From the IMG/VR virus record IMGVR_UViG_3300020473_000016: a DNA stretch of 64,000 nucleotides; one strand, written 5' to 3'. This DNA comes from a virus. Shown here piece by piece: positions 1-64,000 of the stretch. Both the position numbers and the translations under genes were made by a program. Below the pieces are notes generated by a model. The model did not search any database, had not been told where the DNA came from, and saw only the letters and a program-made list of their open reading frames with translations. Within the stretch, counting starts at the first letter, position 1; every line of letters begins with the position of its first letter.

Positions 1-254
1 AAACACAATGCACCTACCCAAAACACTCCAAGTGACCACAACTCAACAACCCTATGACCTACACTTATCCACAACCCTATTCCTATTAATACTATCCATA
101 ACCAATCTAATGTACTATGGATTTGTTGCCATCTACTACCAAAGTCTTTAATCAGTTCTTGTCTTATTTGTGCGAATAGAGGTGATACATGTCTCATCAT
201 AACAAATCCTTCATTTAGAACCATTATCACGTATCCTATTATGAATATTATCAT
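1..254 (-). CDS. hypothetical membrane protein, partial (runs off the window start)
   Basis: ATG at 254; open frame MIIFIIGYVIMVLNEGFVMMRHVSPLF...WLWIVLIGIGLW with hydrophobic segments; not in ORF track. Confidence 0.6.
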   Translation of the reverse strand, partial: MIIFIIGYVIMVLNEGFVMMRHVSPLFAQIRQELIKDFGSRWQQIHSTLDWLWIVLIGIGLWISVGHRVVELWSLGVFWVGALC

Positions 255-363
255 TGTGTAGTTTATCTCTCTTTCTTAAGGGTGTTTTGTAACCATATTT
301 CAGGTCATGTTTTAATCGTTGCAAGTATTTAAGATGATCTTTAATCTCTTTGCTTGATATCAT
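211..363 (-). CDS. small basic hypothetical protein (50 aa)
   Basis: hand-translated MISSKEIKDHLKYLQRLKHDLKYG...; overlaps both neighbours. Confidence 0.35.
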   Translation of the reverse strand: MISSKEIKDHLKYLQRLKHDLKYGYKTPLRKRDKLHNDNIHNRIRDNGSK

Positions 364-532
364 ATTCAATAACGATCTTCTTACTTATTCGTCCAGTTGA
401 ATTGCTTGTTTCTAGTCTAGTCATGTTACCATTTAATAATGCTGTTAATGTTAATAGTTCGGATATGATCTCACCTTCATCAGTGTTCATATCACAATGC
501 TTTAGGTCAGTTAAATTTGAGTAATTATGCAT
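341..532 (-). CDS. hypothetical protein
   Basis: 63-aa ORF in the tightly packed minus-strand run. Confidence 0.6.
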   Translation of the reverse strand: MHNYSNLTDLKHCDMNTDEGEIISELLTLTALLNGNMTRLETSNSTGRISKKIVIEYDIKQRD

Positions 533-565
533 AGTTAATATATGTGTTAAAATGGGGTTAATTCA

Positions 566-573
566 TATAAATA
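566..573 (+). promoter_or_regulatory. T4-type late promoter
   Basis: exact TATAAATA about 70 nt upstream of plus-strand ORF 644. Confidence 0.5.
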
Positions 574-597
574 ATTATGTATTCAATCGAGGGCAAT

Positions 598-611
598 GTA
601 ACCAAATCTAC
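598..611. promoter_or_regulatory. NtcA-like box
   Basis: GTA-accaaatc-TAC is an exact GTA-N8-TAC, directly followed by TACATT (TAN3T). Confidence 0.4.
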
Positions 612-643
612 TACATTATGAGTTCAATTCAAAGAGAGGTCTT

Positions 644-811
644 ATGCATAACATCGTATCGCAAAATCAACTAAGAGGATGGAATCATTCATTACATGCA
701 TCAAATACAAGAGATGACAATACCACGAGACTTAATGATTACTATGATTGTATGATAGCGAGCGAGCAAGACCATACGAGTAAACAAATCTGTAAGGACA
801 TACTTCAATGA
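644..811 (+). CDS. 55-aa protein with C-terminal Cys pair, isolated plus-strand gene
   Basis: GAGGT SD; MHNIVSQNQLRGWNHS...DYYDCMIASEQDHTSKQICKDILQ; followed by a terminator; below ORF-track cutoff. Confidence 0.65.
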   Translation: MHNIVSQNQLRGWNHSLHASNTRDDNTTRLNDYYDCMIASEQDHTSKQICKDILQ

Positions 812-832
812 ATCCAAATTAAATACTGTCAT

Positions 833-858
833 AAGCACCTCGTAAGGGGTGCTTTTTT
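833..858 (+). terminator. rho-independent terminator
   Basis: AAGCACCTC-GTAA-GGGGTGCTT followed by TTTT. Confidence 0.75.
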
Positions 859-864
859 ATTGTA

Positions 865-954
865 TCATACATGTGGATCATACTTTCTGATTATGTACAA
901 TGCAAGAGCAACACCGATTGATGTTGAACCAAGTATAATAATAACTAAAGGCAT
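865..954 (-). CDS. 29-aa single-pass membrane peptide
   Basis: MPLVIIILGSTSIGVALALYIIRKYDPHV; overlaps the stop of the upstream gene. Confidence 0.4.
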   Translation of the reverse strand: MPLVIIILGSTSIGVALALYIIRKYDPHV

Positions 955-1259
955 TTGTCACTCCTAATTTTTAATGAATAATGTTGGGGTTTAAGGTTAT
1001 ATTTTATTATGTGCTCACATGCATCATAATAATATCTGAACCATGCTACTGGCAATGGATCTTTCTTTCTTTTATCATCGAAACGTATCTTAAATGTGCT
1101 CCCATGTGGAAACAGTTCTAATTTACGTGATGCTGGACACTTAGGTGCATCAGGATGAGTACTAATCACATCAGGATTATAGGGATCATTTTCCCATTTC
1201 TTTCTGCGTGTAGTTAGTTTCTTTAGATTAGCATCCAAACTCTTTTGAGTGCGTGCCAT
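945..1259 (-). CDS. hypothetical protein
   Basis: 104-aa ORF, TAATG-coupled to upstream gene. Confidence 0.7.
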   Translation of the reverse strand: MARTQKSLDANLKKLTTRRKKWENDPYNPDVISTHPDAPKCPASRKLELFPHGSTFKIRFDDKRKKDPLPVAWFRYYYDACEHIIKYNLKPQHYSLKIRSDKCL

Positions 1260-1381
1260 TAAGTTTTCTGCTCCATGCGTAGAATGTTGATCTCTTCAAG
1301 TAGTCTCTCTGCTTCCTTGTCTTGACCTTTGTTCTTTGCGTTAATGTAGTCTAGTATTAAGTTTTTAAGATCTTCCCTCAT
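1259..1381 (-). CDS. small hypothetical protein
   Basis: 3' part of track ORF 1259..1525; start at MREDLK just after the stop of 1383..1622. Confidence 0.45.
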   Translation of the reverse strand: MREDLKNLILDYINAKNKGQDKEAERLLEEINILRMEQKT

Positions 1382-1382
1382 T

Positions 1383-1622
1383 TTATCGTTCAAGGGAATG
1401 GAATAATTCTTTGAGTTCATCCTCATTATAGAAGAATGTCTGCTCCTTATGTAGCATAGTTTCTTCCATCCATTCGTGGTATTCTTGACATAAACAGAGT
1501 GCATCGTCATGTCTTTCCTCCGCAAACAGCGTCAATAGACGACTTACGACACCCTCACATATCTCATCCCTGCGGTGAGATATGCGGAAACTTTCGTTGT
1601 CATCTAGGTCAAATGAGTTCAT
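1383..1622 (-). CDS. hypothetical protein
   Basis: 79-aa acidic ORF, ATGA overlap. Confidence 0.7.
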   Translation of the reverse strand: MNSFDLDDNESFRISHRRDEICEGVVSRLLTLFAEERHDDALCLCQEYHEWMEETMLHKEQTFFYNEDELKELFHSLER

Positions 1623-1870
1623 TTTGCTCTCAACTGGAATACATTATTTAGATGATCGTAGGATACGAACTCTACATCTTTAGGTAACGCTTTCACTGCG
1701 GATGCTGCAAAATCGTTGGGATACCTAGAGAATAGTCTCCAGTACTTCTTAACACCTTCATCATCCAATCCTGCTTTTGGTACTGGACGGACTACTGCAT
1801 CACCATCTGCGTAGTCAAAGCGGAAATCTATGAACTCCGAGATGTATTCGTGGAATAGATTTTTAGACAT
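1619..1870 (-). CDS. hypothetical protein
   Basis: 83-aa ORF downstream of CTAAATA. Confidence 0.7.
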   Translation of the reverse strand: MSKNLFHEYISEFIDFRFDYADGDAVVRPVPKAGLDDEGVKKYWRLFSRYPNDFAASAVKALPKDVEFVSYDHLNNVFQLRAK

Positions 1871-1902
1871 GAATAAAAGAGGTTACATTTAATAGTTTAG
1901 CG

Positions 1903-1909
1903 TATTTAG
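1903..1909 (-). promoter_or_regulatory. late promoter CTAAATA
   Basis: cyanophage late-promoter variant in an intergenic gap. Confidence 0.5.
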
Positions 1910-1918
1910 ATATGATTG

Positions 1919-2368
1919 TCAACCATGTGGATACATGTATAAGTATCCACCTGCCCAGTCTGCACGACCAAGACACTCAGATCTTGATCTCTCATCTAAT
2001 AAATTATATCTTACATGCTGTGCTGGTTTTGCCCAACCTGCTGGTTTATATACGTCACCAGTCTTCTTATCTACAAATGCATTAACACTTCCATCACGAT
2101 ACTCATTTCTATCTCTGAATGTATCATACTCTTGTGATACAATCTTATAATACTTTCTACCATTATAGACCTTAAACTTCATAAGGTTAGCAGTGCCATT
2201 ATTGGTTGCTTCAATTTCATTTCTTGTGTACTCTGAAGCACTCTCAAGGTGCATACGCTCCATTGATCTTAGATGAGACTGTTTATAGTCTTCCTCTAAT
2301 GCTCTGCATAGTTCTTGTGTATATTGCTCTACCGCTTCTTGTGTCCTTGTTTTAACTGCGGATGGCAT
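1919..2368 (-). CDS. conserved T4-like phage hypothetical protein
   Basis: GRKYYKI...SVNAFVDKKTGDVYKPAGWAKPA motif typical of marine myoviruses; AGGAG SD. Confidence 0.8.
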   Translation of the reverse strand: MPSAVKTRTQEAVEQYTQELCRALEEDYKQSHLRSMERMHLESASEYTRNEIEATNNGTANLMKFKVYNGRKYYKIVSQEYDTFRDRNEYRDGSVNAFVDKKTGDVYKPAGWAKPAQHVRYNLLDERSRSECLGRADWAGGYLYMYPHG

Positions 2369-2449
2369 GTTTGAACTCCTTATGGTATAGTGAAAAAAGT
2401 GTGGACTTATAACAATAAGAGCGAATCATTGATGTACGCCACACTATGT

Positions 2450-2690
2450 AAAATGTTGAGAGAGTGGGGCATCAACATAGGTTTCACCTATATGCCCAAA
2501 TTTACCCTACGGGAATCGCTTACACCTGAACCCCCACCACTTGCACATCTTAGTAGGTCTAACAAGACGTAATTTCTCTGCTGAACAGAGACAACCATAG
2601 ATCTTTGCCCACACTATGCTCAACCATCTGTCTGTGCAGTAATAGGTGTCTACCAACGTCATGTGACTGCTTCTGCCTGAAACCATAATC
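2450..2690 (-). ncRNA. candidate structured RNA
   Basis: GC-richer non-coding stretch with hairpins at 2467-2497 and 2575-2591. Confidence 0.35.
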
Positions 2691-2698
2691 TCATAATT

Positions 2699-2717
2699 AA
2701 AAACCTAGTAAACTAGG
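2699..2717 (-). terminator. weak terminator-like hairpin
   Basis: CCTAG-TTTA-CTAGG followed by TTTTT. Confidence 0.35.
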
Positions 2718-2787
2718 GGGATTGAGTAACAGGTCGGTCAGTCTAGTTGGTAGGTTTGGGGCGTAGGAACCACATATCCCTCAACAT

Positions 2788-3207
2788 TTATATAATACCA
2801 TTTTTTTGATCCTCTGCATCATCCTTTGTGACACTTTGTAATCTGTCCTTACGAATAGGCACTTCTAACTCCCATGCACTATTCTTAATGGTAATCATCG
2901 TGAAATCACGTTTAAATCGCTTCTGTGCTTCCTCAAATGACTTTGCTGGTTCATTACCTGCAATCTCACCATAATGCGGATCCCAGATCTCAGGATGTTC
3001 GTGACAGTCAAAGAATTCTAATATAGAACTATCTACCATGTGATATAATGTATCCCATGTTAATGTAGTTCTTAATCTTTCAGCGATATAATCTATTTGA
3101 TTAGGTGTTATAGATGAGTCTTTCTCATCTTTAAATAGAAATTCACATCTTGTTTCAACCAATTCATTTAGATCAATGGTGATCTGTACATTATTATATA
3201 CTGCCAT
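2788..3207 (-). CDS. hypothetical protein (paralog of 3210..3473)
   Basis: 139 aa; GAGGA SD; N-terminus MAVYNNVQITIDLNELVETR. Confidence 0.75.
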   Translation of the reverse strand: MAVYNNVQITIDLNELVETRCEFLFKDEKDSSITPNQIDYIAERLRTTLTWDTLYHMVDSSILEFFDCHEHPEIWDPHYGEIAGNEPAKSFEEAQKRFKRDFTMITIKNSAWELEVPIRKDRLQSVTKDDAEDQKNGII

Positions 3208-3209
3208 GT

Positions 3210-3473
3210 TTAATCCTCAAGGTCAGGTAAATGTGGTTCAACCCAGTGTTCAGTATTATCAATACCTGCTGCTTTTACATAGTTCATAATATGTTCATCA
3301 ACTTGATGGAATATTGGATGTAAATCTAATTCCATATTAATATCATGTGCTATCTCAGCAACTTGTGCTTCAGTGAAGCAATGATCCTTATGTAATAGGT
3401 TACAAGTGGGTATTCTCTTTTCAATCAATTCATTTAGATTGATTCTAATTTCATAGTCTCTATATACTGGCAT
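3210..3473 (-). CDS. hypothetical protein (paralog of 2788..3207)
   Basis: start reassigned to MPVYRDYEIRINLNELIEKR (GAGGGA SD). Confidence 0.75.
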   Translation of the reverse strand: MPVYRDYEIRINLNELIEKRIPTCNLLHKDHCFTEAQVAEIAHDINMELDLHPIFHQVDEHIMNYVKAAGIDNTEHWVEPHLPDLED

Positions 3474-3636
3474 GATCCCTCTTATTGTGGTAAATGATCT
3501 TCTTACCATCAAACTCACTCTGAGTTGCATTTGGATTTGCATACCGAGTATATGTACCATCCTCAATGTCCTCACCTTTGTGAGTACCAACATTGATGGT
3601 CGTAATAGCACGATAAATCCAATCTAAAATGTTCAT
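3460..3636 (-). CDS. hypothetical protein
   Basis: GGAGGT SD before MNILDW. Confidence 0.6.
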   Translation of the reverse strand: MNILDWIYRAITTINVGTHKGEDIEDGTYTRYANPNATQSEFDGKKIIYHNKRDHASI

Positions 3637-3664
3637 GCTAACCTCCATGCACTATAAGTATCTA

Positions 3665-3847
3665 TCATACCAACCACCAGTCATACTTGTCAATACTTGT
3701 GTTACATGACTGACATGTTAGTGCTGACCATGCGAAATGGTACACATTAAAACATTCATTACATTTGGGGCATTGTATTCCTTTACCATGATTCCCAGAT
3801 CTAGTGAATCTATTAACTTTAATTTGATGACTATGCATGTTAAGCAC
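3665..3847 (-). CDS. small zinc-ribbon protein
   Basis: CPKC...CQSC pair. Confidence 0.6.
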   Translation of the reverse strand: MLNMHSHQIKVNRFTRSGNHGKGIQCPKCNECFNVYHFAWSALTCQSCNTSIDKYDWWLV

Positions 3848-4067
3848 CTTGTAATGATATGGAATTGTGATAGTTTTGCTTAGTATTTAAGCATGTCTTG
3901 TGAATGTTAAAGAGTAAGTCAAAGTTTACTCCTTCCCAGTCACACCACTCTGACACATAATCAGCGTTATCAAAATCGCCTGTGCCATCAGTATATTGTG
4001 GGCATGATCTAAATTCAAGATCATCATCAACCCAGAAGAGTCTGCCAAAGAATTCAGATGAATACAT
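3840..4067 (-). CDS. hypothetical protein
   Basis: start at MYSSEFFG after GAGGAGGT. Confidence 0.7.
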   Translation of the reverse strand: MYSSEFFGRLFWVDDDLEFRSCPQYTDGTGDFDNADYVSEWCDWEGVNFDLLFNIHKTCLNTKQNYHNSISLQGA

Positions 4068-4069
4068 GA

Positions 4070-4291
4070 TTAATTTACCTCCTCTTCTTGTATAATATCC
4101 CATACTTGAATATACTTTTCTAACCAATTCTTAGCATATTCTGTTAAACTATCTCTTAAATCACCATATAAAATGTCATCTGCTGACATAAATGGTAGTT
4201 CTTGTTGTTCACAGAAGTCACCTAATACATCAGATAAAAAATCTAATTTATCATGTGATAATCGTGTGTTGTAGTGTTTAACTTTAGACAT
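4070..4291 (-). CDS. hypothetical acidic protein
   Basis: 73-aa ORF, TAATG overlap. Confidence 0.7.
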   Translation of the reverse strand: MSKVKHYNTRLSHDKLDFLSDVLGDFCEQQELPFMSADDILYGDLRDSLTEYAKNWLEKYIQVWDIIQEEEVN

Positions 4292-4524
4292 TACTCAACC
4301 TCCTCAAAATAGATACCATGAATAGTATTGAACTCATCAATACTTAAATACTCATCATTATGATAATTTGCTATGTTCTCTCCAGTAAATATAAACTCTT
4401 CACAAAAATATTGTACACTTACACCCATATTATCAGCACAACCGATTAATTCATCAGTTTGTTCGTGATTACATCCTAAGTATTGGATGCAATATGCAAT
4501 GTCATTTGTGAAGTCCTTAAACAT
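4291..4524 (-). CDS. hypothetical acidic protein
   Basis: start at MFKDF after AAGGAGG. Confidence 0.7.
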   Translation of the reverse strand: MFKDFTNDIAYCIQYLGCNHEQTDELIGCADNMGVSVQYFCEEFIFTGENIANYHNDEYLSIDEFNTIHGIYFEEVE

Positions 4525-4621
4525 TGGTTTCCTCCTTAAGTTCTTTAATCTTTTGGACTCTCTCACTATGAGTTAGTTTAGTATTCCAAAGAATGACCTT
4601 GAGTTTATCATAATAAGTCAT
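4517..4621 (-). CDS. 34-aa hypothetical peptide
   Basis: MTYYDKLKVILWNTK...; GAGGAGG SD; ATGA overlap. Confidence 0.35.
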   Translation of the reverse strand: MTYYDKLKVILWNTKLTHSERVQKIKELKEETNV

Positions 4622-4755
4622 TTGTTTTCCTCCTCATAAGATGGTTGAGCAATGGTAACAACTATGTTGTCAGTATTATCAATGTATTGTAGTATTTCAG
4701 TGGGACATTGATTTAACCACTCGTGAAACTGTTCGTATTGAGATGGACTAATCAT
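4618..4755 (-). CDS. 45-aa hypothetical protein
   Basis: MISPSQYEQFHEWLNQCP...; TGATG overlap. Confidence 0.5.
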   Translation of the reverse strand: MISPSQYEQFHEWLNQCPTEILQYIDNTDNIVVTIAQPSYEEENK

Positions 4756-4958
4756 CAATATTCCTCCTGTGCCTGAAATGTTACATAATTATCTTGCTGT
4801 ACATGATAACCTACAACCTCAGCATTTCTATGATCTTCTTCATCATAGTAATGTAAATTACTGTTCAAATATGCCTGTATTTCTTCACATAAATGAACTG
4901 GATTTGGTTCGTCACCATCTTCAGCAACGATACGGAATGAATAAGTAACAAGTTTCAT
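4755..4958 (-). CDS. hypothetical acidic protein
   Basis: 67-aa ORF, TAATG overlap. Confidence 0.65.
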   Translation of the reverse strand: MKLVTYSFRIVAEDGDEPNPVHLCEEIQAYLNSNLHYYDEEDHRNAEVVGYHVQQDNYVTFQAQEEY

Positions 4959-5134
4959 TAGTTGTTCTCCAAGATGTGTAGGAATTCGTTGTATTCTTGA
5001 TCTGAATATGGTCTTCTATCTTCCTTTACAAAATCTTGCCAATCTGTTCCTTCTAACTTGTATGATAGTGTGCCATCATTATTATGATAGTATTCAATGA
5101 CTGCACCATCTACATTTGATATAAAACTATTCAT
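4958..5134 (-). CDS. 58-aa hypothetical protein
   Basis: MNSFISNVDGAVIEYYHNNDG...; coupled at both ends. Confidence 0.6.
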   Translation of the reverse strand: MNSFISNVDGAVIEYYHNNDGTLSYKLEGTDWQDFVKEDRRPYSDQEYNEFLHILENN

Positions 5135-5307
5135 TCTACTTCCTCCACTTCATAGACCTCATAGTCATCATCATCAAGTAATTCCCAATCGGTACTGTCA
5201 TTTAATGCGAGGAATTCTGCTTCCCCTTCATCTGCTGCTTCAACATAGGCAATATAGTTTGTTACTCTTGATGCAACCACTCTGTATTCTTTGAGTTTGG
5301 TAGTCAT
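5131..5307 (-). CDS. 58-aa acidic hypothetical protein
   Basis: AGGAG SD; MTTKLKEYRVVASRVTNYIAYVEAADE... Confidence 0.65.
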   Translation of the reverse strand: MTTKLKEYRVVASRVTNYIAYVEAADEGEAEFLALNDSTDWELLDDDDYEVYEVEEVE

Positions 5308-5338
5308 TGGAATTGCTCCTTTTGTTGAGTACTTTGTT

Positions 5339-5398
5339 ATTATAGGTCAAATTGGAATGAGATGGGAAATTAGTGGACACTAATTAAAGTGTCCACTA
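5339..5398 (-). promoter_or_regulatory. early-type promoter with upstream palindromic box
   Basis: TAGTGGACACT-N6-AGTGTCCACTA at 5371-5398, then TATAAT at 5339-5344. Confidence 0.6.
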
Positions 5399-5407
5399 TT
5401 ATTGACA

Positions 5408-5620
5408 TTAACCGTTGCTTCCTGAGAAGATGTAGTTATTTGAACCATCGGTATCAGTACCAATATACACATCAGTGTACTTAAAGAATCCCTCTAATAA
5501 TGATAACAGTTCGTTACCATTGTTACATTCGTTCTCTAATGCATCTAATACAAGTAAACGTGCATCTGATTCAACATCAGAGCGAGAGTGAAAAGTTGTT
5601 GATCCGAGTTGGAATGTCAT
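5408..5620 (-). CDS. hypothetical protein
   Basis: 70-aa ORF. Confidence 0.65.
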   Translation of the reverse strand: MTFQLGSTTFHSRSDVESDARLLVLDALENECNNGNELLSLLEGFFKYTDVYIGTDTDGSNNYIFSGSNG

Positions 5621-5641
5621 AGTAATTTGACTGAACTATAC

Positions 5642-6583
5642 TTAGTATAACGGAAGTTTGTTCGGAATGGTAGAAATACGGTCAGTTTGTAAACTGGCAT
5701 AGTCCTTGTTGAGTTCACATCCAATATATGATCTACTATACTTCTTAGCAACCATTGCTGTAGTTCCTGAACCCATAAATGGGTCTAATACTACGTCACC
5801 GACCTCTGATCCTGCTAGGATACAAGGTTCTATTAGTTCAGGTGGATAGACTGCAAAGTGAGCACCTTTATAAGGTTTACATGCTACTTTCCATACTGAT
5901 CTCTTATTCCTTTTATCATAGACCATCTTACGAGGTCTTGTAAGACCACTGAATTGATTGTTAGTGTCCTTAGTATTATCCATGTTGATAGGTTTGTTGC
6001 CACCCCAACGCTCACCTACTGCCTGTTCTTTAATTGCTTCGTGATCATAATAATAGTTTCTGTTCTTACTCAATAGAAAGATATACTCATGTGATTTAGT
6101 ACATCTATCCTTAACTGATTCAGGCATTGGATTTGGTTTATGCCATATAATATCTTGTCTAAGATACCAACCGTCTGCTCTCAGTGCAAATGCCAACATC
6201 CAAGGTATACCAATTAGATCCTTTTCTTTTAATCCTTCTAGTTTGTTACCTCGTCTTGCACATTTGTTAGGTAAATCTTGGTTAGTATTGCTAACAGTTT
6301 GTTTAACTAATCCCTGACCTTTACCAGGTCTATAGTTATAATAACTGTCACCAATGTTTAACCACAATGTACCATCATCAGTAAGTACATTTCTTACTTC
6401 TCTAAACACATCTACAAGGTTTTGAATATACTCTTCAGGTGTATCTTCAAGTCCTATTTGTTTACTTTCATCGCCATAATTGCGAAGTCCGTAATAAGGT
6501 GGGGATGTAATACATGTTCTTGCTTTACATTTAAACTGCTTAAGTGTGTCTTTACAATCACCATATAATATCAAATCTTTCAT
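5642..6583 (-). CDS. DNA methyltransferase, beta class (N4-C/N6-A)
   Basis: TSPPY catalytic motif N-terminal, DPFMGSGTT SAM-binding motif C-terminal. Confidence 0.92.
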   Translation of the reverse strand: MKDLILYGDCKDTLKQFKCKARTCITSPPYYGLRNYGDESKQIGLEDTPEEYIQNLVDVFREVRNVLTDDGTLWLNIGDSYYNYRPGKGQGLVKQTVSNTNQDLPNKCARRGNKLEGLKEKDLIGIPWMLAFALRADGWYLRQDIIWHKPNPMPESVKDRCTKSHEYIFLLSKNRNYYYDHEAIKEQAVGERWGGNKPINMDNTKDTNNQFSGLTRPRKMVYDKRNKRSVWKVACKPYKGAHFAVYPPELIEPCILAGSEVGDVVLDPFMGSGTTAMVAKKYSRSYIGCELNKDYASLQTDRISTIPNKLPLY

Positions 6584-7380
6584 GTTAAAAAGTTATTTAG
6601 TGGTTGAAATTTCTTGAGTCTATTGATACTTTTCTGGACATATTCTTCATGCAATTCTATACCTAAAAAATGACGATTGTAATCTTTACATGATATTGCA
6701 GTTGTTCCACTTCCCATGAATGGATCTAGAACTAAGTCATCAACAAAACTATAGTATTGAATGAGTTTGTCACTCAACTCTTTAGGGTATGGTGCAGGAT
6801 GATCAGAGTTTGTCTCTGGGTGTATATTCCACACGTTACTACGCTCGTATGCGTCGGTGACTTTTGACTTTTCAACTATTTCATTTTTTTGAGATTTTAG
6901 GATTTTATCAATTAAGAAATTTCCTGGTTTTTGGAAAATTAATATAACCTCAGAAACTATATTTGGTTTGTATGCTACTGGTTTACGGTGCTGATAGAAT
7001 CCACCATTGCGATTGATGGCAGCACCTTCAGGTTTAACCCATACTATGTCATCAATATACTTCCACCCCATCTGTTCCATGATGGAGAAGAAGTGGAATG
7101 GTATTGCGAGTCTCTTGCTCTCATGTGCTCGTGACTCTCTTGCTTGAATGACTGGTGATAGATTAACAGCACACATGCGTCCATCAGCAGTCACTCGATA
7201 TACTTCAGTGAATACATTGTGTAAGAACTCAAGGTACTCATCATAAGTTGGCCAAGTTGAGTATGCTCTTGCATTATAATATGGTGGCGAAGTACATGTT
7301 AAATGTACTATACCATCATCAACTTCCTTTAATACCTCTTGTGAATCACCAATTAATAATGTGTCTTCAAATATGCTCAT
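6580..7380 (-). CDS. DNA methyltransferase, beta class (N4-C/N6-A)
   Basis: TSPPY, HPAPYP, DPFMGSGTT. Confidence 0.92.
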   Translation of the reverse strand: MSIFEDTLLIGDSQEVLKEVDDGIVHLTCTSPPYYNARAYSTWPTYDEYLEFLHNVFTEVYRVTADGRMCAVNLSPVIQARESRAHESKRLAIPFHFFSIMEQMGWKYIDDIVWVKPEGAAINRNGGFYQHRKPVAYKPNIVSEVILIFQKPGNFLIDKILKSQKNEIVEKSKVTDAYERSNVWNIHPETNSDHPAPYPKELSDKLIQYYSFVDDLVLDPFMGSGTTAISCKDYNRHFLGIELHEEYVQKSINRLKKFQPLNNFLT

Positions 7381-7781
7381 ACCATTTTACGTGATGATGA
7401 CTTGTTACTGTGACAGTCACCATTTTCTAGTGACTTACGTCCATGACATAATTTACAGTATGTCTTGACGTTCTCTGGTATATTATTATAATGGTTTCCG
7501 TCCAAATGGTCAAGGTCTAATGAGTTTTCAAATCCAGTCCATTCATTTACAGGACACAACCATCCGAGATGACCATCGTGGTTCTCACAATATGTTTTCT
7601 TGTGTCTTGTCACACCAGCAACAGTTCTACCTTTCTTACGTGCAGTAGCACATGTAGAACATTCTGATTTGAATGACCAGTACTTCCACTCTCTTACTTG
7701 CACATTGTTACTACACCCATCATTAACACATGTTGGTAATGTATGTCCTTCAGCGAAGAACTTTTCTTTCATTGCATTCAT
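7377..7781 (-). CDS. HNH endonuclease with zinc-binding Cys clusters
   Basis: LDLDHLDGNHYNN...YCKLCH; N-terminal CVNDGC and CSTC. Confidence 0.8.
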   Translation of the reverse strand: MNAMKEKFFAEGHTLPTCVNDGCSNNVQVREWKYWSFKSECSTCATARKKGRTVAGVTRHKKTYCENHDGHLGWLCPVNEWTGFENSLDLDHLDGNHYNNIPENVKTYCKLCHGRKSLENGDCHSNKSSSRKMV

Positions 7782-8110
7782 TGGATGTCTTCGTAACGAC
7801 CCTCTTGTGATTTGTATGTACTTGTATTATCTTCCCTTCTATTCTTGATGTACTTTAATTCACTCCAATTTGATTCATAACATAATAATAATGTATGAAT
7901 AAATTTATGTCTTGGGTTTTTCTCAAACTCACAATATGGTTTGGGTTTAACACCTGTCTCTATAGTAATGTATCTTACTGGTGTAGGAAATCCCTTCTTT
8001 TTTTCTACTGGATCACCTACAAAATATACCCACCCTTCATCTCTCATTATACCTGTCCAAGATTCTCTCTCCCAGACGACGTAATCATCGACACGAGGCA
8101 TGTATGACAT
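7778..8110 (-). CDS. hypothetical protein
   Basis: 110-aa ORF, overlapping stop/start. Confidence 0.7.
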   Translation of the reverse strand: MSYMPRVDDYVVWERESWTGIMRDEGWVYFVGDPVEKKKGFPTPVRYITIETGVKPKPYCEFEKNPRHKFIHTLLLCYESNWSELKYIKNRREDNTSTYKSQEGRYEDIQ

Positions 8111-8325
8111 TACTCATCCACCTCTTCTACATCATAGTACTCAAATGGTTCACGATTTTGATTCTTTAATTGAGGCAACCTAAACATTTCTTTTAAATCT
8201 TTTAGATCAGCGATCTCTTTACGCAATGCATCAATCTGTGCTTGTAACAAAGAGAAGTTGTGATCGTTATTGTTTTGAGCAATAAGAAAATTCTTAAGAG
8301 TTGCTTTGTATTCTTCTTCAGTCAT
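8110..8325 (-). CDS. hypothetical coiled-coil protein
   Basis: 71 aa with heptad pattern. Confidence 0.65.
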   Translation of the reverse strand: MTEEEYKATLKNFLIAQNNNDHNFSLLQAQIDALRKEIADLKDLKEMFRLPQLKNQNREPFEYYDVEEVDE

Positions 8326-8573
8326 CAGTACCTCGTAGGAATATTATTATAAGATGATGTATCAGTGGTATGAGGATTTTTCATACTCTTTACATATTCT
8401 ACCATACTATCTCTGATTGCAAGTAGTTCGTAATAACATTTCTGGTTATGAGCACATGCTCTTAACGCAGGGTCTGGTTTATAAAGAGATTCCAAAAAAA
8501 TAGAGCGAGCACGATCCCATTTCTCATGGGTCGTCTCACCTCCTTCTATTGATCTCTGATCTTTACTAGGCAT
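8325..8573 (-). CDS. hypothetical protein
   Basis: 82-aa ORF, TGATG overlap. Confidence 0.7.
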   Translation of the reverse strand: MPSKDQRSIEGGETTHEKWDRARSIFLESLYKPDPALRACAHNQKCYYELLAIRDSMVEYVKSMKNPHTTDTSSYNNIPTRY

Positions 8574-8595
8574 AATAATGTTAGTACTGTATTAA

Positions 8596-8778
8596 TTATA
8601 CAGGTTTTTCGACTGGTGTCTCTGTCCCTTGTGACAGTTTATCTAGTGACACTATATCTGGCACTTTCATACCAGTGTTCATTATAATATTTACAACAAA
8701 CGCTTCGAGATATATTAATGATATGTAAATATAATCCTCTCCACTTAGTTCACGAACTCGATCTATCCATGTTTTCAT
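8596..8778 (-). CDS. hypothetical protein
   Basis: 60-aa ORF. Confidence 0.5.
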   Translation of the reverse strand: MKTWIDRVRELSGEDYIYISLIYLEAFVVNIIMNTGMKVPDIVSLDKLSQGTETPVEKPV

Positions 8779-8899
8779 AATCAGGAAGTCCCATAGTTTT
8801 AAATTCTAGCTGAGTCTTAAGGAAGAGGATCTCTTCTCTGAGTTCCTCATTCTCTTTCTCAAGATACTCACAATGTTCTTGGTAGATTATAACACTCAT
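8750..8899 (-). CDS. 49-aa coiled-coil hypothetical protein
   Basis: MSVIIYQEHCEYLEKENEELREEILFLKTQLE...; directly after CTAAATA. Confidence 0.55.
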   Translation of the reverse strand: MSVIIYQEHCEYLEKENEELREEILFLKTQLEFKTMGLPDYENMDRSSS

Positions 8900-8904
8900 A
8901 AACG

Positions 8905-8911
8905 TATTTAG
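8905..8911 (-). promoter_or_regulatory. late promoter CTAAATA
   Basis: motif match in intergenic gap. Confidence 0.55.
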
Positions 8912-8912
8912 A

Positions 8913-9296
8913 TTAATTCGATCCTTTTCTTAATGTATCGTTATCATATTCTATAACACCATCCTGTCTTACAACATAACAGTGATACCAATATGGGTCG
9001 CCAGCAACTCCATCAGTCAGTTCATCACGACGTGGGAAATAGTCTATACAAAACTCAAATGCTAAGTCTGGATCACGAAACTCTATGTATCCATAGTACT
9101 TGCTCTCTAGTATTGTTACTAAATCAGTAGGTACATCTTCGTCATCACGATAGTATGTTATGACTTCTGTCTTGGTTGATGAATCTGCTGCTTCTAGTCT
9201 TGGGTTCTCAAAATATATTGTTGCCCCTGACACTCCAGCAGCGTAGTCTTCGATTTCATCCCATGTAGCAGCGGAGTCAAGGGTCTTTATTTCCAT
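8913..9296 (-). CDS. hypothetical acidic protein
   Basis: 127-aa ORF; GGAG SD. Confidence 0.75.
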   Translation of the reverse strand: MEIKTLDSAATWDEIEDYAAGVSGATIYFENPRLEAADSSTKTEVITYYRDDEDVPTDLVTILESKYYGYIEFRDPDLAFEFCIDYFPRRDELTDGVAGDPYWYHCYVVRQDGVIEYDNDTLRKGSN

Positions 9297-9828
9297 CTAT
9301 GGTCTCCGTTTTCTTTAATTTATAAGCAGCACTAACTCTAAGTCCGTAAAAGTCTCTAGTTGTATCCTCTGCCCAGTGTAGTATTTCTGATGGAAAACAT
9401 ATAGCAGATCCTGGTTTAGGAAACACTGCATCAAACCTCCCATCATCTTGTACAAATATTGTTTTGCCTCCCCACATTAAATCCCATTGTGGATTACAAT
9501 AGAGGAGAAATGTATAGTCACTCGCATCTCTATGTATAGAACCATCTAATCCATGAGTATGTCCGTTCATATAATAGTCAAGGATCTCAAACTTAAATGG
9601 TAGCAAGATCTCCATCTTCTCTGGTATATATGTATCAAACATAGCAGTGCCTTTGACATCCATCTTCCAAAACTTCTTGTGTGGAAAATTATGGTCACTT
9701 GTTGCACCAAACTGCCAACGTGGACGACTAGCAATTCGATCCACTTCTAACATCTCATCTCTGTCTAGTATAGTATCAAAAGATAATATGTCAGTTAATT
9801 TAGCAGATCCTTCAAGTTGAAATGTCAT
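9277..9828 (-). CDS. 2OG-Fe(II) oxygenase
   Basis: HxD (IHRD)...GGKT...FPSEILHW...R. Confidence 0.85.
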   Translation of the reverse strand: MTFQLEGSAKLTDILSFDTILDRDEMLEVDRIASRPRWQFGATSDHNFPHKKFWKMDVKGTAMFDTYIPEKMEILLPFKFEILDYYMNGHTHGLDGSIHRDASDYTFLLYCNPQWDLMWGGKTIFVQDDGRFDAVFPKPGSAICFPSEILHWAEDTTRDFYGLRVSAAYKLKKTETIDGNKDP

Positions 9829-9830
9829 AA

Positions 9831-10484
9831 TTAATCTCTAAAATGTGTGTGGTTTCTCATCATTGCCATACGAAACCAATCTAGTTCGAGGATGTCCTCA
9901 TCATCTAATTGATTTTTATCATATAGTCTTTGATATAATTTATTAAATCTAACGATTGGTTCTCTCATAGATGCATCTTGAATAGCACTCTCCATCCAGA
10001 ATGTTACACATCTACGTTCTCCTTTAGTTATAGGATTAACACCATGTATTTGATTGGTATCATACATGAGTAAATCACCTGGTTTTAATTCATGTAGAGT
10101 CTTATTACCATTCATATCTTTAGTATAATGTTCACCTCCTTCAAAATCATCATTTAGATTCATAACACAAGTATAATCTGTACGTATTCCATACATGTGT
10201 ATGAAATCAACATGATCATTGTAGTGCATACCCTCATTATACTTAAGCATAAGAACTTCTGATGCTTTAGATATTAAATAGAACCCACTAAACTCTCTTA
10301 ACATACGATGAACTTCTACATTCACCATCTGTCTAACAGTCTTATCTGTCTGTTGTAGATTGTGTTTGATCTGTTTATCACTTGGTCCACTAATAGAACC
10401 ATCTTCCCATATACCTTGATCAAATACACTATTTAATTGTAATAATTTATTCTTATCAAAGAAATTATTAAATGTTTCAATCAT
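9831..10484 (-). CDS. 2OG-Fe(II) oxygenase, PKHD/PiuC-like
   Basis: YNDHVD...FEGGE...HGVNPITKGERRCVTFW. Confidence 0.88.
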   Translation of the reverse strand: MIETFNNFFDKNKLLQLNSVFDQGIWEDGSISGPSDKQIKHNLQQTDKTVRQMVNVEVHRMLREFSGFYLISKASEVLMLKYNEGMHYNDHVDFIHMYGIRTDYTCVMNLNDDFEGGEHYTKDMNGNKTLHELKPGDLLMYDTNQIHGVNPITKGERRCVTFWMESAIQDASMREPIVRFNKLYQRLYDKNQLDDEDILELDWFRMAMMRNHTHFRD

Positions 10485-10816
10485 GTAATTCCCATCGTAG
10501 TATTTGGCCTATGACCCATAGCATCTATAACTCTCATATAATTCTGGGATGCAGTTGCAAACTCTCGTTCCATATTAGGCCATACAGCACACATGTTTAC
10601 TATTATATCATATGATATTAAATATTCGGTATCACGAGACCATTTCTTCCATGGTGTGAATGTTAACTTACCATCGTGTTCATCAACAACGAATGGATAT
10701 ACTAATTTGTAACATACTTCTTGCTCAAGTCCATCGACAACTTCGATGTGCTTGGATACATTACAAATCAATTCGTCACCATTTAAGAGAGTGACGAGCA
10801 TAATATTATCTAACAT
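10481..10816 (-). CDS. hypothetical protein (possible Sm-like fold)
   Basis: LVTLLNGDELIC...FTPW pattern. Confidence 0.7.
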   Translation of the reverse strand: MLDNIMLVTLLNGDELICNVSKHIEVVDGLEQEVCYKLVYPFVVDEHDGKLTFTPWKKWSRDTEYLISYDIIVNMCAVWPNMEREFATASQNYMRVIDAMGHRPNTTMGIT

Positions 10817-10819
10817 AGT

Positions 10820-11692
10820 TTATGTGTTATTTGCTTCGATTGACGCTAGTATTGCTGCGATCTCGTCTTCCACAGTTTCATACTGTGACTGAACATCCGC
10901 AGGTTTGAATACATCTTCAGGATTCTTGATTCTATACTTGTTAGCAATCTCAGTAGTTATCCTTCTTGACCATGTATTCAATGATTTGTCTGGGAATACA
11001 CCAAACTGATCATCTGTTGCTAAGTAATCCTTTGCTTCATTAGGTTTCTTTACTTCCATCACATTATTATCAGCTTCAGATGGTGCTGTTACTTCTAATT
11101 GTTTCCACTTAGCATAATATATTGGATTGTATGGAAACTTAACAACATCTGCTTCTTGACCAGTATAATCTTGAGGTATTGCTCTTAGTTTAGAACGATA
11201 TGTAACCCACTGTGCTTTTGTAGCAGCATCAAGAGCATTATCACTATTTTGTGTCCAATCAGAATCATCTAATAGGAAGTTACGAACCATTCTAATTCCA
11301 TCCCATGATATCTTATTCCACTTACCATACTGTTGATACAATTCATCTTGTATCTCTTCCTGTTCTACATCTTGATACTCAAAATACTTTGCCCTTACAC
11401 CGTCAGCAATTTCTTTTGCTTGTGCATCGGTTGGTTCTTTCCAATCATATGTTACCCACTTCTTCTCGTTACTAACACGATTGTAAGTGAACTTCTTCTT
11501 TTCGCAACCATATGATCCATTATCAAAGTAATTGAAGTATATCAATCTATCATTGTCTGATGTCCAGAATGGAAATAATTGGTTTTGGATATTTGCATTC
11601 CAAAATGCTTCACTTATCACCTGTTGCTTTCCATCAACAGTAATAATGCGTGAAAGAGCATTAATTTGTAGTACTACACGAAATTCTGCCAT
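10820..11692 (-). CDS. tail fibre assembly chaperone-like protein
   Basis: RMVRNFLLDDSDWTQ...WVTYRSKLRAIPQ motif; downstream of fibre genes. Confidence 0.7.
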   Translation of the reverse strand: MAEFRVVLQINALSRIITVDGKQQVISEAFWNANIQNQLFPFWTSDNDRLIYFNYFDNGSYGCEKKKFTYNRVSNEKKWVTYDWKEPTDAQAKEIADGVRAKYFEYQDVEQEEIQDELYQQYGKWNKISWDGIRMVRNFLLDDSDWTQNSDNALDAATKAQWVTYRSKLRAIPQDYTGQEADVVKFPYNPIYYAKWKQLEVTAPSEADNNVMEVKKPNEAKDYLATDDQFGVFPDKSLNTWSRRITTEIANKYRIKNPEDVFKPADVQSQYETVEDEIAAILASIEANNT

Positions 11693-11696
11693 TGTT

Positions 11697-12314
11697 TTAA
11701 GGGAGTTTAAGATACCATCCTGTCAATATGTATTTATCTTTAGTAAAAACAGTATTGCCACGATGTACATGTGTCATACCAGCAGGCCAAATAACTATTG
11801 TACCTGCCTCTGGTTTAATTCTACGTTTTTGAAACAAAAATTCAGTTTCTGCTTCACCATCTGGCATATCATTTAAGTATACCATCCATGCTAACTCACG
11901 ATTTGCTGCTCTAAAACTAGAGTTTTCATAGTGCCATGTATGGTAACCACCACCAGGCTCTGTCTTTTGTATCTTGAGACCAATAGTACCTAACTTTATC
12001 TTAGATATATGATCGTATTTTATTCTATAATTTTCAAATGCTGTATTTATATACTGATAGAAATGACTAGCAAGACCTACTTTAACATCATCTAATGTAA
12101 ATGCACTATCTTGTCTTCCCATCTTACCTTGTGGGAACTGCTCATGTCCTTGTTGTAATTTATTATTAGCACTAGCAAACTTATCAAACTCTGCTATAGC
12201 ATCAATACATAATTTTTTATTTACAAACTTACGATATACCCCGATGAAATCATCGTATTCACCTGGTGCTTGACTGGGTTCCATAATATATCCATGTTCA
12301 CTACCCAACTCCAT
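11697..12314 (-). CDS. 2OG-Fe(II) oxygenase
   Basis: YHTWHYE...WMVYLND...GTIVIWPAGMTHVHRG...KYILTGW. Confidence 0.9.
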   Translation of the reverse strand: MELGSEHGYIMEPSQAPGEYDDFIGVYRKFVNKKLCIDAIAEFDKFASANNKLQQGHEQFPQGKMGRQDSAFTLDDVKVGLASHFYQYINTAFENYRIKYDHISKIKLGTIGLKIQKTEPGGGYHTWHYENSSFRAANRELAWMVYLNDMPDGEAETEFLFQKRRIKPEAGTIVIWPAGMTHVHRGNTVFTKDKYILTGWYLKLP

Positions 12315-15300
12315 TTAATATGCTCGAATCATATACTTCACTAAATGATACCTCGTAACGAGTGGAATGTCAACCTCTGGTTGCAAACTGGGTGTAACAT
12401 TTAACTTAACAGCAGATGACAGGGTGAATTTACCATCATTCACAGTGATACCAGCAGAGTTTACTGGGTCACCCTGTGGTGCGATAACTTCTTGTATAGA
12501 TTCTATACCTAGATCTAATCTACCTGACTGTGTAGTATATGTTGTTACTTCACCTTCTGCATGTATCATTGATACCTTAGCAATACCATAGTTATCTAAG
12601 TTTTCATTACCTGATGCTGATCTACTCTGTCTTACTTCCATTATTAAATTAGAAACTCTATATGTAGTAGGAATAGCAACATCTACATTTTCCCATGTAG
12701 TAGCACCACCACTGGTTGATATAGTTCCAAACTTAACATAACTACCACCACCATCATTACTACCAAATAGTTCTAATGGTGCAGTAGGTGACTCACCTCC
12801 ATTACTATCATTACCACGTATAACTTCAAATCGTACCGATTCTGTAACTGTACCAGCAGTATTACTACTACTAGCATTATATGTTATAGTTCTAGCCCAA
12901 CGTTCTTGAGGAGTTCCTCTGAATCTTAAATATTTTTGTGTATCTGGAGATACGAAACCACCATTACTTCCACTACCAGTACCACTATCAACATAATCAC
13001 ATCCATCACTAGATCTATCAAATAATCCTACAGTCTGACTAGTACCTGTTGTTGGGTTAGAAGAAGTGAGGACACCATATCCAATACGTCCATCACCATC
13101 TTGGTTACCATTACCAATATACATTGTACCAGAAGGAACACTAGTACCAGAGAGATTGTCTAACATGAAATCAAAATAACATCCTGATCCACCACCACCT
13201 CCACCAGGTCCATACTCTGTAGTATTCTGGTTGGTTGTTATCTTAACGTAACCATCAGTACCATCTATTTCTTGTCCAATATTTACATCACCACCATTAT
13301 TAGCATCACCTTCACTAATAATACTCTGACCTGACACCAATGAAGACTGTCCTCTAGAAGCACCGAAACCTGGTTTAACAGCGTTGGATCCGTTTCCAGC
13401 ACCTCCACCACCACCGATACCAGCACCAGATCCGACACCACCGCCTCCGCCTCCTCCGCCACCACCAGTACAGACGGAGTTGTTACCATTACCACCAGAA
13501 CCAGCGAAGCATCCAGCGACTAATTGAAAAGCATCATTATTAGGATTTGGTTGACCATTCATAGATGATAGTTGTGTGCCATCTCCAGCAGCACCTCCAC
13601 CACCTCCTCCACCAGCACCGATGAGAGGACCAGAACCAATACCAATAGCAGAGGAGCCACCTCCTCCACCTCCTCCTCCACCGCCAGTACCGCTACCGCC
13701 GTTACCACCGTCAGAGAATCCTTTACCACCTGTACCTGGATTTCTACCACTACCAGATGTTCCTTTTTCACCAACCCATATTTGTAAAGATTGTCCTGCA
13801 CCAGCATTTATACTTGCAAGAACATGTTTACCATCTCCACCATCACCAGCATACCAACCAGCACCACCATCACCAGTACCACCTGATCCACCACCAGCAC
13901 CTTTTAATTCAGCATTGACTTGGCTAACAGGATAGTTACTTGGAATACTATATGAAATAGAAGTACCACCAGTATTGGTAGTCCATTCCGAAATTGCATT
14001 CTGTGATCCAGTGAATAAAGTTCTAGATCCATCACCACCTGCACCATTTACAAAGATAGTAGCACCTCCAATACCTCCAGTTGATCCTGCACCACCAGCA
14101 GTACCTGCATTACCTTCAATATAATTGTTGACATTTATTGAAAGACCGCCTGTTAAACTAATAGCATTACCAATATCTGATACAGAAATATTTTGAGTCT
14201 GAACTAAACTACCACCAGAATATACTTCAACCTTTGCAGTACCACCAGCACCACCAGTTCCACCTGTCAGTAAATTCCATTTGCTTGTTGTTCCACCTGT
14301 ACATGTTGTTCTAGAATTAAATATGGTTGCACCAGTATCATTTCTTACTGCATTAAATGCAATACCACATGGGTTACTATCCCAATCATTTTGTGTGGAA
14401 CTGAGATTCTTAATTCTAAATTTTAACTGATTCCAACCAGGAGTAAATGTAGTTGCACCATTGGATTGCCCAACTGTCCAAGTTTTATCTCCTGTCCAAG
14501 GTGTAGATCCAGAGTTTACTGATGATGTTGCGTTACCATGCTGCCAACTTCCATCAGGTCTATACCAATCAAGTTCACACTGACCATCACATGCAAATTC
14601 AATTGTTACACCAGAAGTAGGAAAACCTGCTGGTACTTCAAAAGCAACACCACCTTCTACCCATTGTTCTAAGTAAGGGTCTGTAGAAGTACCTGATGGA
14701 GCAGTAATATAAATTGCATTGTTCAACATAAATGTTGACCACACACTAGCAGCACCAGCAGATATTTGTCCTGATCCTATCGCAACCCAATCTCTTGTTT
14801 GTAATAATTCATCAAAATCATTTCCTCCTTTACCACCACCAGCAATTACTTTATATTGATAACCATTAAGTGTTACTTGATAATAACTATCCAAACCATC
14901 AACACCAGAAATATTAGTAGATGCTCCTAATCCACCTGATCCAGTCATTCTACCAACAATATATTCTACTGGTTCTTGACTAGAAGTAGATGCAGGAATA
15001 GTATAACTACCACCAACATTTTGCTCACTAAACCATTCAGTATCTCCAAACTCAGTACCTGGAATAGTTATTGTTTTACCACCAATAACATAGTTATTAT
15101 CAATATCATAAACTGTAGGTGCTGGTGTAGTAATTGTAGTTGTTGGTTCTGAAGGGAAGTTACCAGCAGCATTATATGCTACTTCAACAATTATAGTTGC
15201 TGCATCGCCATTAGTTGTAATATCAACAGTATTATTTCTTAAAGCATTCCATTTAGATGTGGCTATCTTAACAGTATTATCATCAACCTTAACCACATAC

Positions 15301-17102
15301 CAATTAGTATTTGGAGAGAATGTTGCGTTAATAGTTGCACCTGCTGGTGGATTACCTGGTGCATATGTAAAGACAGCAGGGTTTGTAGCAGGGTTAGATT
15401 GTACTCTTAATTTATGTCCTGTTACCATACCATGACCAGTGATAGTAATAGTATCATCTGTTGTATTAAATGCTGACTCGGTAAATGTTTTTGTAATCTT
15501 AGTACCAACACCTGCGACATTACCATAAGTTGAAGCAAGTGGATCAGTAATAATATAATCTACAATACCATGAGTATGGAATAATGGTACACCTCCAGCA
15601 GGTTGGAAGAAGTTTACACCACCAGTACCATTTTTATATCCAGTAGAGTGGTTATCCACAAAGTATCCAGCACCAGACATTGCTCCTGCCTGTGGTGCAT
15701 TTGATGTCATTATTGCATGTTCATGCTCTGGAGGAGCAGCAATCATTTTCTCTTGTAATGGTCCTACTGTCATTGTAACTTCACCAGTAAGACTAGCACT
15801 AACAAATTCAGTAACATTATCATAACCAGTTATAACAACATTACCTATGTCTATTAAATTTTCTTGTTCACTCTTACTAAAATACCATTTACCTCCTGTT
15901 GCACCAACAGCAGAAATTACAGTACCAGATACAGGAGATCCTCCACCTGATACACCTCCACCAGCACCAACTAATTTTCTTGTCTTATAATCTGGTACTT
16001 GAAATGTTACTGTTGATGCGGATCCAAAATCTTTTTTCTCATATGATCCACCAGTACCACCATAATTATTTTTAATTACTTCATATAACAGTGGATAGTC
16101 TGCTGCACCATATGTTGATCCATCACAATATAAGAATCCTGGATACTGATCCATTGGATTATCAGCAGTATTAGATGATACTGTTTGTATTCTTATCTTA
16201 CCATCACCATTTGATCCAGGTTGTAAAACTTTCATTGTATCACCTGGTGCATACCCATAACCTGCTTGTTTGATTGTAGTATAATCAATAGCACCAGTAC
16301 CTTGAGCAGCAACACCAACTCTTAAACCAAACCCTTGAGACGTAACTAAAACAATACTACCAGATGATCCTAAATTTGTAATGTTAAAGAAGTAACCAGA
16401 TGATATATCACCAGCACTTCTTGCTAATCTAAATGTATTTGCTCCTGTTACATCAACAATATATTCTTGACCTTCATCAATTAATACACCACCAGTACCA
16501 TTAGATGCTAGAGTTGCCGTTGCTTGAGCACCAGCTCCACCACCACCTGAAATAGTAACTGTTGGGAATTGATATCCTGTACCACCTTCAATCACATTAA
16601 TACCAGTAACAGCACCACCAGATGTAGCAACTTGGAAGTTACCAGCAGAAGTAGGACCACTTCCATTATCTCCTACTTGTACAGTTGGTGTTCCTACATA
16701 TCCAGAACCACCATTGGTAATAGTAAATGATGCTATAGATCCACCCAATGCTGCTTTGTTTGGTGCTTGTGCAGTACTCTTAACAATAACTTTATCACCA
16801 GTGCTTAATATACTACTAATAGCAGGATATGTTATAGTATCATTACTTACAGAGAATGTAGTAGCAGGGTTGACAGCAATTTCTACTGGTTCTGTTGCAA
16901 ATCCAGCTGGTGTCATTATATCTGTTGTGTAACCACTACCAGAGTTGATAGAATATTGTGCTATTGCTACAACAACACCATCATCAATAACTTTATCATC
17001 GTTTGCTTTAAACACAGGAATAACTGTGCCAATAGGCGTTGTAGATGACGTATAAGTCACCTTATCTGCGAGATAATTGGAACGAATATTTCTTATGCTC
17101 AT
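12315..17102 (-). CDS. tail fibre protein with split tail-collar domain and glycine-rich region
   Basis: PIGTVIP...PGFLYCDGSTY...YPLLY...FQVPD collar motifs; poly-Gly tracts; Asp-box SNDGGGSY. Confidence 0.8.
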   Translation of the reverse strand: MSIRNIRSNYLADKVTYTSSTTPIGTVIPVFKANDDKVIDDGVVVAIAQYSINSGSGYTTDIMTPAGFATEPVEIAVNPATTFSVSNDTITYPAISSILSTGDKVIVKSTAQAPNKAALGGSIASFTITNGGSGYVGTPTVQVGDNGSGPTSAGNFQVATSGGAVTGINVIEGGTGYQFPTVTISGGGGAGAQATATLASNGTGGVLIDEGQEYIVDVTGANTFRLARSAGDISSGYFFNITNLGSSGSIVLVTSQGFGLRVGVAAQGTGAIDYTTIKQAGYGYAPGDTMKVLQPGSNGDGKIRIQTVSSNTADNPMDQYPGFLYCDGSTYGAADYPLLYEVIKNNYGGTGGSYEKKDFGSASTVTFQVPDYKTRKLVGAGGGVSGGGSPVSGTVISAVGATGGKWYFSKSEQENLIDIGNVVITGYDNVTEFVSASLTGEVTMTVGPLQEKMIAAPPEHEHAIMTSNAPQAGAMSGAGYFVDNHSTGYKNGTGGVNFFQPAGGVPLFHTHGIVDYIITDPLASTYGNVAGVGTKITKTFTESAFNTTDDTITITGHGMVTGHKLRVQSNPATNPAVFTYAPGNPPAGATINATFSPNTNWYVVKVDDNTVKIATSKWNALRNNTVDITTNGDAATIIVEVAYNAAGNFPSEPTTTITTPAPTVYDIDNNYVIGGKTITIPGTEFGDTEWFSEQNVGGSYTIPASTSSQEPVEYIVGRMTGSGGLGASTNISGVDGLDSYYQVTLNGYQYKVIAGGGKGGNDFDELLQTRDWVAIGSGQISAGAASVWSTFMLNNAIYITAPSGTSTDPYLEQWVEGGVAFEVPAGFPTSGVTIEFACDGQCELDWYRPDGSWQHGNATSSVNSGSTPWTGDKTWTVGQSNGATTFTPGWNQLKFRIKNLSSTQNDWDSNPCGIAFNAVRNDTGATIFNSRTTCTGGTTSKWNLLTGGTGGAGGTAKVEVYSGGSLVQTQNISVSDIGNAISLTGGLSINVNNYIEGNAGTAGGAGSTGGIGGATIFVNGAGGDGSRTLFTGSQNAISEWTTNTGGTSISYSIPSNYPVSQVNAELKGAGGGSGGTGDGGAGWYAGDGGDGKHVLASINAGAGQSLQIWVGEKGTSGSGRNPGTGGKGFSDGGNGGSGTGGGGGGGGGGSSAIGIGSGPLIGAGGGGGGGAAGDGTQLSSMNGQPNPNNDAFQLVAGCFAGSGGNGNNSVCTGGGGGGGGGGVGSGAGIGGGGGAGNGSNAVKPGFGASRGQSSLVSGQSIISEGDANNGGDVNIGQEIDGTDGYVKITTNQNTTEYGPGGGGGGSGCYFDFMLDNLSGTSVPSGTMYIGNGNQDGDGRIGYGVLTSSNPTTGTSQTVGLFDRSSDGCDYVDSGTGSGSNGGFVSPDTQKYLRFRGTPQERWARTITYNASSSNTAGTVTESVRFEVIRGNDSNGGESPTAPLELFGSNDGGGSYVKFGTISTSGGATTWENVDVAIPTTYRVSNLIMEVRQSRSASGNENLDNYGIAKVSMIHAEGEVTTYTTQSGRLDLGIESIQEVIAPQGDPVNSAGITVNDGKFTLSSAVKLNVTPSLQPEVDIPLVTRYHLVKYMIRAY

Positions 17103-18472
17103 TATACTTTAATTAGATAATCGACCATAGTAAAGGGAGCGATCAAACCATCCATTTTTCTGGTTTGATCTGGAGTAATCTGAATTGTAGATGACATACC
17201 ATCTGTACTAATAAAGAACTCATCAGTAACCAAATCATAATTGGTAGTACCTGTTGTGTATGTTATAGTATGATTATGTTCTGTTGGATCAGATTCATAT
17301 CCCAAAGCATTAGTAACTTCAACAATGTTAGAAACCTGTGGATATACAGTACCAGCAACACCACCATCAACTACAGTATCGTATGGTAATACGTTTGCTG
17401 TAGATGCAGTATGTGAATAACCATTGTCACCTGTTTGTGGAATGTCATCATCATCCACACCAGCAGCACCAGTTATATAATTTGGTTGAATAGCAAGATC
17501 CGTAGAAGTACATCCCATAGATCTTTGACCTACAGGCCATGGTGCTGTAAAATAACATGAATTAGGAGTAGTATCAACTAATAATGGAATAATGCTAGGG
17601 TTTTGTCCAGCAATATTATCACCAGATTGTGTTGTTGCTTGGTTAGAAGGAACTAAACAGAATTGATCAAAATTAATACAAGCATTCTTACAAACACCAT
17701 AGTACTGGAAACTAGCAACAGTTCCTCCTGGAACATAATTTCCTGGAGTAAATTTAACTGATTCACCATATAATCTACAAGCTGGTTGTGCTTCCTGGTT
17801 TCCACCAGGTCCATCAACCATTGTATGATAATACCATTCATGAACACCTATTGTAGAAGCGTTCTTATAATAATTTAATTCAAACATATCATTACCAGCT
17901 CTTCTCTTAATCCTACATCTCCTAGTGGTGGTATAGTGAGCATGTGGTTGGAATGCATTGATAGCAACCACTTCATCATCAGTATATCTTGGTCTGGTAA
18001 ATGAAACTTGTCCTCTTAATGAGTTTGTTTGTGGTGGTACTCTAAACTGTCCTGTCAAATCTATCTCAGCAGTTGTTCCCACGTTGCTTGAGACTTGAAT
18101 ACCAACACCAGATTTATCTATTGTTTGTCCACCAGCATTAGTTACTTCTCTATCATTAATTACACCTTGATCGGATCCACTAGATCCTCTAATAAATTTT
18201 GATCTTAAATCTGGTACTTGGAATTGACTTGTTGAAAGGGTTTGATCTGGTTGTTTAAAGACACATGAATCTCCTAGTCCTAGAATTTCAGCAAGAGCAG
18301 GATATTGTGTTTCATTGTATATACTACCATCACATCTCAAATAACCAGCAGGTAATAATGTAGCACTTAAACCTGCTATTGGATCATTAACATCTAGTTC
18401 TCTACTAAATGCTATGATAGAACCTGTAGTAGTTCCTAATTTGTTTCTTTCTTCGGATAAAAATGCTGCCAT
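17102..18472 (-). CDS. tail-collar domain fibre protein
   Basis: TGSIIAF...GYLRCDGSIY...YPALAEIL...FQVPDLRSKFIRG. Confidence 0.85.
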   Translation of the reverse strand: MAAFLSEERNKLGTTTGSIIAFSRELDVNDPIAGLSATLLPAGYLRCDGSIYNETQYPALAEILGLGDSCVFKQPDQTLSTSQFQVPDLRSKFIRGSSGSDQGVINDREVTNAGGQTIDKSGVGIQVSSNVGTTAEIDLTGQFRVPPQTNSLRGQVSFTRPRYTDDEVVAINAFQPHAHYTTTRRCRIKRRAGNDMFELNYYKNASTIGVHEWYYHTMVDGPGGNQEAQPACRLYGESVKFTPGNYVPGGTVASFQYYGVCKNACINFDQFCLVPSNQATTQSGDNIAGQNPSIIPLLVDTTPNSCYFTAPWPVGQRSMGCTSTDLAIQPNYITGAAGVDDDDIPQTGDNGYSHTASTANVLPYDTVVDGGVAGTVYPQVSNIVEVTNALGYESDPTEHNHTITYTTGTTNYDLVTDEFFISTDGMSSTIQITPDQTRKMDGLIAPFTMVDYLIKV

Positions 18473-19674
18473 TAGAATGCCCTTATTATCATTATGACCG
18501 TTTGAGATGGTGTGTTGTTATCCATTACTATATTTAACGCACTATCAATGTTAGATACATTAACAGTATAAGATTGTACATTATTAATAGCAATATTTGA
18601 AGGTGGTCTCAGTCCAGCAGCAGTCATAGAAATATCAAATGAAAAATGATTATGCGGAGCAAGAGTTCCTTCTGTAAAATCTTCACCTGAATGACTTATA
18701 TTTGTTGGGTATGTAGTAGTCTGATCACCATTCAAATAGTTTACTCTACCCATAATATTTGTTGGTGGTGGAAAGACACCAGTGTGTCCAACCATTGAGT
18801 GTCCATAATTATAAGTGTCACTAAACTCAGGTGTATTACCACCTCCTTGTGGTAGAGTTCTTACTAAACCAGTTTCAGGTACAAGAGTCTTTGTTGCAGG
18901 GTCAAAAGTTAATGTTTGATCTGTTACAGGAAGAGTATTCTCATCATAATATGTGACAGATCCAGTACCATTAGCCCATCTATCAGGACTATCACCAGTA
19001 GCACCACTACCAGTTAAGTTAGCAGATTCATAATCAGGTGAACCACTTACTTGATATGCAGATGTTTCAAATACCTGTACATATTTACCCTCAGTTTGAG
19101 CAGTTGTATATTGACCTGGATGTCTATGAGCAGGTGTATGATCTATACCTAATTTTCTACCAATAACATAATATGTTTTAGACCATGTAGGATCATTAAG
19201 AGTAAACTCAGTGATTCTACCTGCCATGTTATTAAGAACTGCCATATTAAATGTTATGTCAGTATCAGCACTGTAGATAGCAGGTGGTGTTACAGCAGTA
19301 CCATCACCATCTATTAAATCACCAACAACATTATTTGCGTCAGGTTGACCATACTGATACTTACCTTCCAATAACATAGACCTTTCAACGTCTACCATTG
19401 CCCTACCATTTAAGTCAGGGACACGAAAAATATCAGAAGCTTCATAATCTGGAAACTGACCTTTAATTCCAGTATCACTAGGACCATAGGTATTACCTAT
19501 CATAGATGCTAGTAATGGATAATCCTCAGCAGGATGTGTGTTTCCATCACATAGTATCCACCCATGTGGTACATTAGGGGGATTAGAACCCCTAAGCGTT
19601 GAATTACCTCCCCATGGCATTATAGTGCCAATGGGGGCGTTCTTCATTGTTTTGACTCTGTTGTAAAATGCCAT
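18472..19674 (-). CDS. tail-collar domain fibre protein
   Basis: start reassigned to MAFYNRVK (TAATG overlap); PIGTIMPW...GWILCDG...FRVPDLNGR. Confidence 0.85.
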   Translation of the reverse strand: MAFYNRVKTMKNAPIGTIMPWGGNSTLRGSNPPNVPHGWILCDGNTHPAEDYPLLASMIGNTYGPSDTGIKGQFPDYEASDIFRVPDLNGRAMVDVERSMLLEGKYQYGQPDANNVVGDLIDGDGTAVTPPAIYSADTDITFNMAVLNNMAGRITEFTLNDPTWSKTYYVIGRKLGIDHTPAHRHPGQYTTAQTEGKYVQVFETSAYQVSGSPDYESANLTGSGATGDSPDRWANGTGSVTYYDENTLPVTDQTLTFDPATKTLVPETGLVRTLPQGGGNTPEFSDTYNYGHSMVGHTGVFPPPTNIMGRVNYLNGDQTTTYPTNISHSGEDFTEGTLAPHNHFSFDISMTAAGLRPPSNIAINNVQSYTVNVSNIDSALNIVMDNNTPSQTVIMIIRAF

Positions 19675-22600
19675 TATAGTTCTGTTAACCACCAACCTTG
19701 ATATGCAGCAGGAATAAAGTTATTTCCGTCTGACGAACCTACGAATATTAATCCGAAGGAAGCATTCTTATTCTGGATCACGAGTTCACCTGATCCATAT
19801 GGTGTGGACAATCCACCCAACTTAGTACCCTCAGTATCACCTTGAATTGCAACTGGTTCTCCATTTACGATTGGAGCACGTACAACTAGAGAGTTGTTAT
19901 AAGTTAGTGAACCACCAACCTCAGTAAATCTAATGATGTCTCCTGTTTCAGGAGTAGATGGTAATGTTAATACCAATGCACCTGTAGAAGGAGCAACAGC
20001 AACAATATAATTTACATTACTTGTAATGTTAGCATTGCTGTTAACGAATGTAGACTTATGTCCACCATTCTTATTCTTCCAACCAGTGTAACCAAAGGCA
20101 TCAATAGAACAATCTTGATTGATTGTATAACCCTTAGTACCACCATCACCTAATTGTCTTACTGTTAGTATTTGCTGTGTACTTGAAGCAGTTGTAGCAG
20201 GAATACCAGCAACATCTAGTAAGCGACCAACATATGTATCACCATATTCAGGTTCAACACGGAATGTTGGATTAAATGTTTTATTAGTAAACTGAATTGC
20301 ATCAGGATCCTCAACACACTTACTTGGGAATACTCTTAGGAATCCACTTATGTCTGTAGCAGCATTAACAACTAACTTACCAGCTTCAAAGTGATGTTCA
20401 TCGTTATTCTGTATTGTTAAGATAGGTACGTTATTATCAGTACCCATGATGTCAAAGGAAGATCCAATGAACTTAACATCATCATATACTGTTAGACGAC
20501 CATGATGGAAGTTCTTCTTAACCATCTGGATACCACCATCAGTTGTGGCAGTATTGGTTACTTCAAAGATCTCATCACCTATCAATAATGCATAGAAACG
20601 ATCTAAGAAGAATGGAACTACATCAGAGTTCTTGACATTAACAGCGACAACTGAAGTTCCTGTACTTGGAATTGCATCCTCTAATACAGTTGTTTCTCTG
20701 GTAAGAACTCTCCATACAGTTTCACCATCAGAGTGTGTCTTAGCAGCACCAGGCCAGTTAGCAACGTTGTTAACACGAGTTACAGGTAAGTAACCAGCAG
20801 TACCAGATGTTACAACTGGAGTACCAGACACCTGCATGAATTCTTCATTACCACCAGATCCATAACCAACTAAGATAAAGTCATTGATAGCAAAATCTGT
20901 GACGTTATCAACTGTTAGTTGTGTTGCTGTTGTGCTTATTGGAGTTACAGTATCAACGAATGTTGTTGCAATTCCGTTATCAACTTTAGGATCCTTAAGT
21001 ACTGTGTAAACTGTAGCACCTTTAGCATGTGCAGCAGCAGTTGTACCCCACTTAGATCTTACAGTATAGATTGTACCACTTGGATTACCAAGTACAGTAT
21101 CACCACTGCAAGCATCAATACTAAAGACATCACGTACACGGTCAGTTATACTAAACTTCTCGTTAACAGATGCTCTGAGTGTTGCACCAGTAGCAGTACC
21201 AGCACCACCAAACGCTACGTTAAGTGTAACAGTACTACCAACAATACTTACGATCTGAGGATCAGTTTGTCTTGTTTGACCACCAGTAGTTACAAACTGG
21301 TTCTGTTCTAATGTTACAGCACCACCGTTACTACTCAACTCTACATAATCACCAACTTCAAGTCCTTGTGTGTTAGTGACGTTGGTAATAGTTGTAAGAT
21401 TTGCTTGAATATCACCAACAATGAATCCATCACCATTAGCAGTTTCTTTCCATGCAGTCTTACATCCACCAATGAAGTTCAATGAACCGTTAACAGTTAA
21501 CTTACCATTCTCTCCATCAACACCATCATTACCAACTATTACATTACCAGTTACAGTATCAACCTCGAACAATACGTTACCAGGACATCCATCAAGAACT
21601 TGGAAGTTCTTATTGTTCTGTGTAAGAGGTGTTGCAAGTTTGAATACTTCACCTTGATCAAAGATTCCGTTACCGTTAGTATCTTCACGATCAATAATAA
21701 CGTAATCTCTCTGTGTTTGTAATGTTCCACCGAATGATGCTAGGTAGATATTTTCCTGAACACCAGATGCATCAATTGCTTGCTCTGTCCAAGTACCATC
21801 AAATGCAATATTACACTTGTAGATTGGAGTCTTAGTAGTTAAAGTATCAGGATGATTAGTCTTAATTGCTGTGTAAGTACCAAGTGGTTGTCTCTGAACT
21901 GTTACGATATAAGGAGCAGAAGTTGCACCAGCTAATCCACCAGGTATAATCCTTACAATTTCAGGATGTGTTCCTGCATTAACATCTAATGGTGCGTCAA
22001 GGATCATATAATCCCCTTCAGCAAAGTAACTACCAGGATCAACTTCAAGTGGTAAGTAATACTGATCTCCACTTAGAGCAGGTAGATCTGTACCGCCAGG
22101 TCCCTCTCCAACTCTAAGTGCTTGCCATGTAGTTCCACCCCATTGTCCTGCACCAGTAGTATCAAGACGGTTCCAACCAGATTGTGATTGAGTTAACTCT
22201 AGTACGTTAATAATATCAACGTTCTTATTGTAGTTACCTACACCTAAGATACCGCTTGCGTGAGCAAATGCAGTAGATCCTAATGCTGCTCTATTACCAA
22301 TGAAGGAGAATGCAGCAGTACCACCACATAGTTTGACACTACCGTTAAGTGTTGTCTCACCATCAACTTCAAAGTTGTTTCTAACTGTAGTTGATCCACC
22401 TTGACCAGCAATATTAATTTCAGAAGCATTTAAACCAAAATCAATAGTCTGTGTGTTACCTGAGAAGAATGAAACAATACCTGCTTCAGTGTTAAGAGTT
22501 ACGGTCTGTTCTGGTTGTGTTCTATCACCACCAAGTATCTTGTCTGCACCAAATGTTGCGTCACCTGCGTAGGATACCTTTCTATTTCCAAACTTAACAT

Positions 22601-25600
22601 AGGATAGTGATTCGTTGTTACCGTATGCACCACCAATTTCAATCTTAGAAATGTTAGTTGCGGTATCAGCAATAGCACCAAAGAAGATGTTACTGTCAAC
22701 AGAAGCACTACCAATCTTGATAGTTTGTTGTCCTGTTACTGAATCACCAATGTCGATTGTCTGAGCTGCTGTTGTAGTATCACCAAGTGTTAATGCAGTT
22801 GCATCACCAGCAATATTAACTGTGGTTGCAGTAGTATTAACAACATTGAATGTTGTAGAAGCAGTAGTAAGATCTCCACCATCAATCTGAACATCTAGAT
22901 CAAATAGAGCATTACCAGTGAAATTAGAGGTTCCATTAACATATAAACCATAAGTAGATAGATTTGTATCTGTTGCATTGATACCAACCTGTCCAGTACC
23001 TACAGTATTAGAGGTCTTAACCCTTAATGTTGCTTGATTAAGAGGATTATCTGCATCACCACCAACTAGGAATGCATCAGCACGACCAGCCTTAGTACGA
23101 CTAGCAAACTCTGGCTCAGTTAAGAAGTCTGTAGTTGTTGTACCACTAATGAATGCACTACCAACAACATCTAAGTTTGCTCTAGGATTAGTATATGTAT
23201 CAACAAATCCAGTCGCATGAGAATCATGTGATGCTCTTGTGACAGTGTTAATACCGACTCTATAATCACCTATAGAACCAGCACCAGATGCTAGAGTGTT
23301 TCTAACAAGAGTTCTGATTGCATCAGCACCAACAACACCTAGTTCCTTAAATTCAGAAGTAGATACATATAATTTCGCTGAAGCATTTTGAGAAATAATT
23401 GTTGTCCAACTTATAACAGCCTGTGCCTGTGCAGTAGTTACTTGGAAGTGAACATAGTTATTTGCAGGGTCAAATGCATCTCCAGAAGGTGAGTAAACAG
23501 GCCAACCTTGAGGGATGTTTATTAATGAAACTGGGTAGTTAGTGAATCTAATTCTAGAAGCACTTGTAATACCAAGTGAAGAGTTAGATAACTGAACACC
23601 ACTTGCTTCAAATGTTAATTTAACTACGTTACTACCATCAAATGTTATTGTGAATATATTTGATCCTGCAATTTCACTGAAGTAGTTGGCATATATCCAA
23701 CCAAGTGATCCAGATTCTCCAACCTCATCACCCTTAAGTAGAATGTCACCAGACGTAGGCTGAACACCACCGTAAGAAATATCCTGATTAGAATTAATTC
23801 TAGTACCACCAGCATTAACCATGCTTGTCTGGTTAGGTGTCATATTTGTTGGAGCACCAGCAGAAGTGGTGTGGGTCTGAATCATATAATTCTGACCATC
23901 ACCTCTGGCGTTAAATCCAAATACAGCAGCATCTACTCTGTTCTTACTGATACGAATATCTCCTTTCGTAGCAGGAGTGAAGCTAGTTCTATCAAGACCT
24001 TCATCCTGTTCTAATAGAGTAACAGGATCAGTAGGACTTACATTAGAACGTATAATAAGTACGTCTCTATTCTGTATTAGATCATTATCTTGAACACTGA
24101 TTAATACAGGAGATTCAAATGTATTAACAAGACTTCCATTACCACCAACAACTGTTATATTCTGGTTGAATGTTACAGCAGTATCAAATGTGGTTACTAG
24201 ACCTCCTACTACGTCATCCTTATCTCCATCATCTTGTAGTGTAGCAGCGTCAAGGAAGGTCTCTTCGCCTGTGATAGCGTTGATCTTCTTGTTACCTATG
24301 TAAAGGTCTCCATTGGAGTTTAGACCTGTATAGAAGACTATACCACCATCTTGCTTCTTAGACTGAGCATAGAAGTCTTCAGTTGGTGTTAGTACAACTT
24401 CCTGTCTGATTGGAAGACCAGTTGAATAGTTACCTGGTCCGAAACCAAGATATTCAAACGTATGGTTACCTGCACGAGCAATAGATGGTCTACGGAATTC
24501 AACGTAGAACTTATCATCTGTCATTACTGTGCTTGTACCAGCAATAGGAATACGACGGTCTTCAGAACCAGATGTAGCATTACCACTCTGTGCCTGAACT
24601 GAGTAAGTATTCTCTATAAATGCTGATTGTCTAACTAGATCCTCAACACCTTCTCTTGTAGTAGAGTTCTTATAGTCGTTAACTGTAACTAAACCATGAG
24701 TATAGTTATCAGCAGCAGAATATGCTTGAGGTGGATCAACTAATCCAGCAAATACGTTTTTCTCTTCTGCTGTTGTACCAGACTTCTGGAACCAAAGAGG
24801 ATCGTTTCTGTAGTTTAGAGGATATAGTTTGCTAACTGGCTGGGAGAACTTGAAGCTCTTGAAGTTATTAACAACACCAGGTCCAGTTGGGAATGGAGAA
24901 ATGTTACCACGTAAGCAAGTTAGATAGTAAATACCTTCTTGCTGTCCGAAGATACGTTTCTGTAATGTCTCTACGTTAAAGATATAGAATGTATCTTCAA
25001 TGATACCTACATCATTTACACTATCAACGTAGTATTCAATACCAGCATCGTCAGTAATACGATCACCTGGTGTTATGGTGTAGACATTAGCACCATTTTG
25101 TCTGTAGTAGTACTCAGGATATCCCTTAGAGATAAGTCTCTTAAGTGGTAGTGACTTACCAAAGTCTTGATCCTCTACCATCTCAGCAAATACATTACCT
25201 TGTGTAAATCTTGTATTTGCAAAATCACTATACTCTAATTTTCCACCGCGGATATTTTTTAGGATTAGGTAGTGTGAACTTCCAACATTGTAATAAGCAT
25301 GTATATTAGCAAGACCAGAAGAATAACCAGTCCAACTAATTTCATTGGTGCTACTATTCTGTGTCTTATTCGCTACGAATGATCCACCTTGAGGAGCATC
25401 AATTCTAACAGTAGTGAAGATCTCATTCTTAAGACCAGGATAGTTAACAACATCAACTGCATGGTCAAAGACATTAAGTTCTAAGTACTTGATATTAGGA
25501 TCTAATGGATCTTCTACATAACGACCACTTTGAATAGTGGCTGTAATACCACTCGTAGTCTTAACAAATGCTCTATACTCAACACCAGCGTTAGTTAGAT

Positions 25601-28600
25601 CCTTCTTATATGGATCATACTTAGCAGGTACACTAAGTGAATTACTTGCGAAGTCTGCTTCAGTGTATCCAATGTACTCATTCTGTTGTCTTGGGTTCTT
25701 GAATCTAGCACCGTATACTGATCCAGTTACAGGCTTAAGTACAATCTTCTGAGGTATTAACTTACGAGTATCGTCAGTTCTTCCCTTGATAACGAATCCA
25801 TTGATAGGATCTCTTGCGTTCTCAATATCTTTTGGAATAACATAACGTAACTTGTATGTTCTTTCATTTGCTTCACGCTGATCTTTAAGACGCTCATACC
25901 ACATATCAGTAGTACGAGGAGTAGATGACATATCTGTCTGTTTGATTCTCCAGATGATATTGTCATAGAAAACAGATGAAGGTTGACCAGTAACATCATC
26001 CTTAACTTTGATGTACCACTTACCTGAAGTAGTAACAGCATCAGTAAAGGTTGGATCAAATGCCATTGGTGATCTACGCTTGTTAGCATAGGTTGTAAAC
26101 TTAATACCAGTTTGACCAGGATCAAATGTAATTCTTACATCATTCAGTGCATCTGCCTTGCTTAGGTGGATGGTGAATACTCTATCATTTTGATAGCGAA
26201 CATAGAATGATACGTTAGGGTTAAGTCTACCGAAATCTGGGCTGGAACTATTTGTTACAGCAACATTAGGATTATTTGCAAATGATGTAGATACTAATGG
26301 TAGTTGTGATCCTTCTTCAGGTCTAAAGAATACTTGTTGAGCATCAGTAGAAGTAGATGGTTTGTCAACGATGTTTGGTATCTCTGTCTCAAATCCACCG
26401 TTACCAGAGAATGCAGAGGTTGTTGCTAAGTTAGTTCTATATGAATGTAGATCATATGAATCATCTAATACAAACTGATAGATATCAATCTCTACATCAG
26501 GATCAACAGAAGTTGTTTCAGATGCATAGATGTAGATACCAGCAGCAGCATTCTCTCTAGATGTTGCAAGCATCAACTTAGTTTGGTCACTACCATCGAA
26601 GTAGGTTCCACCACTATAATCAATAGGTGATGTAGTTCTACCTGGAGAAATTACATAGTATGTTCTGTTAGTTTCAAATCCATTAGGTAGTCTAACAACA
26701 CGCTTATCAACATCAACATATTTCTTAGTTACAGTATCAAAACGAGGACGTGGAACCAACCTTACTGGTGTTCCTGTCTCGAAGTTATGTGCGTTAGATG
26801 ATCCAGTACCAGTTGTATCAATAGTGAATACTGTTGCTCTGGAAGCAAGTAATGATGTGTTAACTGTCTGCTCTTGACGAGTAACTGATCCAAGACCACT
26901 ACTAATGATAGTAGTAATGTTACCAATTAATGTGTTAATAGCAGCAGCAGTTGCAGCACACTCAGCGTTGCTAGAGTTAGTTGTTGAGTCTCTAGTAATA
27001 TCTCTGTCAGCATCAGTAACAGGTCCGATTACTTTAGTATCAGGTAATGTATCAGCCCATGCACCCTCACTATATGTGAAGTATAGATTGATTGAACTGC
27101 TACTTAGGATAGCATTAACAGTATTTCCTGTTACTAACTTAGATCCTTTAACACCCAATTCAATCTGAGTGTTGCTAACAATTCTCTTAACGTATGTTCC
27201 TTCAGGAATGGTTGTGTATATTGGTGTAACACCAGAAGACTTAAGTACACCTTGCTCATAAGGTGATACTCCAGACTCATCATATTCAACAACACTCATA
27301 CCGATAACCATACCGCTTGAGTCATTAACATCGACTATGGCAGATCCAGCAGTAGTTGTACAGTTGAATGCCAAGAAGTCAAAGTTCCTCATAGCTGCGG
27401 TACACATGTTACCGACATAGTTCCAAGCATCAATAGTCTCAGATGCTTGACCATCAACGAAGTCTAATTGAGCATTAACAAAGTATGCTTCACCAGCCTG
27501 TACACTGTTGATGTTACCACCAAGACGTAAGTCATTGACAACAGCATCTACGATGTAAGCAACGTCTCTGAAGCACTTAGAAGACTCATTGTTAATAGTA
27601 AAGTCACCCTTGTTAATTGTTGGTAGTCCATTAAGATTACCAGCAGTAATAGAATCTACAAGGATATCGAATAATGTTTCAATAGTATTTCTTACGTTAG
27701 CACAATCCCACTCACCATTGCTTACGCTAGGTAGATCATTAAGATTGCCAGCAAGTAAACTATCAGTAAAGACACCAATTAAAGTATCAACTGTAGAAAG
27801 AACCTCAGCACAATTACCTTGAGTATATGTGGTTGGTTGTGTTGGTTCTGTTCTTGTAATGCTGTTAAGGTTACCAACAGCAGCATCAGTACCTACACCC
27901 TGAATAATAATATCCATCAAGGTGTCTGTTGCTGATACCATAGAAGCACATGTAGGTGCATCAAATAGGTTGATCAATGTTAGATCTTTAACCTGTTGGT
28001 TAGTAGCATCAGGAGTCCAGTTGGTAGGTGTAACTGTTACGTTCTGAATTACATCTTCTACAACTGCTTTTACTTTCTTATAAACTTCAGCAACTTCTGT
28101 ACGCTCACTCTGTGGCATAAGAAGTGGAACACCATTGAAGTTATTAGTTACGAAACCATTACCTATATCATAGATCTTATGGTTACCACCATACTTCATG
28201 TTGTATGCTAAGTCTCTAACAACGTCATAAACGTCATCAAGACAATCTTGCTCTGTGTATCCAGCAGCAGGAGTATAAGAAGGATGAACTACCTTCATCT
28301 GTTCGTATGCTTCCTTAGCAATGAACTTAGAGTTAGCAAGAAGTAATACAGATACATCAGCATTAGCATCAGATACTATTGGTGGTTCACCAGTAGTGTC
28401 AGTAGTAATACTTGTATCTTTCTGTGATAGTTGGTTATTAATTGCAAGATTGATTTGATCTTGAATCTTATTCAAACCAACAACTGTTTGGTTAACCTCT
28501 CCTTGTACACCATTGCTTAGTAGTGCATTACCAGAGAAGTATGTCTTAAGATAAGAGATAGTGTACTCGTTACCACCGAACCAAAGATCTTGTGCTATAG

Positions 28601-31600
28601 CATCAATGATTCTACCTAAGTCTCTTCTACACTTAGTTTCATAGTTTGTAGAAGCATGGTTAGAATCGTATACATTGATAGCATTGATTGCTTCAGTGAT
28701 AATGTTATTCTTGTTAGCAAGTATAAGGTTGCGTGCATCCTTGTTACGGCTAGCATTTAGAGAAGAATCATCTCTAAAGATTGTAACTGCATTATTCTCA
28801 GCAGATACAAATGTGTGAGGATATTCACCACCTTGAATTACAAGTGCTCTCTCAATACCATTTGTTTGAGCAGATACAAATGTATGTGCAGTAGTATTTG
28901 TGGATGGAACATTCTTAAGAACTTGTACATCAAATGTATTTGAAGTTACATTAGAGATCTTTAACCACTTACCTGAAGATGGATCTGTTGCACGAGGATA
29001 AGTATGGTTTGTAGCATTACTATCCTGAGCACAAGTGAATGTTAGAGAGTTGTTTGCAATCTTAATATGCTCACCCTCTACAAAACCATGACCATTAACG
29101 GTCAATGTCATCACACCAGTAGAAGGATTGTAAACAGCATTAGTTGCTGTAGTTGTATTGCTGGTGTTAACGAATGTATGAGTGTAGTTACCTCCAGCGA
29201 TGACTGCTCCTGTTGCAGCAGATACAAATGTATGTGCTGTAGTATTAGAAGAAGTACCAACGTTAAGTGTAATACTATCTGAAGTTACAGATGCAATACT
29301 AATTGCAGTATCGTATGCAGGATCTCCAGATCTAGGATAGGTATGGTTAGTAGCATTGCTATCCTGATCACATGTAAATGTTAATGAGTTGTTACCTAGT
29401 TTTATAGATGTGCCAGCTGTAAGTGTGTGAGCACCAATTGTAAGTACCAAGACACCAGAGGTGGGATTGTAGGTAGCTCCACTAACATTGTAGTTAACAA
29501 TAGGAGATTGGCCAACGTTAACTGTGACTGTACCAGTCTGTCTTTCGAGTCCATTTGATGTAGCAGATACGAATGCATGAGTAGATGTTTCTGAAGTAGC
29601 ACCAACATTAACTTTGAATGTATCAGCAGTAACAGCAGAAATTTGTAACCACTTGCCACTTACAGGGTCAGTTGCTCTAGGATAAGTATGCTGAGAAGCA
29701 TTACCATCTAAAGCACAAGTCATTGTCAATGAATTGTCAGCGATCTTAACCATATCGCCATTAGCAAATCCATGAGCAGTGACTGTAAGAATTAATTCTC
29801 CAGTAGAAGGAGTATATGCAGCACCACTTACTGTATGATTTGTTGATCCAACTGCGGTAACATCTAATGCAGTGTTATACTTAGGATCAGTTGTTCTAGG
29901 ATAGGTATGGTTTGTACCATTATTATCCATACCACATGTAAAGGTTAAAGCATCTTTTGCTAACCTGATACTTGTTCCTACGTTAATAGTATGACTAGGA
30001 AGAGTAAGAACTAAGTCACCTGTTACAGGATTGTATGTGGCATTATTAATATCATATCCATTTGCCTGTGTCTTACCAACGTTAACAGTAATTGTATTGG
30101 TTGTAGTAGAACTAATAGGTAGTTTCTCACCATATACAGGATCAGTAGCACGAGGATATTTGTGCTGTGTAGCGTTGTTATCTTGAGCACATGTGAATGT
30201 TAATGAATCTGCATTAATGCTAAGTGAATCACCTGCTTTCTCGATACCATTAGCAGTTGCAGATACAAAGTTATGTGGATAGTTACCACCAGTTGTAATG
30301 GCATTAGCATTAGCACCAGCCCAAACATGAGTGTATGTTCCACCAGTCTTAACAGAACTTGCAACAGCACTAACAAATGAGTGTGCAGTTGTGTTAGAAG
30401 ATACACCAATGAATAACTTTATAGTACCACTCTGCTTGATTAATCCATTAGTGGATGCAGAAACAAATGAGTGTGTGTACTGGTCATTAACACCAGAGAT
30501 ACCTACATTAACTTCAAATGTATTTGCAGTCTTATTAGCAACAGTTAACCACTCATCATATGATGGGTCTGTTGTACGTGGGTAACTATGGTTAGTTGCG
30601 TTACTATCTTTAGAACATGTAAATGTTAGAGATTCCTTAGCAAACTTAATCTTGTCACCGTTGTTTAATCCATGACCATTAAGAGTTAATACCATTACAC
30701 CACTAGCAGGTGTATAAGTTGCACCAGTTACAGTAGCAGTTGTAGTACCAACTTCCTCAATGTAGATAGAGTTGTCATAGAATGGGTCTTTCTTATATGA
30801 TAGACCATTAGCACTTGCACTTACAAATGTATGTGCAGTTACGTTAGTAGAAGGTTGTTGTGCTAGTACTTGTACTTGGAAAGTATTTGTTTGTACATTA
30901 AAGATCTTCAACCACTTACCACTTACAGGGTCGGATGCTCTTGGATATGTGTGGTTAGTATTGTTACTGTCTTGAGCACAAGTAAATGTTAATGAATCAT
31001 CTGCTAACTTGATTTGCTCACCATTATTAAATCCATGATTAGCAATAGTTAGTTCTAAGATACCAGTAGTAGGATTGTAGTCTGCATCAGTTACAGTTGC
31101 AGTCTCTACAGTAGTTCTAGGATAACTGTGGTTAGTTGCGTTACCATCCTGAGCACAGGTAAAGGTTACAGCACCATCAGCTAACTTGATACTATCATTA
31201 GGTTTAGTAATACTGTTGGCAGCAGCAGAAACAAAACTATGTGTAGTTGTGTTTGTAGAAGGTACTGCGGCTAATACTTGTACATCAAATGTATCTGTAG
31301 TTACACCACTAATCTCTAACCATGAACCACTTACAGGGTCAGTAGCACGAGGATATGAGTGGTTAGTACCATTACTATCTTGATCACAAGTAAAGGTTAA
31401 AGCACCATCATCAATTCTAACTTTCTCTCCATTCTGGAAACCATGTCCAGCAACAGTGATTGTAATAATACCTGTATTAGGATTATAGTTAGCAGCAGTT
31501 GGTGTATATCTATCAGCACCACGTAGATTATGCTGACCAATGGTTAGTTCCATCAAACCTGTTGTAGGTACAAAGGAAGCATTGGAAGGAGTATATTCTA

Positions 31601-34600
31601 CAAGAGGTGATGCTCCAACATTAACTGTTATACTATTTGAAGTAGTTCCTGTAATCTGTATTGCTTCACCAGATACAGGGTCAGTTAGTCTTGGATATGA
31701 ATGAACTGAAGAATAGTCATCCATTGAGCAGGTAAACTTCAATGAGTTATCTGCAATCTTAATGAATGTACCAGTCTGTAAAGTGTGACTACCTATTAGT
31801 AATTCTAGATCACCTGTGGTAGCATTGTAAGTACCTTGTTGAGGAGTGAAGTTAACAGTAGGAGATGCTCCAACGTTTACATCAACTGTATTCGTTGTTG
31901 CTCCTGTAATTGTTAACCATGCTCCACTAGCAGGGTCGGATGCTCTAGGATAAGTATGATTAGTATAATCTCCATCCATTCCACATGTGAATGTTAGAGA
32001 ATCATCTGCAATCTTTATCTTATCTCCATCAGTGTATCCATGATTAGGAATAGTTAGTGTTAATAAACCATTACCAGGAGTGTATGATGCATTAGTTGCT
32101 GTAGTTGTAGCAGATCCAGTAAATCCATGACTAGCAATAGTTAATACTAAATCTCCAGTCTCAGCATTGTAAGTAGCACCTGTTGGTGTATAAGAAACAG
32201 ATGGGTTTGCTGGATCAACAGTAATAGTATTGTCAGATACTGTTAATAGATTAGCAATTGCTTGCTTACAATAATCTTTTGCTCTATTGAAAGCATATAC
32301 AGATTCTTCTTCCTCACCTAACAATCCATTTGATAGAGGAGTTCCATCTGGGTTGAAATATGTCTTGGTTGTAGCAATAATATTAGCGTTACCACCATCT
32401 CTTAAATCTTCTGAGATAGAATCAATAACATATCCAATGTCTCTCTTACACTTAGCTTCAGAAGAGGCATGTGAAGGAGCATACTCAAGAGTCTTAGACC
32501 ATGCACCATCTATAATTTCTTGTCTGTTTGCCTGTATTAAATTACGTGCATCTGCATATCTATTTGCAGCAGGATCTAGTCCTGGATTGACATAAGATAC
32601 GTTTCTAAGAGCAGGATATTTCTCTAGGATATAACCAAATACTTCCTCCTGCATCATGCGACGGTTGCTTTCAATTAAGTTAGCAGCGTCAGCAAATGCG
32701 TTATTAACTGATAATCCAGAAGGATTAAGTATAGAACCCTTAGCGATGTACTTAACAAATCCTGTTGGTTCTAATCTTGCATTGAATAGACCACCATGAC
32801 CTTGATAAGATGGTTCCATCTTAACAAATAGTTTCTCATCAGACTTAGCACCAAGTCTATATCCTGTAATTGTTGCAGCAGGACGATTATTTGGATCACC
32901 TAAGTCATCACTACCTAAGAATAACTTAGTATAGTTGTTTGTATCCTGTATAGTACCAGCAATATCAACGGTATAATACTGAACCTTCTCTGTGTTAGCA
33001 GCATTATCTGTAATCTTTTGTGGTGGGATAATATCTGTAATGTATCCACCCTTATCTTGGTTAAAGGAGAATCCTTTAAATCCTTTAGCATGTAATGATG
33101 TATTACCGAAGTTACTGTTAGAGTTGGTGATACTCATGTCACCACCAGACTCCATCAAGAAGTGATCGGCATAACCAACAGCGAAGATACTAACACACTG
33201 GATGAATGAATCTTCAGATGCTCTAACGTGGAAGTTTCTCCACTCATCTTTCCAATAAGAATCACCCTTAGTATGATAAGGTACTGTTGCAAATGCATCT
33301 GTTAATGATGCTTGGTTCCAAGTATTTGAGTACTCATCATATCTAATGAATGCTCTATCGTCTTGTTGTAGTGATACACCTGTATACTGAGCAATAACAA
33401 CTGACTTAAATCCAGTTGCTTTTAGACCATTAGCCCAGATACCACAAATACCCCATGTTGAACGGATGGAGCAGTTAAAGACGTATGGAGATGCAGATTC
33501 AACAGAGTCAACCTCTGCTAATGTCTGTGCATTCTGACCTAATGCAGGAGTTGAGTTTATATCAACAGTTTTGCCAGAGTTAATATTAGTACCAATGGCA
33601 GCAGTTACAGAAGGTACTTCGTAAATGAATTTACGAGGATCATTCTGATCAATTTCTTTGATTGGGAATATACCTTCAAGTATATCATCAATCTCTGTAC
33701 TTGATATAGCAACAAATTGACCTTGGAAGTACCCATGATCAACTTTAGTAGTTACTTCAACCTCTGTAGTAGATGCAGGGATAGAGGGATCAGTAGTATT
33801 ATCAGTGAACTTTAAAGACTCAATTATACGAGAGTCAGATAAAGGACCAACGATTCTGTTTTCTTGAACTCTAGGAGCAAACTCACCAGGATCATCAATA
33901 GTAGGTTGATATGAAGAAAATGCCTTAGCAACCTTTCTATAATATAAACCTAATTCTTCTGAATCAGCATATTCAAATACTGTTAGTTTATGGTGAGAAT
34001 AATTAGGAGCAGCTTTCTTAGTGAAATCATTAGGGTCATAATAAACTTCACCAGTACCAGCAGAGGCATTGTAAAGAGGAGATTCAGAACTTGTTTGACC
34101 ATCCTTAATAGTAAATTGCCAGAAATAGCAACCACCAGTAACATTGAAAATAGCAGAACGAGGGATATCTCTTTCAGTTACAGCAGGATCGGGAACATAT
34201 AGAGGACGTAGAGTAGTTCTACGAAGATCATAACCAACAAGTGAGGAACCACGAGGGATTATAGCACCACCCTCAGTGTTGTTAAACTTATAGAATATAT
34301 TATCAGGGTTGGATACATCTAGAATTGAATTATCTGTCCAAGCAGCATTTGCTTGATCAAATCCAAATACATCAATACCACTAGTGTCTACTAGACCTGG
34401 TCTATTGTCAATATAATGGATACCAGGCATCAACATGATAGTGAACTGATCGAACCTATCATTATCGAATCCTGGAAGGTATGAATACCTTGCAATCTCT
34501 ATAAAAGCACGCTGAATGCTCTTAAATGGTGTTACAGGTGAATTACCTCTATTAGATAAAGCATCTGTTGCGTTGAAATCATCGGGTGAAACATACAAAT

Positions 34601-34649
34601 ACTTACCAGTCTTACTACTGATAAGATTATCCAGTCTTGTTAATGGCAT
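19674..34649 (-). CDS. giant (4991 aa) virion structural / tail fibre protein
   Basis: single ORF under TATAAATA; N-terminal beta-helix-like region; internal repeats; T/G/N-rich fibre-like C-terminal half. Confidence 0.85.
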   Translation of the reverse strand: MPLTRLDNLISSKTGKYLYVSPDDFNATDALSNRGNSPVTPFKSIQRAFIEIARYSYLPGFDNDRFDQFTIMLMPGIHYIDNRPGLVDTSGIDVFGFDQANAAWTDNSILDVSNPDNIFYKFNNTEGGAIIPRGSSLVGYDLRRTTLRPLYVPDPAVTERDIPRSAIFNVTGGCYFWQFTIKDGQTSSESPLYNASAGTGEVYYDPNDFTKKAAPNYSHHKLTVFEYADSEELGLYYRKVAKAFSSYQPTIDDPGEFAPRVQENRIVGPLSDSRIIESLKFTDNTTDPSIPASTTEVEVTTKVDHGYFQGQFVAISSTEIDDILEGIFPIKEIDQNDPRKFIYEVPSVTAAIGTNINSGKTVDINSTPALGQNAQTLAEVDSVESASPYVFNCSIRSTWGICGIWANGLKATGFKSVVIAQYTGVSLQQDDRAFIRYDEYSNTWNQASLTDAFATVPYHTKGDSYWKDEWRNFHVRASEDSFIQCVSIFAVGYADHFLMESGGDMSITNSNSNFGNTSLHAKGFKGFSFNQDKGGYITDIIPPQKITDNAANTEKVQYYTVDIAGTIQDTNNYTKLFLGSDDLGDPNNRPAATITGYRLGAKSDEKLFVKMEPSYQGHGGLFNARLEPTGFVKYIAKGSILNPSGLSVNNAFADAANLIESNRRMMQEEVFGYILEKYPALRNVSYVNPGLDPAANRYADARNLIQANRQEIIDGAWSKTLEYAPSHASSEAKCKRDIGYVIDSISEDLRDGGNANIIATTKTYFNPDGTPLSNGLLGEEEESVYAFNRAKDYCKQAIANLLTVSDNTITVDPANPSVSYTPTGATYNAETGDLVLTIASHGFTGSATTTATNASYTPGNGLLTLTIPNHGYTDGDKIKIADDSLTFTCGMDGDYTNHTYPRASDPASGAWLTITGATTNTVDVNVGASPTVNFTPQQGTYNATTGDLELLIGSHTLQTGTFIKIADNSLKFTCSMDDYSSVHSYPRLTDPVSGEAIQITGTTSNSITVNVGASPLVEYTPSNASFVPTTGLMELTIGQHNLRGADRYTPTAANYNPNTGIITITVAGHGFQNGEKVRIDDGALTFTCDQDSNGTNHSYPRATDPVSGSWLEISGVTTDTFDVQVLAAVPSTNTTTHSFVSAAANSITKPNDSIKLADGAVTFTCAQDGNATNHSYPRTTVETATVTDADYNPTTGILELTIANHGFNNGEQIKLADDSLTFTCAQDSNNTNHTYPRASDPVSGKWLKIFNVQTNTFQVQVLAQQPSTNVTAHTFVSASANGLSYKKDPFYDNSIYIEEVGTTTATVTGATYTPASGVMVLTLNGHGLNNGDKIKFAKESLTFTCSKDSNATNHSYPRTTDPSYDEWLTVANKTANTFEVNVGISGVNDQYTHSFVSASTNGLIKQSGTIKLFIGVSSNTTAHSFVSAVASSVKTGGTYTHVWAGANANAITTGGNYPHNFVSATANGIEKAGDSLSINADSLTFTCAQDNNATQHKYPRATDPVYGEKLPISSTTTNTITVNVGKTQANGYDINNATYNPVTGDLVLTLPSHTINVGTSIRLAKDALTFTCGMDNNGTNHTYPRTTDPKYNTALDVTAVGSTNHTVSGAAYTPSTGELILTVTAHGFANGDMVKIADNSLTMTCALDGNASQHTYPRATDPVSGKWLQISAVTADTFKVNVGATSETSTHAFVSATSNGLERQTGTVTVNVGQSPIVNYNVSGATYNPTSGVLVLTIGAHTLTAGTSIKLGNNSLTFTCDQDSNATNHTYPRSGDPAYDTAISIASVTSDSITLNVGTSSNTTAHTFVSAATGAVIAGGNYTHTFVNTSNTTTATNAVYNPSTGVMTLTVNGHGFVEGEHIKIANNSLTFTCAQDSNATNHTYPRATDPSSGKWLKISNVTSNTFDVQVLKNVPSTNTTAHTFVSAQTNGIERALVIQGGEYPHTFVSAENNAVTIFRDDSSLNASRNKDARNLILANKNNIITEAINAINVYDSNHASTNYETKCRRDLGRIIDAIAQDLWFGGNEYTISYLKTYFSGNALLSNGVQGEVNQTVVGLNKIQDQINLAINNQLSQKDTSITTDTTGEPPIVSDANADVSVLLLANSKFIAKEAYEQMKVVHPSYTPAAGYTEQDCLDDVYDVVRDLAYNMKYGGNHKIYDIGNGFVTNNFNGVPLLMPQSERTEVAEVYKKVKAVVEDVIQNVTVTPTNWTPDATNQQVKDLTLINLFDAPTCASMVSATDTLMDIIIQGVGTDAAVGNLNSITRTEPTQPTTYTQGNCAEVLSTVDTLIGVFTDSLLAGNLNDLPSVSNGEWDCANVRNTIETLFDILVDSITAGNLNGLPTINKGDFTINNESSKCFRDVAYIVDAVVNDLRLGGNINSVQAGEAYFVNAQLDFVDGQASETIDAWNYVGNMCTAAMRNFDFLAFNCTTTAGSAIVDVNDSSGMVIGMSVVEYDESGVSPYEQGVLKSSGVTPIYTTIPEGTYVKRIVSNTQIELGVKGSKLVTGNTVNAILSSSSINLYFTYSEGAWADTLPDTKVIGPVTDADRDITRDSTTNSSNAECAATAAAINTLIGNITTIISSGLGSVTRQEQTVNTSLLASRATVFTIDTTGTGSSNAHNFETGTPVRLVPRPRFDTVTKKYVDVDKRVVRLPNGFETNRTYYVISPGRTTSPIDYSGGTYFDGSDQTKLMLATSRENAAAGIYIYASETTSVDPDVEIDIYQFVLDDSYDLHSYRTNLATTSAFSGNGGFETEIPNIVDKPSTSTDAQQVFFRPEEGSQLPLVSTSFANNPNVAVTNSSSPDFGRLNPNVSFYVRYQNDRVFTIHLSKADALNDVRITFDPGQTGIKFTTYANKRRSPMAFDPTFTDAVTTSGKWYIKVKDDVTGQPSSVFYDNIIWRIKQTDMSSTPRTTDMWYERLKDQREANERTYKLRYVIPKDIENARDPINGFVIKGRTDDTRKLIPQKIVLKPVTGSVYGARFKNPRQQNEYIGYTEADFASNSLSVPAKYDPYKKDLTNAGVEYRAFVKTTSGITATIQSGRYVEDPLDPNIKYLELNVFDHAVDVVNYPGLKNEIFTTVRIDAPQGGSFVANKTQNSSTNEISWTGYSSGLANIHAYYNVGSSHYLILKNIRGGKLEYSDFANTRFTQGNVFAEMVEDQDFGKSLPLKRLISKGYPEYYYRQNGANVYTITPGDRITDDAGIEYYVDSVNDVGIIEDTFYIFNVETLQKRIFGQQEGIYYLTCLRGNISPFPTGPGVVNNFKSFKFSQPVSKLYPLNYRNDPLWFQKSGTTAEEKNVFAGLVDPPQAYSAADNYTHGLVTVNDYKNSTTREGVEDLVRQSAFIENTYSVQAQSGNATSGSEDRRIPIAGTSTVMTDDKFYVEFRRPSIARAGNHTFEYLGFGPGNYSTGLPIRQEVVLTPTEDFYAQSKKQDGGIVFYTGLNSNGDLYIGNKKINAITGEETFLDAATLQDDGDKDDVVGGLVTTFDTAVTFNQNITVVGGNGSLVNTFESPVLISVQDNDLIQNRDVLIIRSNVSPTDPVTLLEQDEGLDRTSFTPATKGDIRISKNRVDAAVFGFNARGDGQNYMIQTHTTSAGAPTNMTPNQTSMVNAGGTRINSNQDISYGGVQPTSGDILLKGDEVGESGSLGWIYANYFSEIAGSNIFTITFDGSNVVKLTFEASGVQLSNSSLGITSASRIRFTNYPVSLINIPQGWPVYSPSGDAFDPANNYVHFQVTTAQAQAVISWTTIISQNASAKLYVSTSEFKELGVVGADAIRTLVRNTLASGAGSIGDYRVGINTVTRASHDSHATGFVDTYTNPRANLDVVGSAFISGTTTTDFLTEPEFASRTKAGRADAFLVGGDADNPLNQATLRVKTSNTVGTGQVGINATDTNLSTYGLYVNGTSNFTGNALFDLDVQIDGGDLTTASTTFNVVNTTATTVNIAGDATALTLGDTTTAAQTIDIGDSVTGQQTIKIGSASVDSNIFFGAIADTATNISKIEIGGAYGNNESLSYVKFGNRKVSYAGDATFGADKILGGDRTQPEQTVTLNTEAGIVSFFSGNTQTIDFGLNASEINIAGQGGSTTVRNNFEVDGETTLNGSVKLCGGTAAFSFIGNRAALGSTAFAHASGILGVGNYNKNVDIINVLELTQSQSGWNRLDTTGAGQWGGTTWQALRVGEGPGGTDLPALSGDQYYLPLEVDPGSYFAEGDYMILDAPLDVNAGTHPEIVRIIPGGLAGATSAPYIVTVQRQPLGTYTAIKTNHPDTLTTKTPIYKCNIAFDGTWTEQAIDASGVQENIYLASFGGTLQTQRDYVIIDREDTNGNGIFDQGEVFKLATPLTQNNKNFQVLDGCPGNVLFEVDTVTGNVIVGNDGVDGENGKLTVNGSLNFIGGCKTAWKETANGDGFIVGDIQANLTTITNVTNTQGLEVGDYVELSSNGGAVTLEQNQFVTTGGQTRQTDPQIVSIVGSTVTLNVAFGGAGTATGATLRASVNEKFSITDRVRDVFSIDACSGDTVLGNPSGTIYTVRSKWGTTAAAHAKGATVYTVLKDPKVDNGIATTFVDTVTPISTTATQLTVDNVTDFAINDFILVGYGSGGNEEFMQVSGTPVVTSGTAGYLPVTRVNNVANWPGAAKTHSDGETVWRVLTRETTVLEDAIPSTGTSVVAVNVKNSDVVPFFLDRFYALLIGDEIFEVTNTATTDGGIQMVKKNFHHGRLTVYDDVKFIGSSFDIMGTDNNVPILTIQNNDEHHFEAGKLVVNAATDISGFLRVFPSKCVEDPDAIQFTNKTFNPTFRVEPEYGDTYVGRLLDVAGIPATTASSTQQILTVRQLGDGGTKGYTINQDCSIDAFGYTGWKNKNGGHKSTFVNSNANITSNVNYIVAVAPSTGALVLTLPSTPETGDIIRFTEVGGSLTYNNSLVVRAPIVNGEPVAIQGDTEGTKLGGLSTPYGSGELVIQNKNASFGLIFVGSSDGNNFIPAAYQGWWLTEL
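26920..32705 (-). other. four nested phycobiliprotein (globin-fold)-like domains within the giant fibre
   Basis: KCKRDIGY, KCRRDLGR, DCLDDVYD and KCFRDVAY each followed by GGN; four helix-H-like motifs TCASMV, GNCAEV, WDCANV, AECAAT. Confidence 0.55.
28785..32195 (-). repeat. 11 copies of an about 100-aa beta-rich domain, recursively nested
   Basis: 11 x TFTC..D.N..NH.YPR and 11 x H.FV-type closing strands counted in the translation. Confidence 0.85.
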
Positions 34650-34687
34650 GATTTTACTCTGACCCTGCTATAAAAATATCCTCGTAT

Positions 34688-34695
34688 TATTTATA
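34688..34695 (-). promoter_or_regulatory. T4 late promoter TATAAATA for the fibre operon
   Basis: exact consensus 39 nt upstream of the ATG at 34649. Confidence 0.75.
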
Positions 34696-35761
34696 CCTCT
34701 TGCGTCTGAGTCCAGTTATCAAAACTTCCAGGATACCATAGAGCATATATCTCTTGCCGTCTAATATTTTCGGCATAACTTGACCTTTTTACTTGGTCTA
34801 ATATTGCAGCAAATTCCGCGTAAGGTTTGAAAGGTAAAGATTTAGCATATCTCCAAAAAGGAGTATCATACTTGGAACCACCTAGATAATGCCACAAAAT
34901 AAAAGTTTCAATCTTCCGCATTTGAGCATGAACCATATTATTGATTGATTGTCTCGTACCAAACTTATTAATTAAGTGGAGTGCAGTGCTTTCCGCAACA
35001 AATTTATAAAAATGTCCAGATGTAGCCTCTAATGGTTCTAAAAATGACAGCATATTACCATTGAGAATGGTACGTTCTCCTCTCCATATATTCTTTGCAA
35101 TATAATTATCAAACTTCAAATACCCATCAGGTTTTGCATTAAAAAATTTGCCGAAATTTTTTTCAGCAATTGATCGTGGCGTTATTTCACTACGGTGTAA
35201 GTAACCATAAGAAGTACTATCATGATTAGGAATAACAAACGTCCATCCATCAGGAGTAGCAATTGCTTCAGTATGTTCTAACTTAGGATCATAAGGTCCA
35301 GTTGCCAAAGAAACAGCATTAACTGGATTAGTTAATTTATGATATTCATCAAGATTACTTGGTCTACCTCTACAATCAAAGATATAATCAGCATCTATCT
35401 CTTGTTCTGGATCACTGATATTTTTCTCTATAGACTTGTATTGTTTCAAACATTGTTCCTTTAATAAGTTAGGAACATAATGAGCAGAGACTGAATGGAA
35501 ATAAAAATCGTGATATACATCTTTCTTACCCCAATTTTTATAATTTATTCCCCATTTCTTTGTTGCTTTAATATCATTATGACTCCAATTCTGATTAAGA
35601 GCACCACACATCAATGACACAACATCACATGTAGTGCCTTGACCTACCCTTTCAATAGGAACGTTAGGATCATGGTATATTTCTACCTCTTGTCCTAACA
35701 AATCATATTGCATTGCAGTAATACATCCACCTAATCCAGCACCAATTACTGCTATTTTCAT
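34691..35761 (-). CDS. flavin-dependent halogenase-like protein (tryptophan halogenase family)
   Basis: GAGLGG FAD motif, ATKKWGI (catalytic Lys position), GWTFVIP, FLEPLEATS. Confidence 0.8.
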   Translation of the reverse strand: MKIAVIGAGLGGCITAMQYDLLGQEVEIYHDPNVPIERVGQGTTCDVVSLMCGALNQNWSHNDIKATKKWGINYKNWGKKDVYHDFYFHSVSAHYVPNLLKEQCLKQYKSIEKNISDPEQEIDADYIFDCRGRPSNLDEYHKLTNPVNAVSLATGPYDPKLEHTEAIATPDGWTFVIPNHDSTSYGYLHRSEITPRSIAEKNFGKFFNAKPDGYLKFDNYIAKNIWRGERTILNGNMLSFLEPLEATSGHFYKFVAESTALHLINKFGTRQSINNMVHAQMRKIETFILWHYLGGSKYDTPFWRYAKSLPFKPYAEFAAILDQVKRSSYAENIRRQEIYALWYPGSFDNWTQTQEV

Positions 35762-36258
35762 TTCAATCCCCAGATTTGTATTGTTACTCTAATAGCAAAT
35801 CCATCTGGTGCAACAGAAGTTACTAAATGCTTCTCTTTACTTGTATTCAGTACCATAGTATTCTTCGTTGGTAATATTGTATTCCATTCACGAGTATCTT
35901 TGTCTTCCCAAATAAACCATCCACCAGAATTAGGATGCCATGTTTCATTCAAATATATGGTAGCACCAAAACGACGACCACTATCATCATGCATAGCAAT
36001 TCCAGAATGAGGTTGCCAAACATAATACTGTGTAACTATCTCACATTCAGGTACATGAGGTGATATTTCTTTCACAATGTCATTATGAATATCTTCAGAT
36101 GTCATTGCTGCTATAGTGCTACCAGATATACCTTGTCTCAAACCAGGTTCCCAGATGATTACACTAGATGCCCATTCATTTTCTGATAATTTTTTATTAA
36201 CTTCTTTTTTACAACGTGAAAAAAGATCTTCACTTAAAGCATTCTTTATTATTTTCAT
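35758..36258 (-). CDS. 2OG-Fe(II) oxygenase (prolyl-hydroxylase-like)
   Basis: IAMHDD...TIYLNETW...GGWF...H.VT. Confidence 0.85.
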   Translation of the reverse strand: MKIIKNALSEDLFSRCKKEVNKKLSENEWASSVIIWEPGLRQGISGSTIAAMTSEDIHNDIVKEISPHVPECEIVTQYYVWQPHSGIAMHDDSGRRFGATIYLNETWHPNSGGWFIWEDKDTREWNTILPTKNTMVLNTSKEKHLVTSVAPDGFAIRVTIQIWGLK

Positions 36259-36273
36259 ATGTGCTATAGAGGC

Positions 36274-36801
36274 TCATGGTCTCTTAAAACTAAGATGACC
36301 GTAGTTAGATCCCCATATCTTCTGATGAGTTATAGGATCTAAACCCTCATCCATAACATCTAAACCTTCATGGTTTAATATGATACTATTTCTGAGGTAT
36401 GTATTTTTCCCATTCCAATCAATAAAACATTGACAGTCTGGATCAGTACCACCTTCATATCGTTGGTCTCCTGTCTTTTTAAATATTAAATCACATCCTT
36501 CCCTGTATGTCAATAGATCGTCTGTCAGTAATTCAAGATTAACTCCTTGAAGGAATCTCTGTTCATCCTGCTTACGAATTTCATAGTTCTTGGTACGTAT
36601 CTCATCACCATTCTCATTAATGTCAATGACATACTGTAAGTATGGTCTATTTCTTAGATAATTATATGCTTGTTCTCCATAGAAACGATTACCACCCATA
36701 CTTTTATAGGTAATCCAAATATGAGCATACCTTGTAGGATGACTCTGTGCTTGTTTTTTATTGGAGAATTGTCCCTCTAATAATGTAAGAAATTCACTCA
36801 T
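36274..36801 (-). CDS. cpeT: CpcT/CpeT-type phycobiliprotein lyase
   Basis: LEGQFSNKKQAQSHP..YAHI...FYGEQAY...PY...GCDLIF...WGS. Confidence 0.88.
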   Translation of the reverse strand: MSEFLTLLEGQFSNKKQAQSHPTRYAHIWITYKSMGGNRFYGEQAYNYLRNRPYLQYVIDINENGDEIRTKNYEIRKQDEQRFLQGVNLELLTDDLLTYREGCDLIFKKTGDQRYEGGTDPDCQCFIDWNGKNTYLRNSIILNHEGLDVMDEGLDPITHQKIWGSNYGHLSFKRP

Positions 36802-37064
36802 GTCGGTAATACTTCAGGATTGTATAAATCTAATTCAAAAAATACTGGATGACATTCTTCTAATTGTAGATAGTCACCTGCTGCAAGGATGTCTTGTAAC
36901 GTGTACTCTGGATTAACTGCACATTCTGTTAGAACCCATTTCTCTTGCTTTTCTTCTCTCTCAAGTGTATCAAATGCAAAGGGCATGTTCTCAATATAAT
37001 ACAGTAATACTGGTTCTTTGTCAAGAAAAACATACTGTCGTGTAATTCTATATGGTCTTGCCAT
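36798..37064 (-). CDS. hypothetical protein
   Basis: 88 aa, ATGA-coupled to cpeT. Confidence 0.7.
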   Translation of the reverse strand: MARPYRITRQYVFLDKEPVLLYYIENMPFAFDTLEREEKQEKWVLTECAVNPEYTLQDILAAGDYLQLEECHPVFFELDLYNPEVLPT

Positions 37065-37091
37065 GACCTTCTCTCAACTAATACTATTTAA

Positions 37092-37670
37092 CTACCTACC
37101 TATGTTGAATGATATAGAAATTCTATTTTCTACAGATTCATTTAAGTCTACCTTATGATAGATTGAAGATGGAAAGATTACAATCATACCTTCTTTTGGT
37201 GTCATATAATATGCTGGATGCACTGGTAAAATCTTTTGAAATTCATCTGAATAAGAATTCATTTCATCCCACATAGTAAATGCGTTAGGATTATCAAATA
37301 CTAATAGTCCAGAATCTTTTGGTGCATTAATCCAAAACACCCCAGAAAATACAGATCCAGGATGATTATGTTTATGATTAAATGCTCCTGGTCTGTTTAT
37401 ATTAATCCAAAGATCTTCTATATGAAAATCTTCATGTTTTAAAGTTCTAAAAAAGAAGTCATGACGTAGAGTTCTTTCAACCACATCCAATAAAGGATTA
37501 TCTTCTGCTGTATAATCAACTGAAGATTGCCAACCTCCTCTATTAGATATGGTTCTACCTTCTGGGTCAAAATCATATTCTGCGTATATGTAATCTAATA
37601 AACCTTCTTTATCAAAATCTTTTACTGTATAGGCATGTAAAGTAGAAGGAAATAGTGGTATAATTTTCAT
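37092..37670 (-). CDS. putative 2OG-Fe(II) oxygenase (TIGR02466-like)
   Basis: WININ...HNHPGSVFSGVFWI...IFPSSIYHKV...RISISFN. Confidence 0.85.
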   Translation of the reverse strand: MKIIPLFPSTLHAYTVKDFDKEGLLDYIYAEYDFDPEGRTISNRGGWQSSVDYTAEDNPLLDVVERTLRHDFFFRTLKHEDFHIEDLWININRPGAFNHKHNHPGSVFSGVFWINAPKDSGLLVFDNPNAFTMWDEMNSYSDEFQKILPVHPAYYMTPKEGMIVIFPSSIYHKVDLNESVENRISISFNIGR

Positions 37671-37786
37671 CTCATCAGTTTCATCTTCAACATCTTGACA
37701 CGTTTCTTCGCAGCACGTAACGCCTGTGGTTTCAGGGTACGCTTTGCTTCTTTTTTACTGTGATGTTGCCAATTTGGATACTTCAT
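37667..37786 (-). CDS. 39-aa basic hypothetical peptide
   Basis: MKYPNWQHHSKKEAKRTLKPQALRAAKKR...; ATGA overlap. Confidence 0.5.
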   Translation of the reverse strand: MKYPNWQHHSKKEAKRTLKPQALRAAKKRVKMLKMKLMR

Positions 37787-37955
37787 TGTCCTTTGGAGGA
37801 TTTGGTGCTTTCAGTTCAGGTTGTTTTGACTGTGCAGCAATGAATGCTCTTAGTTCAGGACCCTCGTCCCACTCCCAAACCTGATTGTGTTGAGGATTCT
37901 TCTTCACAATAGTATGGGATTTTCTTTCTATTCTGTTTGGGTTCAATTTCACCAT
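37755..37955 (-). CDS. hypothetical protein
   Basis: 66-aa ORF. Confidence 0.6.
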   Translation of the reverse strand: MVKLNPNRIERKSHTIVKKNPQHNQVWEWDEGPELRAFIAAQSKQPELKAPNPPKDNEVSKLATSQ

Positions 37956-37988
37956 TATATCTCATCACTACAGTATGTATGTTAGCAT

Positions 37989-38015
37989 AAAAAAAGACCC
38001 CTGTAAAGGGGTCTT
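37989..38015 (-). terminator. rho-independent terminator
   Basis: AAGACCCCT-TTAC-AGGGGTCTT followed by a U tract. Confidence 0.8.
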
Positions 38016-38038
38016 GATCCATCTCGAACTAGAGATAT

Positions 38039-38425
38039 TTAGAAGGTGAACTTAACACCTGCTTTAGCACCCCAGTTAACGATATCTTCGTTAGAAGAAT
38101 CTTCACCAGTGATACCAGATAGTTCACCGTATACACCGAATGCTTCTGTAGCAGCGATGTTGATTCCTGCCTTACCAGAGAACTCACCCTCAGAACCGTC
38201 AGTTCCGTCTACAGCAACGAAAGAAGGACCGCCTTGTACGTATCCAGAAACTTTCTCACTAAGAGGACCCTCGAAACCGATGTGAAGATCTGTAGTTGCA
38301 CCAGAATAGTCTCCATCAGGATATGAGAGGTTGCTCTCAACGTTCACGTATGGACCAGCAAAAGCTGCACCAGCGAGAAGGAATGGAGATGCTGCTACCG
38401 CAGCGATTGTTGATTTGATTGACAT
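38039..38425 (-). CDS. small outer-membrane beta-barrel protein, picocyanobacterial type
   Basis: signal peptide ending AAFA; alternating beta pattern; C-terminal GVKFTF aromatic signal. Confidence 0.75.
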   Translation of the reverse strand: MSIKSTIAAVAASPFLLAGAAFAGPYVNVESNLSYPDGDYSGATTDLHIGFEGPLSEKVSGYVQGGPSFVAVDGTDGSEGEFSGKAGINIAATEAFGVYGELSGITGEDSSNEDIVNWGAKAGVKFTF

Positions 38426-38443
38426 GATTGTTTTTTAAGTGTC

Positions 38444-38517
38444 TCGCAAGAATAAAAAAATCCTGCGGATGATACTACTCCCGACATGGAATAGTTTACA
38501 TTTACGCAGGGTTACGA
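38444..38517 (-). ncRNA. candidate structured 5' leader
   Basis: nested stems UCGUAA/UUGCGA, CCUGCG/CGCAGG, ACUAUUCC/GGAGUAGU. Confidence 0.55.
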
Positions 38518-38540
38518 TAGTTTCGAGTCCTTTGTTTAAG

Positions 38541-38609
38541 TATTTATACATAATACTATCTTATGCCTGTGGAGTCAACCCCCCTTGTGACAGTTATGCA
38601 ACTGGCACA
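38541..38609 (-). promoter_or_regulatory. compound promoter (palindromic box + sigma70 + late)
   Basis: box 38586-38609; TTGACT-17-TATTAT; TATAAATA at 38541-38548. Confidence 0.75.
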
Positions 38610-39677
38610 CTAGTTCAAGTAGATCTGAGCAGAATCTATTGCAACCTCTGTAGTACCTTTGATTTTAACCCTAGCTGGTGTCTCAATATTAATATCATTC
38701 GTAGAATCTATATTAAGACCACCCTTAGCATCTATATCAGATGTACCTGCACCTTTCAATTTAAACGAACCACCAGTAGTTTCCAATCTCATTGTAGCAA
38801 GTGCCTCAATTTCTGCATTCAACTTAGCATTAACAAAGAAACTACCACTAGGATCTATTCGTACATTACCAACACCAGTTGTAACCTTAAATGTATCTGT
38901 TCTATCAAAAACTAAAGGTATCATCTTCAATCCACCAGCAGCCTTATAAGACATAACACCAGCAGACCATAGCTCATAATCACCCAAGACCTTACGGTTT
39001 ATATGACCCATTGATATTATGTTACTAGTACCTCTAGGATCATACTGTACGTCTGTTATTTCACCAAAGTTTCTTAATTTGGCTTGTCCTGTAACAAAAT
39101 CATTCTTCGTATCTGTTACTGTTTGAACAATTCCACCAAACATATTAATTGCACCAGCACCATTATTAGCATTAATATTAACTTGCATACCCTTAAGGGT
39201 TAACATATTACCTGCAATAATAGTAATATCATGACCTCTAACAACTACACCATCACCTGATGCATCAACTACCATATTACCATTAACATGCATGTTTAAT
39301 GCCTGTTTGTCTTTATTATCACCTCCCATGTTCAATTCCATGTTCAGTCTTTCTTGAAACTTCCAGATACCTCCACCACCAGCATTAATATTAAGTGCTC
39401 CACTACCAGCACCCAAAGCAGGGTTTCTTGGACCAGTTCGTATGTTTATCCTACTACGACTGTCCATGATAATAAAGTTATCACCTGGCCCATCCACTGT
39501 AAGTTTCTGTACTCCTGAATCTCCAGGATACTTGGTTTCTAATATAGTGGATCTGGTCATATGACCTTTATAAATCACACTAAATCTAGGAGTATCAGTC
39601 AGACTCTGAGTTTCGTCCTCAGTCGTCTGCTGAAAAATTTCAGTTGGATTTTCTTCTGCTGCTGTAACTTGTGACAT
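38610..39677 (-). CDS. gp5 C-terminal-like beta-helix spike protein
   Basis: short beta repeats ending AQIYLN; TAATG-coupled to the gp5 N-terminal gene. Confidence 0.6.
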   Translation of the reverse strand: MSQVTAAEENPTEIFQQTTEDETQSLTDTPRFSVIYKGHMTRSTILETKYPGDSGVQKLTVDGPGDNFIIMDSRSRINIRTGPRNPALGAGSGALNINAGGGGIWKFQERLNMELNMGGDNKDKQALNMHVNGNMVVDASGDGVVVRGHDITIIAGNMLTLKGMQVNINANNGAGAINMFGGIVQTVTDTKNDFVTGQAKLRNFGEITDVQYDPRGTSNIISMGHINRKVLGDYELWSAGVMSYKAAGGLKMIPLVFDRTDTFKVTTGVGNVRIDPSGSFFVNAKLNAEIEALATMRLETTGGSFKLKGAGTSDIDAKGGLNIDSTNDINIETPARVKIKGTTEVAIDSAQIYLN

Positions 39678-42544
39678 TATGGGCAATCCACGTAACGACC
39701 AGTACCAATCTTAGTAGCACCAACTTCAGCAAGGGCATCAGTACCAAGACATACAAGTGATGGTAACATCTTAGCACCACTACCAGTACTACCTATGACT
39801 CTAATCTCTGGCATCTCTTCAAATGTTAATGCTCTATCCAAAACTCTCGCACCAATTACAAAACCATCATCATTAATAATTGCTTCAGCAACACCCTTCT
39901 GTCCATTAACATAAACATCTGGTTGTGTTGTATATCCTTGTCCTGGTCTTGTTACTGTAAATGAATCTATAATACAACGCTTATTATTACCAGAAGCAAG
40001 ATTTTTCTTATATCCATATCCACCAGTTAGGACACGAATTTCTGTCAAGAATCCTTGATTATCTAACAGACCCATTGCAGTTGCTCCAATACCATTACCA
40101 CCAATAAACACAAATGGTGGTTCTTTATATGCAGTTCCAGTACTCTTAACTGGTATATGAATAATGGAACCATTACCATCTGTAATAATATCACCACTAT
40201 CAACAACAGGTGGTATAATTCCTTTTCCAGGATCTGTACCTGGTGTATCACCTTCTCCTTGATCAAAATCTGGTAAATCTTGATCTGTTGGAGCAGTAAT
40301 CAATACATCACATGTTGCACCTTTACCATGTATAGTAAATGTTAATGTCTCTTCGTCTTCTATTTCATTATCTTCTTCAATACCAACTGTTATTGCTGCT
40401 GAATTATTATTAATTACAAATTCTCCTTGTAATTGACCACCAACAATATCAGATTCTGTTATACCATTTCCAGTTAAACTATAGTATGCAACAGTTCCAT
40501 TAGCAACATTCCTTGTAGTAATTGAATAAATTACAAAATCTCCTTCTTTAACAGTAAGTTTATCTGAAATTACATTCCATGTTTCTTGTGTCCCAATTTG
40601 ATCGTTTGGATCATTATCAATTCCCTCTCCTGGAACTGTATCTGTAGTATCTGGTGGGAAAACCTTATCAATTTCAATAAATGGATCTGTAATGGGTGGA
40701 ATATAAGGATCTGTTGGTTCTTGTACAGGTTCTTCTTTAATCTTACATCGACCAATATTTTTAACGAACTTATGTCCTATACCACTTTCCTTTGAAGGAG
40801 AGTTCATTTCCAATTTAACATAGAAATACTCATCTGTTTCTCTCTCAGGTGTGAATAAGGTTTGGAATGTTATTGTCTTTTCAGTTTCATTTGGAAGGAA
40901 TCCAAGAATACCGTCTTCTGGAAGATAATCTTCATTTACAGTAGCAGTACCTTTGTTTAAATTCTTATATGATACAGAAGATGATACATCAGTTCTTCCT
41001 TTTCTAGTAACTGTGAATATTGCTTCATTTCCTTCTTCAACTTCTATATTATTAATATCATATATGATATTATTATCTAACAAAGTATCTGTAACACCAC
41101 CTGTAAATCCTACAGTAGTTAATATTAATGGTTTACCTTTATATGCATCTTCACAAACATATTGTGTATAATCTGCTTGAGTATCACCAAATGCATTTTC
41201 AATTTGTTCTAACAATTTATCTAATCCTTTTGGTTCTTCATCATTTTCTTCAGTTGTAGTACCATCATCCTTTTCTCCACTTGTACATGTCGCTGACCAT
41301 TCACTACATTGTAAATCAGGACCAGAGCATTGAATACCAAGTAGTTTTAGTACATAATTAATAGCATTACCAATAATATTAAATGGAGTAGCAATGGCAG
41401 CAAGTATAGTTTGTAGAGGACCAAGAATGTCTGCTAATAATTCTTCTAGCAAAGACGAAATCTTAGATAATATACCACCAATTAACTCATCAACCTGACA
41501 AGCAGCAGCACGATAAATTGACTGAACATAATTCATTAATACGTTAGTCAACCATTGTGCTAATCTATCACCAAGATCTGCCATCTTACATCCAAGATTG
41601 GCAAGCATTTTATTAATCCATTCTGTAATAGGACTTAATGCATTACCTTTCTTAGAAGGATATAACAATGCTTTTATAAGTTTCTTAACTGCTTTTGTTA
41701 TTAAAGCATTCACATAACCTTTTACGTTCGCAAGTAAAGCACGAATAAGAGACATGAATTTATTAACATACTTTCTAGCAGCATATATTCCATCATACAA
41801 CCCACCAGTTGTCTGGTTCACATAATAAGTTCCAATATTACCATTATTCTTCTGAACTTCATTTAAAAACTCCGCTAGATAAACTTTAGTTTTTTTACTA
41901 AAGTTCCTTTCACTTTCATCACAAACTTGACCATTAGTTGCACACCACTCTTCTCTAGATATATCATCCCATGTTGCTGGTTTAGGAACAGTTTCAAGAA
42001 CAGGGTTCCAATTCTTTGTCCCACCATCATTTAAAGGACCTGTTAAATTGTTTGTTTTAAAATCTCCTCGAGGACCACCTGACCACTCTTCAAACTTAAA
42101 TTCTGCATCAACTTCTTTTAAGCTTAATTGATCTGTATTAATATAAGACTCAAAAGTCATTGCGTCACCAGGACGACCAACCTTAGTAACAGTAGTAGCA
42201 CCTGGAGTCTGTCCAACAGACCCCATAATTATTGGTTTCTGTTTCTCATGATCGAGATAGAAACCAATAACCCAACAACCTATTTGTAACTGTGGATGAG
42301 CACCACCAAGATTTCCAGGCAGAAATGGAACGTTGACAGGCATCATTACATTTGCCCATGGCAAATCTGCGGTAGAAAGAATCTCAGGATCTTTTGGATG
42401 ATCCCCGATTATTCTTACCTTAAAACGATAACCGCCCTTGTTGTTTACTTCATCACGAGCGTTACCTTCAATTTGTCCAATCCACCAACTGAAACCATCT
42501 TGACCGATTCTTCCAGTTGGATTTATCTGCGAAAATAGGTCCAT
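39677..42544 (-). CDS. gp5: baseplate hub protein gp5 (OB-fold N-terminus, Calx-beta domains)
   Basis: RFKVRIIGDH...LPWANVMMP...GCWVIGFYLD...PIIMGS; VEEGNEAIFTVTR...ETEKTITF. Confidence 0.8.
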   Translation of the reverse strand: MDLFSQINPTGRIGQDGFSWWIGQIEGNARDEVNNKGGYRFKVRIIGDHPKDPEILSTADLPWANVMMPVNVPFLPGNLGGAHPQLQIGCWVIGFYLDHEKQKPIIMGSVGQTPGATTVTKVGRPGDAMTFESYINTDQLSLKEVDAEFKFEEWSGGPRGDFKTNNLTGPLNDGGTKNWNPVLETVPKPATWDDISREEWCATNGQVCDESERNFSKKTKVYLAEFLNEVQKNNGNIGTYYVNQTTGGLYDGIYAARKYVNKFMSLIRALLANVKGYVNALITKAVKKLIKALLYPSKKGNALSPITEWINKMLANLGCKMADLGDRLAQWLTNVLMNYVQSIYRAAACQVDELIGGILSKISSLLEELLADILGPLQTILAAIATPFNIIGNAINYVLKLLGIQCSGPDLQCSEWSATCTSGEKDDGTTTEENDEEPKGLDKLLEQIENAFGDTQADYTQYVCEDAYKGKPLILTTVGFTGGVTDTLLDNNIIYDINNIEVEEGNEAIFTVTRKGRTDVSSSVSYKNLNKGTATVNEDYLPEDGILGFLPNETEKTITFQTLFTPERETDEYFYVKLEMNSPSKESGIGHKFVKNIGRCKIKEEPVQEPTDPYIPPITDPFIEIDKVFPPDTTDTVPGEGIDNDPNDQIGTQETWNVISDKLTVKEGDFVIYSITTRNVANGTVAYYSLTGNGITESDIVGGQLQGEFVINNNSAAITVGIEEDNEIEDEETLTFTIHGKGATCDVLITAPTDQDLPDFDQGEGDTPGTDPGKGIIPPVVDSGDIITDGNGSIIHIPVKSTGTAYKEPPFVFIGGNGIGATAMGLLDNQGFLTEIRVLTGGYGYKKNLASGNNKRCIIDSFTVTRPGQGYTTQPDVYVNGQKGVAEAIINDDGFVIGARVLDRALTFEEMPEIRVIGSTGSGAKMLPSLVCLGTDALAEVGATKIGTGRYVDCP

Positions 42545-42772
42545 TTAATCATCGTATATTAAACATTCTGGTTCATCTGGATGTTGATCACAAAAGAGTT
42601 CAATAGTATTAGGATCATGGTGGTCACCTGCTTCTATCTCATCTTTATGATGCTCTACATATTCTTCTAGATCATGCAACTCATCCTTAATATGCCGTCT
42701 AGCAGCAGGATTCGTTGTAGGATCATCAAGAATTTCTTTATCTTTTTCTATGTGCTTTTCGATACTTTCCAT
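42545..42772 (-). CDS. cp12: CP12 Calvin-cycle inhibitor
   Basis: start at MESIEKH; C-terminal FCDQHPDEPECLIYDD; no N-terminal Cys pair. Confidence 0.93.
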   Translation of the reverse strand: MESIEKHIEKDKEILDDPTTNPAARRHIKDELHDLEEYVEHHKDEIEAGDHHDPNTIELFCDQHPDEPECLIYDD

Positions 42773-42797
42773 GTGATAGAATACCTCCTTATCAATG

Positions 42798-42804
42798 TAT
42801 TTAG
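42798..42804 (-). promoter_or_regulatory. late promoter CTAAATA for cp12
   Basis: motif overlaps the stop of the upstream gene. Confidence 0.6.
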
Positions 42805-44219
42805 TACTCAGCTGCATCATTAACACCCGAAGAATCTCTACAAAGAACTAAAGTCGATGTAAAGTGACCATTTCCAGAGGAAGGTGGTTTCAGGCTGTAA
42901 TTATGAGCGACTTCGTATACTAAGTATACACCACTACTCTCTGGATCGTATGGTTCTGTCCTGGATTCTTCATTTGGCAACTTACTCTTTAATTTTATCG
43001 TAACCTTATCTCCTGCACATATTTCGGAATTTCCAGGAATTACGATAGTACATTGCTGTTGTTTTAACAACTCATATCTAGCATTACTCTGAGCAGCATA
43101 GTATTTTACCCAATCAGCAAATTCTGAAGGATCCGTAGCACCATCCTGATCTTCTGGTGAAGCTGGACCACCTTCATTATACCATGTTTCATGATCTATA
43201 AAAGAAACTATGATTCTTGAATATTGTTTCGTTAAATCTTTTTCCCCAGTGCTTAATTGTGGTTGAGAAGTTGTTCCTCCTAGATGTGCTATATTATCAT
43301 AAGCACTACTAATATTATATTCTACTTCATCATATTCTCCTGTAGATAAATTAAAAGTAGCAACCTTAGTAGCATACTTACCTTTCCTAAGACTTTCTAA
43401 AAGATTAAGATCAGATCCAAAGTGAGAAAATTGAATAGAAAATTGAGTATCGGCAATATCATCATTTGCTAATTGCTCAACATATGGTCCCCATGATGGA
43501 GACTGTAATTGCGGAGCAGCAAACTGTTTTCCATCAACATCACATAAAGCATCTAAAGAAAAGAAATTATATCCTCTTCTATTTTCCCAAAAATAAAATC
43601 CAGCACTACCTTTTACTGATTCGGTAGTTTCCCATGGAAACTCCTCTGTATCTGTCTGAGGTGTATTAAATGAAGATTTTGTAGAAATACTCTTTGTTGC
43701 TATTGTTGAAATAATATCAAATGGTCTCCTTCTTATAGGTAATAATTTAGTTTTAAATAACGTAGGTTCGCTAAAAAAGTCTTTTTGACTATTAAGTTGT
43801 TCTGTAAGTAATTTAGCAGCTATTTGATCACCAGTTCCTTCTATTGGAGCACTCAATCTAACAACTTCATTACCTAGTGCTTCCTCAGTTACCAGACCAA
43901 TGGTATATGTTTGTATATTATTTTGAGCATATCTTCCTTGAACAGTGAAAATACGCATACTATACGTAATTAATTCTGGATTAATAGTAGTTTTAACAAC
44001 AATTTCTATTTTTTCAGTTCCTTGTATAGGAACCGCATTTAATAAACCACCAGCATCAACAATCTCCATCCTTCCTGCTACGAAAGGAGATGTAATATTT
44101 TCTGAATATACAAAAAATTGTATTAGAGATAGAGAAACAACTATAGGATCTCTACCATCATTAGGAAATATTTTACAAGACCTTAGCTCGAATTCTGATG
44201 CTGATGATGGTGATGACAT
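42801..44219 (-). CDS. baseplate hub / tail protein (gp27-like)
   Basis: YSENITSPFVAGRMEIVDAGGLL...GTEKIEI, FYFWENRRGYNF and IPGNSEICAGD motifs; lies between tape-measure-like gene and gp5. Confidence 0.55.
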   Translation of the reverse strand: MSSPSSASEFELRSCKIFPNDGRDPIVVSLSLIQFFVYSENITSPFVAGRMEIVDAGGLLNAVPIQGTEKIEIVVKTTINPELITYSMRIFTVQGRYAQNNIQTYTIGLVTEEALGNEVVRLSAPIEGTGDQIAAKLLTEQLNSQKDFFSEPTLFKTKLLPIRRRPFDIISTIATKSISTKSSFNTPQTDTEEFPWETTESVKGSAGFYFWENRRGYNFFSLDALCDVDGKQFAAPQLQSPSWGPYVEQLANDDIADTQFSIQFSHFGSDLNLLESLRKGKYATKVATFNLSTGEYDEVEYNISSAYDNIAHLGGTTSQPQLSTGEKDLTKQYSRIIVSFIDHETWYNEGGPASPEDQDGATDPSEFADWVKYYAAQSNARYELLKQQQCTIVIPGNSEICAGDKVTIKLKSKLPNEESRTEPYDPESSGVYLVYEVAHNYSLKPPSSGNGHFTSTLVLCRDSSGVNDAAEY

Positions 44220-44221
44220 AG

Positions 44222-46237
44222 TTATAGAGTAGCGAGATTAAGAGCAGAAAATGTAGTTAGGAACTCTCCATGTCCAGGAGTAGGCATTGTAAAGTTAGGT
44301 GTAAAGGTTTCTCCTTTTTCACCATCACCTGTACTATAGAAATTATTAATAACCATACCACCTTCATTATTCGATAATTCAGCCATAGCAAGTGAATCAG
44401 CAAAACTACTACCAGTATTTGATTGATCACCAGTAATTGCTTGTTCTGCTTGATGCTTGTTTAATAAATCATGCCACTGTTGTGTAACAGGAACACCTTC
44501 AAACTCACTTCCAACTGGTGTATCCAACATAGCTTGAATCTGTTCAGGAGTCATCTGATCTATGACCTGCTGCATTGAAGATGCATCAAGAGTTTGTTGT
44601 TCTTCATTGTTTGCCCATGGATTCTTAATACCCATCCACTGTGGTCCAATAAAACCGTCTCCTTTTTGAGAACCCATTACATTTCTCATTGCCTCAAGAA
44701 AACCACTATTATTAATAGATTCAGCAGTATTGGAAAAGGATTCACCTACAATTGTCCTACCTTCTTCTGAAAATAAATTGGGAATTTCTATCTCATGACC
44801 AAAAAAGTCCTTAGTAAGAGTGAATACACCATCATCATCTTCACCACCAGTTACCTTTTGTACTTGGTCTATAACAGCACCGACAGTATTCGTAACAGTG
44901 TCAACAATATTTGAAGTAATGTCTGAAATACCACCTAATATCCCACCTAAAGCATCCATTCCTCCTTCAGCATTCCAAAATTGACTTAATCCAGCAGCAG
45001 CTAATTTTTTATGATCATTTCCTGCTTGTTTCCAACCTTCAACTTGCCATTTAGCTTGTTCTATTGCAAGTTTCTTACCACGACCACCACCTAAAGGTGT
45101 AACAGTATGTCTTTCTGGTCCATGTGCATTAAAGACTGCTCCAGATTCAGGTGCATCAATATCAAACATTCCACCAGTACGGAATCCTTTCTCACCACCT
45201 ATCAAATCCTTTGCTAATAAAGCAGAATCTAATCCAACTGATATTGCAGTTCCAACTCCAGGAAATGAAGATGCAACACCAGAACCTAGTTCTAATAAAG
45301 CACCACCCCAATCACCTCTCGCTAATCTTTGAGCAGCAAATATAGCACCAAGACCAGCACCAAGAAACGGAATTTTCTTAGCAAGCATCTTACCACCAAT
45401 GCTTGTTGCAGCTTTCCTAGAAAATCTCATTCCTAGTCTACTTGCTATTCTCGCACCTGTTCTTCCACCCAAAGCGGTCATGGTTCTTGTACCGATTGCT
45501 CGTAAACCACGTTTTCCAACCTGATTTGCAAGATTTTTAGTACCTATTCCCATACCTAGACGACCTGCTCTAGTTCCAGCCATCATCATTGGTAATAAAC
45601 CAGCACCTCCACCACCTCCACCACCAGAACCACCAGAAGAAGAAGCTGCACTTAATCTTTTTATTGGATCTGTAGAACTTAAATTTTTAACCTTCTCTAA
45701 ATTATTTTCTTCAGTAGTAGCTTTTGCACGATTTAAAGCTAATTGTGATAATCTTGCAGTTTCTTGATGAGCAGTAATAGCAGCCTGAGTTTGCTCTTCA
45801 ATAGCATTAACTATTTGCATAGTTACAGCAGTATTTTTATTAACTGCAACTACAACTGCTTCTAAAGTATCGCCAGTTTGGAAAAACGAATCATCTCCGA
45901 AATTACCAGTACCACCAGCAGCAGGAAATATGCCACGATTAGATGGCATTATATCAGGATTTACAGGGTTTATATCCCTTAAAGCACGACCACCAAAGAA
46001 ATTTGATCCACCACCAGCATCTACTTTTACAAATATATTGTTTACTGGTTGAGTTATAGTATTATTATCACCAACTGATACAATAGCACCACCTTTCTCT
46101 TGACCTTCCTCTTTTTCCTCACCTTTTGCAGTTACTTTATCCCACAACTTTTTACCAATCCAGTCCGTGAGCTCTCCAAAAGCTTTGCCCAAAGCATCTC
46201 CTCTGGTATCTTGGTATCCTACAGTTCCACTAGCCAT
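44222..46237 (-). CDS. tape-measure-like virion protein (gp29-like)
   Basis: long helical Ala/Gly-rich protein; KKIPFLGAGLGAIFA block; follows gp26/gp51. Confidence 0.5.
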   Translation of the reverse strand: MASGTVGYQDTRGDALGKAFGELTDWIGKKLWDKVTAKGEEKEEGQEKGGAIVSVGDNNTITQPVNNIFVKVDAGGGSNFFGGRALRDINPVNPDIMPSNRGIFPAAGGTGNFGDDSFFQTGDTLEAVVVAVNKNTAVTMQIVNAIEEQTQAAITAHQETARLSQLALNRAKATTEENNLEKVKNLSSTDPIKRLSAASSSGGSGGGGGGGAGLLPMMMAGTRAGRLGMGIGTKNLANQVGKRGLRAIGTRTMTALGGRTGARIASRLGMRFSRKAATSIGGKMLAKKIPFLGAGLGAIFAAQRLARGDWGGALLELGSGVASSFPGVGTAISVGLDSALLAKDLIGGEKGFRTGGMFDIDAPESGAVFNAHGPERHTVTPLGGGRGKKLAIEQAKWQVEGWKQAGNDHKKLAAAGLSQFWNAEGGMDALGGILGGISDITSNIVDTVTNTVGAVIDQVQKVTGGEDDDGVFTLTKDFFGHEIEIPNLFSEEGRTIVGESFSNTAESINNSGFLEAMRNVMGSQKGDGFIGPQWMGIKNPWANNEEQQTLDASSMQQVIDQMTPEQIQAMLDTPVGSEFEGVPVTQQWHDLLNKHQAEQAITGDQSNTGSSFADSLAMAELSNNEGGMVINNFYSTGDGEKGETFTPNFTMPTPGHGEFLTTFSALNLATL

Positions 46238-46373
46238 TTTTTTGTTTCTGTTGTTGTGCTTTTCTTGCTGCTTTCACTTGTTCCATATATTGCATTACAA
46301 GAGTTATATAAACTTGCCTTTCCCAAGGCATCATATTCTCAAGTTCACTCAAGCTATATTTATGATGATGCAT
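46230..46373 (-). CDS. gp51: baseplate hub assembly protein gp51 (frame stays open upstream to 46436)
   Basis: MHHHKYSLSELENMMPWERQVY; missed by ORF track. Confidence 0.8.
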   Translation of the reverse strand: MHHHKYSLSELENMMPWERQVYITLVMQYMEQVKAARKAQQQKQKNG

Positions 46374-46398
46374 CAAAGCAAAGTTGGTTTTATAATAT

Positions 46399-46436
46399 CC
46401 CTCCAACGATGTATGAAAGAGGGCTATCCGAAAAAA
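46399..46436 (-). other. candidate -1 ribosomal frameshift signal
   Basis: T_TTT_TTC heptamer (46430-46436), 6-nt spacer, CCCUCU/GGAGGG stem. Confidence 0.65.
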
Positions 46437-47137
46437 TTCTGTAGCCCGTTGATTGTAAACTCAGATTCTACACCAGTATTAGGATTTTTAACCTTAAAAC
46501 TATGCTCTACTCTAGGACATGTCTCAAAGAATTTCTGTAATGCACCAAATTGCTTTGTAGTCATTCCATCCACAAATTCCTTAAATTCCTGATGACTAGT
46601 AGTAGAAGAATCAAAAACTTCTTCTCCATCATAGATTTGATCTATACAAGATGCTATAACTTCAGTTATAGTGTCTTGTTCTGGTGCTTGTCCAATTATA
46701 GACCCTGAAATAAACTGGTTATATCCAGGATATTTCATAATAAGACCCATAGTATCAGTAAGTTCAACTTTCTTACTATGACCTTCTGGTCTTATAACTC
46801 CAACATTATTCAAATCTAATTTATAAGATACCTTAGTCTCATTATCATCTTTACATGTTAATACTAAGTCTACTACCTCTCCAACAGAAACAGCACGAAT
46901 ATTTAGAAAAATTAGCTCTAAGTCAAATAGAGTTAATTCATCTATCTTTATTCTCGTCTGTATACAAGATTTTAATAAATTTCTAACAGCAGATTCTATC
47001 TGCTTATCATCTCCAGAATCCAAAGCCAGTAAAAGCAATTTCTCCTCTTTTACTACAAATGGACGATATTTAATCTTTTTGCCTGTAGATGGTACTACCA
47101 ACTCATATGTCGGTAAAACCGTTTTTGGTAATGCCAT
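46424..47137 (-). CDS. gp26: baseplate hub subunit gp26
   Basis: MALPK...PTYELVVPSTGKKIKYRPFVVKEEKLLL...FLNIRAVSVGE. Confidence 0.92.
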   Translation of the reverse strand: MALPKTVLPTYELVVPSTGKKIKYRPFVVKEEKLLLLALDSGDDKQIESAVRNLLKSCIQTRIKIDELTLFDLELIFLNIRAVSVGEVVDLVLTCKDDNETKVSYKLDLNNVGVIRPEGHSKKVELTDTMGLIMKYPGYNQFISGSIIGQAPEQDTITEVIASCIDQIYDGEEVFDSSTTSHQEFKEFVDGMTTKQFGALQKFFETCPRVEHSFKVKNPNTGVESEFTINGLQNFFG

Positions 47138-47161
47138 AAAATGTAATTCAAATCGTATATT

Positions 47162-47233
47162 TATTTAGCTCGACTTTTTGAGGCAATTTTTTGCCGAGTA
47201 AATTTTCCCCGATTCATGGAATTGAAAAGTCGA
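47162..47233 (-). promoter_or_regulatory. late promoter CTAAATA plus upstream branched hairpin
   Basis: CTAAATA at 47162-47168; TCGACTTTT/AAAAGTCGA arms enclosing GGCAA-TTTT-TTGCC. Confidence 0.5.
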
Positions 47234-47242
47234 ATTTGCTGG

Positions 47243-47887
47243 CTATGACGCAAATCCAGCAAGTTGTGTGATGTCGTTGTTGACCGTGTAATGACGCATG
47301 TATGCAAATTGTGCAGTGACAGAAGCAATTTGAGTTGATCCAAACTGCATTGGTACAGCATCAATTGCATATGGGTAAGCTTTCTCTAAAATATATGTTA
47401 TTGCAGATCTTGGTCTTTGACTTCTTGCTAATTCTGCCTTACTAATCGCAATATCACACATATAATAATCTGGGTAATTTAGTCTAACTGTTCTATTCTT
47501 GCGTTTATATGAACCATAAGCAGCCTCCATAGGTTGATTTTTAGTGTTAAATGACATACCATCATATGATCCGTTAAAGATATAATCATTCCAAGCATTT
47601 AAAAACTTCAACATACCTAAATTAGCATCAAGTTGAAATCCTAACTGAATTTCCGTAAACACACGAGTATGTGCATATGGAACTGATCCAGAACCAACAT
47701 ACATTCCATTAATATTACCTTGAGCAGTGTTAATGTTTGGCAACTGTGCTTCACTACACATATGCTCTGTCATTACATCCAAATCTGGAATCTTAACAGG
47801 AGGATTTAAAAACTTAACTTTAAAGTTGTTTGTAGTTGCCATACCGCCATTCTTGGCGATAAGTTCAATAAAATTCTTTACGGACAC
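47243..47887 (-). CDS. tail tube-like / baseplate-tube initiator (gp54/gp19 family)
   Basis: GTG start; CSEAQLP...PYAH...EIQLGF...YILEKAYPYAID...VTAQFAY. Confidence 0.75.
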   Translation of the reverse strand: MSVKNFIELIAKNGGMATTNNFKVKFLNPPVKIPDLDVMTEHMCSEAQLPNINTAQGNINGMYVGSGSVPYAHTRVFTEIQLGFQLDANLGMLKFLNAWNDYIFNGSYDGMSFNTKNQPMEAAYGSYKRKNRTVRLNYPDYYMCDIAISKAELARSQRPRSAITYILEKAYPYAIDAVPMQFGSTQIASVTAQFAYMRHYTVNNDITQLAGFAS

Positions 47888-47888
47888 C

Positions 47889-47920
47889 CTAAATACCTAT
47901 ATTGGTACAATTATATTTAT
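47889..47920. promoter_or_regulatory. divergent late promoters
   Basis: CTAAATA (+, 47889-47895) and ATAAATA (-, 47914-47920). Confidence 0.65.
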
Positions 47921-48350
47921 GGCATACTCTGGATTGTATAAACCCATACATCCCAGAAAGTATCGTGGCAATCCAACTAGGATAGTTTATAGATCATTAT
48001 GGGAACGTAAATTCATGGTGTATTGTGATAATACACCAGGTATTTTAGAGTGGGGAAGTGAAGAAGTTATAATACCATATCGTGCTCCCGATGGGAGAGT
48101 GAGAAGATATTATCCAGACTTTTACATAAAAGTTCGTGAGAAGTCAGGACAAATATCAAAATATATTATTGAAATTAAACCTAAGAAACAAACAAAACCC
48201 CCTTATGGTAAAGATAAGAGAACTGCTGCATATAAGAAAGCTGTTCTGACGTTTGCAAAAAACCGTGCTAAATGGGATGCTGCTCAGAACTTCTGTGAAG
48301 ACAGGCAGATGAAATTTTTAATACTCACAGAGGATCATTTAGCGGTATGA
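47919..48350 (+). CDS. gp4: head completion protein gp4
   Basis: MAYSGLYKP.HP.KYRG....IVYRSLWERKFM...YYPDF. Confidence 0.93.
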   Translation: MAYSGLYKPIHPRKYRGNPTRIVYRSLWERKFMVYCDNTPGILEWGSEEVIIPYRAPDGRVRRYYPDFYIKVREKSGQISKYIIEIKPKKQTKPPYGKDKRTAAYKKAVLTFAKNRAKWDAAQNFCEDRQMKFLILTEDHLAV

Positions 48351-48354
48351 GAAA

Positions 48355-49041
48355 ATGGCAAAAGGATTTGGAGAAGTACAAACAGTTAACCCTACAAACA
48401 AGTCAGGGCAAAACACACTGTTTGAAAAAATAAACGTTGCTGCTGGAGGAGAGAAGAAACCTCTTTCATGGTACAGAACAACAGTAAAAAGAATAGCAAC
48501 TGGATATAATAAGAATTTTGAAAAGTATATTAGAGACGAGAAGAAAGATAGAGGTGAAGCATCCGAAGATCAAGACCAAAATGAACTAAGACGGTATGTT
48601 ATACAAGGTCACATGTATATGTTTGAGTACGAAGCGAAGAGCAAGTATCTTCCTTACTACGACAAATTTCCACTTGTATATGTTATTAAGTCTAGTAAGA
48701 GTGAATTCTGGGGTCTCAACTTACATTACATACCATTAAAGAAAAGAATAGCAGCAACAAATAAACTAATGAGTGATAGAATTGACATGCCTAAGAGGTG
48801 TCTACATAAATATCTACATAGTCATGTGCAAGGACTTTATCTTGACCTTGCGAAATCGGAATGGGATACTGCTATCCTATTACCTACTGATCACTTTGTT
48901 AAGTCAGCCCAAAAAGCAGAATTTGATATTGCTAGGGAAGATGTGTGGAAAGATACCAATGATGCTTTCTATGATAAATTTAAAGCAGCAAGAGTCGTAA
49001 AAGGATACGGCACTGTACAAAGTAGAGAAATGGCACAATGA
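48355..49041 (+). CDS. gp2: DNA end protector protein gp2
   Basis: LPYYDKFPLV...GLNLHY...HKYL..HV. Confidence 0.88.
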   Translation: MAKGFGEVQTVNPTNKSGQNTLFEKINVAAGGEKKPLSWYRTTVKRIATGYNKNFEKYIRDEKKDRGEASEDQDQNELRRYVIQGHMYMFEYEAKSKYLPYYDKFPLVYVIKSSKSEFWGLNLHYIPLKKRIAATNKLMSDRIDMPKRCLHKYLHSHVQGLYLDLAKSEWDTAILLPTDHFVKSAQKAEFDIAREDVWKDTNDAFYDKFKAARVVKGYGTVQSREMAQ

Positions 49042-50309
49042 CAGACCCATATGAAGGATTAAACATTCCAACAATTACACCTGATAATCGTAACTGGTTT
49101 CAAAGAAGACAAGATGCTACTAGAACCTGGATGTATGATTGGAAAGAAAATCTAGGCGATAGATATGAAGAGGGTAAGAGGATCCGAGCAGAAAACAGAG
49201 AAGAAGCAAAACTGGAAGCATTACAGAAAGCACAAGCAGCAGCACTGAAACCAGTTGGTCCTAGTTCTCAAGGATCAATAAGATATCCTGCTGATACTAT
49301 TGAATCAGAATCTGATTATGTACTCTTTAACTTTTATAGATACACTCCTCCATTTAAAACTGGTGGATCAAATACTACCAAATTAGGTGGAAACTTTCAG
49401 TTCAATTGGGGAGGTGGAGGTCAGGAAGAAAAAATAGCAGAACTTGCTGCTGCCGAAAACTCTAATACAACCCCACAACAATTACTGAATCAATATAATA
49501 AATCTGCTATGTATTCTAGGGAAGAAGTATTAAGTCCCATAATGTTATACATGCCAGAAGATGTATCAACTTCTTTCAAAGCAAACTGGACTGGTAAAGC
49601 ATTTAGTAACCTAGCAAGAGATGCTATGCAAGCAGCATCTGCTCAAGGTTGGGGTAAACTAACAGCTGCTGGTGATACGTTAAACAATGCTGTTAGAAAT
49701 GCTGTACCATTAACAGGAGCAGCTGCAATAAGAACAGCAACACAAAAAATTACTGGAGATAGTTTATCAAACGATGATGTTTTTGGAGCAATCAGTGGAG
49801 TTATCTTAAATCCAAATGCAGAAATGTTATTTGGTGGTATGGAATTTAGAAACTTCTCTTTAAATTATAAAATGGTTCCACGTAATCCAACAGAAGCAAG
49901 AAACATAAAAAATATTATAAAGACATTCAAGACAGCAATGTTACCATCCCATAGTACTGCTGGTAATGCTAAGATATTTGGTACTGATACATCTATGGTA
50001 TTTGATGAGAAAGCAGGATGGGACTTTACAGGATTCCTTAGTGCAATGAGGAATAATATGAACAGCATAGATAATGCATTCATTGCTGTTCCTAATCTAT
50101 GTCTTGTAAGTTTTATGAGTGGTAGTGGTTTGAATCAAAATGTACCACAGTATAAGATGTGTGCTATAACTAATGTAGATGCTAACTACACACCAGATGG
50201 TACATGGGCTACTTATGATGATGGAACACCAGTTGCTACAACATTAAATATATCATTCCAAGAAACAAAACTTATATTTGCAGAGGAAGTTGCAGGAGGA
50301 ACATTCTAA
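49038..50309 (+). CDS. gp48: baseplate tail-tube cap gp48
   Basis: LYMPEDV...NPNAEMLFGG..FRNFSLNYKMVPRN..EA...ISFQET. Confidence 0.9.
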   Translation: MTDPYEGLNIPTITPDNRNWFQRRQDATRTWMYDWKENLGDRYEEGKRIRAENREEAKLEALQKAQAAALKPVGPSSQGSIRYPADTIESESDYVLFNFYRYTPPFKTGGSNTTKLGGNFQFNWGGGGQEEKIAELAAAENSNTTPQQLLNQYNKSAMYSREEVLSPIMLYMPEDVSTSFKANWTGKAFSNLARDAMQAASAQGWGKLTAAGDTLNNAVRNAVPLTGAAAIRTATQKITGDSLSNDDVFGAISGVILNPNAEMLFGGMEFRNFSLNYKMVPRNPTEARNIKNIIKTFKTAMLPSHSTAGNAKIFGTDTSMVFDEKAGWDFTGFLSAMRNNMNSIDNAFIAVPNLCLVSFMSGSGLNQNVPQYKMCAITNVDANYTPDGTWATYDDGTPVATTLNISFQETKLIFAEEVAGGTF

Positions 50310-50311
50310 TC

Positions 50312-50950
50312 ATGTACTTCACAAATCTACCAAACATAAGATACAACGACAAACCTATCAGTTATCCTTACTCAGATGCTGATAAAGTTATCGTAAAAAA
50401 TCTTTTCAGAAGATATAAAATAGATGATAACTTGTTCTCTTATGGTGTTTTCTTTAAGAAATATACTATAAAAGATGGAGATAGACCTGATACATTAGCT
50501 AACCAAGCATACGGTGATCCATTTTTTGATTGGGTAATATTACTAACAAATAATATGGTCAACGTACAATATGATTGGCCAATGACTAACTATGAAATCT
50601 ATAAAACATTAGAGAGTGAGTATGATGATCCATATAATGAGATACATCACTACGAAATCTTAGAAGATTATGATAGGTATAAGAAAGGTACTTGGGTAGA
50701 CAAAAACTTTTATGATTCTACACATAAGTTCTACAATAAAGATACTGGTACTTATATAAACAAAGCAGGTAATACTATAGCAACATCAATTCCTGTTGCA
50801 GAACACTTTACGAAAGAGAATTTAAAGAAGAGAGAAATATACTTATTAAAACCTAGATACTTCAACAAATTTGTAGAAGACTTTAAAAAGCAGAACAAGT
50901 ATAAGAAATCATCTAATTATATTTCAACTACACTAAAGAGTACTAGCTAG
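50312..50950 (+). CDS. gp53: baseplate wedge subunit gp53
   Basis: MYF..LP.I.Y...Y.IKDGDRPDTLA...YGDP..DWVILLTN. Confidence 0.92.
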   Translation: MYFTNLPNIRYNDKPISYPYSDADKVIVKNLFRRYKIDDNLFSYGVFFKKYTIKDGDRPDTLANQAYGDPFFDWVILLTNNMVNVQYDWPMTNYEIYKTLESEYDDPYNEIHHYEILEDYDRYKKGTWVDKNFYDSTHKFYNKDTGTYINKAGNTIATSIPVAEHFTKENLKKREIYLLKPRYFNKFVEDFKKQNKYKKSSNYISTTLKSTS

Positions 50951-50961
50951 ACTTTTTGGGC

Positions 50962-50993
50962 AAAAAAATACCCCGAAAATTTTTCGGGGTTTT
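50962..50993. terminator. bidirectional terminator
   Basis: ACCCCGAAA/TTTCGGGGT stem flanked by A and T runs, between convergent genes. Confidence 0.8.
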
Positions 50994-51003
50994 AAGGAAC
51001 TGA

Positions 51004-51543
51004 TTAACAGTTTTTGCTGAGGTCTTCTGCCATGCTCCCACCAATTTCTGCACCTTGATCCATTCCGATCATCGTAGCTGCACCAGCAAGAACCCAACCG
51101 ACATAAGGAATAGAGGCGACACCAGTAGTAGCAACAGCACCACCGAGGCTACCCCCAACGATTCTTCCTGTTCCTTCTCCTGATCCGATTGCTTTGATAC
51201 ATGCTTCTGATTTACCAGATTCGATTGGGTTGTGAAACTTTGCCTGATCACGGAGTTTTGAATCAACAGGTACTTCTTTAACGACACTTTTAGTTTCGTT
51301 AGCGAATCCCAGAAAGCCACCTTTCTCCTTCACCTCCTCAGTTATCACAACAGTCTTAGGATCATTTGCTCTGTATTCTATTTCATATCCATCCATTGAA
51401 ACCTTTGCCTTGTAAGAAGTGTACTCACTTACAGGTAGATTTAATGATGGCATTTTACTGGGACGATTGGATAACATACCAATCATACCAATATGGGACA
51501 CCCCTAAGAGTGTCCCTAAACTTATACTAATCCATTTATTCAT
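51004..51543 (-). CDS. membrane protein with glycine-zipper C-terminus
   Basis: start reassigned to MNKWISISLG; GRIVGGSLGGAVA...GAEIGG. Confidence 0.75.
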   Translation of the reverse strand: MNKWISISLGTLLGVSHIGMIGMLSNRPSKMPSLNLPVSEYTSYKAKVSMDGYEIEYRANDPKTVVITEEVKEKGGFLGFANETKSVVKEVPVDSKLRDQAKFHNPIESGKSEACIKAIGSGEGTGRIVGGSLGGAVATTGVASIPYVGWVLAGAATMIGMDQGAEIGGSMAEDLSKNC

Positions 51544-51766
51544 ATTGATTTCTCTCATCTGGGGGAATTTCATCCTTTTTCTCATCCTTTTCAGGGTATA
51601 TTCTTTTATCATCTGATTCATATGGTGGTTGCACAGATGTAATAAAAGTACTAAGGTCTGGTGGTGCAGTACCACTAACAACAGCAGAACCAGTAGCAAC
51701 AATACCCAACGTGAGTGTTGTTGCAATCATCGTGGCTTCTGCCAACTGTAAAAGTTCAACTAACAC
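51536..51766 (-). CDS. small membrane protein
   Basis: 76 aa with one hydrophobic segment. Confidence 0.65.
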   Translation of the reverse strand: MLVELLQLAEATMIATTLTLGIVATGSAVVSGTAPPDLSTFITSVQPPYESDDKRIYPEKDEKKDEIPPDERNQYE

Positions 51767-51788
51767 TGGTCTTTTAATTACTATACAA

Positions 51789-51833
51789 AGTATAGCATGA
51801 GAAAGGGGGGTGTGTCTACCCCCTGTGCCACTT
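51789..51833 (-). promoter_or_regulatory. early-type promoter with upstream box
   Basis: AAGTGGCACA-N5-TAGACA-18-TATACT. Confidence 0.6.
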
Positions 51834-52018
51834 TAATAATCGTCATCCTTACTCTCAATGTATTCTTTGTTCCGTTTGCAAACACCATGCACATCTATTT
51901 CTTGATGAAGATGTGCCATAGTATGCAGTGCTTCTATACCACCGAAGCATATTATTAACATCATTGGTAGCATCCATAATGGATGACTTGCTACTTCTCC
52001 TGTGGTTCTTTTAGACAT
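51833..52018 (-). CDS. small membrane protein
   Basis: 61 aa, hydrophobic core. Confidence 0.6.
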   Translation of the reverse strand: MSKRTTGEVASHPLWMLPMMLIICFGGIEALHTMAHLHQEIDVHGVCKRNKEYIESKDDDY

Positions 52019-52692
52019 GGTAGATCAAAAAGTACTGTGTTTATGTATTCATCAGCCCATTCTTTATCAAATAACTTCTCTAGTATACCACGAGTCTTGT
52101 CGTTCTTCTTCTGTTGGTTACAATAATATACCTGATCATCATACCTCTTCATAGTATCAACCCACACATCATCCTTCAATGTATGATGTATATCATTAGA
52201 GAATACATTAAGATAGTTCATAACAATACAATAGAAATTTGCTATCTCTATGCTCTTACTAATACGCATGAACTTACAGTAAGGTGAGAAGATTTCGTCT
52301 GCCCACAATGGTAGCGGCCTTCTCTCACTAAATGTAAAGTTGTTACTGATCTCTCTTATCTGACTGTAGAATCTATCATCTACACCATGAACAGGAGACA
52401 CATCAACGATAGCAGCAGTGATTGACTTGTCAGTAGCAACTATATCACATCCAAAGATAGGTAGATTGTAATGTGGATCAGGATAGAATATAGAATGTAG
52501 TATCTTCAATCCATTTAGATCTGCTATCTCAACATGCATCTTCCTGAGTGAAGGACACTGATACATCTTGTTTGTAATGATCAAGTCATCCTTCTTCACT
52601 TCAGGAAATGGACTCTCTAATGATTTGACATCAGGAAAACTCTCCATCACCTGAGTGATTGTAAATGATAGATCGTCTACAATGTCACGCAT
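51991..52692 (-). CDS. pcyA: phycocyanobilin:ferredoxin oxidoreductase
   Basis: ILHSIFYPDPHYNLPIFGCDIV...AAIVDVSPV...LPLWADEIFS. Confidence 0.9.
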   Translation of the reverse strand: MRDIVDDLSFTITQVMESFPDVKSLESPFPEVKKDDLIITNKMYQCPSLRKMHVEIADLNGLKILHSIFYPDPHYNLPIFGCDIVATDKSITAAIVDVSPVHGVDDRFYSQIREISNNFTFSERRPLPLWADEIFSPYCKFMRISKSIEIANFYCIVMNYLNVFSNDIHHTLKDDVWVDTMKRYDDQVYYCNQQKKNDKTRGILEKLFDKEWADEYINTVLFDLPCLKEPQEK

Positions 52693-53356
52693 AACTGAAA
52701 AAGAACTCCCTGATTAATTTTTCTGACTCTTCCTTACCAAATGCATTGGATAAGTATCCTGAGATAGGATCAAGTCTTATCATATACTTATCAAAATCAT
52801 GATACAAACTTGTATCCATACCAGTAGGTTTTGCTTTCTCTATCATCTCTTTATAAAGTGACAAATAATATTTGAATGTTGGTATATATGTATCAACCTG
52901 TGACATTTCACAGTACCTTACAAATATATTATTAGAGAAGTGATTACCTGGTTCAAAGAAACGATATGTTTCTTCTGTCTTAGGTAATGGTGGTACATCT
53001 AATAGATAATTTTCTACTGGATGTTGGAAATCAAATACTATGATAACTTTCTTCTCAAAGAAACCCATAAGATCCATCCCAAAACAAGGAAGGTTAGCCC
53101 CTGTCTTAGGATAGATCACATTGTTATGGATATTTAATTTGTCATCCCAGATGTCAACATGTCTGGACTTAATAAAATACTGACCTGAATACAGGTCAGC
53201 AGTAAGATGGACATCTCTTTTATTAGTCCAATGAACATGTTGTTTCTCAAACTTCAGGTCAGGAAAAGTCTCAAAGACTACTGACCTGTAGTTTTTCCAG
53301 AGATCATTACTCCTCTGCGAGTTGTCTGAAGTAGGAGAGTGCATCATCATCTTCAA
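52685..53356 (-). CDS. pebS: phycoerythrobilin synthase (start uncertain)
   Basis: IYPKTGANLPCFGMDLM..KKVIIVFDFQHP...RFFEPGNHFS...LDP..GY. Confidence 0.9.
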   Translation of the reverse strand: MKMMMHSPTSDNSQRSNDLWKNYRSVVFETFPDLKFEKQHVHWTNKRDVHLTADLYSGQYFIKSRHVDIWDDKLNIHNNVIYPKTGANLPCFGMDLMGFFEKKVIIVFDFQHPVENYLLDVPPLPKTEETYRFFEPGNHFSNNIFVRYCEMSQVDTYIPTFKYYLSLYKEMIEKAKPTGMDTSLYHDFDKYMIRLDPISGYLSNAFGKEESEKLIREFFFSYA

Positions 53357-54206
53357 CTATTGTTTCTTCTTTCACTGGAACATTCGCACTTACTTTAGCA
53401 CGAAATGATGAAGGTTCAGGTGCAGCAACTGGTTCAAACTCCTCACTATCTACAGTAGGAACTGGTGCAGGTCTCTTTGCTAAACCGAGAACAAGATTCA
53501 ATCTCTTCTCTAGGTCTTCGTAAGACTTGAACTGATCCTTAGCAACAAATGCTTCTAAGGAATGTTCTTTCTTCCAGATCGTTTCCAATTCAGTATCATC
53601 TGAACTAAGAGCAGACACACTATCAAACTCACTGCTGTCATAGTTCCAGAAACCTGCTACTTTTTTAATCTTCAACTTAAAGTTTGCACCTTCCCAAAGA
53701 TCAAACACATTGATAGGTGTCTCATCTTGGAACTCAGGTTGCATTGCTGCAAGAATCTTGTCATGGATCTTCTTACCATACTTATATAAGAATGTTTTGC
53801 CCTCGTTCTCAGGGTTCTTAGGATCCTTAACAACTAAGATGTTACTGTAGTAAGATAGCTTACGCTTCTGTCTACGTGCAACCTCTTTACCTTCCTCTGT
53901 TCCAGCGTTCCAATGCTGTCTGTTTACCTCACCAACTGGATCCTTCTCACCTACTGTAGTGAGAGAGTTCTCGATGTACCAACCGCCAGGCCCTTGAAAG
54001 GCATGTGAATAAACCTTTGCCCATGGAACTGTCTCACCATCTGGTGCAGGAAGGAAACGAATAACAGCGTAACCATTACCTGATGCATCGACTTCAGGTT
54101 TCCAGAACCTTTCATCTACCTGCTTACCACTAACTGTTTTCTCTAATTCTTTTTGTAAAAATTCTAAATTATTTCTTGACTTCTTTTTTAATTGTGCAAA
54201 TGACAT
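53307..54206 (-). CDS. gp32: single-stranded DNA-binding protein gp32
   Basis: DERFWKP..D..GNGYAVIRFLPAP...GWYIENSLTT; acidic C-terminus. Confidence 0.96.
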   Translation of the reverse strand: MSFAQLKKKSRNNLEFLQKELEKTVSGKQVDERFWKPEVDASGNGYAVIRFLPAPDGETVPWAKVYSHAFQGPGGWYIENSLTTVGEKDPVGEVNRQHWNAGTEEGKEVARRQKRKLSYYSNILVVKDPKNPENEGKTFLYKYGKKIHDKILAAMQPEFQDETPINVFDLWEGANFKLKIKKVAGFWNYDSSEFDSVSALSSDDTELETIWKKEHSLEAFVAKDQFKSYEDLEKRLNLVLGLAKRPAPVPTVDSEEFEPVAAPEPSSFRAKVSANVPVKEETIVEDDDALSYFRQLAEE

Positions 54207-54243
54207 TAAGATTACCTCGTATTTAATCGGATTTGTTTAGGGT

Positions 54244-54437
54244 GGGAGATAGGAATAATGTATACCTACAAGTACAGGGCATTTCTACATAAGTAAATTT
54301 TTACTGTACTGCATGAGTCCTGTCTGGTTAAACAGTTCTGTGTTGCCACAGCGAGCACCACCTCTGACTCATCACCTTAACTAGACCATTGCCAGCAAGT
54401 TTGTTCAGTCACTCCCATGTGAGGTGATCAACCCCAC
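54244..54437 (-). ncRNA. candidate multi-stem RNA in the gp32 leader
   Basis: GGGAG/CUCCC closing stem, AUGAGUC/GACUCAU, GUACAG/CUGUAC, GCAA-tetraloop hairpin. Confidence 0.6.
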
Positions 54438-54444
54438 AAGAGAT

Positions 54445-54473
54445 ACTATAACCCAATACTATTTATTTGTCAA
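54445..54473 (-). promoter_or_regulatory. sigma70-like promoter with embedded TAAATA
   Basis: TTGACA-17-TATAGT. Confidence 0.8.
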
Positions 54474-54805
54474 CCCTCTTCCAACTTCTCTCTCATTATG
54501 TTAATCTTCTCTAACAATTCATCAAACATCTTTTCTATCGGTGTGTCTGGGGTAGCACCTAGCATTACTATACCTGCCTTCATAGATTCTACAACAGACT
54601 TTGCTTCAGGGTCATCACTCAACTGAAGACGAGCATGAAATATCTTTTGCTTCTCAATTAATTTTTCTAATGCCTCAAAGTATTCTATTTTTCTTTGTGG
54701 ATCTAGTAATATAAAATTCATAGCAGATCTAAAACAGAACTGCTGTAGTTCTATCATCTCTTGGATGTCTCCACGAACTAACTCTGACTGAAAGAATTTA
54801 CTCAT
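54470..54805 (-). CDS. conserved cyanobacterial/cyanophage protein (DUF1825-like)
   Basis: FFQSELV...LIEKQKIFHARLQLSDDPEA. Confidence 0.75.
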   Translation of the reverse strand: MSKFFQSELVRGDIQEMIELQQFCFRSAMNFILLDPQRKIEYFEALEKLIEKQKIFHARLQLSDDPEAKSVVESMKAGIVMLGATPDTPIEKMFDELLEKINIMREKLEEG

Positions 54806-55056
54806 ACTAACATCAACTTGGCACGACTTGTTTTTTTAATGAAGTTTAGTTCTTGTGCTTCATAGCGAAGCTTTTCTTTTAAAGGTTTGCTGATTAACTT
54901 ACCTACGTTATCTAGTTCAATCTCATTTTCTTCACAGTAGTGGATAACCGAATCAATATAGTTCATGTCTGGATTGTGTAGGGCAATCTTCTCCACTTCC
55001 TGCGAGAATTTCGCAGCGGTCATAAATTTATCCTCAAGTAATTGTTTTTTATCCAT
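54802..55056 (-). CDS. gp33: late-transcription coactivator gp33
   Basis: YIDSVIHYCEENEIE...KLISKPLKEKL..EA..LNF. Confidence 0.9.
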   Translation of the reverse strand: MDKKQLLEDKFMTAAKFSQEVEKIALHNPDMNYIDSVIHYCEENEIELDNVGKLISKPLKEKLRYEAQELNFIKKTSRAKLMLV

Positions 55057-55741
55057 ATCGTTGTTGGTACTCGTCGATGTAGTCTATGAGTTTAAGAAGA
55101 TACTCCTTCTTAGGTGGCTTAATTACGACTTGAGTTTCGCCATTCTCACAAGCAACAATAGTTACGAGTTGTTTGACAGTTAGACTGTATAATTCTTGCA
55201 AGCAACATGCATACGCTGTCTCTTGAAGGAAGTAATCATACATGTATGTTTCCTTCTTAGGTTCAGCAGAAGTTTTAAAATCTATTATGGATAACTCTCC
55301 ATCAAATTCAGCAATACAATCTACACGACCAGCAATCTCAAGATGATTTGAGTACAGTGCTCCTTCCTGTAGATAGATATTATTTATTCTATCTAGTACA
55401 TGCTTACTATTATGAAACATAATGGTAGGCAGAGGATACTTTTTATATTCATCTATGTCTAGTTTATTATTAAAATAATCTTCAACTATAGAATGATACT
55501 TTGTACCACGAGCAGCAGAACGTGAGGAGATTGCTGCTGCCTTCTCCTTACCTACTCGTGCTCTCCACTTAGCAAGACCTGCTTGCTTCTTAGCATTGCT
55601 ACCGATGACAGTGGTGACTGATGGATAGTGTTTACCATCTGGTGTGAGGTAAACTCTCTTACCATCTACCATCTCTGCTTTCATCTCAAGTGGAAAGCAT
55701 TTCACCTGATGATTGAATGGTGTGTGAGTACGTGTTGTCAT
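55049..55741 (-). CDS. PD-(D/E)XK exonuclease
   Basis: YPSVTT...RGTKYH...AGRVDCIAEFDG.LSIIDFKTS. Confidence 0.88.
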   Translation of the reverse strand: MTTRTHTPFNHQVKCFPLEMKAEMVDGKRVYLTPDGKHYPSVTTVIGSNAKKQAGLAKWRARVGKEKAAAISSRSAARGTKYHSIVEDYFNNKLDIDEYKKYPLPTIMFHNSKHVLDRINNIYLQEGALYSNHLEIAGRVDCIAEFDGELSIIDFKTSAEPKKETYMYDYFLQETAYACCLQELYSLTVKQLVTIVACENGETQVVIKPPKKEYLLKLIDYIDEYQQRYG

Positions 55742-56490
55742 AAACCCATATTAATTTTACTAATCAAGTACGACTTAACAAGACCAGAACGAACGATGTC
55801 CTCTATATTAAATTCAATTAAAGAGAACTCAGGCATTGTCTGTAAGATCTTTTGGAAATCTAAGATGCCTGTGCGTTCATTAGTCTTAACTAAATCTGTC
55901 TGAGCAGCATCACCACAGAATACTATCTTACTGTCTTGTCCAACTCTTGTTATTATACTATCAAGTTCATGAAAATTCAAGTTCTGACACTCATCAACTA
56001 TAACAATAGCATTATCAAATGTAGTACCACGTATGAATGAGGTAGACCAGAAAGAAATAGTTTCTTGTGCCTTTAGATTATGATACAGCATTTCATATGA
56101 TGCATCATCTGGCATCTCAAACATCGCTTGTACCATCTTCTTGTATGGTACTTGATATAAGAATGACTTATCATCAGCATCACCAGGTAAGAAACCAATC
56201 TCTCTTGATGGTACAAGAGATCGTACAAGGTAAATCTTTTCGTAAGGAGTAGTCTCACTAAGTACATCTTGTAATGCTTTATACATTGCAATGAATGTCT
56301 TGCCTGTACCTGCTACACCATAAGCATAGATCATTTTACCAGCATCCCACTCATCAAAGAAAATCTTTTGATTATCAGTGAGTGGTTCAATAGGAAACAT
56401 TAGTTCCTGATTGATTGGCTTGCGTCTTTTCTTTTGCTTGGCAGTCATACCCTGACCTGGTGCTTTAGTTGTTTTCTTTTTTACTGGCAT
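55738..56490 (-). CDS. phoH: PhoH-like ATPase
   Basis: GVAGTGKT; RSLVPSREIGFLPG; DECQN; FCGDAAQTD. Confidence 0.95.
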   Translation of the reverse strand: MPVKKKTTKAPGQGMTAKQKKRRKPINQELMFPIEPLTDNQKIFFDEWDAGKMIYAYGVAGTGKTFIAMYKALQDVLSETTPYEKIYLVRSLVPSREIGFLPGDADDKSFLYQVPYKKMVQAMFEMPDDASYEMLYHNLKAQETISFWSTSFIRGTTFDNAIVIVDECQNLNFHELDSIITRVGQDSKIVFCGDAAQTDLVKTNERTGILDFQKILQTMPEFSLIEFNIEDIVRSGLVKSYLISKINMGL

Positions 56491-56491
56491 G

Positions 56492-56755
56492 TTAATTATA
56501 CTTGTCTGTGATACTGCGGTTGTTATACCTTGCTGCTTTAGGTACTATTTTATTCTTCATTATATCACCCCAACCAGGATGTGTCTTGTTCATTTTATCA
56601 CGCCACTCACCTACCTCACCAGAACCAGCACATCCTTTTGACCAGTCTTTGTCCCAGTCAGGATTCTCTTCTCTCCACTCATCGTAGGCTTTCATAGACA
56701 TCATGAGTTCTTTCTCTTCACCAGTCTTTAAATTTTTTACAGGATATGTTGGCAT
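56492..56755 (-). CDS. conserved cyanophage protein (MPTYP N-terminus)
   Basis: start at MPTYPVKN (TAATG overlap with thyX). Confidence 0.75.
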   Translation of the reverse strand: MPTYPVKNLKTGEEKELMMSMKAYDEWREENPDWDKDWSKGCAGSGEVGEWRDKMNKTHPGWGDIMKNKIVPKAARYNNRSITDKYN

Positions 56756-57390
56756 TATTTCCACTCCAATGCTTTAGATGTAATAGGAAACTGTTCTATA
56801 AAAACATCTCTACATGCGTGAGCAATTTCCATGTGTTCTTTTTGTGTACCGTGTCCAGAACGTAGTTCTATGTAGTGAATCCATGAACGAACACTACCAG
56901 TCATGTATATTCTGGTTGGTGATGCTAATGGGAGAACAAATCTCGCACACTCCTTCGCAATGCCCTCACGTATAAGTTCATTGTATAAGTCCATCGCTTC
57001 ATAGAAATGCCTAGAGATCTGGTTCTTGAGCCTCTTCTGTTGTTCTTCTGGTATGTCATCTATACTATTCTGACGATTCTTACTGTCCTGACTGCGTAAT
57101 TCAGGTAAAGGTATACCCATCTTCAACCAGTTCACATCAGCATAACGTTGAGAGAACTCTTGGAATGTAAATGATCTATGCCTTAGTATCTGTGCAGCAA
57201 GACCACGAGTGGTCTCAATTTCCACAGTAAGGTATGCTTGTTCAAAGACGGACCAATGACCGTGCTTTATACAATAACTTAGCAAACCAGCCACGTTTGG
57301 GTTGTCTTGGTTCTTCGGGTTGCTCACCCTTGCTACGTACCCCATGTGCTTCTCGGCATCTGGAGTCACTGTCACTAGCTTCACGTTCAT
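56755..57390 (-). CDS. thyX: flavin-dependent thymidylate synthase
   Basis: RHRSFTFQEFSQRY motif; likely start MNVKLV. Confidence 0.95.
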   Translation of the reverse strand: MNVKLVTVTPDAEKHMGYVARVSNPKNQDNPNVAGLLSYCIKHGHWSVFEQAYLTVEIETTRGLAAQILRHRSFTFQEFSQRYADVNWLKMGIPLPELRSQDSKNRQNSIDDIPEEQQKRLKNQISRHFYEAMDLYNELIREGIAKECARFVLPLASPTRIYMTGSVRSWIHYIELRSGHGTQKEHMEIAHACRDVFIEQFPITSKALEWK

Positions 57391-57526
57391 GTTGTTTTTC
57401 TTCACGTTTTATACGTTTACGTACCATTTTAGCATACTTTACCTCTTCTTTGGTATAAAGTAGGGGGTTCTGTTTTGCTATCTTAATAATTTTCTTTGCT
57501 GCCTTCTTGTCTTTCATATTTGCCAT
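57242..57526 (-). CDS. basic hypothetical protein overlapping the thyX 5' end
   Basis: 94-aa ORF; Lys-rich N-terminal half fills the gap before thyX. Confidence 0.5.
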   Translation of the reverse strand: MANMKDKKAAKKIIKIAKQNPLLYTKEEVKYAKMVRKRIKREEKQHEREASDSDSRCREAHGVRSKGEQPEEPRQPKRGWFAKLLYKARSLVRL

Positions 57527-57701
57527 AGTAGGCTTTGAAGTAACCTACTACTCCATTCGATGTGACCTGTTTGTTACACCATTCGTCAGCACACATGTAG
57601 ATATACCTGGTTGGGAAAGAGCTGCTATAATTACTGAGTAATAATTTCAGAACATGCTCTCGAAGATGAAGCAGTTCATCGCCTTCTAATTTCTGTGCCA
57701 T
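57483..57701 (-). CDS. hypothetical protein
   Basis: 72-aa ORF. Confidence 0.7.
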   Translation of the reverse strand: MAQKLEGDELLHLREHVLKLLLSNYSSSFPTRYIYMCADEWCNKQVTSNGVVGYFKAYYGKYERQEGSKENY

Positions 57702-57755
57702 GATGGGTAATCATACTTATTATATAGGTTAGCATAGTGACTCGACTTTTGCAAC

Positions 57756-57787
57756 AAAAAAATCCTGGAAAAATTTTTCCAGGATTT
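57756..57787 (-). terminator. rho-independent terminator
   Basis: AAATCCTGGAAA/TTTCCAGGATTT stem followed by a U run. Confidence 0.8.
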
Positions 57788-57812
57788 ATGAAACCACTAT
57801 GTGATTTTTGAA

Positions 57813-57953
57813 TCAGCTCTTGGAAGCGAACTTGCGTTTCACTTTAAGACCACGATACATTAGATCATGGTTTCTTTGTTGAGCTTCTGCTCGTACCATT
57901 TGACGGTACGCTTCAGAGTCGTACTCGACTCCACGATAAGTGACTTTTGCCAT
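57813..57953 (-). CDS. DUF4278-family small protein (46 aa)
   Basis: MAKVTYRGVEYD...LMYRGLKV with two YRG motifs; GGAG SD; missed by ORF track. Confidence 0.85.
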   Translation of the reverse strand: MAKVTYRGVEYDSEAYRQMVRAEAQQRNHDLMYRGLKVKRKFASKS

Positions 57954-57983
57954 TGGCTTTCTCCAAAGGTAGGGTGGATTAAA

Positions 57984-58080
57984 CCCGTTCCTTCAGTCGG
58001 CTTTTGCGTCCTCCGAAGAGGATGAACGATTCCGTTCCGAGTCGGCTTACTTGCGACCTGAATATATCAGGTTGAACGAT
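57984..58080 (-). ncRNA. tandem glutamine riboswitch aptamers (Downstream-peptide/glnA class)
   Basis: two copies of CGUUCA-[hairpin]-CGCA..CCGAC..GGAACG (58032-58078 and 57984-58028) directly upstream of the YRG peptide. Confidence 0.85.
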
Positions 58081-58139
58081 TGTGTTAATACTAACACATG
58101 TATATTATATAGTCAAGTAGAAGTGTGTAATCTGATACA
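58081..58139 (-). promoter_or_regulatory. sigma70 promoter with NtcA-like sites
   Basis: TTGACT-17-TAGTAT; TGTGTTA/TAACACA inverted repeat over the -10; TGTG-N8-TACA at 58124-58139. Confidence 0.7.
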
Positions 58140-58152
58140 ATTTAATAATATT

Positions 58153-58359
58153 TTAATCTTGTTTTGCTTCTTGGATTGCCTCTTTAATTACTGTCTTCAA
58201 CTGTCTCAACTTCTTCTTACCAAGACCTGCTCGTGTATCTATCTTGACCTTCAACCAATACACAAAGGCAAGTACCAGTATGAACTGAATACCTTCACCC
58301 CATGATAGATTCCACGCTTCATTCAAGTCAAGCGTTGCTGCTGCTAATAAATTAATCAT
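58153..58359 (-). CDS. small membrane protein
   Basis: 68 aa, one TM-like segment. Confidence 0.7.
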   Translation of the reverse strand: MINLLAAATLDLNEAWNLSWGEGIQFILVLAFVYWLKVKIDTRAGLGKKKLRQLKTVIKEAIQEAKQD

Positions 58360-58368
58360 TTAATTCTC

Positions 58369-58671
58369 CTATGATACTTTACTTCCATATGTACCTGCCT
58401 CTGTTGAGTCAGGATTATCTTTTAGGTATTGAACATAACTAAACCCTGATCCCTCTGGATATATGTATTTACCATTCTCATCAAAGTTAGGTAGCTTTGA
58501 CCTTGACTCTGCTGATGAGTATGTGGGTTTGGGTCTCTTCCCTTCTCTTATCTCTCTACCTATTCTTTTTCTTAACTCATTACCAGTCTCGTGACCTTCA
58601 GGCATAGTTGGCCAAGAGGATCCTAAGATCTCCTTGATCATTTCCCTAGTGTAACCGTTAGGATGACTCAT
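58369..58671 (-). CDS. hypothetical protein
   Basis: 100-aa ORF. Confidence 0.7.
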   Translation of the reverse strand: MSHPNGYTREMIKEILGSSWPTMPEGHETGNELRKRIGREIREGKRPKPTYSSAESRSKLPNFDENGKYIYPEGSGFSYVQYLKDNPDSTEAGTYGSKVS

Positions 58672-58831
58672 TATTTAGTAACAATCTATGTGCAATACCT
58701 CTAGCATGTGAATTATTCTCACACAATTTGTTCATCCAAATCCTTTCTTCTAATGTCACAGGCACACCATCTGTTGTAATCATTCTACAACAGATGTCCG
58801 TAAGCTCTAATCTATACTTGGTTGATAGCAT
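58658..58831 (-). CDS. conserved cyanobacterial-type small protein
   Basis: start at MLSTKYRLELTDICCRM...VTLEERIW. Confidence 0.7.
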   Translation of the reverse strand: MLSTKYRLELTDICCRMITTDGVPVTLEERIWMNKLCENNSHARGIAHRLLLNNESS

Positions 58832-58832
58832 G

Positions 58833-59099
58833 TTAACACCCTGCAAGATAGAAAGAAGTACCTCTTGCTTTATTAACTCTCTTCACAGTAGCATCATAGT
58901 TTCCTTCAGGAAACACTAACCCTCTAGCAAAATCAAAAGCAGTTTTATACTTCACAAACTTGAACACTTCATCGTATGTAGATGCAGATACAAGAACACC
59001 ATCACTGTTCTGTCTCCTCATAACTTTCCAGTTAGTTTGGTCTCCAGTCTTACAATAATAAATGCACCAATGACCTCTTGGATCTGAATCTATATCCAT
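58833..59099 (-). CDS. hypothetical protein
   Basis: 88-aa ORF, TAATG overlap. Confidence 0.7.
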   Translation of the reverse strand: MDIDSDPRGHWCIYYCKTGDQTNWKVMRRQNSDGVLVSASTYDEVFKFVKYKTAFDFARGLVFPEGNYDATVKRVNKARGTSFYLAGC

Positions 59100-59386
59100 T
59101 ATTCTCCCTCTGGTTGTTGTTGGATTTTCTTTCTTTTTTTCTTAGGTGGTGTAGCAGCAGTAGGATTCCACATGTTAGGTTTCTGTCTACCTTCACTCTG
59201 CTTCAACCACTTCAATCCCTTCTTATACTTATCATAGTATGTGTCAAATATTTCTACTTGACTGTCACCCATAGCAATGTCATGTTCTACCTTACCCTCA
59301 TGTTCATACTGTATTAAGTATGCAGTGTAAGGTAGTTTCTTATCTTGTGCTAGTTTAGGGTCACACTTTTCATGTATTATTTTCAA
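59099..59386 (-). CDS. conserved cyanophage hypothetical protein
   Basis: LPYTAYLIQY...DTYYDKYK...GR.KP..W. Confidence 0.75.
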   Translation of the reverse strand: MKIIHEKCDPKLAQDKKLPYTAYLIQYEHEGKVEHDIAMGDSQVEIFDTYYDKYKKGLKWLKQSEGRQKPNMWNPTAATPPKKKRKKIQQQPEGE

Positions 59387-59814
59387 CTTCTATTCCCCCA
59401 TGATATTTGTGGAAACGCTTCTTCGACACACTGGCGTGTGATCTTCCAACGCTTACCGATCTTTCTATCTTTCATAAGAGATAGAACCTCTGCCTCTTTT
59501 GCGTGTAGTCCCTCTAGCAATTGAATGAACAAAGTCTCACGTCTTGTTTGACTTATGTTAGCACCACCTTTAAAGAACAGATAGAGTTTACGATACTCTT
59601 GGATGAGTTGCGTATGCTCTGTACCTTCTGGTGCTTCATTCTTTTTGTACGGAACATCTCCATCTGGGAGCATGGAGATCACACTCTCATCAAAGTTAGC
59701 AATAAGAATTGCCCTCAATGCTGGAGAGTTCATCTGCTGTAAGAGTTTAATCTTTTGTGCTTTGGTTTTCGCATTGCTTACCTTTTGTAAGACTTCATTA
59801 AGTAATAATTGCAT
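59383..59814 (-). CDS. conserved T4-like hypothetical protein
   Basis: LPDGDVPY...RRETLFIQLLEGLH..EAEVL. Confidence 0.8.
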   Translation of the reverse strand: MQLLLNEVLQKVSNAKTKAQKIKLLQQMNSPALRAILIANFDESVISMLPDGDVPYKKNEAPEGTEHTQLIQEYRKLYLFFKGGANISQTRRETLFIQLLEGLHAKEAEVLSLMKDRKIGKRWKITRQCVEEAFPQISWGNRS

Positions 59815-59844
59815 GATCTATAGTTAGTTTCCTGTTATGATTAT

Positions 59845-60081
59845 TTATTCCTCATCTTCTTCCGCACTTTCATTTAAGAAACGGACAGTAAGGAGTTCTT
59901 CATTGATCCAATGACCATTATCATCTAGCATCTCTGGATGAATATAGTCAACCTCTTCTTCCTGTGCTGCATACAAGAACTGATTTGTCTTGTCGTTCCA
60001 TATCCAACCAACAACACCTCCAATTAATAAGAAGACTAATGATATTGCTGCTGAAAAATAAATCAAGATTGATGAATCCAT
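59845..60081 (-). CDS. membrane-anchored hypothetical protein
   Basis: N-terminal TM segment; HPEMLD motif. Confidence 0.7.
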   Translation of the reverse strand: MDSSILIYFSAAISLVFLLIGGVVGWIWNDKTNQFLYAAQEEEVDYIHPEMLDDNGHWINEELLTVRFLNESAEEDEE

Positions 60082-60093
60082 GTCAACTCCGTG

Positions 60094-60219
60094 CTAAGTT
60101 TTCTTTTCCCACCTAATTTCAAAGTTGAAGTAGACTCTTCTCTTTAGGAAGTTTAATGTTTTATTAATCTCAAACCCTTTAGGTTTGATTTGTTCCTTCG
60201 GTTTAGCCCTCCTAAGCAT
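60094..60219 (-). CDS. 41-aa basic hypothetical protein
   Basis: MLRRAKPKEQIKPKGFEINK...; ATAAATA at 60234-60240 upstream. Confidence 0.5.
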   Translation of the reverse strand: MLRRAKPKEQIKPKGFEINKTLNFLKRRVYFNFEIRWEKKT

Positions 60220-60251
60220 GAGCTCTATACCTTTATTTATTTTAAGTTCAC

Positions 60252-60515
60252 TCATTTCTTTTTAGTACTTACCAATCCTTTATCAAGAAAGACTTTAGCA
60301 GCCTCGACAAGACCACCAACAGGTTCGTCATCTAGTATAACATATGGAAACCCTTTAGCATTAGTATATGCTGCGGTGAAATCAAACATTGATATAGTAC
60401 AACCATCTTCTTCTCCAACAAGTATCTTCTCATAAGGAAGACCTGCTCTATCACACAACTGTTCCATTGTAGCACAGTGAGCACACCCACGAATGGTATA
60501 AAATTTTATCTTCAT
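60252..60515 (-). CDS. glutaredoxin
   Basis: GCAHC; FPYVILD; VGGL. Confidence 0.88.
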   Translation of the reverse strand: MKIKFYTIRGCAHCATMEQLCDRAGLPYEKILVGEEDGCTISMFDFTAAYTNAKGFPYVILDDEPVGGLVEAAKVFLDKGLVSTKKK

Positions 60516-61276
60516 GTCTTTAATTGATTTAATATATGTGTGTATGCATTCATTATATTACCTGTCTCTTTTCTAAACAGATCTTTATCAAAACTTTCAT
60601 TAGTTTCATCCTCCCATAGACGCATACTATCTGGTGATAGTTCATCTGCTAGAAGTAAATTTTTATCTGCATCATATCCGAACTCTAATTTAAAGTCAAC
60701 TAATGTCAACCCAATAGATGTAAAGACATCCTTAAGAATATTATTAACCTCCATTGCTACTACCTCCATCTCACCTATGGTATCCATATCATATCCCATC
60801 TCTATCACACGTTGTGTTGTTAAAAGTGGATCATCTTTCTCATCATCCTTCAAATACAACTCAACCAATGGCCATTTAAACTGAGTCCTTTCTTTAATAG
60901 TTGTCTGTCTAACTATAGATCCAGCAGCAATATTTCTAACCACAACTTCAATTGGAATAATATCAACCTTCTTACATAACATAGTATTAAAACCCTGAGT
61001 ACCTAAGTAATGAGTTTTAATTCCATACTCCTCTAACTTCTCAAATAATAATGCTGAGATGAGACAACATACCTTACCTTTATCTTCAGGGAAATCTACC
61101 TTTCTACCATTACCAGCAGTGACCTTATCATGAAAATGTATATACACTTTATCAGGTTCATCTGCCATACGATAAAGAGATTTTACTTTACCTTCACTCA
61201 ACAAACATTCTGCTAATAATATAGGTGCTCCCTTAGTATAGAAAACATTTGGTTGTTCTTTACAATCTCCACTCAT
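60512..61276 (-). CDS. purC: SAICAR synthetase
   Basis: EGKVKSLY; IPIEVVVRNIAAGS; LVDFKLEFG; LADELSPDSMRLW; DKDLFR. Confidence 0.95.
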   Translation of the reverse strand: MSGDCKEQPNVFYTKGAPILLAECLLSEGKVKSLYRMADEPDKVYIHFHDKVTAGNGRKVDFPEDKGKVCCLISALLFEKLEEYGIKTHYLGTQGFNTMLCKKVDIIPIEVVVRNIAAGSIVRQTTIKERTQFKWPLVELYLKDDEKDDPLLTTQRVIEMGYDMDTIGEMEVVAMEVNNILKDVFTSIGLTLVDFKLEFGYDADKNLLLADELSPDSMRLWEDETNESFDKDLFRKETGNIMNAYTHILNQLKT

Positions 61277-61443
61277 ACTTCATACCCTTTACGTAATTTC
61301 CAATCGGCATACATCCTACCGAATACCATACCCTCATGAGATTTCATCTCTGCACCATCGAGAAGTTCCTTCTCTCTTTTATTTAAGGTGACTCCATTCA
61401 TAGTGGGATACTCCTTTTCCCACTGCTGAATCTCTTCAATCAT
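61273..61443 (-). CDS. small hypothetical protein
   Basis: start likely MIEEIQQW, after the psbA terminator. Confidence 0.6.
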   Translation of the reverse strand: MIEEIQQWEKEYPTMNGVTLNKREKELLDGAEMKSHEGMVFGRMYADWKLRKGYEV

Positions 61444-61455
61444 TTTATTATCCAT

Positions 61456-61483
61456 AAAAAAATGGGAGGTTTGACCCTCCCAT
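61456..61483 (-). terminator. psbA terminator
   Basis: ATGGGAGG/CCTCCCAT stem followed by a U run. Confidence 0.8.
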
Positions 61484-61507
61484 CTTATCATATCACGCAG
61501 ATTATTG

Positions 61508-62590
61508 TCAACCTACTGATGGAGCAACAAGTGCAACTTCAGATGTCTCAGCAGATGCTAAGTCAAGTGGGAAGTTGTGAGCATTACGCTCGTGCATTAC
61601 TTCCATACCCAAGTTTGCTCTGTTAAGAACATCACCCCAAGTAGGAACAACTTTACCATTTGTGTCTACAACAGACTGGTTGAAGTTGAAACCGTTAAGG
61701 TTGAATGCCATTGTACAGATACCCATAGAGGTTAACCATACACAGACCACAGGGAATGTAGCAAGGAAGAAGTGAAGTGAACGACTGTTGTTGAATGATG
61801 CATACTGGAAGATTAATCTACCAAAGTATCCATGAGCAGCAACAATGTTATAAGTCTCTTCTTCTTGTCCAAACTTATAACCATAGTTTTGTGATTCAAG
61901 TCCAGTTGTCTCTCTGATTAGAGAAGATGTAACTAGTGAACCATGCATAGCAGAGAACAATGCTCCACCAAACATACCTGCAACACCTGCCATGTGGAAG
62001 GGGTGCATTAGAATGTTGTGTTCTGCTTGGAACACAAACATAAAGTTAAACGTACCTGATATACCTAGAGGCATTCCATCAGAGAAAGATCCCTGACCAA
62101 ATGGATACACTAGGAACACTGCGAATGCAGCAGATACTGGTGCAGAGTAAGCAACACAAATCCAAGGACGCATACCTAAACGGTAGGATAGTTCCCACTG
62201 TCTTCCCATGTATGCTGAGATACCTATAAGGAAGTGGAAGATTACTAACTGATATGGACCTCCATTATACAACCACTCATCTAGAGTAGCAGCTTCCCAT
62301 ATGGGATAGAAGTGAAGTCCGATTGCGTTACTTGAAGGGACAACAGCACCAGAAATGATGTTGTTACCAAACATTAAAGAACCAGCAACAGGTTCTCTGA
62401 TTCCGTCTATATCGACAGGAGGAGCAGCGATAAAAGCTACGATGAAACAAGTTGTTGCTGCCAATAGGCATGGGATCATCAAGACACCGAACCAACCAAC
62501 ATAAATGCGGTTTTCTGTGCTTGTAACCCACTCGCAAAACTCAGACCATCCAGCTAATAACCCTTGCTCTTTTCTTGAAAGAGTTGTCAT
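61508..62590 (-). CDS. psbA: photosystem II D1 protein, Prochlorococcus type, no intron
   Basis: full-length D1; [12 protein letters not shown] and [18 protein letters not shown] are Prochlorococcus-like signatures. Confidence 0.99.
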
Positions 62591-62609
62591 GATTGCAACT
62601 GTAAGTAGG

Positions 62610-62727
62610 GCTGATAGGGAGTCAGCGGAACTTAGGTTCCTTCAGTACCCTTAAAATCTGAAGGTAGGATGAGAGATATTGTGACCCCATGATCTCGGTT
62701 AGGGGGATTATATGATGAGCATTTGCT
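62610..62727 (-). ncRNA. structured psbA 5' leader (PhotoRC-II-like)
   Basis: hairpins CCUUCAG/CUGAAGG, GGAAC/GUUCC, GCUGA/UCAGC; possible pseudoknot at 62673-62706; family name from memory. Confidence 0.65.
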
Positions 62728-62735
62728 CACCGATC

Positions 62736-62791
62736 TATTTAGTGTAACGCAATGTTAAGCATTTGTCAAGACTAATGTGACAGTTGATACA
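62736..62791 (-). promoter_or_regulatory. psbA compound promoter
   Basis: TTGACA-17-TACACT overlapping CTAAATA; upstream TGTG-N8-TACA box. Confidence 0.8.
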
Positions 62792-62794
62792 CCG

Positions 62795-63406
62795 TCACCA
62801 AGATGAGTTAATAAATGATGTGTCTTCTATGGTTGGAAAATCATCAACATAAGTATACCACCCTGTAATAATATACTTTGTCTGAGTAGGACTTGGTATA
62901 CCATGATGAGTATGTGTCCAGTAAGCAGGGAATATTACAAACTTACCTGCTTCTGCATCTATCTTTACCTGATACTCTGGAAAAACTGTGCTACCACCAT
63001 CAGTAATAGTATTCAAATATAAACTCCATCCCATAACTCTATTAGTATCAGGTGATGAGTCTTCACAATGAGTAGCATGGTATCCTTGATTAGGAAAATA
63101 CCTTTGAATATTATACTGTGGATCAGCAGACCAACTGGATATAATATCTACACTACGATATTTCTCTCTGTATAATTCTGTACACTGATTTATAACTGGC
63201 ACAAGAATATTACTACAGTCATTATCTACTGTAAGATTCATTAATATATCAGTAGAATCTTTTACACTAGGATTTACTATAGGATTTCCATCAACAGCAT
63301 AACATCCTTTATGATGTCTATCCTCTTGACTTTCAAAGTATTCTATAATCTTTTGACAATCACTAGGTGATACCACCTCATTATATGCTTCAATAAAATG
63401 TTGCAC
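62795..63406 (-). CDS. 2OG-Fe(II) oxygenase
   Basis: YHATHCE...WSLYLN...GKFVIFPAYWTHTHHG...KYIITGW. Confidence 0.9.
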   Translation of the reverse strand: MQHFIEAYNEVVSPSDCQKIIEYFESQEDRHHKGCYAVDGNPIVNPSVKDSTDILMNLTVDNDCSNILVPVINQCTELYREKYRSVDIISSWSADPQYNIQRYFPNQGYHATHCEDSSPDTNRVMGWSLYLNTITDGGSTVFPEYQVKIDAEAGKFVIFPAYWTHTHHGIPSPTQTKYIITGWYTYVDDFPTIEDTSFINSSW

Positions 63407-63657
63407 TATTCATAAGATCTTCTATCAACATCAGTCATAGTTTGACTTGACTTAAAATATTTATTTACAACTTCTACTTGATCATCATACCTAGCAATCT
63501 TATCAAGTTCAACTTGAATTGCTTCAGTGATATCTGAATGCTCTCCAATACCTGCTGGATGTTCCAAGTATACTTCTACGTTTGCTCTATGCTTTGCAAT
63601 TTCTCCTTGAGCATGTGCTAGTACAGCACGTAGTAATTGTTCTCTCATGTGTAACAT
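63406..63657 (-). CDS. conserved T4-like hypothetical protein
   Basis: HAQGEIAKHRANVEVYL..PAGIGEHSDI. Confidence 0.8.
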   Translation of the reverse strand: MLHMREQLLRAVLAHAQGEIAKHRANVEVYLEHPAGIGEHSDITEAIQVELDKIARYDDQVEVVNKYFKSSQTMTDVDRRSYE

Positions 63658-63732
63658 TAGTACAGTTCCTCTTCTTTTCCAAGTTCTATTATAACATCAC
63701 TTGTTGGTTTTGCAACACATAATAGTTACAAT
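63657..63732 (-). pseudogene. petF: 3' remnant of plant-type ferredoxin
   Basis: LLCVAKPTSDVIIELGKEEELY-stop matches the PetF C-terminus; no start codon; in-frame TAA immediately upstream. Confidence 0.7.
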
Positions 63733-63739
63733 TATTTAT
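63733..63739 (-). promoter_or_regulatory. late promoter ATAAATA
   Basis: motif match between the psbN-like gene and the petF remnant. Confidence 0.5.
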
Positions 63740-63746
63740 TGAAATG

Positions 63747-63914
63747 TTACTGAGAACGTCTCTCATTGTGTCCATGTGCTATTCCCAACTCATGCATCCT
63801 TGCATGTTCTCCGATGGGATCTCTTAGATCTTTACCACCAACTCCAAAGGTCTGCCATATTCCCAGTCCTACAAGAAGTAATAGTAAAGCAACTACTATA
63901 AAAACTATTATCAT
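63747..63914 (-). CDS. psbN: PsbN-like protein with His-rich extension
   Basis: AGGA SD; TM helix then GLGIWQTFG...LRDP..EH, matching the PsbN pattern. Confidence 0.7.
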   Translation of the reverse strand: MIIVFIVVALLLLLVGLGIWQTFGVGGKDLRDPIGEHARMHELGIAHGHNERRSQ

Positions 63915-63964
63915 ATTAATCCTAGCGATCCTGCTGTTATACCTACACACACAAAAAATCCAAA

Positions 63965-63983
63965 CTCTAGAAGATCTCTAGAG
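63965..63983 (-). terminator. terminator-like hairpin
   Basis: CTCTAGA/TCTAGAG arms followed by U-rich sequence on the minus strand. Confidence 0.35.
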
Positions 63984-64000
63984 CCTGGAGGAATTGATGT

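What the first reader, a model, noticed from the sequence alone, without database searches (positions are those of the whole stretch)
26920..36801. Candidate bilin-chromophorylated virion fibre: phycobiliprotein-like domains in the giant tail protein plus phage-encoded bilin synthases and lyase
SEEN: the 4991-aa protein has four blocks that align by eye with phycobiliprotein subunits. Example: RYADARNLIQANRQEIIDGAW...KCKRDIGYVIDSISEDLRDGG, compared with the R..A...I.AN...I...A...C.RD..Y.LR...Y....G pattern of APC/PC/PE. Cys82-like residues are C734 (KCKRD), C2007 (KCRRD), C2136 (DCLDD) and C2359 (KCFRD). Four helix-H-like segments resemble the beta-subunit GDCSAL...YFD motif: C2234, C2280 (GNCAEV), C2316 (WDCANV) and C2564. 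The 4+4 count is balanced, consistent with nested domains. cpeT lies 1.6 kb upstream on the same strand, and pebS and pcyA are at 51991-53356. ESTABLISHED: Cys82/84 with the following Arg-Asp, and beta-Cys153/155, are the bilin attachment sites of phycobiliproteins; T-type lyases serve beta-153/155; PebS and PcyA make PEB and PCB from biliverdin; as I recall, the physiological substrate of cyanophage CpeT is unresolved. INFERENCE: the phage may attach its own bilins to its own fibre, giving a pigmented, light-responsive or photoprotected virion. That would give pebS/pcyA/cpeT a phage-side purpose.
Basis: partly seen in the sequence, partly recalled or inferred. Interest (0 to 1): 0.95.

Follow-up and report, generated by a model that had tools for sequence, protein, structure and literature searches.

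The report
Phycobiliprotein-fold modules in cyanophage tail fibre
A giant tail-fibre-type protein of a marine T4-like cyanophage contains four modules that are true relatives of its host's light-harvesting phycobiliproteins and keep both pigment-attachment sites, beside the phage's own bilin-lyase gene, so it is now testable whether the virus particle carries pigment and senses light; pigment binding itself has not been shown.

Summary
The 4991-aa ORF (19674-34649, minus strand) has four about 115-aa helical units. A profile of 117 unit copies hits only phycobiliproteins in the PDB (best E 2.8e-6). It aligns helix B, the loop and helix E, including Cys84-x-Arg-Asp. AlphaFold models match only phycobiliproteins (Z 13.6 for one unit; Z 17.4 over 133 residues once a distant Cys-helix is included).

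In a reconstructed unit 2, C2280 aligns with beta-Cys153. All the claimed cysteines within the aligned region (seven of the eight; C734 lies outside it) are invariant in 48 orthologues. The C-x-R-D triad is intact in 93% of 1,523 unit copies from 150 diverse proteins. Units occur only in cyanophages among 50,697 phage records.

cpeT lies upstream in 22 of 23 related loci. It co-occurs with the units in 11 of 14 reference cyanomyoviruses and both are absent in the other 3, but those 3 form one clade, so this is a single event. pebS and pcyA do not track the units.

Bilin attachment and light sensing remain inference. I found no paper describing this. Earlier notes of this scan report the same kind of domain on other genomes.

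The parts
19674..34649 (-). Giant tail-fibre-type virion protein gene, 4991 aa
   Evidence: ORF. PHROG tail fibre and virion structural families 4527, 529, 5342, 701. It lies in a baseplate/tail gene block.
32232..32570 (-). Unit 1 (aa 694-806): helices A/B, E (C734, KCKRD), F, G. An extra class-I helix lies at aa 649-675 (32625-32705).
   Evidence: HMM hit of 154 bits. PF00502 hit, E 0.087. The C2316 helix docks on it in the complex prediction.
28770..32222 (-). About 1150-aa beta-rich repeat array (SLTFTC...YPR..DP modules), inserted after helix G of unit 1
   Evidence: Read from the sequence. No Pfam match. Orthologues have extra PBP-like units here instead.
28425..28760 (-). Unit 2 (aa 1964-2075): helices A/B, E (C2007, KCRRD), F, G
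   Evidence: AF2 pLDDT 89. Foldseek and VIA hits are all phycobiliproteins, Z 13.6.
28014..28376 (-). Unit 3 (aa 2092-2212): E helix with C2136 in the variant motif DCLDD. It is nested in the G-H loop of unit 2.
   Evidence: HMM hit of 95 bits. PF00502 hit, E 0.015. Nesting follows.
27888..27956 (-). Helix H of unit 3 (aa 2232-2254), with C2234 at its N-terminus
   Evidence: Helix 292-312 of the 680-aa model. The Cys is invariant in 48 orthologues. Assignment to unit 3 is inferred.
27747..27818 (-). Helix H of unit 2 (aa 2278-2301), with C2280 (TQGNC)
   Evidence: The VIA alignment spans model 24..359 against PBP beta 32..177, Z 17.4. hhalign of unit 2 plus this helix aligns C2280 with CpcB Cys153 (TQGDC), E 1.1e-7.
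27639..27710 (-). Cys-helix with C2316 (WDCANVR..IE.LFDI): candidate helix H of unit 1, or helix A/B of unit 4
   Evidence: Invariant motif. It docks on unit 1 with score 0.70 against a best control of 0.01. A weak hhalign match pairs it with CpcB 152-172, Cys on Cys153.
27387..27587 (-). Unit 4 helices E (C2359, KCFRD), F, G (aa 2355-2421)
   Evidence: HMM hit of 109 bits. Helices 418-480 of the model.
27015..27380 (-). Beta domain (aa about 2424-2545) inserted between helix G of unit 4 and the C2564 helix
   Evidence: Strands 484-600 of the model.
26895..26966 (-). Cys-helix with C2564 (aa 2562-2585): candidate helix H of unit 4
   Evidence: Helix 625-644 of the model. The Cys is invariant. 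Assignment is inferred.
34688..34695 (-). TATAAATA, a T4-type late-promoter-like motif about 40 nt upstream of the giant gene's ATG
   Evidence: The motif count in the window is not above chance; only its position is suggestive.
36274..36801 (-). cpeT: T-type phycobilin lyase homologue
   Evidence: PF06206, E 4.8e-39. Found upstream of the giant gene on the same strand in 22 of 23 related loci.
36798..37064 (-). orf88: small conserved ORF overlapping the cpeT start by 4 nt
   Evidence: phrog_4134, function unknown. It accompanies cpeT in nearly all loci.
51991..52692 (-). pcyA (phycocyanobilin:ferredoxin oxidoreductase)
   Evidence: NF002760 at 233 bits, above its cut-off of 206.
52685..53356 (-). 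pebS-like bilin reductase
   Evidence: PF05996. Its closest annotated homologues are phage phycoerythrobilin synthases.

Best explanation
The giant late tail-fibre/baseplate-type protein carries four modules descended from phycobiliproteins. Each is a globin-like fold with helices A/B, E, F, G and H, but without the X-Y dimerisation hairpin.

The modules are nested. Whole domains are inserted into the G-H loop of an outer module, so helix H lies far downstream in the sequence.

Each module keeps the Cys-x-Arg-Asp bilin site at the start of helix E, equivalent to Cys82/84. Each also keeps a Cys at the N-terminus of helix H, equivalent to beta-Cys153.

Most likely mechanism (inferred, not shown): during late infection the modules bind host- or phage-made bilin (PEB or PCB) covalently. 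The helix-E site would be filled autocatalytically or by host lyases. The helix-H site would be served by the phage's T-type lyase CpeT. The assembled virion would then carry bilins.

The most plausible use is light-dependent control of fibre or baseplate conformation, that is, light-gated adsorption. This last step is speculative.
For: Homology:
- The unit profile hits only phycobiliproteins in the PDB, best E 2.8e-6, with KCrRDiGy aligned to CpcA KC84ARDIGYY.
- 47 of 117 unit copies hit PF00502.
- hhalign of the reconstructed unit 2 against 8 PBPs gives E 1.1e-7 over 122 columns.

Fold:
- The AF2 unit model has pLDDT 89.
- Foldseek's top hits are all PBPs, TM 0.65-0.75.
- VIA gives Z 13.6, and Z 17.4 at rmsd 2.4 A over 133 residues when the C2280 helix is included.
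- The C2316 helix docks on unit 1: score 0.70, best control 0.01. The mark was reached by 58 of 80 solved complexes and 2 of 110 mismatched pairs. Runs agree in at least 34% of contacts, and partner pLDDT is at least 60. These counts hold only roughly, because my own alignments were used.

Constraint on the sites:
- Seven of the eight claimed Cys are invariant in 48 orthologues at 50-58% identity; C734 lies outside that alignment.
- C-x-R-D is intact in 1,422 of 1,523 units from 150 cluster representatives at 50% identity or less.
- CXRD is the PBP/BBAG bilin-binding motif (PMC10151467).

Context:
- Units occur only in cyanophages among 50,697 phage records.
- cpeT is syntenic in 22 of 23 loci.
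- cpeT and the giant gene lie within the baseplate/tail gene block.
- T-type lyases serve beta-Cys153 (PMC10452541).
- Cluster A and B T4-like cyanophages carry only T-type lyases (PMC10665884).

Light:
- P-HM2 has units and does not adsorb in the dark. P-SSM2 and P-SSP7 have no units and do adsorb in the dark.
- S-PM2 has units, and its light-dependent adsorption does not depend on host photosynthesis.
Against: - No chromophore has been observed. Everything beyond homology and conservation is inference.
- Unit 3 has Asp in place of the propionate-binding Arg (DCLDD).
- The helix-H segments alone show no significant sequence match to PBPs.
- The cpeT/unit co-occurrence is a single event, because the three double-negative phages form one clade.
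- S-SSM4 has units but no CpeT.
- In Syn9-type genomes cpeT lies about 55 kb from the unit-bearing gene.
- pebS and pcyA do not track the units.
- The correlation with light-dependent adsorption rests on four phages.
- Virion location rests on annotation and gene context, not on proteomics of this phage.
- The 680-aa model has pLDDT of only 70.
Confidence: 0.5

Rival explanations
1. Pigment-free scaffold. The phycobiliprotein fold was captured from a host gene and reused as a rigid helical spacer in fibre and baseplate proteins. Cys, Arg and Asp are kept for a structural or other chemical reason, such as inter-module contacts, metal binding or redox. cpeT acts only on host phycobiliproteins.
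For: - The modules lack the X-Y hairpin and occur in arrays of up to 34 copies, like structural repeats.
- Other residues (GGN, Asp at +14, Tyr) that are not part of the PBP bilin site are just as strongly conserved.
- Unit 3 has lost the Arg.
- No pigmented cyanophage virion is described in the papers found.
- S-SSM4 has units without CpeT.
Against: In phycobiliproteins, C-x-R-D is conserved for chromophore binding (PMC10151467). Keeping exactly this triad in 93% of 1,523 diverged copies, plus a second invariant Cys at the beta-153 position, is hard to explain by scaffolding alone.
Confidence: 0.33
2. The modules act inside the infected cell. They would work as a bilin sink, or as a decoy for host lyases, linkers or NblA-type factors, before or independently of assembly. 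Any pigment on the virion would be incidental.
For: - Cyanophages interfere with phycobilisomes in other ways, for example through viral NblA (PMC12695635, abstract).
- The units are PBP mimics with intact sites.
Against: - The units are embedded in giant late structural proteins with tail-fibre and baseplate homology, not in small soluble early proteins.
- The search for small proteins found only fragments on short contigs, with no stand-alone versions.
Confidence: 0.12
3. Chance or convergent resemblance between helical repeats and phycobiliproteins.
For: - The window's own copies score below Pfam's threshold.
- Helical bundles often give middling Z-scores (note).
Against: - Profile E-values range from 1e-6 to 1e-7, and only PBPs are hit.
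- Z is 17.4 at rmsd 2.4 A over the whole PBP core.
- Motif-level identities are present: KC.RDIGY and TQG[ND]C.
Confidence: 0.03

Closest known systems
Phycobiliprotein subunits (Pfam PF00502): C-phycocyanin alpha by sequence; phycoerythrin, phycocyanin and cryptophyte beta chains by structure
   Same: - Globin-like fold with helices A/B-E-F-G-H (Z 17.4).
- CXRD at the start of helix E.
- Cys at the N-terminus of helix H, as in beta-153.
- The GG after helix E, as in CpcA.
   Different: - No X-Y hairpin, so no canonical alpha-beta heterodimer or disc.
- Embedded as 4 to 34 modules in giant virion proteins.
- Whole domains are nested in the G-H loop.
- Extra invariant residues (GGN, Asp at +14, Tyr).
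- Chromophore not shown.
BBAGs, the bilin biosynthesis-associated globins (PMC10151467). PDB 8u0f ('Bacterial fluorescent protein') is the top structural hit.
   Same: These are non-antenna PBP-fold proteins. Some carry CXRD and bind bilins without a lyase, which sets a precedent for self-attachment at the helix-E site.
   Different: BBAGs are small stand-alone bacterial proteins clustered with bilin reductases. No phylogeny was made here, so whether the phage units branch within PBPs or beside them is unknown.
ApcE (the core-membrane linker). This comparison is from my own knowledge and was not tested here.
   Same: A PBP domain fused into a large multidomain scaffold protein, with a loop insertion and lyase-independent bilin attachment.
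   Different: ApcE has one PBP domain, sits in the phycobilisome core, and has its insertion in the B-E loop. The phage has nested arrays in a virion protein.
CpeT/CpcT T-type bilin lyases and cyanophage CpeT
   Same: The window's cpeT is a clear PF06206 member. The family serves beta-Cys153 (PMC10452541), the position that the helix-H Cys occupies.
   Different: Its substrate in phage infection is not established. I could not read the primary study of phage CpeT (Gasper et al. 2017).

Membership tests
Phycobiliprotein family (PF00502) | Significant sequence similarity to the family | tested here: met
   The unit profile against the PDB returns only PBPs, best E 2.8e-6. 47 of 117 copies hit PF00502, best E 3.9e-7. 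hhalign gives E 1.1e-7. The window's four copies scored singly stay below the gathering score.
Phycobiliprotein family (PF00502) | Globin-like core fold with helices A/B, E, F, G, H | tested here: met
   VIA Z 17.4, rmsd 2.4 A, 133 residues aligned to beta chain 32-177. The single unit without helix H gives Z 13.6.
Phycobiliprotein family (PF00502) | Cys-x-Arg-Asp bilin site at the start of helix E (Cys82/84) | tested here: met
   Aligned to CpcA Cys84 and CpcB Cys82. Three of the four window units have C-x-R-D; unit 3 has C-x-D-D. The triad is intact in 93% of 1,523 copies.
Phycobiliprotein family (PF00502) | Second attachment Cys before helix H (beta-153/155 type) | tested here: met
   C2280 aligns with CpcB Cys153 in reconstructed unit 2 and starts the helix that superposes on helix H. 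The Cys is invariant. The helix segments alone give no significant match.
Phycobiliprotein family (PF00502) | N-terminal X-Y helices that make the alpha-beta heterodimer | tested here: not met
   Structural alignments start at PBP residue about 30. Unit 2 is preceded directly by beta repeats.
Phycobiliprotein family (PF00502) | Covalently bound bilin chromophore | not testable with these tools
   Needs biochemistry or mass spectrometry.
T-type bilin lyase (CpeT/CpcT, PF06206) | Family-level sequence membership of the ORF at 36274-36801 | tested here: met
   E 4.8e-39, 134.5 bits against a cut-off of 21, covering the full profile length.
T-type bilin lyase (CpeT/CpcT, PF06206) | Lyase activity on the fibre's helix-H cysteines | not testable with these tools
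   Only synteny and co-distribution are available.
T4-like tail fibre / baseplate virion protein | Homology to phage tail-fibre families and location in a late structural gene block | tested here: met
   PHROG 529, 4527 and 5342. Neighbours are baseplate hub, tube-cap and wedge genes. A late-promoter-like motif lies upstream. No virion proteomics exists for this phage.

The most novel reading that the evidence does not exclude
The virion carries covalently bound bilins on its fibre and baseplate proteins, and they act as a photoreceptor that gates adsorption. That would make T4-like cyanophages the first virus particles known to sense light directly. It would also supply the missing mechanism for light-dependent cyanophage adsorption and a phage-side substrate for phage CpeT.
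Probability: 0.2. Interest if true: 0.97.

Novelty: new variant of a known kind. Interest (0 to 1): 0.86.

Why it matters
Two old puzzles would become directly testable.

1. Why do many T4-like cyanophages need light to adsorb, independently of host photosynthesis? PMC6628666, citing Jia et al. [quoted passage not shown]
2. Why do these phages carry a T-type bilin lyase, and only that type (PMC10665884)?

A phycobiliprotein-derived module with both attachment sites, present in 1,358 cluster-representative proteins (clusters at 50% identity) at E 0.001 or better, gives a concrete candidate for both.

Even if the modules carry no pigment, two things remain noteworthy. A host antenna fold has been captured into virion proteins. 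And whole domains, up to about 1,500 residues in total, are nested inside one loop, which is an unusual piece of protein evolution.

Tried and rejected
- Pfam on the whole 4991-aa protein at E 0.01 or better found nothing. phmmer of aa 1941-2620 against the PDB found nothing. Only profiles built from many copies show the relation.
- The long orthologue profile A2 against the PDB gave only weak PBP-alpha hits, E 0.19 or worse.
- The helix-H-like segments as a 39-column profile (A3) gave no PBP match in the PDB or Pfam.
- No whole genome is held for this window.
- The genome-contig scan with CpeT returned one mis-binned phage contig and no host PBP loci. PBP sequences for hhalign therefore came from four cyanobacterial plasmids. 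That set is small, and no phylogeny of the units against PBPs and BBAGs was attempted.
- A search for stand-alone proteins of PBP size returned only fragments.
- cpeT/unit co-occurrence gives a Fisher p of about 0.003 on 14 genomes. I reject this as a statistic, because the three double-negatives (S-SM2, S-SSM7, P-SSM2) form one clade on a gp32 tree.
- TATAAATA is not enriched in the window: 4 found against 8 expected.
- The primary paper on phage CpeT is not held.
- orf88 gave nothing in the ESM Atlas.
- The chance-resemblance reading is rejected; see the rivals.
Full report
**What is there**

The window is part of a T4-like cyanomyovirus. Its nearest database relatives are Synechococcus phages ACG-2014e/i (78% nt identity over part of the query) and S-RSM4 (83% identity in gp32).

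The ORF at 19674-34649 on the minus strand encodes 4991 aa. It matches PHROG tail-fibre and virion structural families. It sits in a block of baseplate hub, tube-cap and wedge genes. A T4-type late-promoter-like TATAAATA lies about 40 nt before its ATG.

**The four blocks are one repeated unit**

The four 'Cys82-like' blocks align with each other. An HMM built from them finds exactly these four copies in the protein.

Homologous giant proteins on 80 IMG/VR contigs carry up to 10 copies, often in tandem with a period of about 130 aa. Across 397 copies the consensus is K-C-x-R-D-(I/V)-G-x-(I/V)-(V/I)-D-A-(V/I)-x-x-D-L-x-x-G-G-N. Cys is present in 383 of the 397, and Asp in 393.

**Homology to phycobiliproteins**

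Taken singly, the window's copies give only sub-threshold PF00502 hits (13.2 and 15.7 bits; gathering score 22.2). Evidence from many copies is much stronger:
- Of 117 diverse copies (alignment A1), 47 hit PF00502, best E 3.9e-7. No other family is hit by more than 3.
- The A1 profile against all PDB sequences returns 113 hits. The 60 listed are all phycobiliproteins. The best is C-phycocyanin alpha at E 2.8e-6.
- That alignment pairs profile positions 6-68 with CpcA 35-103. This covers helix B, the B-E loop and helix E, with KCrRDiGy on KC84ARDIGYY.

**Fold**

A template-free AlphaFold2 model of unit 2 (aa 1962-2091) has pLDDT 89. Its Foldseek matches listed are all phycobiliproteins or PBP-type entries, with TM 0.65-0.75 normalised to the query. 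VIA-align gives Z 13.6, rmsd 3.3-3.4 A, 120 residues, with model 1-127 on chain 30-160. The unit therefore covers helices A/B, E, F and G. It lacks the X-Y hairpin.

**Nesting**

A model of aa 1941-2620 was built from 48 orthologues (A2; pLDDT 70). It aligns to PBP beta chains with Z 17.4 and rmsd 2.4 A. Only 133 residues are aligned, yet they span model 24..359 on chain 32..177.

That is possible only if unit 2 (model 24-133) and the helix at model 341-360 form one complete globin core. This helix begins right after C2280. Unit 3 and its own Cys-helix (C2234) then sit in between, inside the G-H loop of unit 2.

I reconstructed unit 2 plus this helix in a script and compared it with eight PBPs taken from cyanobacterial plasmids. 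hhalign aligns 122 columns to CpcB 39-171 at E 1.1e-7. C2007 falls on Cys82, and 'TQGNC2280' falls on 'TQGDC153'.

The C2316 helix (WDCANVR..IE.LFDI, an invariant motif) aligns weakly with CpcB 152-172, Cys on Cys153. As a separate chain it docks on unit 1:
- Score 0.70, best control 0.01.
- The mark was reached by 58 of 80 solved complexes and 2 of 110 mismatched pairs.
- The runs agree in at least 34% of contacts, and the partner's pLDDT is at least 60.
- These counts hold only roughly, because my own alignments were used.
- Contacts fall on helices E, F and G and on the start of helix B.

A related Cys-helix might pass this test equally well. The result shows that unit 1 has an open helix-H slot, not which helix fills it.

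As a profile on their own, the Cys-helices show no significant PBP match.

**Constraint on the sites**

C2007, C2136, C2234, C2280, C2316, C2359 and C2564, and also C2430, are invariant in 48 orthologues at 50-58% identity.

A profile search of 1.84 billion cluster representatives finds 1,358 proteins at E 0.001 or better, with up to 34 matched stretches per protein. In the best 150 of these there are 1,587 unit hits. Of the 1,523 that cover the site, 1,476 have the Cys and 1,422 (93%) have the full C-x-R-D triad.

CXRD is the bilin-binding motif of phycobiliproteins and of some BBAGs. The Cys makes the thioether, and Arg and Asp hydrogen-bond the chromophore (PMC10151467). Unit 3 of this window is a variant in which the Arg is replaced by Asp (DCLDD).

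**Distribution and the bilin genes**

By tblastn the unit occurs in 218 of 50,697 phage records, and every one is a cyanophage.

cpeT (36274-36801) is a clear PF06206 member. In 22 of 23 related loci with at least 1.9 kb of upstream sequence, cpeT lies on the same strand upstream of the giant gene, in nearly all of them together with a small overlapping ORF (orf88).

I searched 14 reference cyanomyoviruses with the A1 profile and with PF06206. Eleven have both units and CpeT, and three (S-SM2, S-SSM7, P-SSM2) have neither. I also searched five unit-bearing phages chosen because tblastn with this window's cpeT had not listed them. Four have CpeT. S-SSM4 lacks it but has a bilin reductase.

On a gp32 tree the three double-negative phages form one clade, so the co-absence is a single event and carries little statistical weight.

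In Syn9-type genomes cpeT and the unit-bearing giant gene are about 55 kb apart. Adjacency is therefore a feature of this lineage only.

The two reductases at 51991-53356 are pcyA and a pebS-like gene. The pebS query found only 31 phage records. P-SSM2, which carries pebS and pcyA (PMC2984593), has no units.

**Light**

PMC6628666 reports the following:
- P-HM2 and P-HM1 do not adsorb in the dark.
- P-SSM2 adsorbs in the dark, though less than in light.
- The podovirus P-SSP7 adsorbs in the dark.
- In S-PM2, light-dependent adsorption does not depend on host photosynthesis. [quoted passage not shown]

P-HM2, P-HM1 and S-PM2 have units. P-SSM2 and P-SSP7 do not. This agrees with a photoreceptor role but rests on very few phages.

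**Verdict**

The homology, the fold, the intact sites and the nesting are shown computationally. Bilin attachment, a role for CpeT on the fibre, and light sensing are inference. I put covalent bilin binding at about 0.5 and light-gated adsorption at about 0.2.

Full-text searches found no paper describing phycobiliprotein-like domains in phage structural proteins. Earlier AI notes of this scan report the same kind of domain in other cyanophage genomes. My tests here were made independently and agree with them.

Noticed in passing
window 28770-32222 (-), aa about 810-1960: An array of about 12 beta-rich modules of 90-115 aa. Each has SLTFTC, then H.YPR..DP, then a W/L-rich strand, with one Cys per module. 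There is no Pfam match. In orthologues this position holds extra phycobiliprotein-like units instead.
   Followed up: no
window 34691-37670 (-): A tryptophan-halogenase-like flavoprotein (34691-35761) and two 2OG-Fe(II) oxygenases (35758-36258, 37092-37670) are interleaved with cpeT directly upstream of the fibre gene. Only the two or three closest relatives (L001, L003, L004) share the halogenase and the first oxygenase, so this looks like a recent insertion. They might modify the fibre.
   Followed up: partly
window 36798-37064 (-): orf88 (phrog_4134, function unknown) overlaps the cpeT start by 4 nt. It accompanies cpeT in nearly all related loci, which suggests a conserved partner. No family, Atlas or structural lead was found.
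   Followed up: partly
   Followed up: no
P-SSM4 record NC_006884, about 16.6-17.1 kb: P-SSM4 has a 148-aa ORF matching the CpeT family above the cut-off, although the 2010 review PMC2984593 states that cpeT is absent from P-SSM4.
   Followed up: partly
window 39677-42544 (-): The 955-aa gp5-like baseplate hub protein has a C-terminal stretch (aa about 790-926) that matches the giant virion structural family phrog_701.
   Followed up: no
gp32 tree: The clade lacking both units and CpeT (S-SSM7, S-SM2, P-SSM2) is the sister group of the window plus S-RSM4 clade, which has the most units (13 in S-RSM4, spread over three giant ORFs).
   Followed up: partly
S-RIM2, S-RIM14, P-RSM6, S-SSM4, S-WAM1 records: In these phages the units lie in single annotated genes of 18.6-25.7 kb (about 6,200-8,570 aa) labelled only 'structural protein' or 'hypothetical protein'.
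   Followed up: no

What the first reader, a model, noticed from the sequence alone, without database searches (positions are those of the whole stretch)
28785..32195. Recursive self-insertion of an about 100-aa domain, 11 copies up to five levels deep
SEEN: the repeat has ordered segments a (Y.P.TG.L.LTI..H), b (TFTC..D.N..NH.YPR), c (DP..G..L.I), d (T..VNVG) and e (H.FVSA..NG). The copies are not tandem. Domains open, are interrupted at a/b, b/c, c/d or d/e loops by further copies, and close later with stacked e strands (e.g. HSFVSAVASSV-KTGG-TYTHVWAG...-TTGG-NYPHNFVSATANG). I count 11 b motifs and 11 e motifs, which parse as balanced brackets: D0[D1[D2[D3[D4,D5,D6]]], D7[D8,D9,D10]]. The whole block is itself inserted in one of the phycobiliprotein-like domains. 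Each copy carries one Cys (TFTC) and several His. INFERENCE: a branched rather than linear fibre head, grown by repeated in-frame insertion into loops; a possible Cys/His metal site.
Basis: partly seen in the sequence, partly recalled or inferred. Interest (0 to 1): 0.8.

Follow-up and report, generated by a model that had tools for sequence, protein, structure and literature searches.

The report
Self-nested beta-barrel domains in phage fibre
A giant tail-fibre-like protein of a marine cyanobacterial virus carries 11 copies of a roughly 100-residue beta-barrel domain inserted into one another five levels deep, and related viruses show many other nesting trees (up to eight levels), which makes this a natural system for studying how proteins grow by domain insertion.

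Summary
Residues 820-1955 of a 4991-aa virion/fibre-like protein (window 19674-34649, minus strand) are fully accounted for by 11 copies of one ~100-aa domain. Six copies are contiguous. Five are split by complete copies lying in their loops. The tree is D0[D1[D2[D3[D4,D5,D6]]],D7[D8,D9],D10], so D10 is a child of D0, not of D7.

Repeated removal of full-length HMM hits recovers all 11 copies in five rounds with no residue left over. None of 300 block permutations does this. AlphaFold2 folds D7[D8,D9] at pLDDT 92.9. The leaves match small beta-barrels (phi92 endosialidase inserted barrel, Z 8.5), and split host D2 matches an FNR-type barrel across its 415-residue insertion.

Of 76 related IMG/VR marine viral loci, 67 carry split copies, in 44 different trees, up to depth 8. 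Insertions cluster in four loops. Relatives 89% identical differ by exactly one guest copy. Cultured phage P-RSM6 has the architecture.

The block lies between two complete helical repeat units, not inside one. "Phycobiliprotein-like" is unsupported. One precedent exists, cyanobacterial RNA polymerase Si3 (6 levels); I found none for phages. Function (multivalent adhesion, Cys/His site) is inferred only. The scan noted this same stretch before (e1-5829893).

The parts
19674..34649 (-). Giant ORF, 4991 aa (P0001). Virion structural / tail-fibre-like protein that carries the nested block.
   Evidence: PHROG matches to tail fibre / short tail fibre / virion structural protein families. No Pfam family.
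28785..32192 (-). Whole nested block, residues 820-1955: 11 copies in the tree D0[D1[D2[D3[D4,D5,D6]]],D7[D8,D9],D10].
   Evidence: AF2 whole-block model has mean pLDDT 76.2.
32109..32192 (-). D0 segment a (res 820-847), outermost host
   Evidence: spliced D0 scores 107.9 bits over HMM columns 2-100. AF2 pLDDT about 75.
30054..30242 (-). D0 segments b-d (res 1470-1532)
   Evidence: AF2 pLDDT 53-69, the weakest part of the model.
28785..28853 (-). D0 closing segment e (res 1933-1955, ...IQGGEYPHTFVSAENNAV)
   Evidence: AF2 pLDDT about 50.
31851..32108 (-). D1 segments a-d (res 848-933), inserted in the D0 a/b loop
   Evidence: spliced D1 scores 127.5 bits
30243..30296 (-). D1 closing segment e (res 1452-1469, TTGGNYPHNFVSATANGI)
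31596..31850 (-). D2 segments a-d (res 934-1018), inserted in the D1 d/e loop
   Evidence: 94.9 bits. In the AF2 model D2 matches an FNR FAD-binding barrel over model range 112..635, that is including its distant e strand (row 47).
30297..30350 (-). D2 closing segment e (res 1434-1451, KTGGTYTHVWAGANANAI)
31509..31595 (-). D3 segment a (res 1019-1047), inserted in the D2 d/e loop. D3 is split into four pieces.
   Evidence: spliced D3 scores 86.8 bits
31104..31208 (-). D3 segment b (res 1148-1182)
30741..30800 (-). D3 segment c (res 1284-1303)
30351..30440 (-). D3 segments d-e (res 1404-1433)
31209..31508 (-). D4, contiguous leaf (res 1048-1147), in the D3 a/b loop
30801..31103 (-). D5, contiguous leaf (res 1183-1283), in the D3 b/c loop
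30441..30740 (-). D6, contiguous leaf (res 1304-1403), in the D3 c/d loop
29841..30053 (-). D7 segments a-c (res 1533-1603), inserted in the D0 d/e loop
   Evidence: 94.4 bits. AF2 of D7[D8,D9]: pLDDT 84-94 here.
29496..29546 (-). D7 segment d (res 1702-1718)
   Evidence: A continuous strand runs from the end of D8 into this piece.
29157..29201 (-). D7 closing segment e (res 1817-1831, IAGGNYTHTFVNTSN)
   Evidence: pLDDT 81-88
29547..29840 (-). D8, contiguous leaf (res 1604-1701), in the D7 c/d loop
   Evidence: Matches the phi92 endosialidase barrel at Z 8.5, rmsd 1.8 A over 75 aa.
29202..29495 (-). D9, contiguous leaf (res 1719-1816), in the D7 d/e loop
28854..29156 (-). D10, contiguous leaf (res 1832-1932), in the D0 d/e loop after D7
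32214..32567 (-). Helical repeat unit immediately upstream of the block (res 695-812)
   Evidence: 44% identical over 120 aa to the unit downstream
28398..28754 (-). Helical repeat unit immediately downstream of the block (res 1966-2084)

Best explanation
SHOWN.
- The block is a tree of 11 homologous ~100-residue domains within one polypeptide.
- Five copies (D0, D1, D2, D3, D7) are hosts. Their sequence is interrupted at one to three of four permissive loops by complete copies of the same domain. These loops are a/b after HGF, b/c after YPR, c/d and d/e.
- Nesting reaches five levels.

PREDICTED.
- Each copy, split or not, folds as a small beta-barrel whose N- and C-termini lie next to each other. 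This is what allows a copy to sit in a loop of another copy, and allows recursion.
- At c/d junctions the host strands run on into the first and last strands of the guest as a two-stranded ribbon.

INFERRED.
- The whole 1136-residue tree enters and leaves at one point of the linker between two helical repeat units of a giant virion fibre-like protein. It would therefore form a compact lateral bush of barrels rather than lengthening the fibre.
- The tree grows and shrinks in evolution by in-frame gain or loss of whole copies or sub-trees in those loops. Relatives carry dozens of different trees.
- Most likely function: multivalent, low-affinity adhesion to host cell-surface polymers. The closest solved fold is the lectin-like barrel inserted in phage endosialidases (the lectin-like role is from my own knowledge of endoNF, not a tool result).
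- The invariant Cys/His/His(/Asp) plus Tyr-Pro-Arg set may be a metal or ligand site that could also clamp the separated pieces of split hosts.
For: Sequence parse.
- An HMM from contiguous copies maps every fragment to the expected model segment.
- Iterative excision gives 11 full-length copies, 5 rounds and 0 residues left. This happened in 0 of 300 permutations.
- The spliced copies align end to end at 37-69% identity.

Structure prediction.
- AF2 of D7[D8,D9] has mean pLDDT 92.9, with the split D7 pieces at 81-94. Continuous strands cross the host-guest junctions.
- The whole block has pLDDT 76.2. The closing strands of D3, D2 and D1 are mostly at 72-84, with one block at 59.
- Leaves match small barrels: 4hiz_A 256-339 at Z 8.5 (rmsd 1.8 A over 75 aa) and the UBA1 FCCH domain at Z 8.2.
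- Split host D2 matches an FNR FAD-binding barrel over model range 112..635, with 78 aa aligned (Z 5.1, rmsd 4.0 A). This is comparable to how leaves match the same family.

Comparative evidence.
- 67 of 76 related loci have split copies. There are 44 distinct trees, with depth up to 8.
- The same tree occurs in independent contigs L001 and L002 at 81% identity.
- Junctions cluster at HMM columns 26-28, 55-57, 70-73 and 82-87.
- L017 carries a 111-aa guest inside a host that is uninterrupted in L027, which is 88.8% identical overall. A 424-aa (four-copy) indel separates L012 from L073.
- 75 of 111 hosts with a d/e insertion return through a GG.Y.H linker, against 0 of 313 contiguous copies.
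- Cys42 and Tyr-Pro-Arg 53-55 are 100% conserved, Asp58 and His90 99%, and His23 95%, in 616 unique copies that include hosts.

Virion context.
- PHROG tail-fibre / virion-structural matches, with fibre and baseplate genes as neighbours.
- BFVD matches are cyanophage structural proteins.
Against: - All structural evidence is prediction. Model coordinates could not be inspected, so strand pairings of split hosts are known only indirectly, from pLDDT, DSSP strings and one VIA row for D2 at a modest Z of 5.1.
- The outermost host D0 is poorly predicted (pLDDT 49-69).
- A covariation test of nested versus crossed assignment of stacked closing strands was inconclusive (19 of 34, p 0.6). Strand exchange between stacked hosts, as described for Si3 (PMC11515920), is therefore not excluded.
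- Many related loci leave partial HMM hits unassigned. 'Always balanced' is shown only for 11 ORFs.
- The direction of the L017/L027 difference (gain or loss) is ambiguous, because the guest's orthologue also occurs in more distant L029 and L035.
- No evidence bears on binding, metal content or position in the virion.
- Best fold matches of Z about 8 are within the range the tool says is common for models with no clear relative.
Confidence: 0.8

Rival explanations
1. Interdigitated (domain-swapped) array. The copy counts balance, but some closing e strands are exchanged between stacked hosts. For example, the first e after D3 would close D1 instead of D3. The barrels would then be crossed rather than strictly nested, as reported for parts of cyanobacterial RNA polymerase Si3.
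For: - Closing e strands are interchangeable at sequence level. Permuting them still gives 11 full copies in 26 of 200 trials.
- The covariation test could not tell nested from crossed (19 of 34).
- PMC11515920 states that recursively inserted HABAS domains in Si3 are in some cases domain swapped.
Against: - The innermost copy of every tower keeps the normal short d-e loop (S.NTTAH), the same as contiguous leaves. Outer closings carry a distinct GG.Y.H return linker. This fits nesting.
- In the AF2 model, D2's barrel match ends at model residue 635, which is the position of the nested partner (model 615-632), not the crossed one.
Confidence: 0.12
2. Ordinary linear repeat array with decayed fragments. 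On this view the partial pieces are remnants of degraded tandem copies or linkers, not parts of split domains. Each contiguous ~100-aa stretch would be the only folded unit.
For: Six copies are contiguous and fold on their own. Many related loci leave unassigned partial hits.
Against: - The fragments add up exactly to five more full-length copies, with no residue over. This happened in 0 of 300 permutations.
- The invariant Cys, YPR, Asp and His residues are kept in the fragments.
- The fragments are predicted with pLDDT 70-94.
- The same balance is found in ten other ORFs with different trees.
Confidence: 0.03
3. Function only. The bush of barrels is a passive structural ornament (bulk, rigidity, protease resistance or a spacer on the fibre) with no ligand binding. 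The invariant residues would serve only folding or stability.
For: - The invariant residues are identical in all 616 copies. That is what a fold-stabilising site looks like, not a specificity-determining one.
- Copy number and tree shape vary freely among relatives.
- No sequence similarity to any characterised binding domain was found.
Against: - The closest solved fold is the barrel inserted in a phage endosialidase. From my own knowledge, in endoNF that barrel binds sialic acid.
- From general knowledge, rapid diversification of copy number in fibre proteins is typical of host-recognition modules.
- Neither point is a test.
Confidence: 0.3
4. Assembly artefact. On this view the repeats were mis-joined by the assembler, creating an apparent nesting.
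For: Repeated sequence is a known cause of misassembly.
Against: - The copies are only 37-69% identical in protein, too divergent to confuse an assembler.
- The ORF is intact over 14.9 kb.
- An identical tree occurs in two independent metagenome contigs at 81% identity (L001, L002), and nesting also occurs in the cultured phage P-RSM6.
Confidence: 0.01

Closest known systems
Si3 insertion of cyanobacterial RNA polymerase beta' (SBHM / HABAS domains). PMC10895346, PMC11515920, PMC13114784.
   Same: - Several homologous small beta-rich domains sit in one polypeptide.
- Some are continuous and others are assembled from distant sequence segments because copies are inserted into copies.
- Si3 has eight SBHMs, four of them discontinuous, and is described as a 6-level recursive insertion. 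A survey of 48,551 insertion events reports this as its deepest case.
- The whole array is itself an insertion at one point of its carrier.
   Different: - Different carrier: a virion fibre-like protein rather than the RNAP trigger loop.
- More copies: 11 here, at least 19 in relatives.
- Deeper nesting in relatives: 7-8 levels.
- Among the sampled relatives the tree differs widely (44 trees in 76 loci).
- Homology of the domain to SBHM/HABAS was not found. No RNAP chain appears among the top rows of either the Foldseek or the VIA searches. That result is inconclusive, not negative.
Beta-barrel domain inserted in the beta-propeller of phage endosialidases (phi92, PDB 4hiz_A residues 256-339)
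   Same: - Best structural match of the leaf domains: Z 8.5, rmsd 1.8 A over 75 residues, 17% identity.
- It is a phage fibre/spike protein.
- The barrel is itself an inserted domain with adjacent termini.
   Different: - Single copy, not nested.
- No detectable sequence similarity.
- The TFTC...H.YPR..DP...H.FVSA signature was not examined in that structure.
First catalytic cysteine half-domain (FCCH) of ubiquitin-activating enzyme E1 (4p22_B, 2v31), and FAD-binding barrels of ferredoxin-reductase-type enzymes
   Same: Small six-stranded barrels of about 80-100 residues, matched at Z 8.2 (FCCH) and Z 5.5-6.5 (FNR family) by both leaves and split host D2. From my own knowledge, FCCH is also an inserted domain.
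   Different: Unrelated functions and sequences. Z values are near the tool's background for common arrangements, so only a fold class is indicated.
Tandem Ig-like / FN3 / BIG decoration domains of phage fibres and capsids ('beads on a string')
   Same: Repeated ~100-residue beta domains on phage surface proteins. From general knowledge they are thought to mediate weak adhesion.
   Different: Those arrays are linear, with each domain contiguous. Here 5 of 11 copies (and 317 of 753 in relatives) are discontinuous hosts, so the geometry is a tree, not a string.

Membership tests
Recursively nested homologous-domain insertion (type example: cyanobacterial RNAP Si3) | Several homologous copies of one domain in a single polypeptide | tested here: met
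   11 copies, each matching the full HMM at 87-171 bits. Pairwise identity is 37-69%.
Recursively nested homologous-domain insertion (type example: cyanobacterial RNAP Si3) | Some copies are discontinuous and interrupted by complete copies of the same domain. The segments balance as brackets over at least 2 levels. | tested here: met
   Five split hosts, 5 levels, no residue left after excision. Achieved in 0 of 300 permutations.
Recursively nested homologous-domain insertion (type example: cyanobacterial RNAP Si3) | Split copies fold into the same three-dimensional domain as contiguous ones | tested here: inconclusive
   Prediction only.
- D7 pieces have pLDDT 81-94, with the same strand order as D8 and D9.
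- D2 matches an FNR barrel over model range 112..635, 78 aa aligned, Z 5.1.
- D0 is poorly predicted.
Recursively nested homologous-domain insertion (type example: cyanobacterial RNAP Si3) | The repeated domain is an SBHM / HABAS domain | tested here: inconclusive
   No RNAP chain appears among the listed Foldseek or VIA matches. No profile-profile comparison with SBHM sequences was run.
Small six-stranded beta-barrel of the endosialidase-insert / FCCH / FNR FAD-binding type | Superposition on solved members over most of the domain | tested here: met
   4hiz_A at Z 8.5, rmsd 1.8 A over 75 aa. 4p22_B at Z 8.2. FNR-type barrels at Z 5.5-6.5. These Z values are only at the upper edge of the tool's stated background.
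Small six-stranded beta-barrel of the endosialidase-insert / FCCH / FNR FAD-binding type | Detectable sequence homology to a member | tested here: not met
   A profile search of PDB sequences gave a best E of 0.45, to an unrelated IPT domain. No Pfam family was found.
Phycobiliprotein (Pfam PF00502) for the flanking helical units | Match to the family profile or to solved phycobiliprotein sequences | tested here: not met
   No Pfam hit for the whole protein at E up to 1. phmmer of residues 1956-2240 against PDB gives allophycocyanin alpha-B as the top hit, but at E 1.8.
Linear tandem Ig-like/FN3-type fibre decoration array | Every repeat unit is contiguous in sequence | tested here: not met
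   5 of 11 copies are split into 2-4 pieces, separated by 98-620 residues.

The most novel reading that the evidence does not exclude
Marine T4-like phages may carry a previously unnamed barrel domain that acts as both host and guest of itself. Whole copies and sub-trees would be gained and lost quickly enough that close relatives differ, giving self-similar, branched receptor-binding 'bushes' up to eight levels deep. That exceeds the 6-level Si3 case, which a 48,551-event survey reports as its deepest. An invariant Cys/His/His/Asp site would staple the discontinuous barrels together and/or bind the host ligand. This would be a general, evolvable route to multivalency distinct from tandem repetition.
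Probability: 0.35. Interest if true: 0.88.

Novelty: new variant of a known kind. Interest (0 to 1): 0.78.

Why it matters
Domain insertion is usually one level deep. A 2026 survey of 48,551 insertion events reports a 6-level case, cyanobacterial RNA polymerase Si3, as its deepest (PMC13114784). This phage family adds three things.

1. A second, independent and much more variable example: 44 trees in 76 loci, depth up to 8, and 317 split hosts among 753 copies.
2. Pairs of close relatives that differ by a single guest. The steps by which proteins grow through insertion can therefore be reconstructed rather than guessed.
3. A cultured phage that carries the architecture (P-RSM6, 8573-aa protein), so it can be tested at the bench.

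It also matters for other fields.
- Annotation: the domain has no Pfam model. Only 708 clusters among 1.84 billion representatives hold it. Linear domain callers will report the split hosts as fragments.
- Protein design: the permissive loops and return linkers define rules for building branched multi-domain proteins.
- Cyanophage biology: these giant fibre-like proteins are likely host-range determinants of viruses that infect the most abundant phototrophs in the ocean.

Tried and rejected
- Complex prediction was planned as a split-barrel complementation test: D7 a-c piece (residues 1533-1603) against the rest (1604-1831), using alignments A4 and A5.
- The fold search library 'atlas' was not installed. 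The protein-atlas search was busy and did not hold the sequence.
- Foldseek of the three-domain model against PDB gave only TM below 0.2. This is uninformative for a multi-domain query.
- A broader HMM built from 358 contiguous copies was less sensitive for outer hosts than the six-copy seed HMM. I kept the seed HMM.
- A covariation (mutual-information) test of nested versus crossed pairing of stacked closing strands gave 19 of 34, p 0.6. It has no discriminating power.
- I looked for signs of recent intragenic duplication. Hosts and their own guests are not each other's closest paralogues (D1-D2 49%, D2-D3 37%). A recent copy-into-self event in this window is therefore not supported.
- The source of the L017 guest could not be resolved. 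Its nearest relatives are orthologous guests in L029 and L035 at 66-67% identity, so gain and loss cannot be told apart.
- Four literature searches looked for a description of this architecture in phage proteins and two for cyanomyovirus structure or virion-protein papers. None was found. Sullivan et al. 2010 (PMC3037559) does not mention it under the search terms used. The library misses most subscription-journal papers.
- No RNA polymerase Si3 chain appeared among the listed structural matches. This does not exclude a relationship.

Full report
WHAT IS THERE.
The finding lies in one ORF on the minus strand, window 19674-34649, encoding 4991 aa. Pfam finds no family in it. PHROGs match its N-terminal 600 residues and its C-terminal 2400 residues to tail-fibre, short-tail-fibre and virion-structural families. 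The middle matches repeat-rich 'virion structural protein' families.

Neighbouring genes are fibre-like and baseplate genes, plus typical cyanophage auxiliary genes. By DNA similarity the window belongs to a T4-like cyanomyovirus. The nearest isolate is Prochlorococcus phage P-RSM6, at only about 69-78% identity. The finding's coordinates correspond to residues 820-1955.

CHECKING THE OBSERVATION.
Regular expressions for the five segments find b, c and e 11 times each. They find a and d 9 times strictly and 11 times with relaxed spelling. No hit lies outside residues 820-1955.

I built an HMM from the six contiguous copies only. Every other fragment in the block then aligned to the part of the model that the nesting hypothesis predicts.

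The formal test was iterative excision: remove every full-length hit, close the gap, and search again. New full-length copies appeared in each of five rounds.
- D3 came from four pieces (86.8 bits).
- D7 came from three pieces (94.4 bits).
- D2 scored 94.9 bits, D1 127.5 bits and D0 107.9 bits.
- Not one residue of 820-1955 remained.

As a control I permuted the 21 blocks 300 times. Eleven copies were never recovered (mode 7). The spliced copies align end to end at 37-69% identity.

The tree is D0[D1[D2[D3[D4,D5,D6]]],D7[D8,D9],D10]. The domain occurs nowhere else in the window.

STRUCTURE PREDICTION.
AlphaFold2 on D7[D8,D9] used seven natural sequences of the same topology plus 122 contiguous copies as the alignment. 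Mean pLDDT was 92.9 and pTM 0.66. The three separated pieces of D7 scored 81-94. D7 shows the same order of strands as D8 and D9. Single long strands run from D7's c strand into D8, and from D8's last strand into D7's d strand.

The whole block gave mean pLDDT 76.2. Leaves were at 75-90. Hosts D1-D3 and their closing strands were mostly at 70-89. The outermost D0 was weak, at 49-69.

Model coordinates are not exposed, so I used structure searches as a proxy.
- The leaves match small six-stranded barrels. The best match is the barrel inserted in phage phi92 endosialidase (Z 8.5, rmsd 1.8 A over 75 residues). Next is the FCCH domain of E1 enzymes (Z 8.2). FNR-type FAD-binding barrels follow (Z 5.5-6.5).
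- In the whole-block search one row aligns an FNR barrel to model range 112..635, with 78 residues aligned. This is exactly the span of split host D2 (a-d at model 115-199, e at 615-632). The score is like those of the leaves against the same family.

This is indirect evidence that the predicted D2 barrel is closed by a strand 415 residues downstream. It is prediction, not experiment.

RELATIVES.
A pattern search of IMG/VR with the domain alignment returned 76 loci, each with one giant ORF carrying the domain. The same parser gave these results:
- 67 loci have split copies.
- There are 753 copies, of which 317 are split hosts.
- There are 44 distinct bracket strings.
- Maximum depth per locus runs from 1 to 8.
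- L052 reaches depth 7 with all copies at 73-136 bits and nothing left over. L073 reaches depth 8.

L001 and L002 are independent contigs, 81% identical to the window in the block and 93-95% identical in the flanks. Both have the same tree. Many loci still leave partial hits unassigned, so perfect balance is demonstrated for 11 ORFs only.

Junctions fall in four clusters of HMM columns: 26-28, 55-57, 70-73 and 82-87. Hosts with a d/e insertion mostly return through a GG.Y.H linker (75 of 111). That linker is never seen in contiguous copies (0 of 313).

Close relatives differ by whole units.
- L017 has a complete 111-aa copy inside the b motif of a host. That host is uninterrupted in L027 (88.8% identical overall) and in L034.
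- L012 lacks a 424-aa four-copy stretch that is present in L073 and L031.
- The direction of the first event is ambiguous.

The cultured phage P-RSM6 encodes an 8573-aa virion structural protein with at least 13 copies nested five deep. Among prokaryote genome assemblies the domain turns up mainly on marine MAG and SAG contigs, plus one Nonlabens isolate contig. Nesting is present there too. In a library of 1.84 billion representative proteins only 708 match at E up to 0.001. The best viral predicted-structure matches are cyanophage structural proteins.

CONSERVED RESIDUES.
In 616 unique copies, hosts included, conservation is as follows:
- Cys42, Tyr53, Pro54 and Arg55: 100%.
- Asp58 and His90: 99%.
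- Gly14: 98%.
- His23: 95%.
- Asp45: 91%.

A Cys/His/His/Asp metal site is a reasonable guess, but its geometry was not testable here.

FLANKS.
The helical unit before the block (residues 695-812) and the one after it (1966-2084) are complete paralogues (44% identity over 120 residues, E 7e-29). The match includes their tails. The block therefore lies in an inter-unit linker, not inside a unit.

'Phycobiliprotein-like' is not supported. There is no Pfam hit. The top PDB sequence hit is an allophycocyanin subunit, but at E 1.8.

HOW IT MOST LIKELY WORKS.
Shown: a balanced tree of homologous domains, with a small set of insertion points, and whole-unit differences between relatives.

Predicted: barrels with adjacent termini, with the split hosts closing.

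Inferred:
- A nested tree begins and ends at one point. The 1136 residues therefore form a lateral cluster on the fibre rather than extending it.
- The cluster offers many copies of one conserved site for weak, multivalent contact with the host surface. This is by analogy with the endosialidase barrel and with phage decoration domains generally (my own knowledge).
- Growth is by in-frame insertion or loss of copies or sub-trees. I could not identify the DNA mechanism.

Rivals:
- Partial strand exchange between stacked hosts. This is not excluded: the covariation test gave 19 of 34, and Si3 shows such swaps.
- A purely structural role.
- Decayed tandem repeats. Disfavoured.
- Misassembly. Disfavoured.

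COMPARISON WITH WHAT IS KNOWN.
Recursive insertion of a domain into its own homologues is documented for the Si3 region of cyanobacterial RNA polymerase.
- Si3 has eight SBHM domains, four of them discontinuous (PMC10895346).
- The domains are described as recursively inserted and partly swapped HABAS domains (PMC11515920).
- A survey of 48,551 insertion events reports Si3 as a 6-level case, its deepest (PMC13114784).

I found no report of such an architecture in a phage protein. The phage case differs in carrier, in fold as far as could be tested, in copy number, in depth, and above all in how much the tree varies between relatives. I therefore rate it a new variant of a known kind.

The scan had already noted the same stretch with the same reading (e1-5829893). 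That note was unchecked, and it is now tested.

Noticed in passing
window 34691-37670 (minus strand): Directly upstream of the giant gene lie a tryptophan-halogenase-like ORF (34691-35761), an endonuclease-V-like ORF, a CpeT-like antenna-protein gene (36274-36801) and a 2OG-Fe(II) oxygenase (37092-37670). Another note of this scan links CpeT to the helical units of the fibre. I saw nothing that tests that idea.
   Followed up: no
window 27930-28784 and 32193-32582 (P0001 residues about 690-812 and 1956-2240): There are at least two clear tandem helical units of about 120 aa, and a possible third by eye. They carry a K-C-x-R-D-x-G-x-x-I-D...DL..GGN motif. The two units flanking the block are 44% identical. 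The top PDB sequence hit is allophycocyanin alpha-B, but at E 1.8, and there is no Pfam family. Their fold was not predicted here.
   Followed up: partly
L093 (NC_020855.1 103907-129628, Cyanophage P-RSM6 CPXG_00128): An 8573-aa annotated 'virion structural protein' of a cultured Prochlorococcus phage. It carries at least 13 copies of the domain in the tree () (()) () (((()))), with six partial hits still unassigned.
   Followed up: partly
L084 (NZ_RMVE01000006.1, Nonlabens xiamenensis strain 1Q3, 188-kb contig): A 3496-aa ORF in a flavobacterial isolate assembly carries five copies in the tree () (), about 47% identical to the window's domain. Whether it is a prophage, a contaminating phage contig or a bacterial gene was not examined.
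   Followed up: no
L017 ORF residues 2841-3058 compared with L027 residues 3491-3591: A guest copy sits inside the conserved b motif itself, between ..SCKKD and ..HLYPR. This is a fifth, rarer insertion site (HMM column about 48). The guest is present or absent between relatives that are 89% identical.
   Followed up: yes
L060 (ORF 3767-18565, 4933 aa): This locus has homologues of both flanks of the window's block (50-55% identity), but they lie only about 286 residues apart. Its domain copies lie further downstream. The position of the barrel cluster along the fibre is therefore not fixed.
   Followed up: no
L078/L079 (QCLS01000003.1, Prochlorococcus sp. AG-418-C09 single-cell assembly, 189,106 bp) and L041 (IMGVR_UViG_2716884766_000001, 189,106 bp): A contig filed under a Prochlorococcus single-cell genome has the same length as an IMG/VR viral genome, and it carries two separate ORFs with the domain. 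It is probably a cyanophage genome caught inside the sorted cell.
   Followed up: no
P0001 copies D4, D5, D10 (window 31209-31508, 30801-31103, 28854-29156): Three leaves form a sub-type with the d segment 'VQVL..PSTN' instead of 'VNVG'. They are each other's closest paralogues (63-69% identity), although they sit in different branches of the tree.
   Followed up: partly
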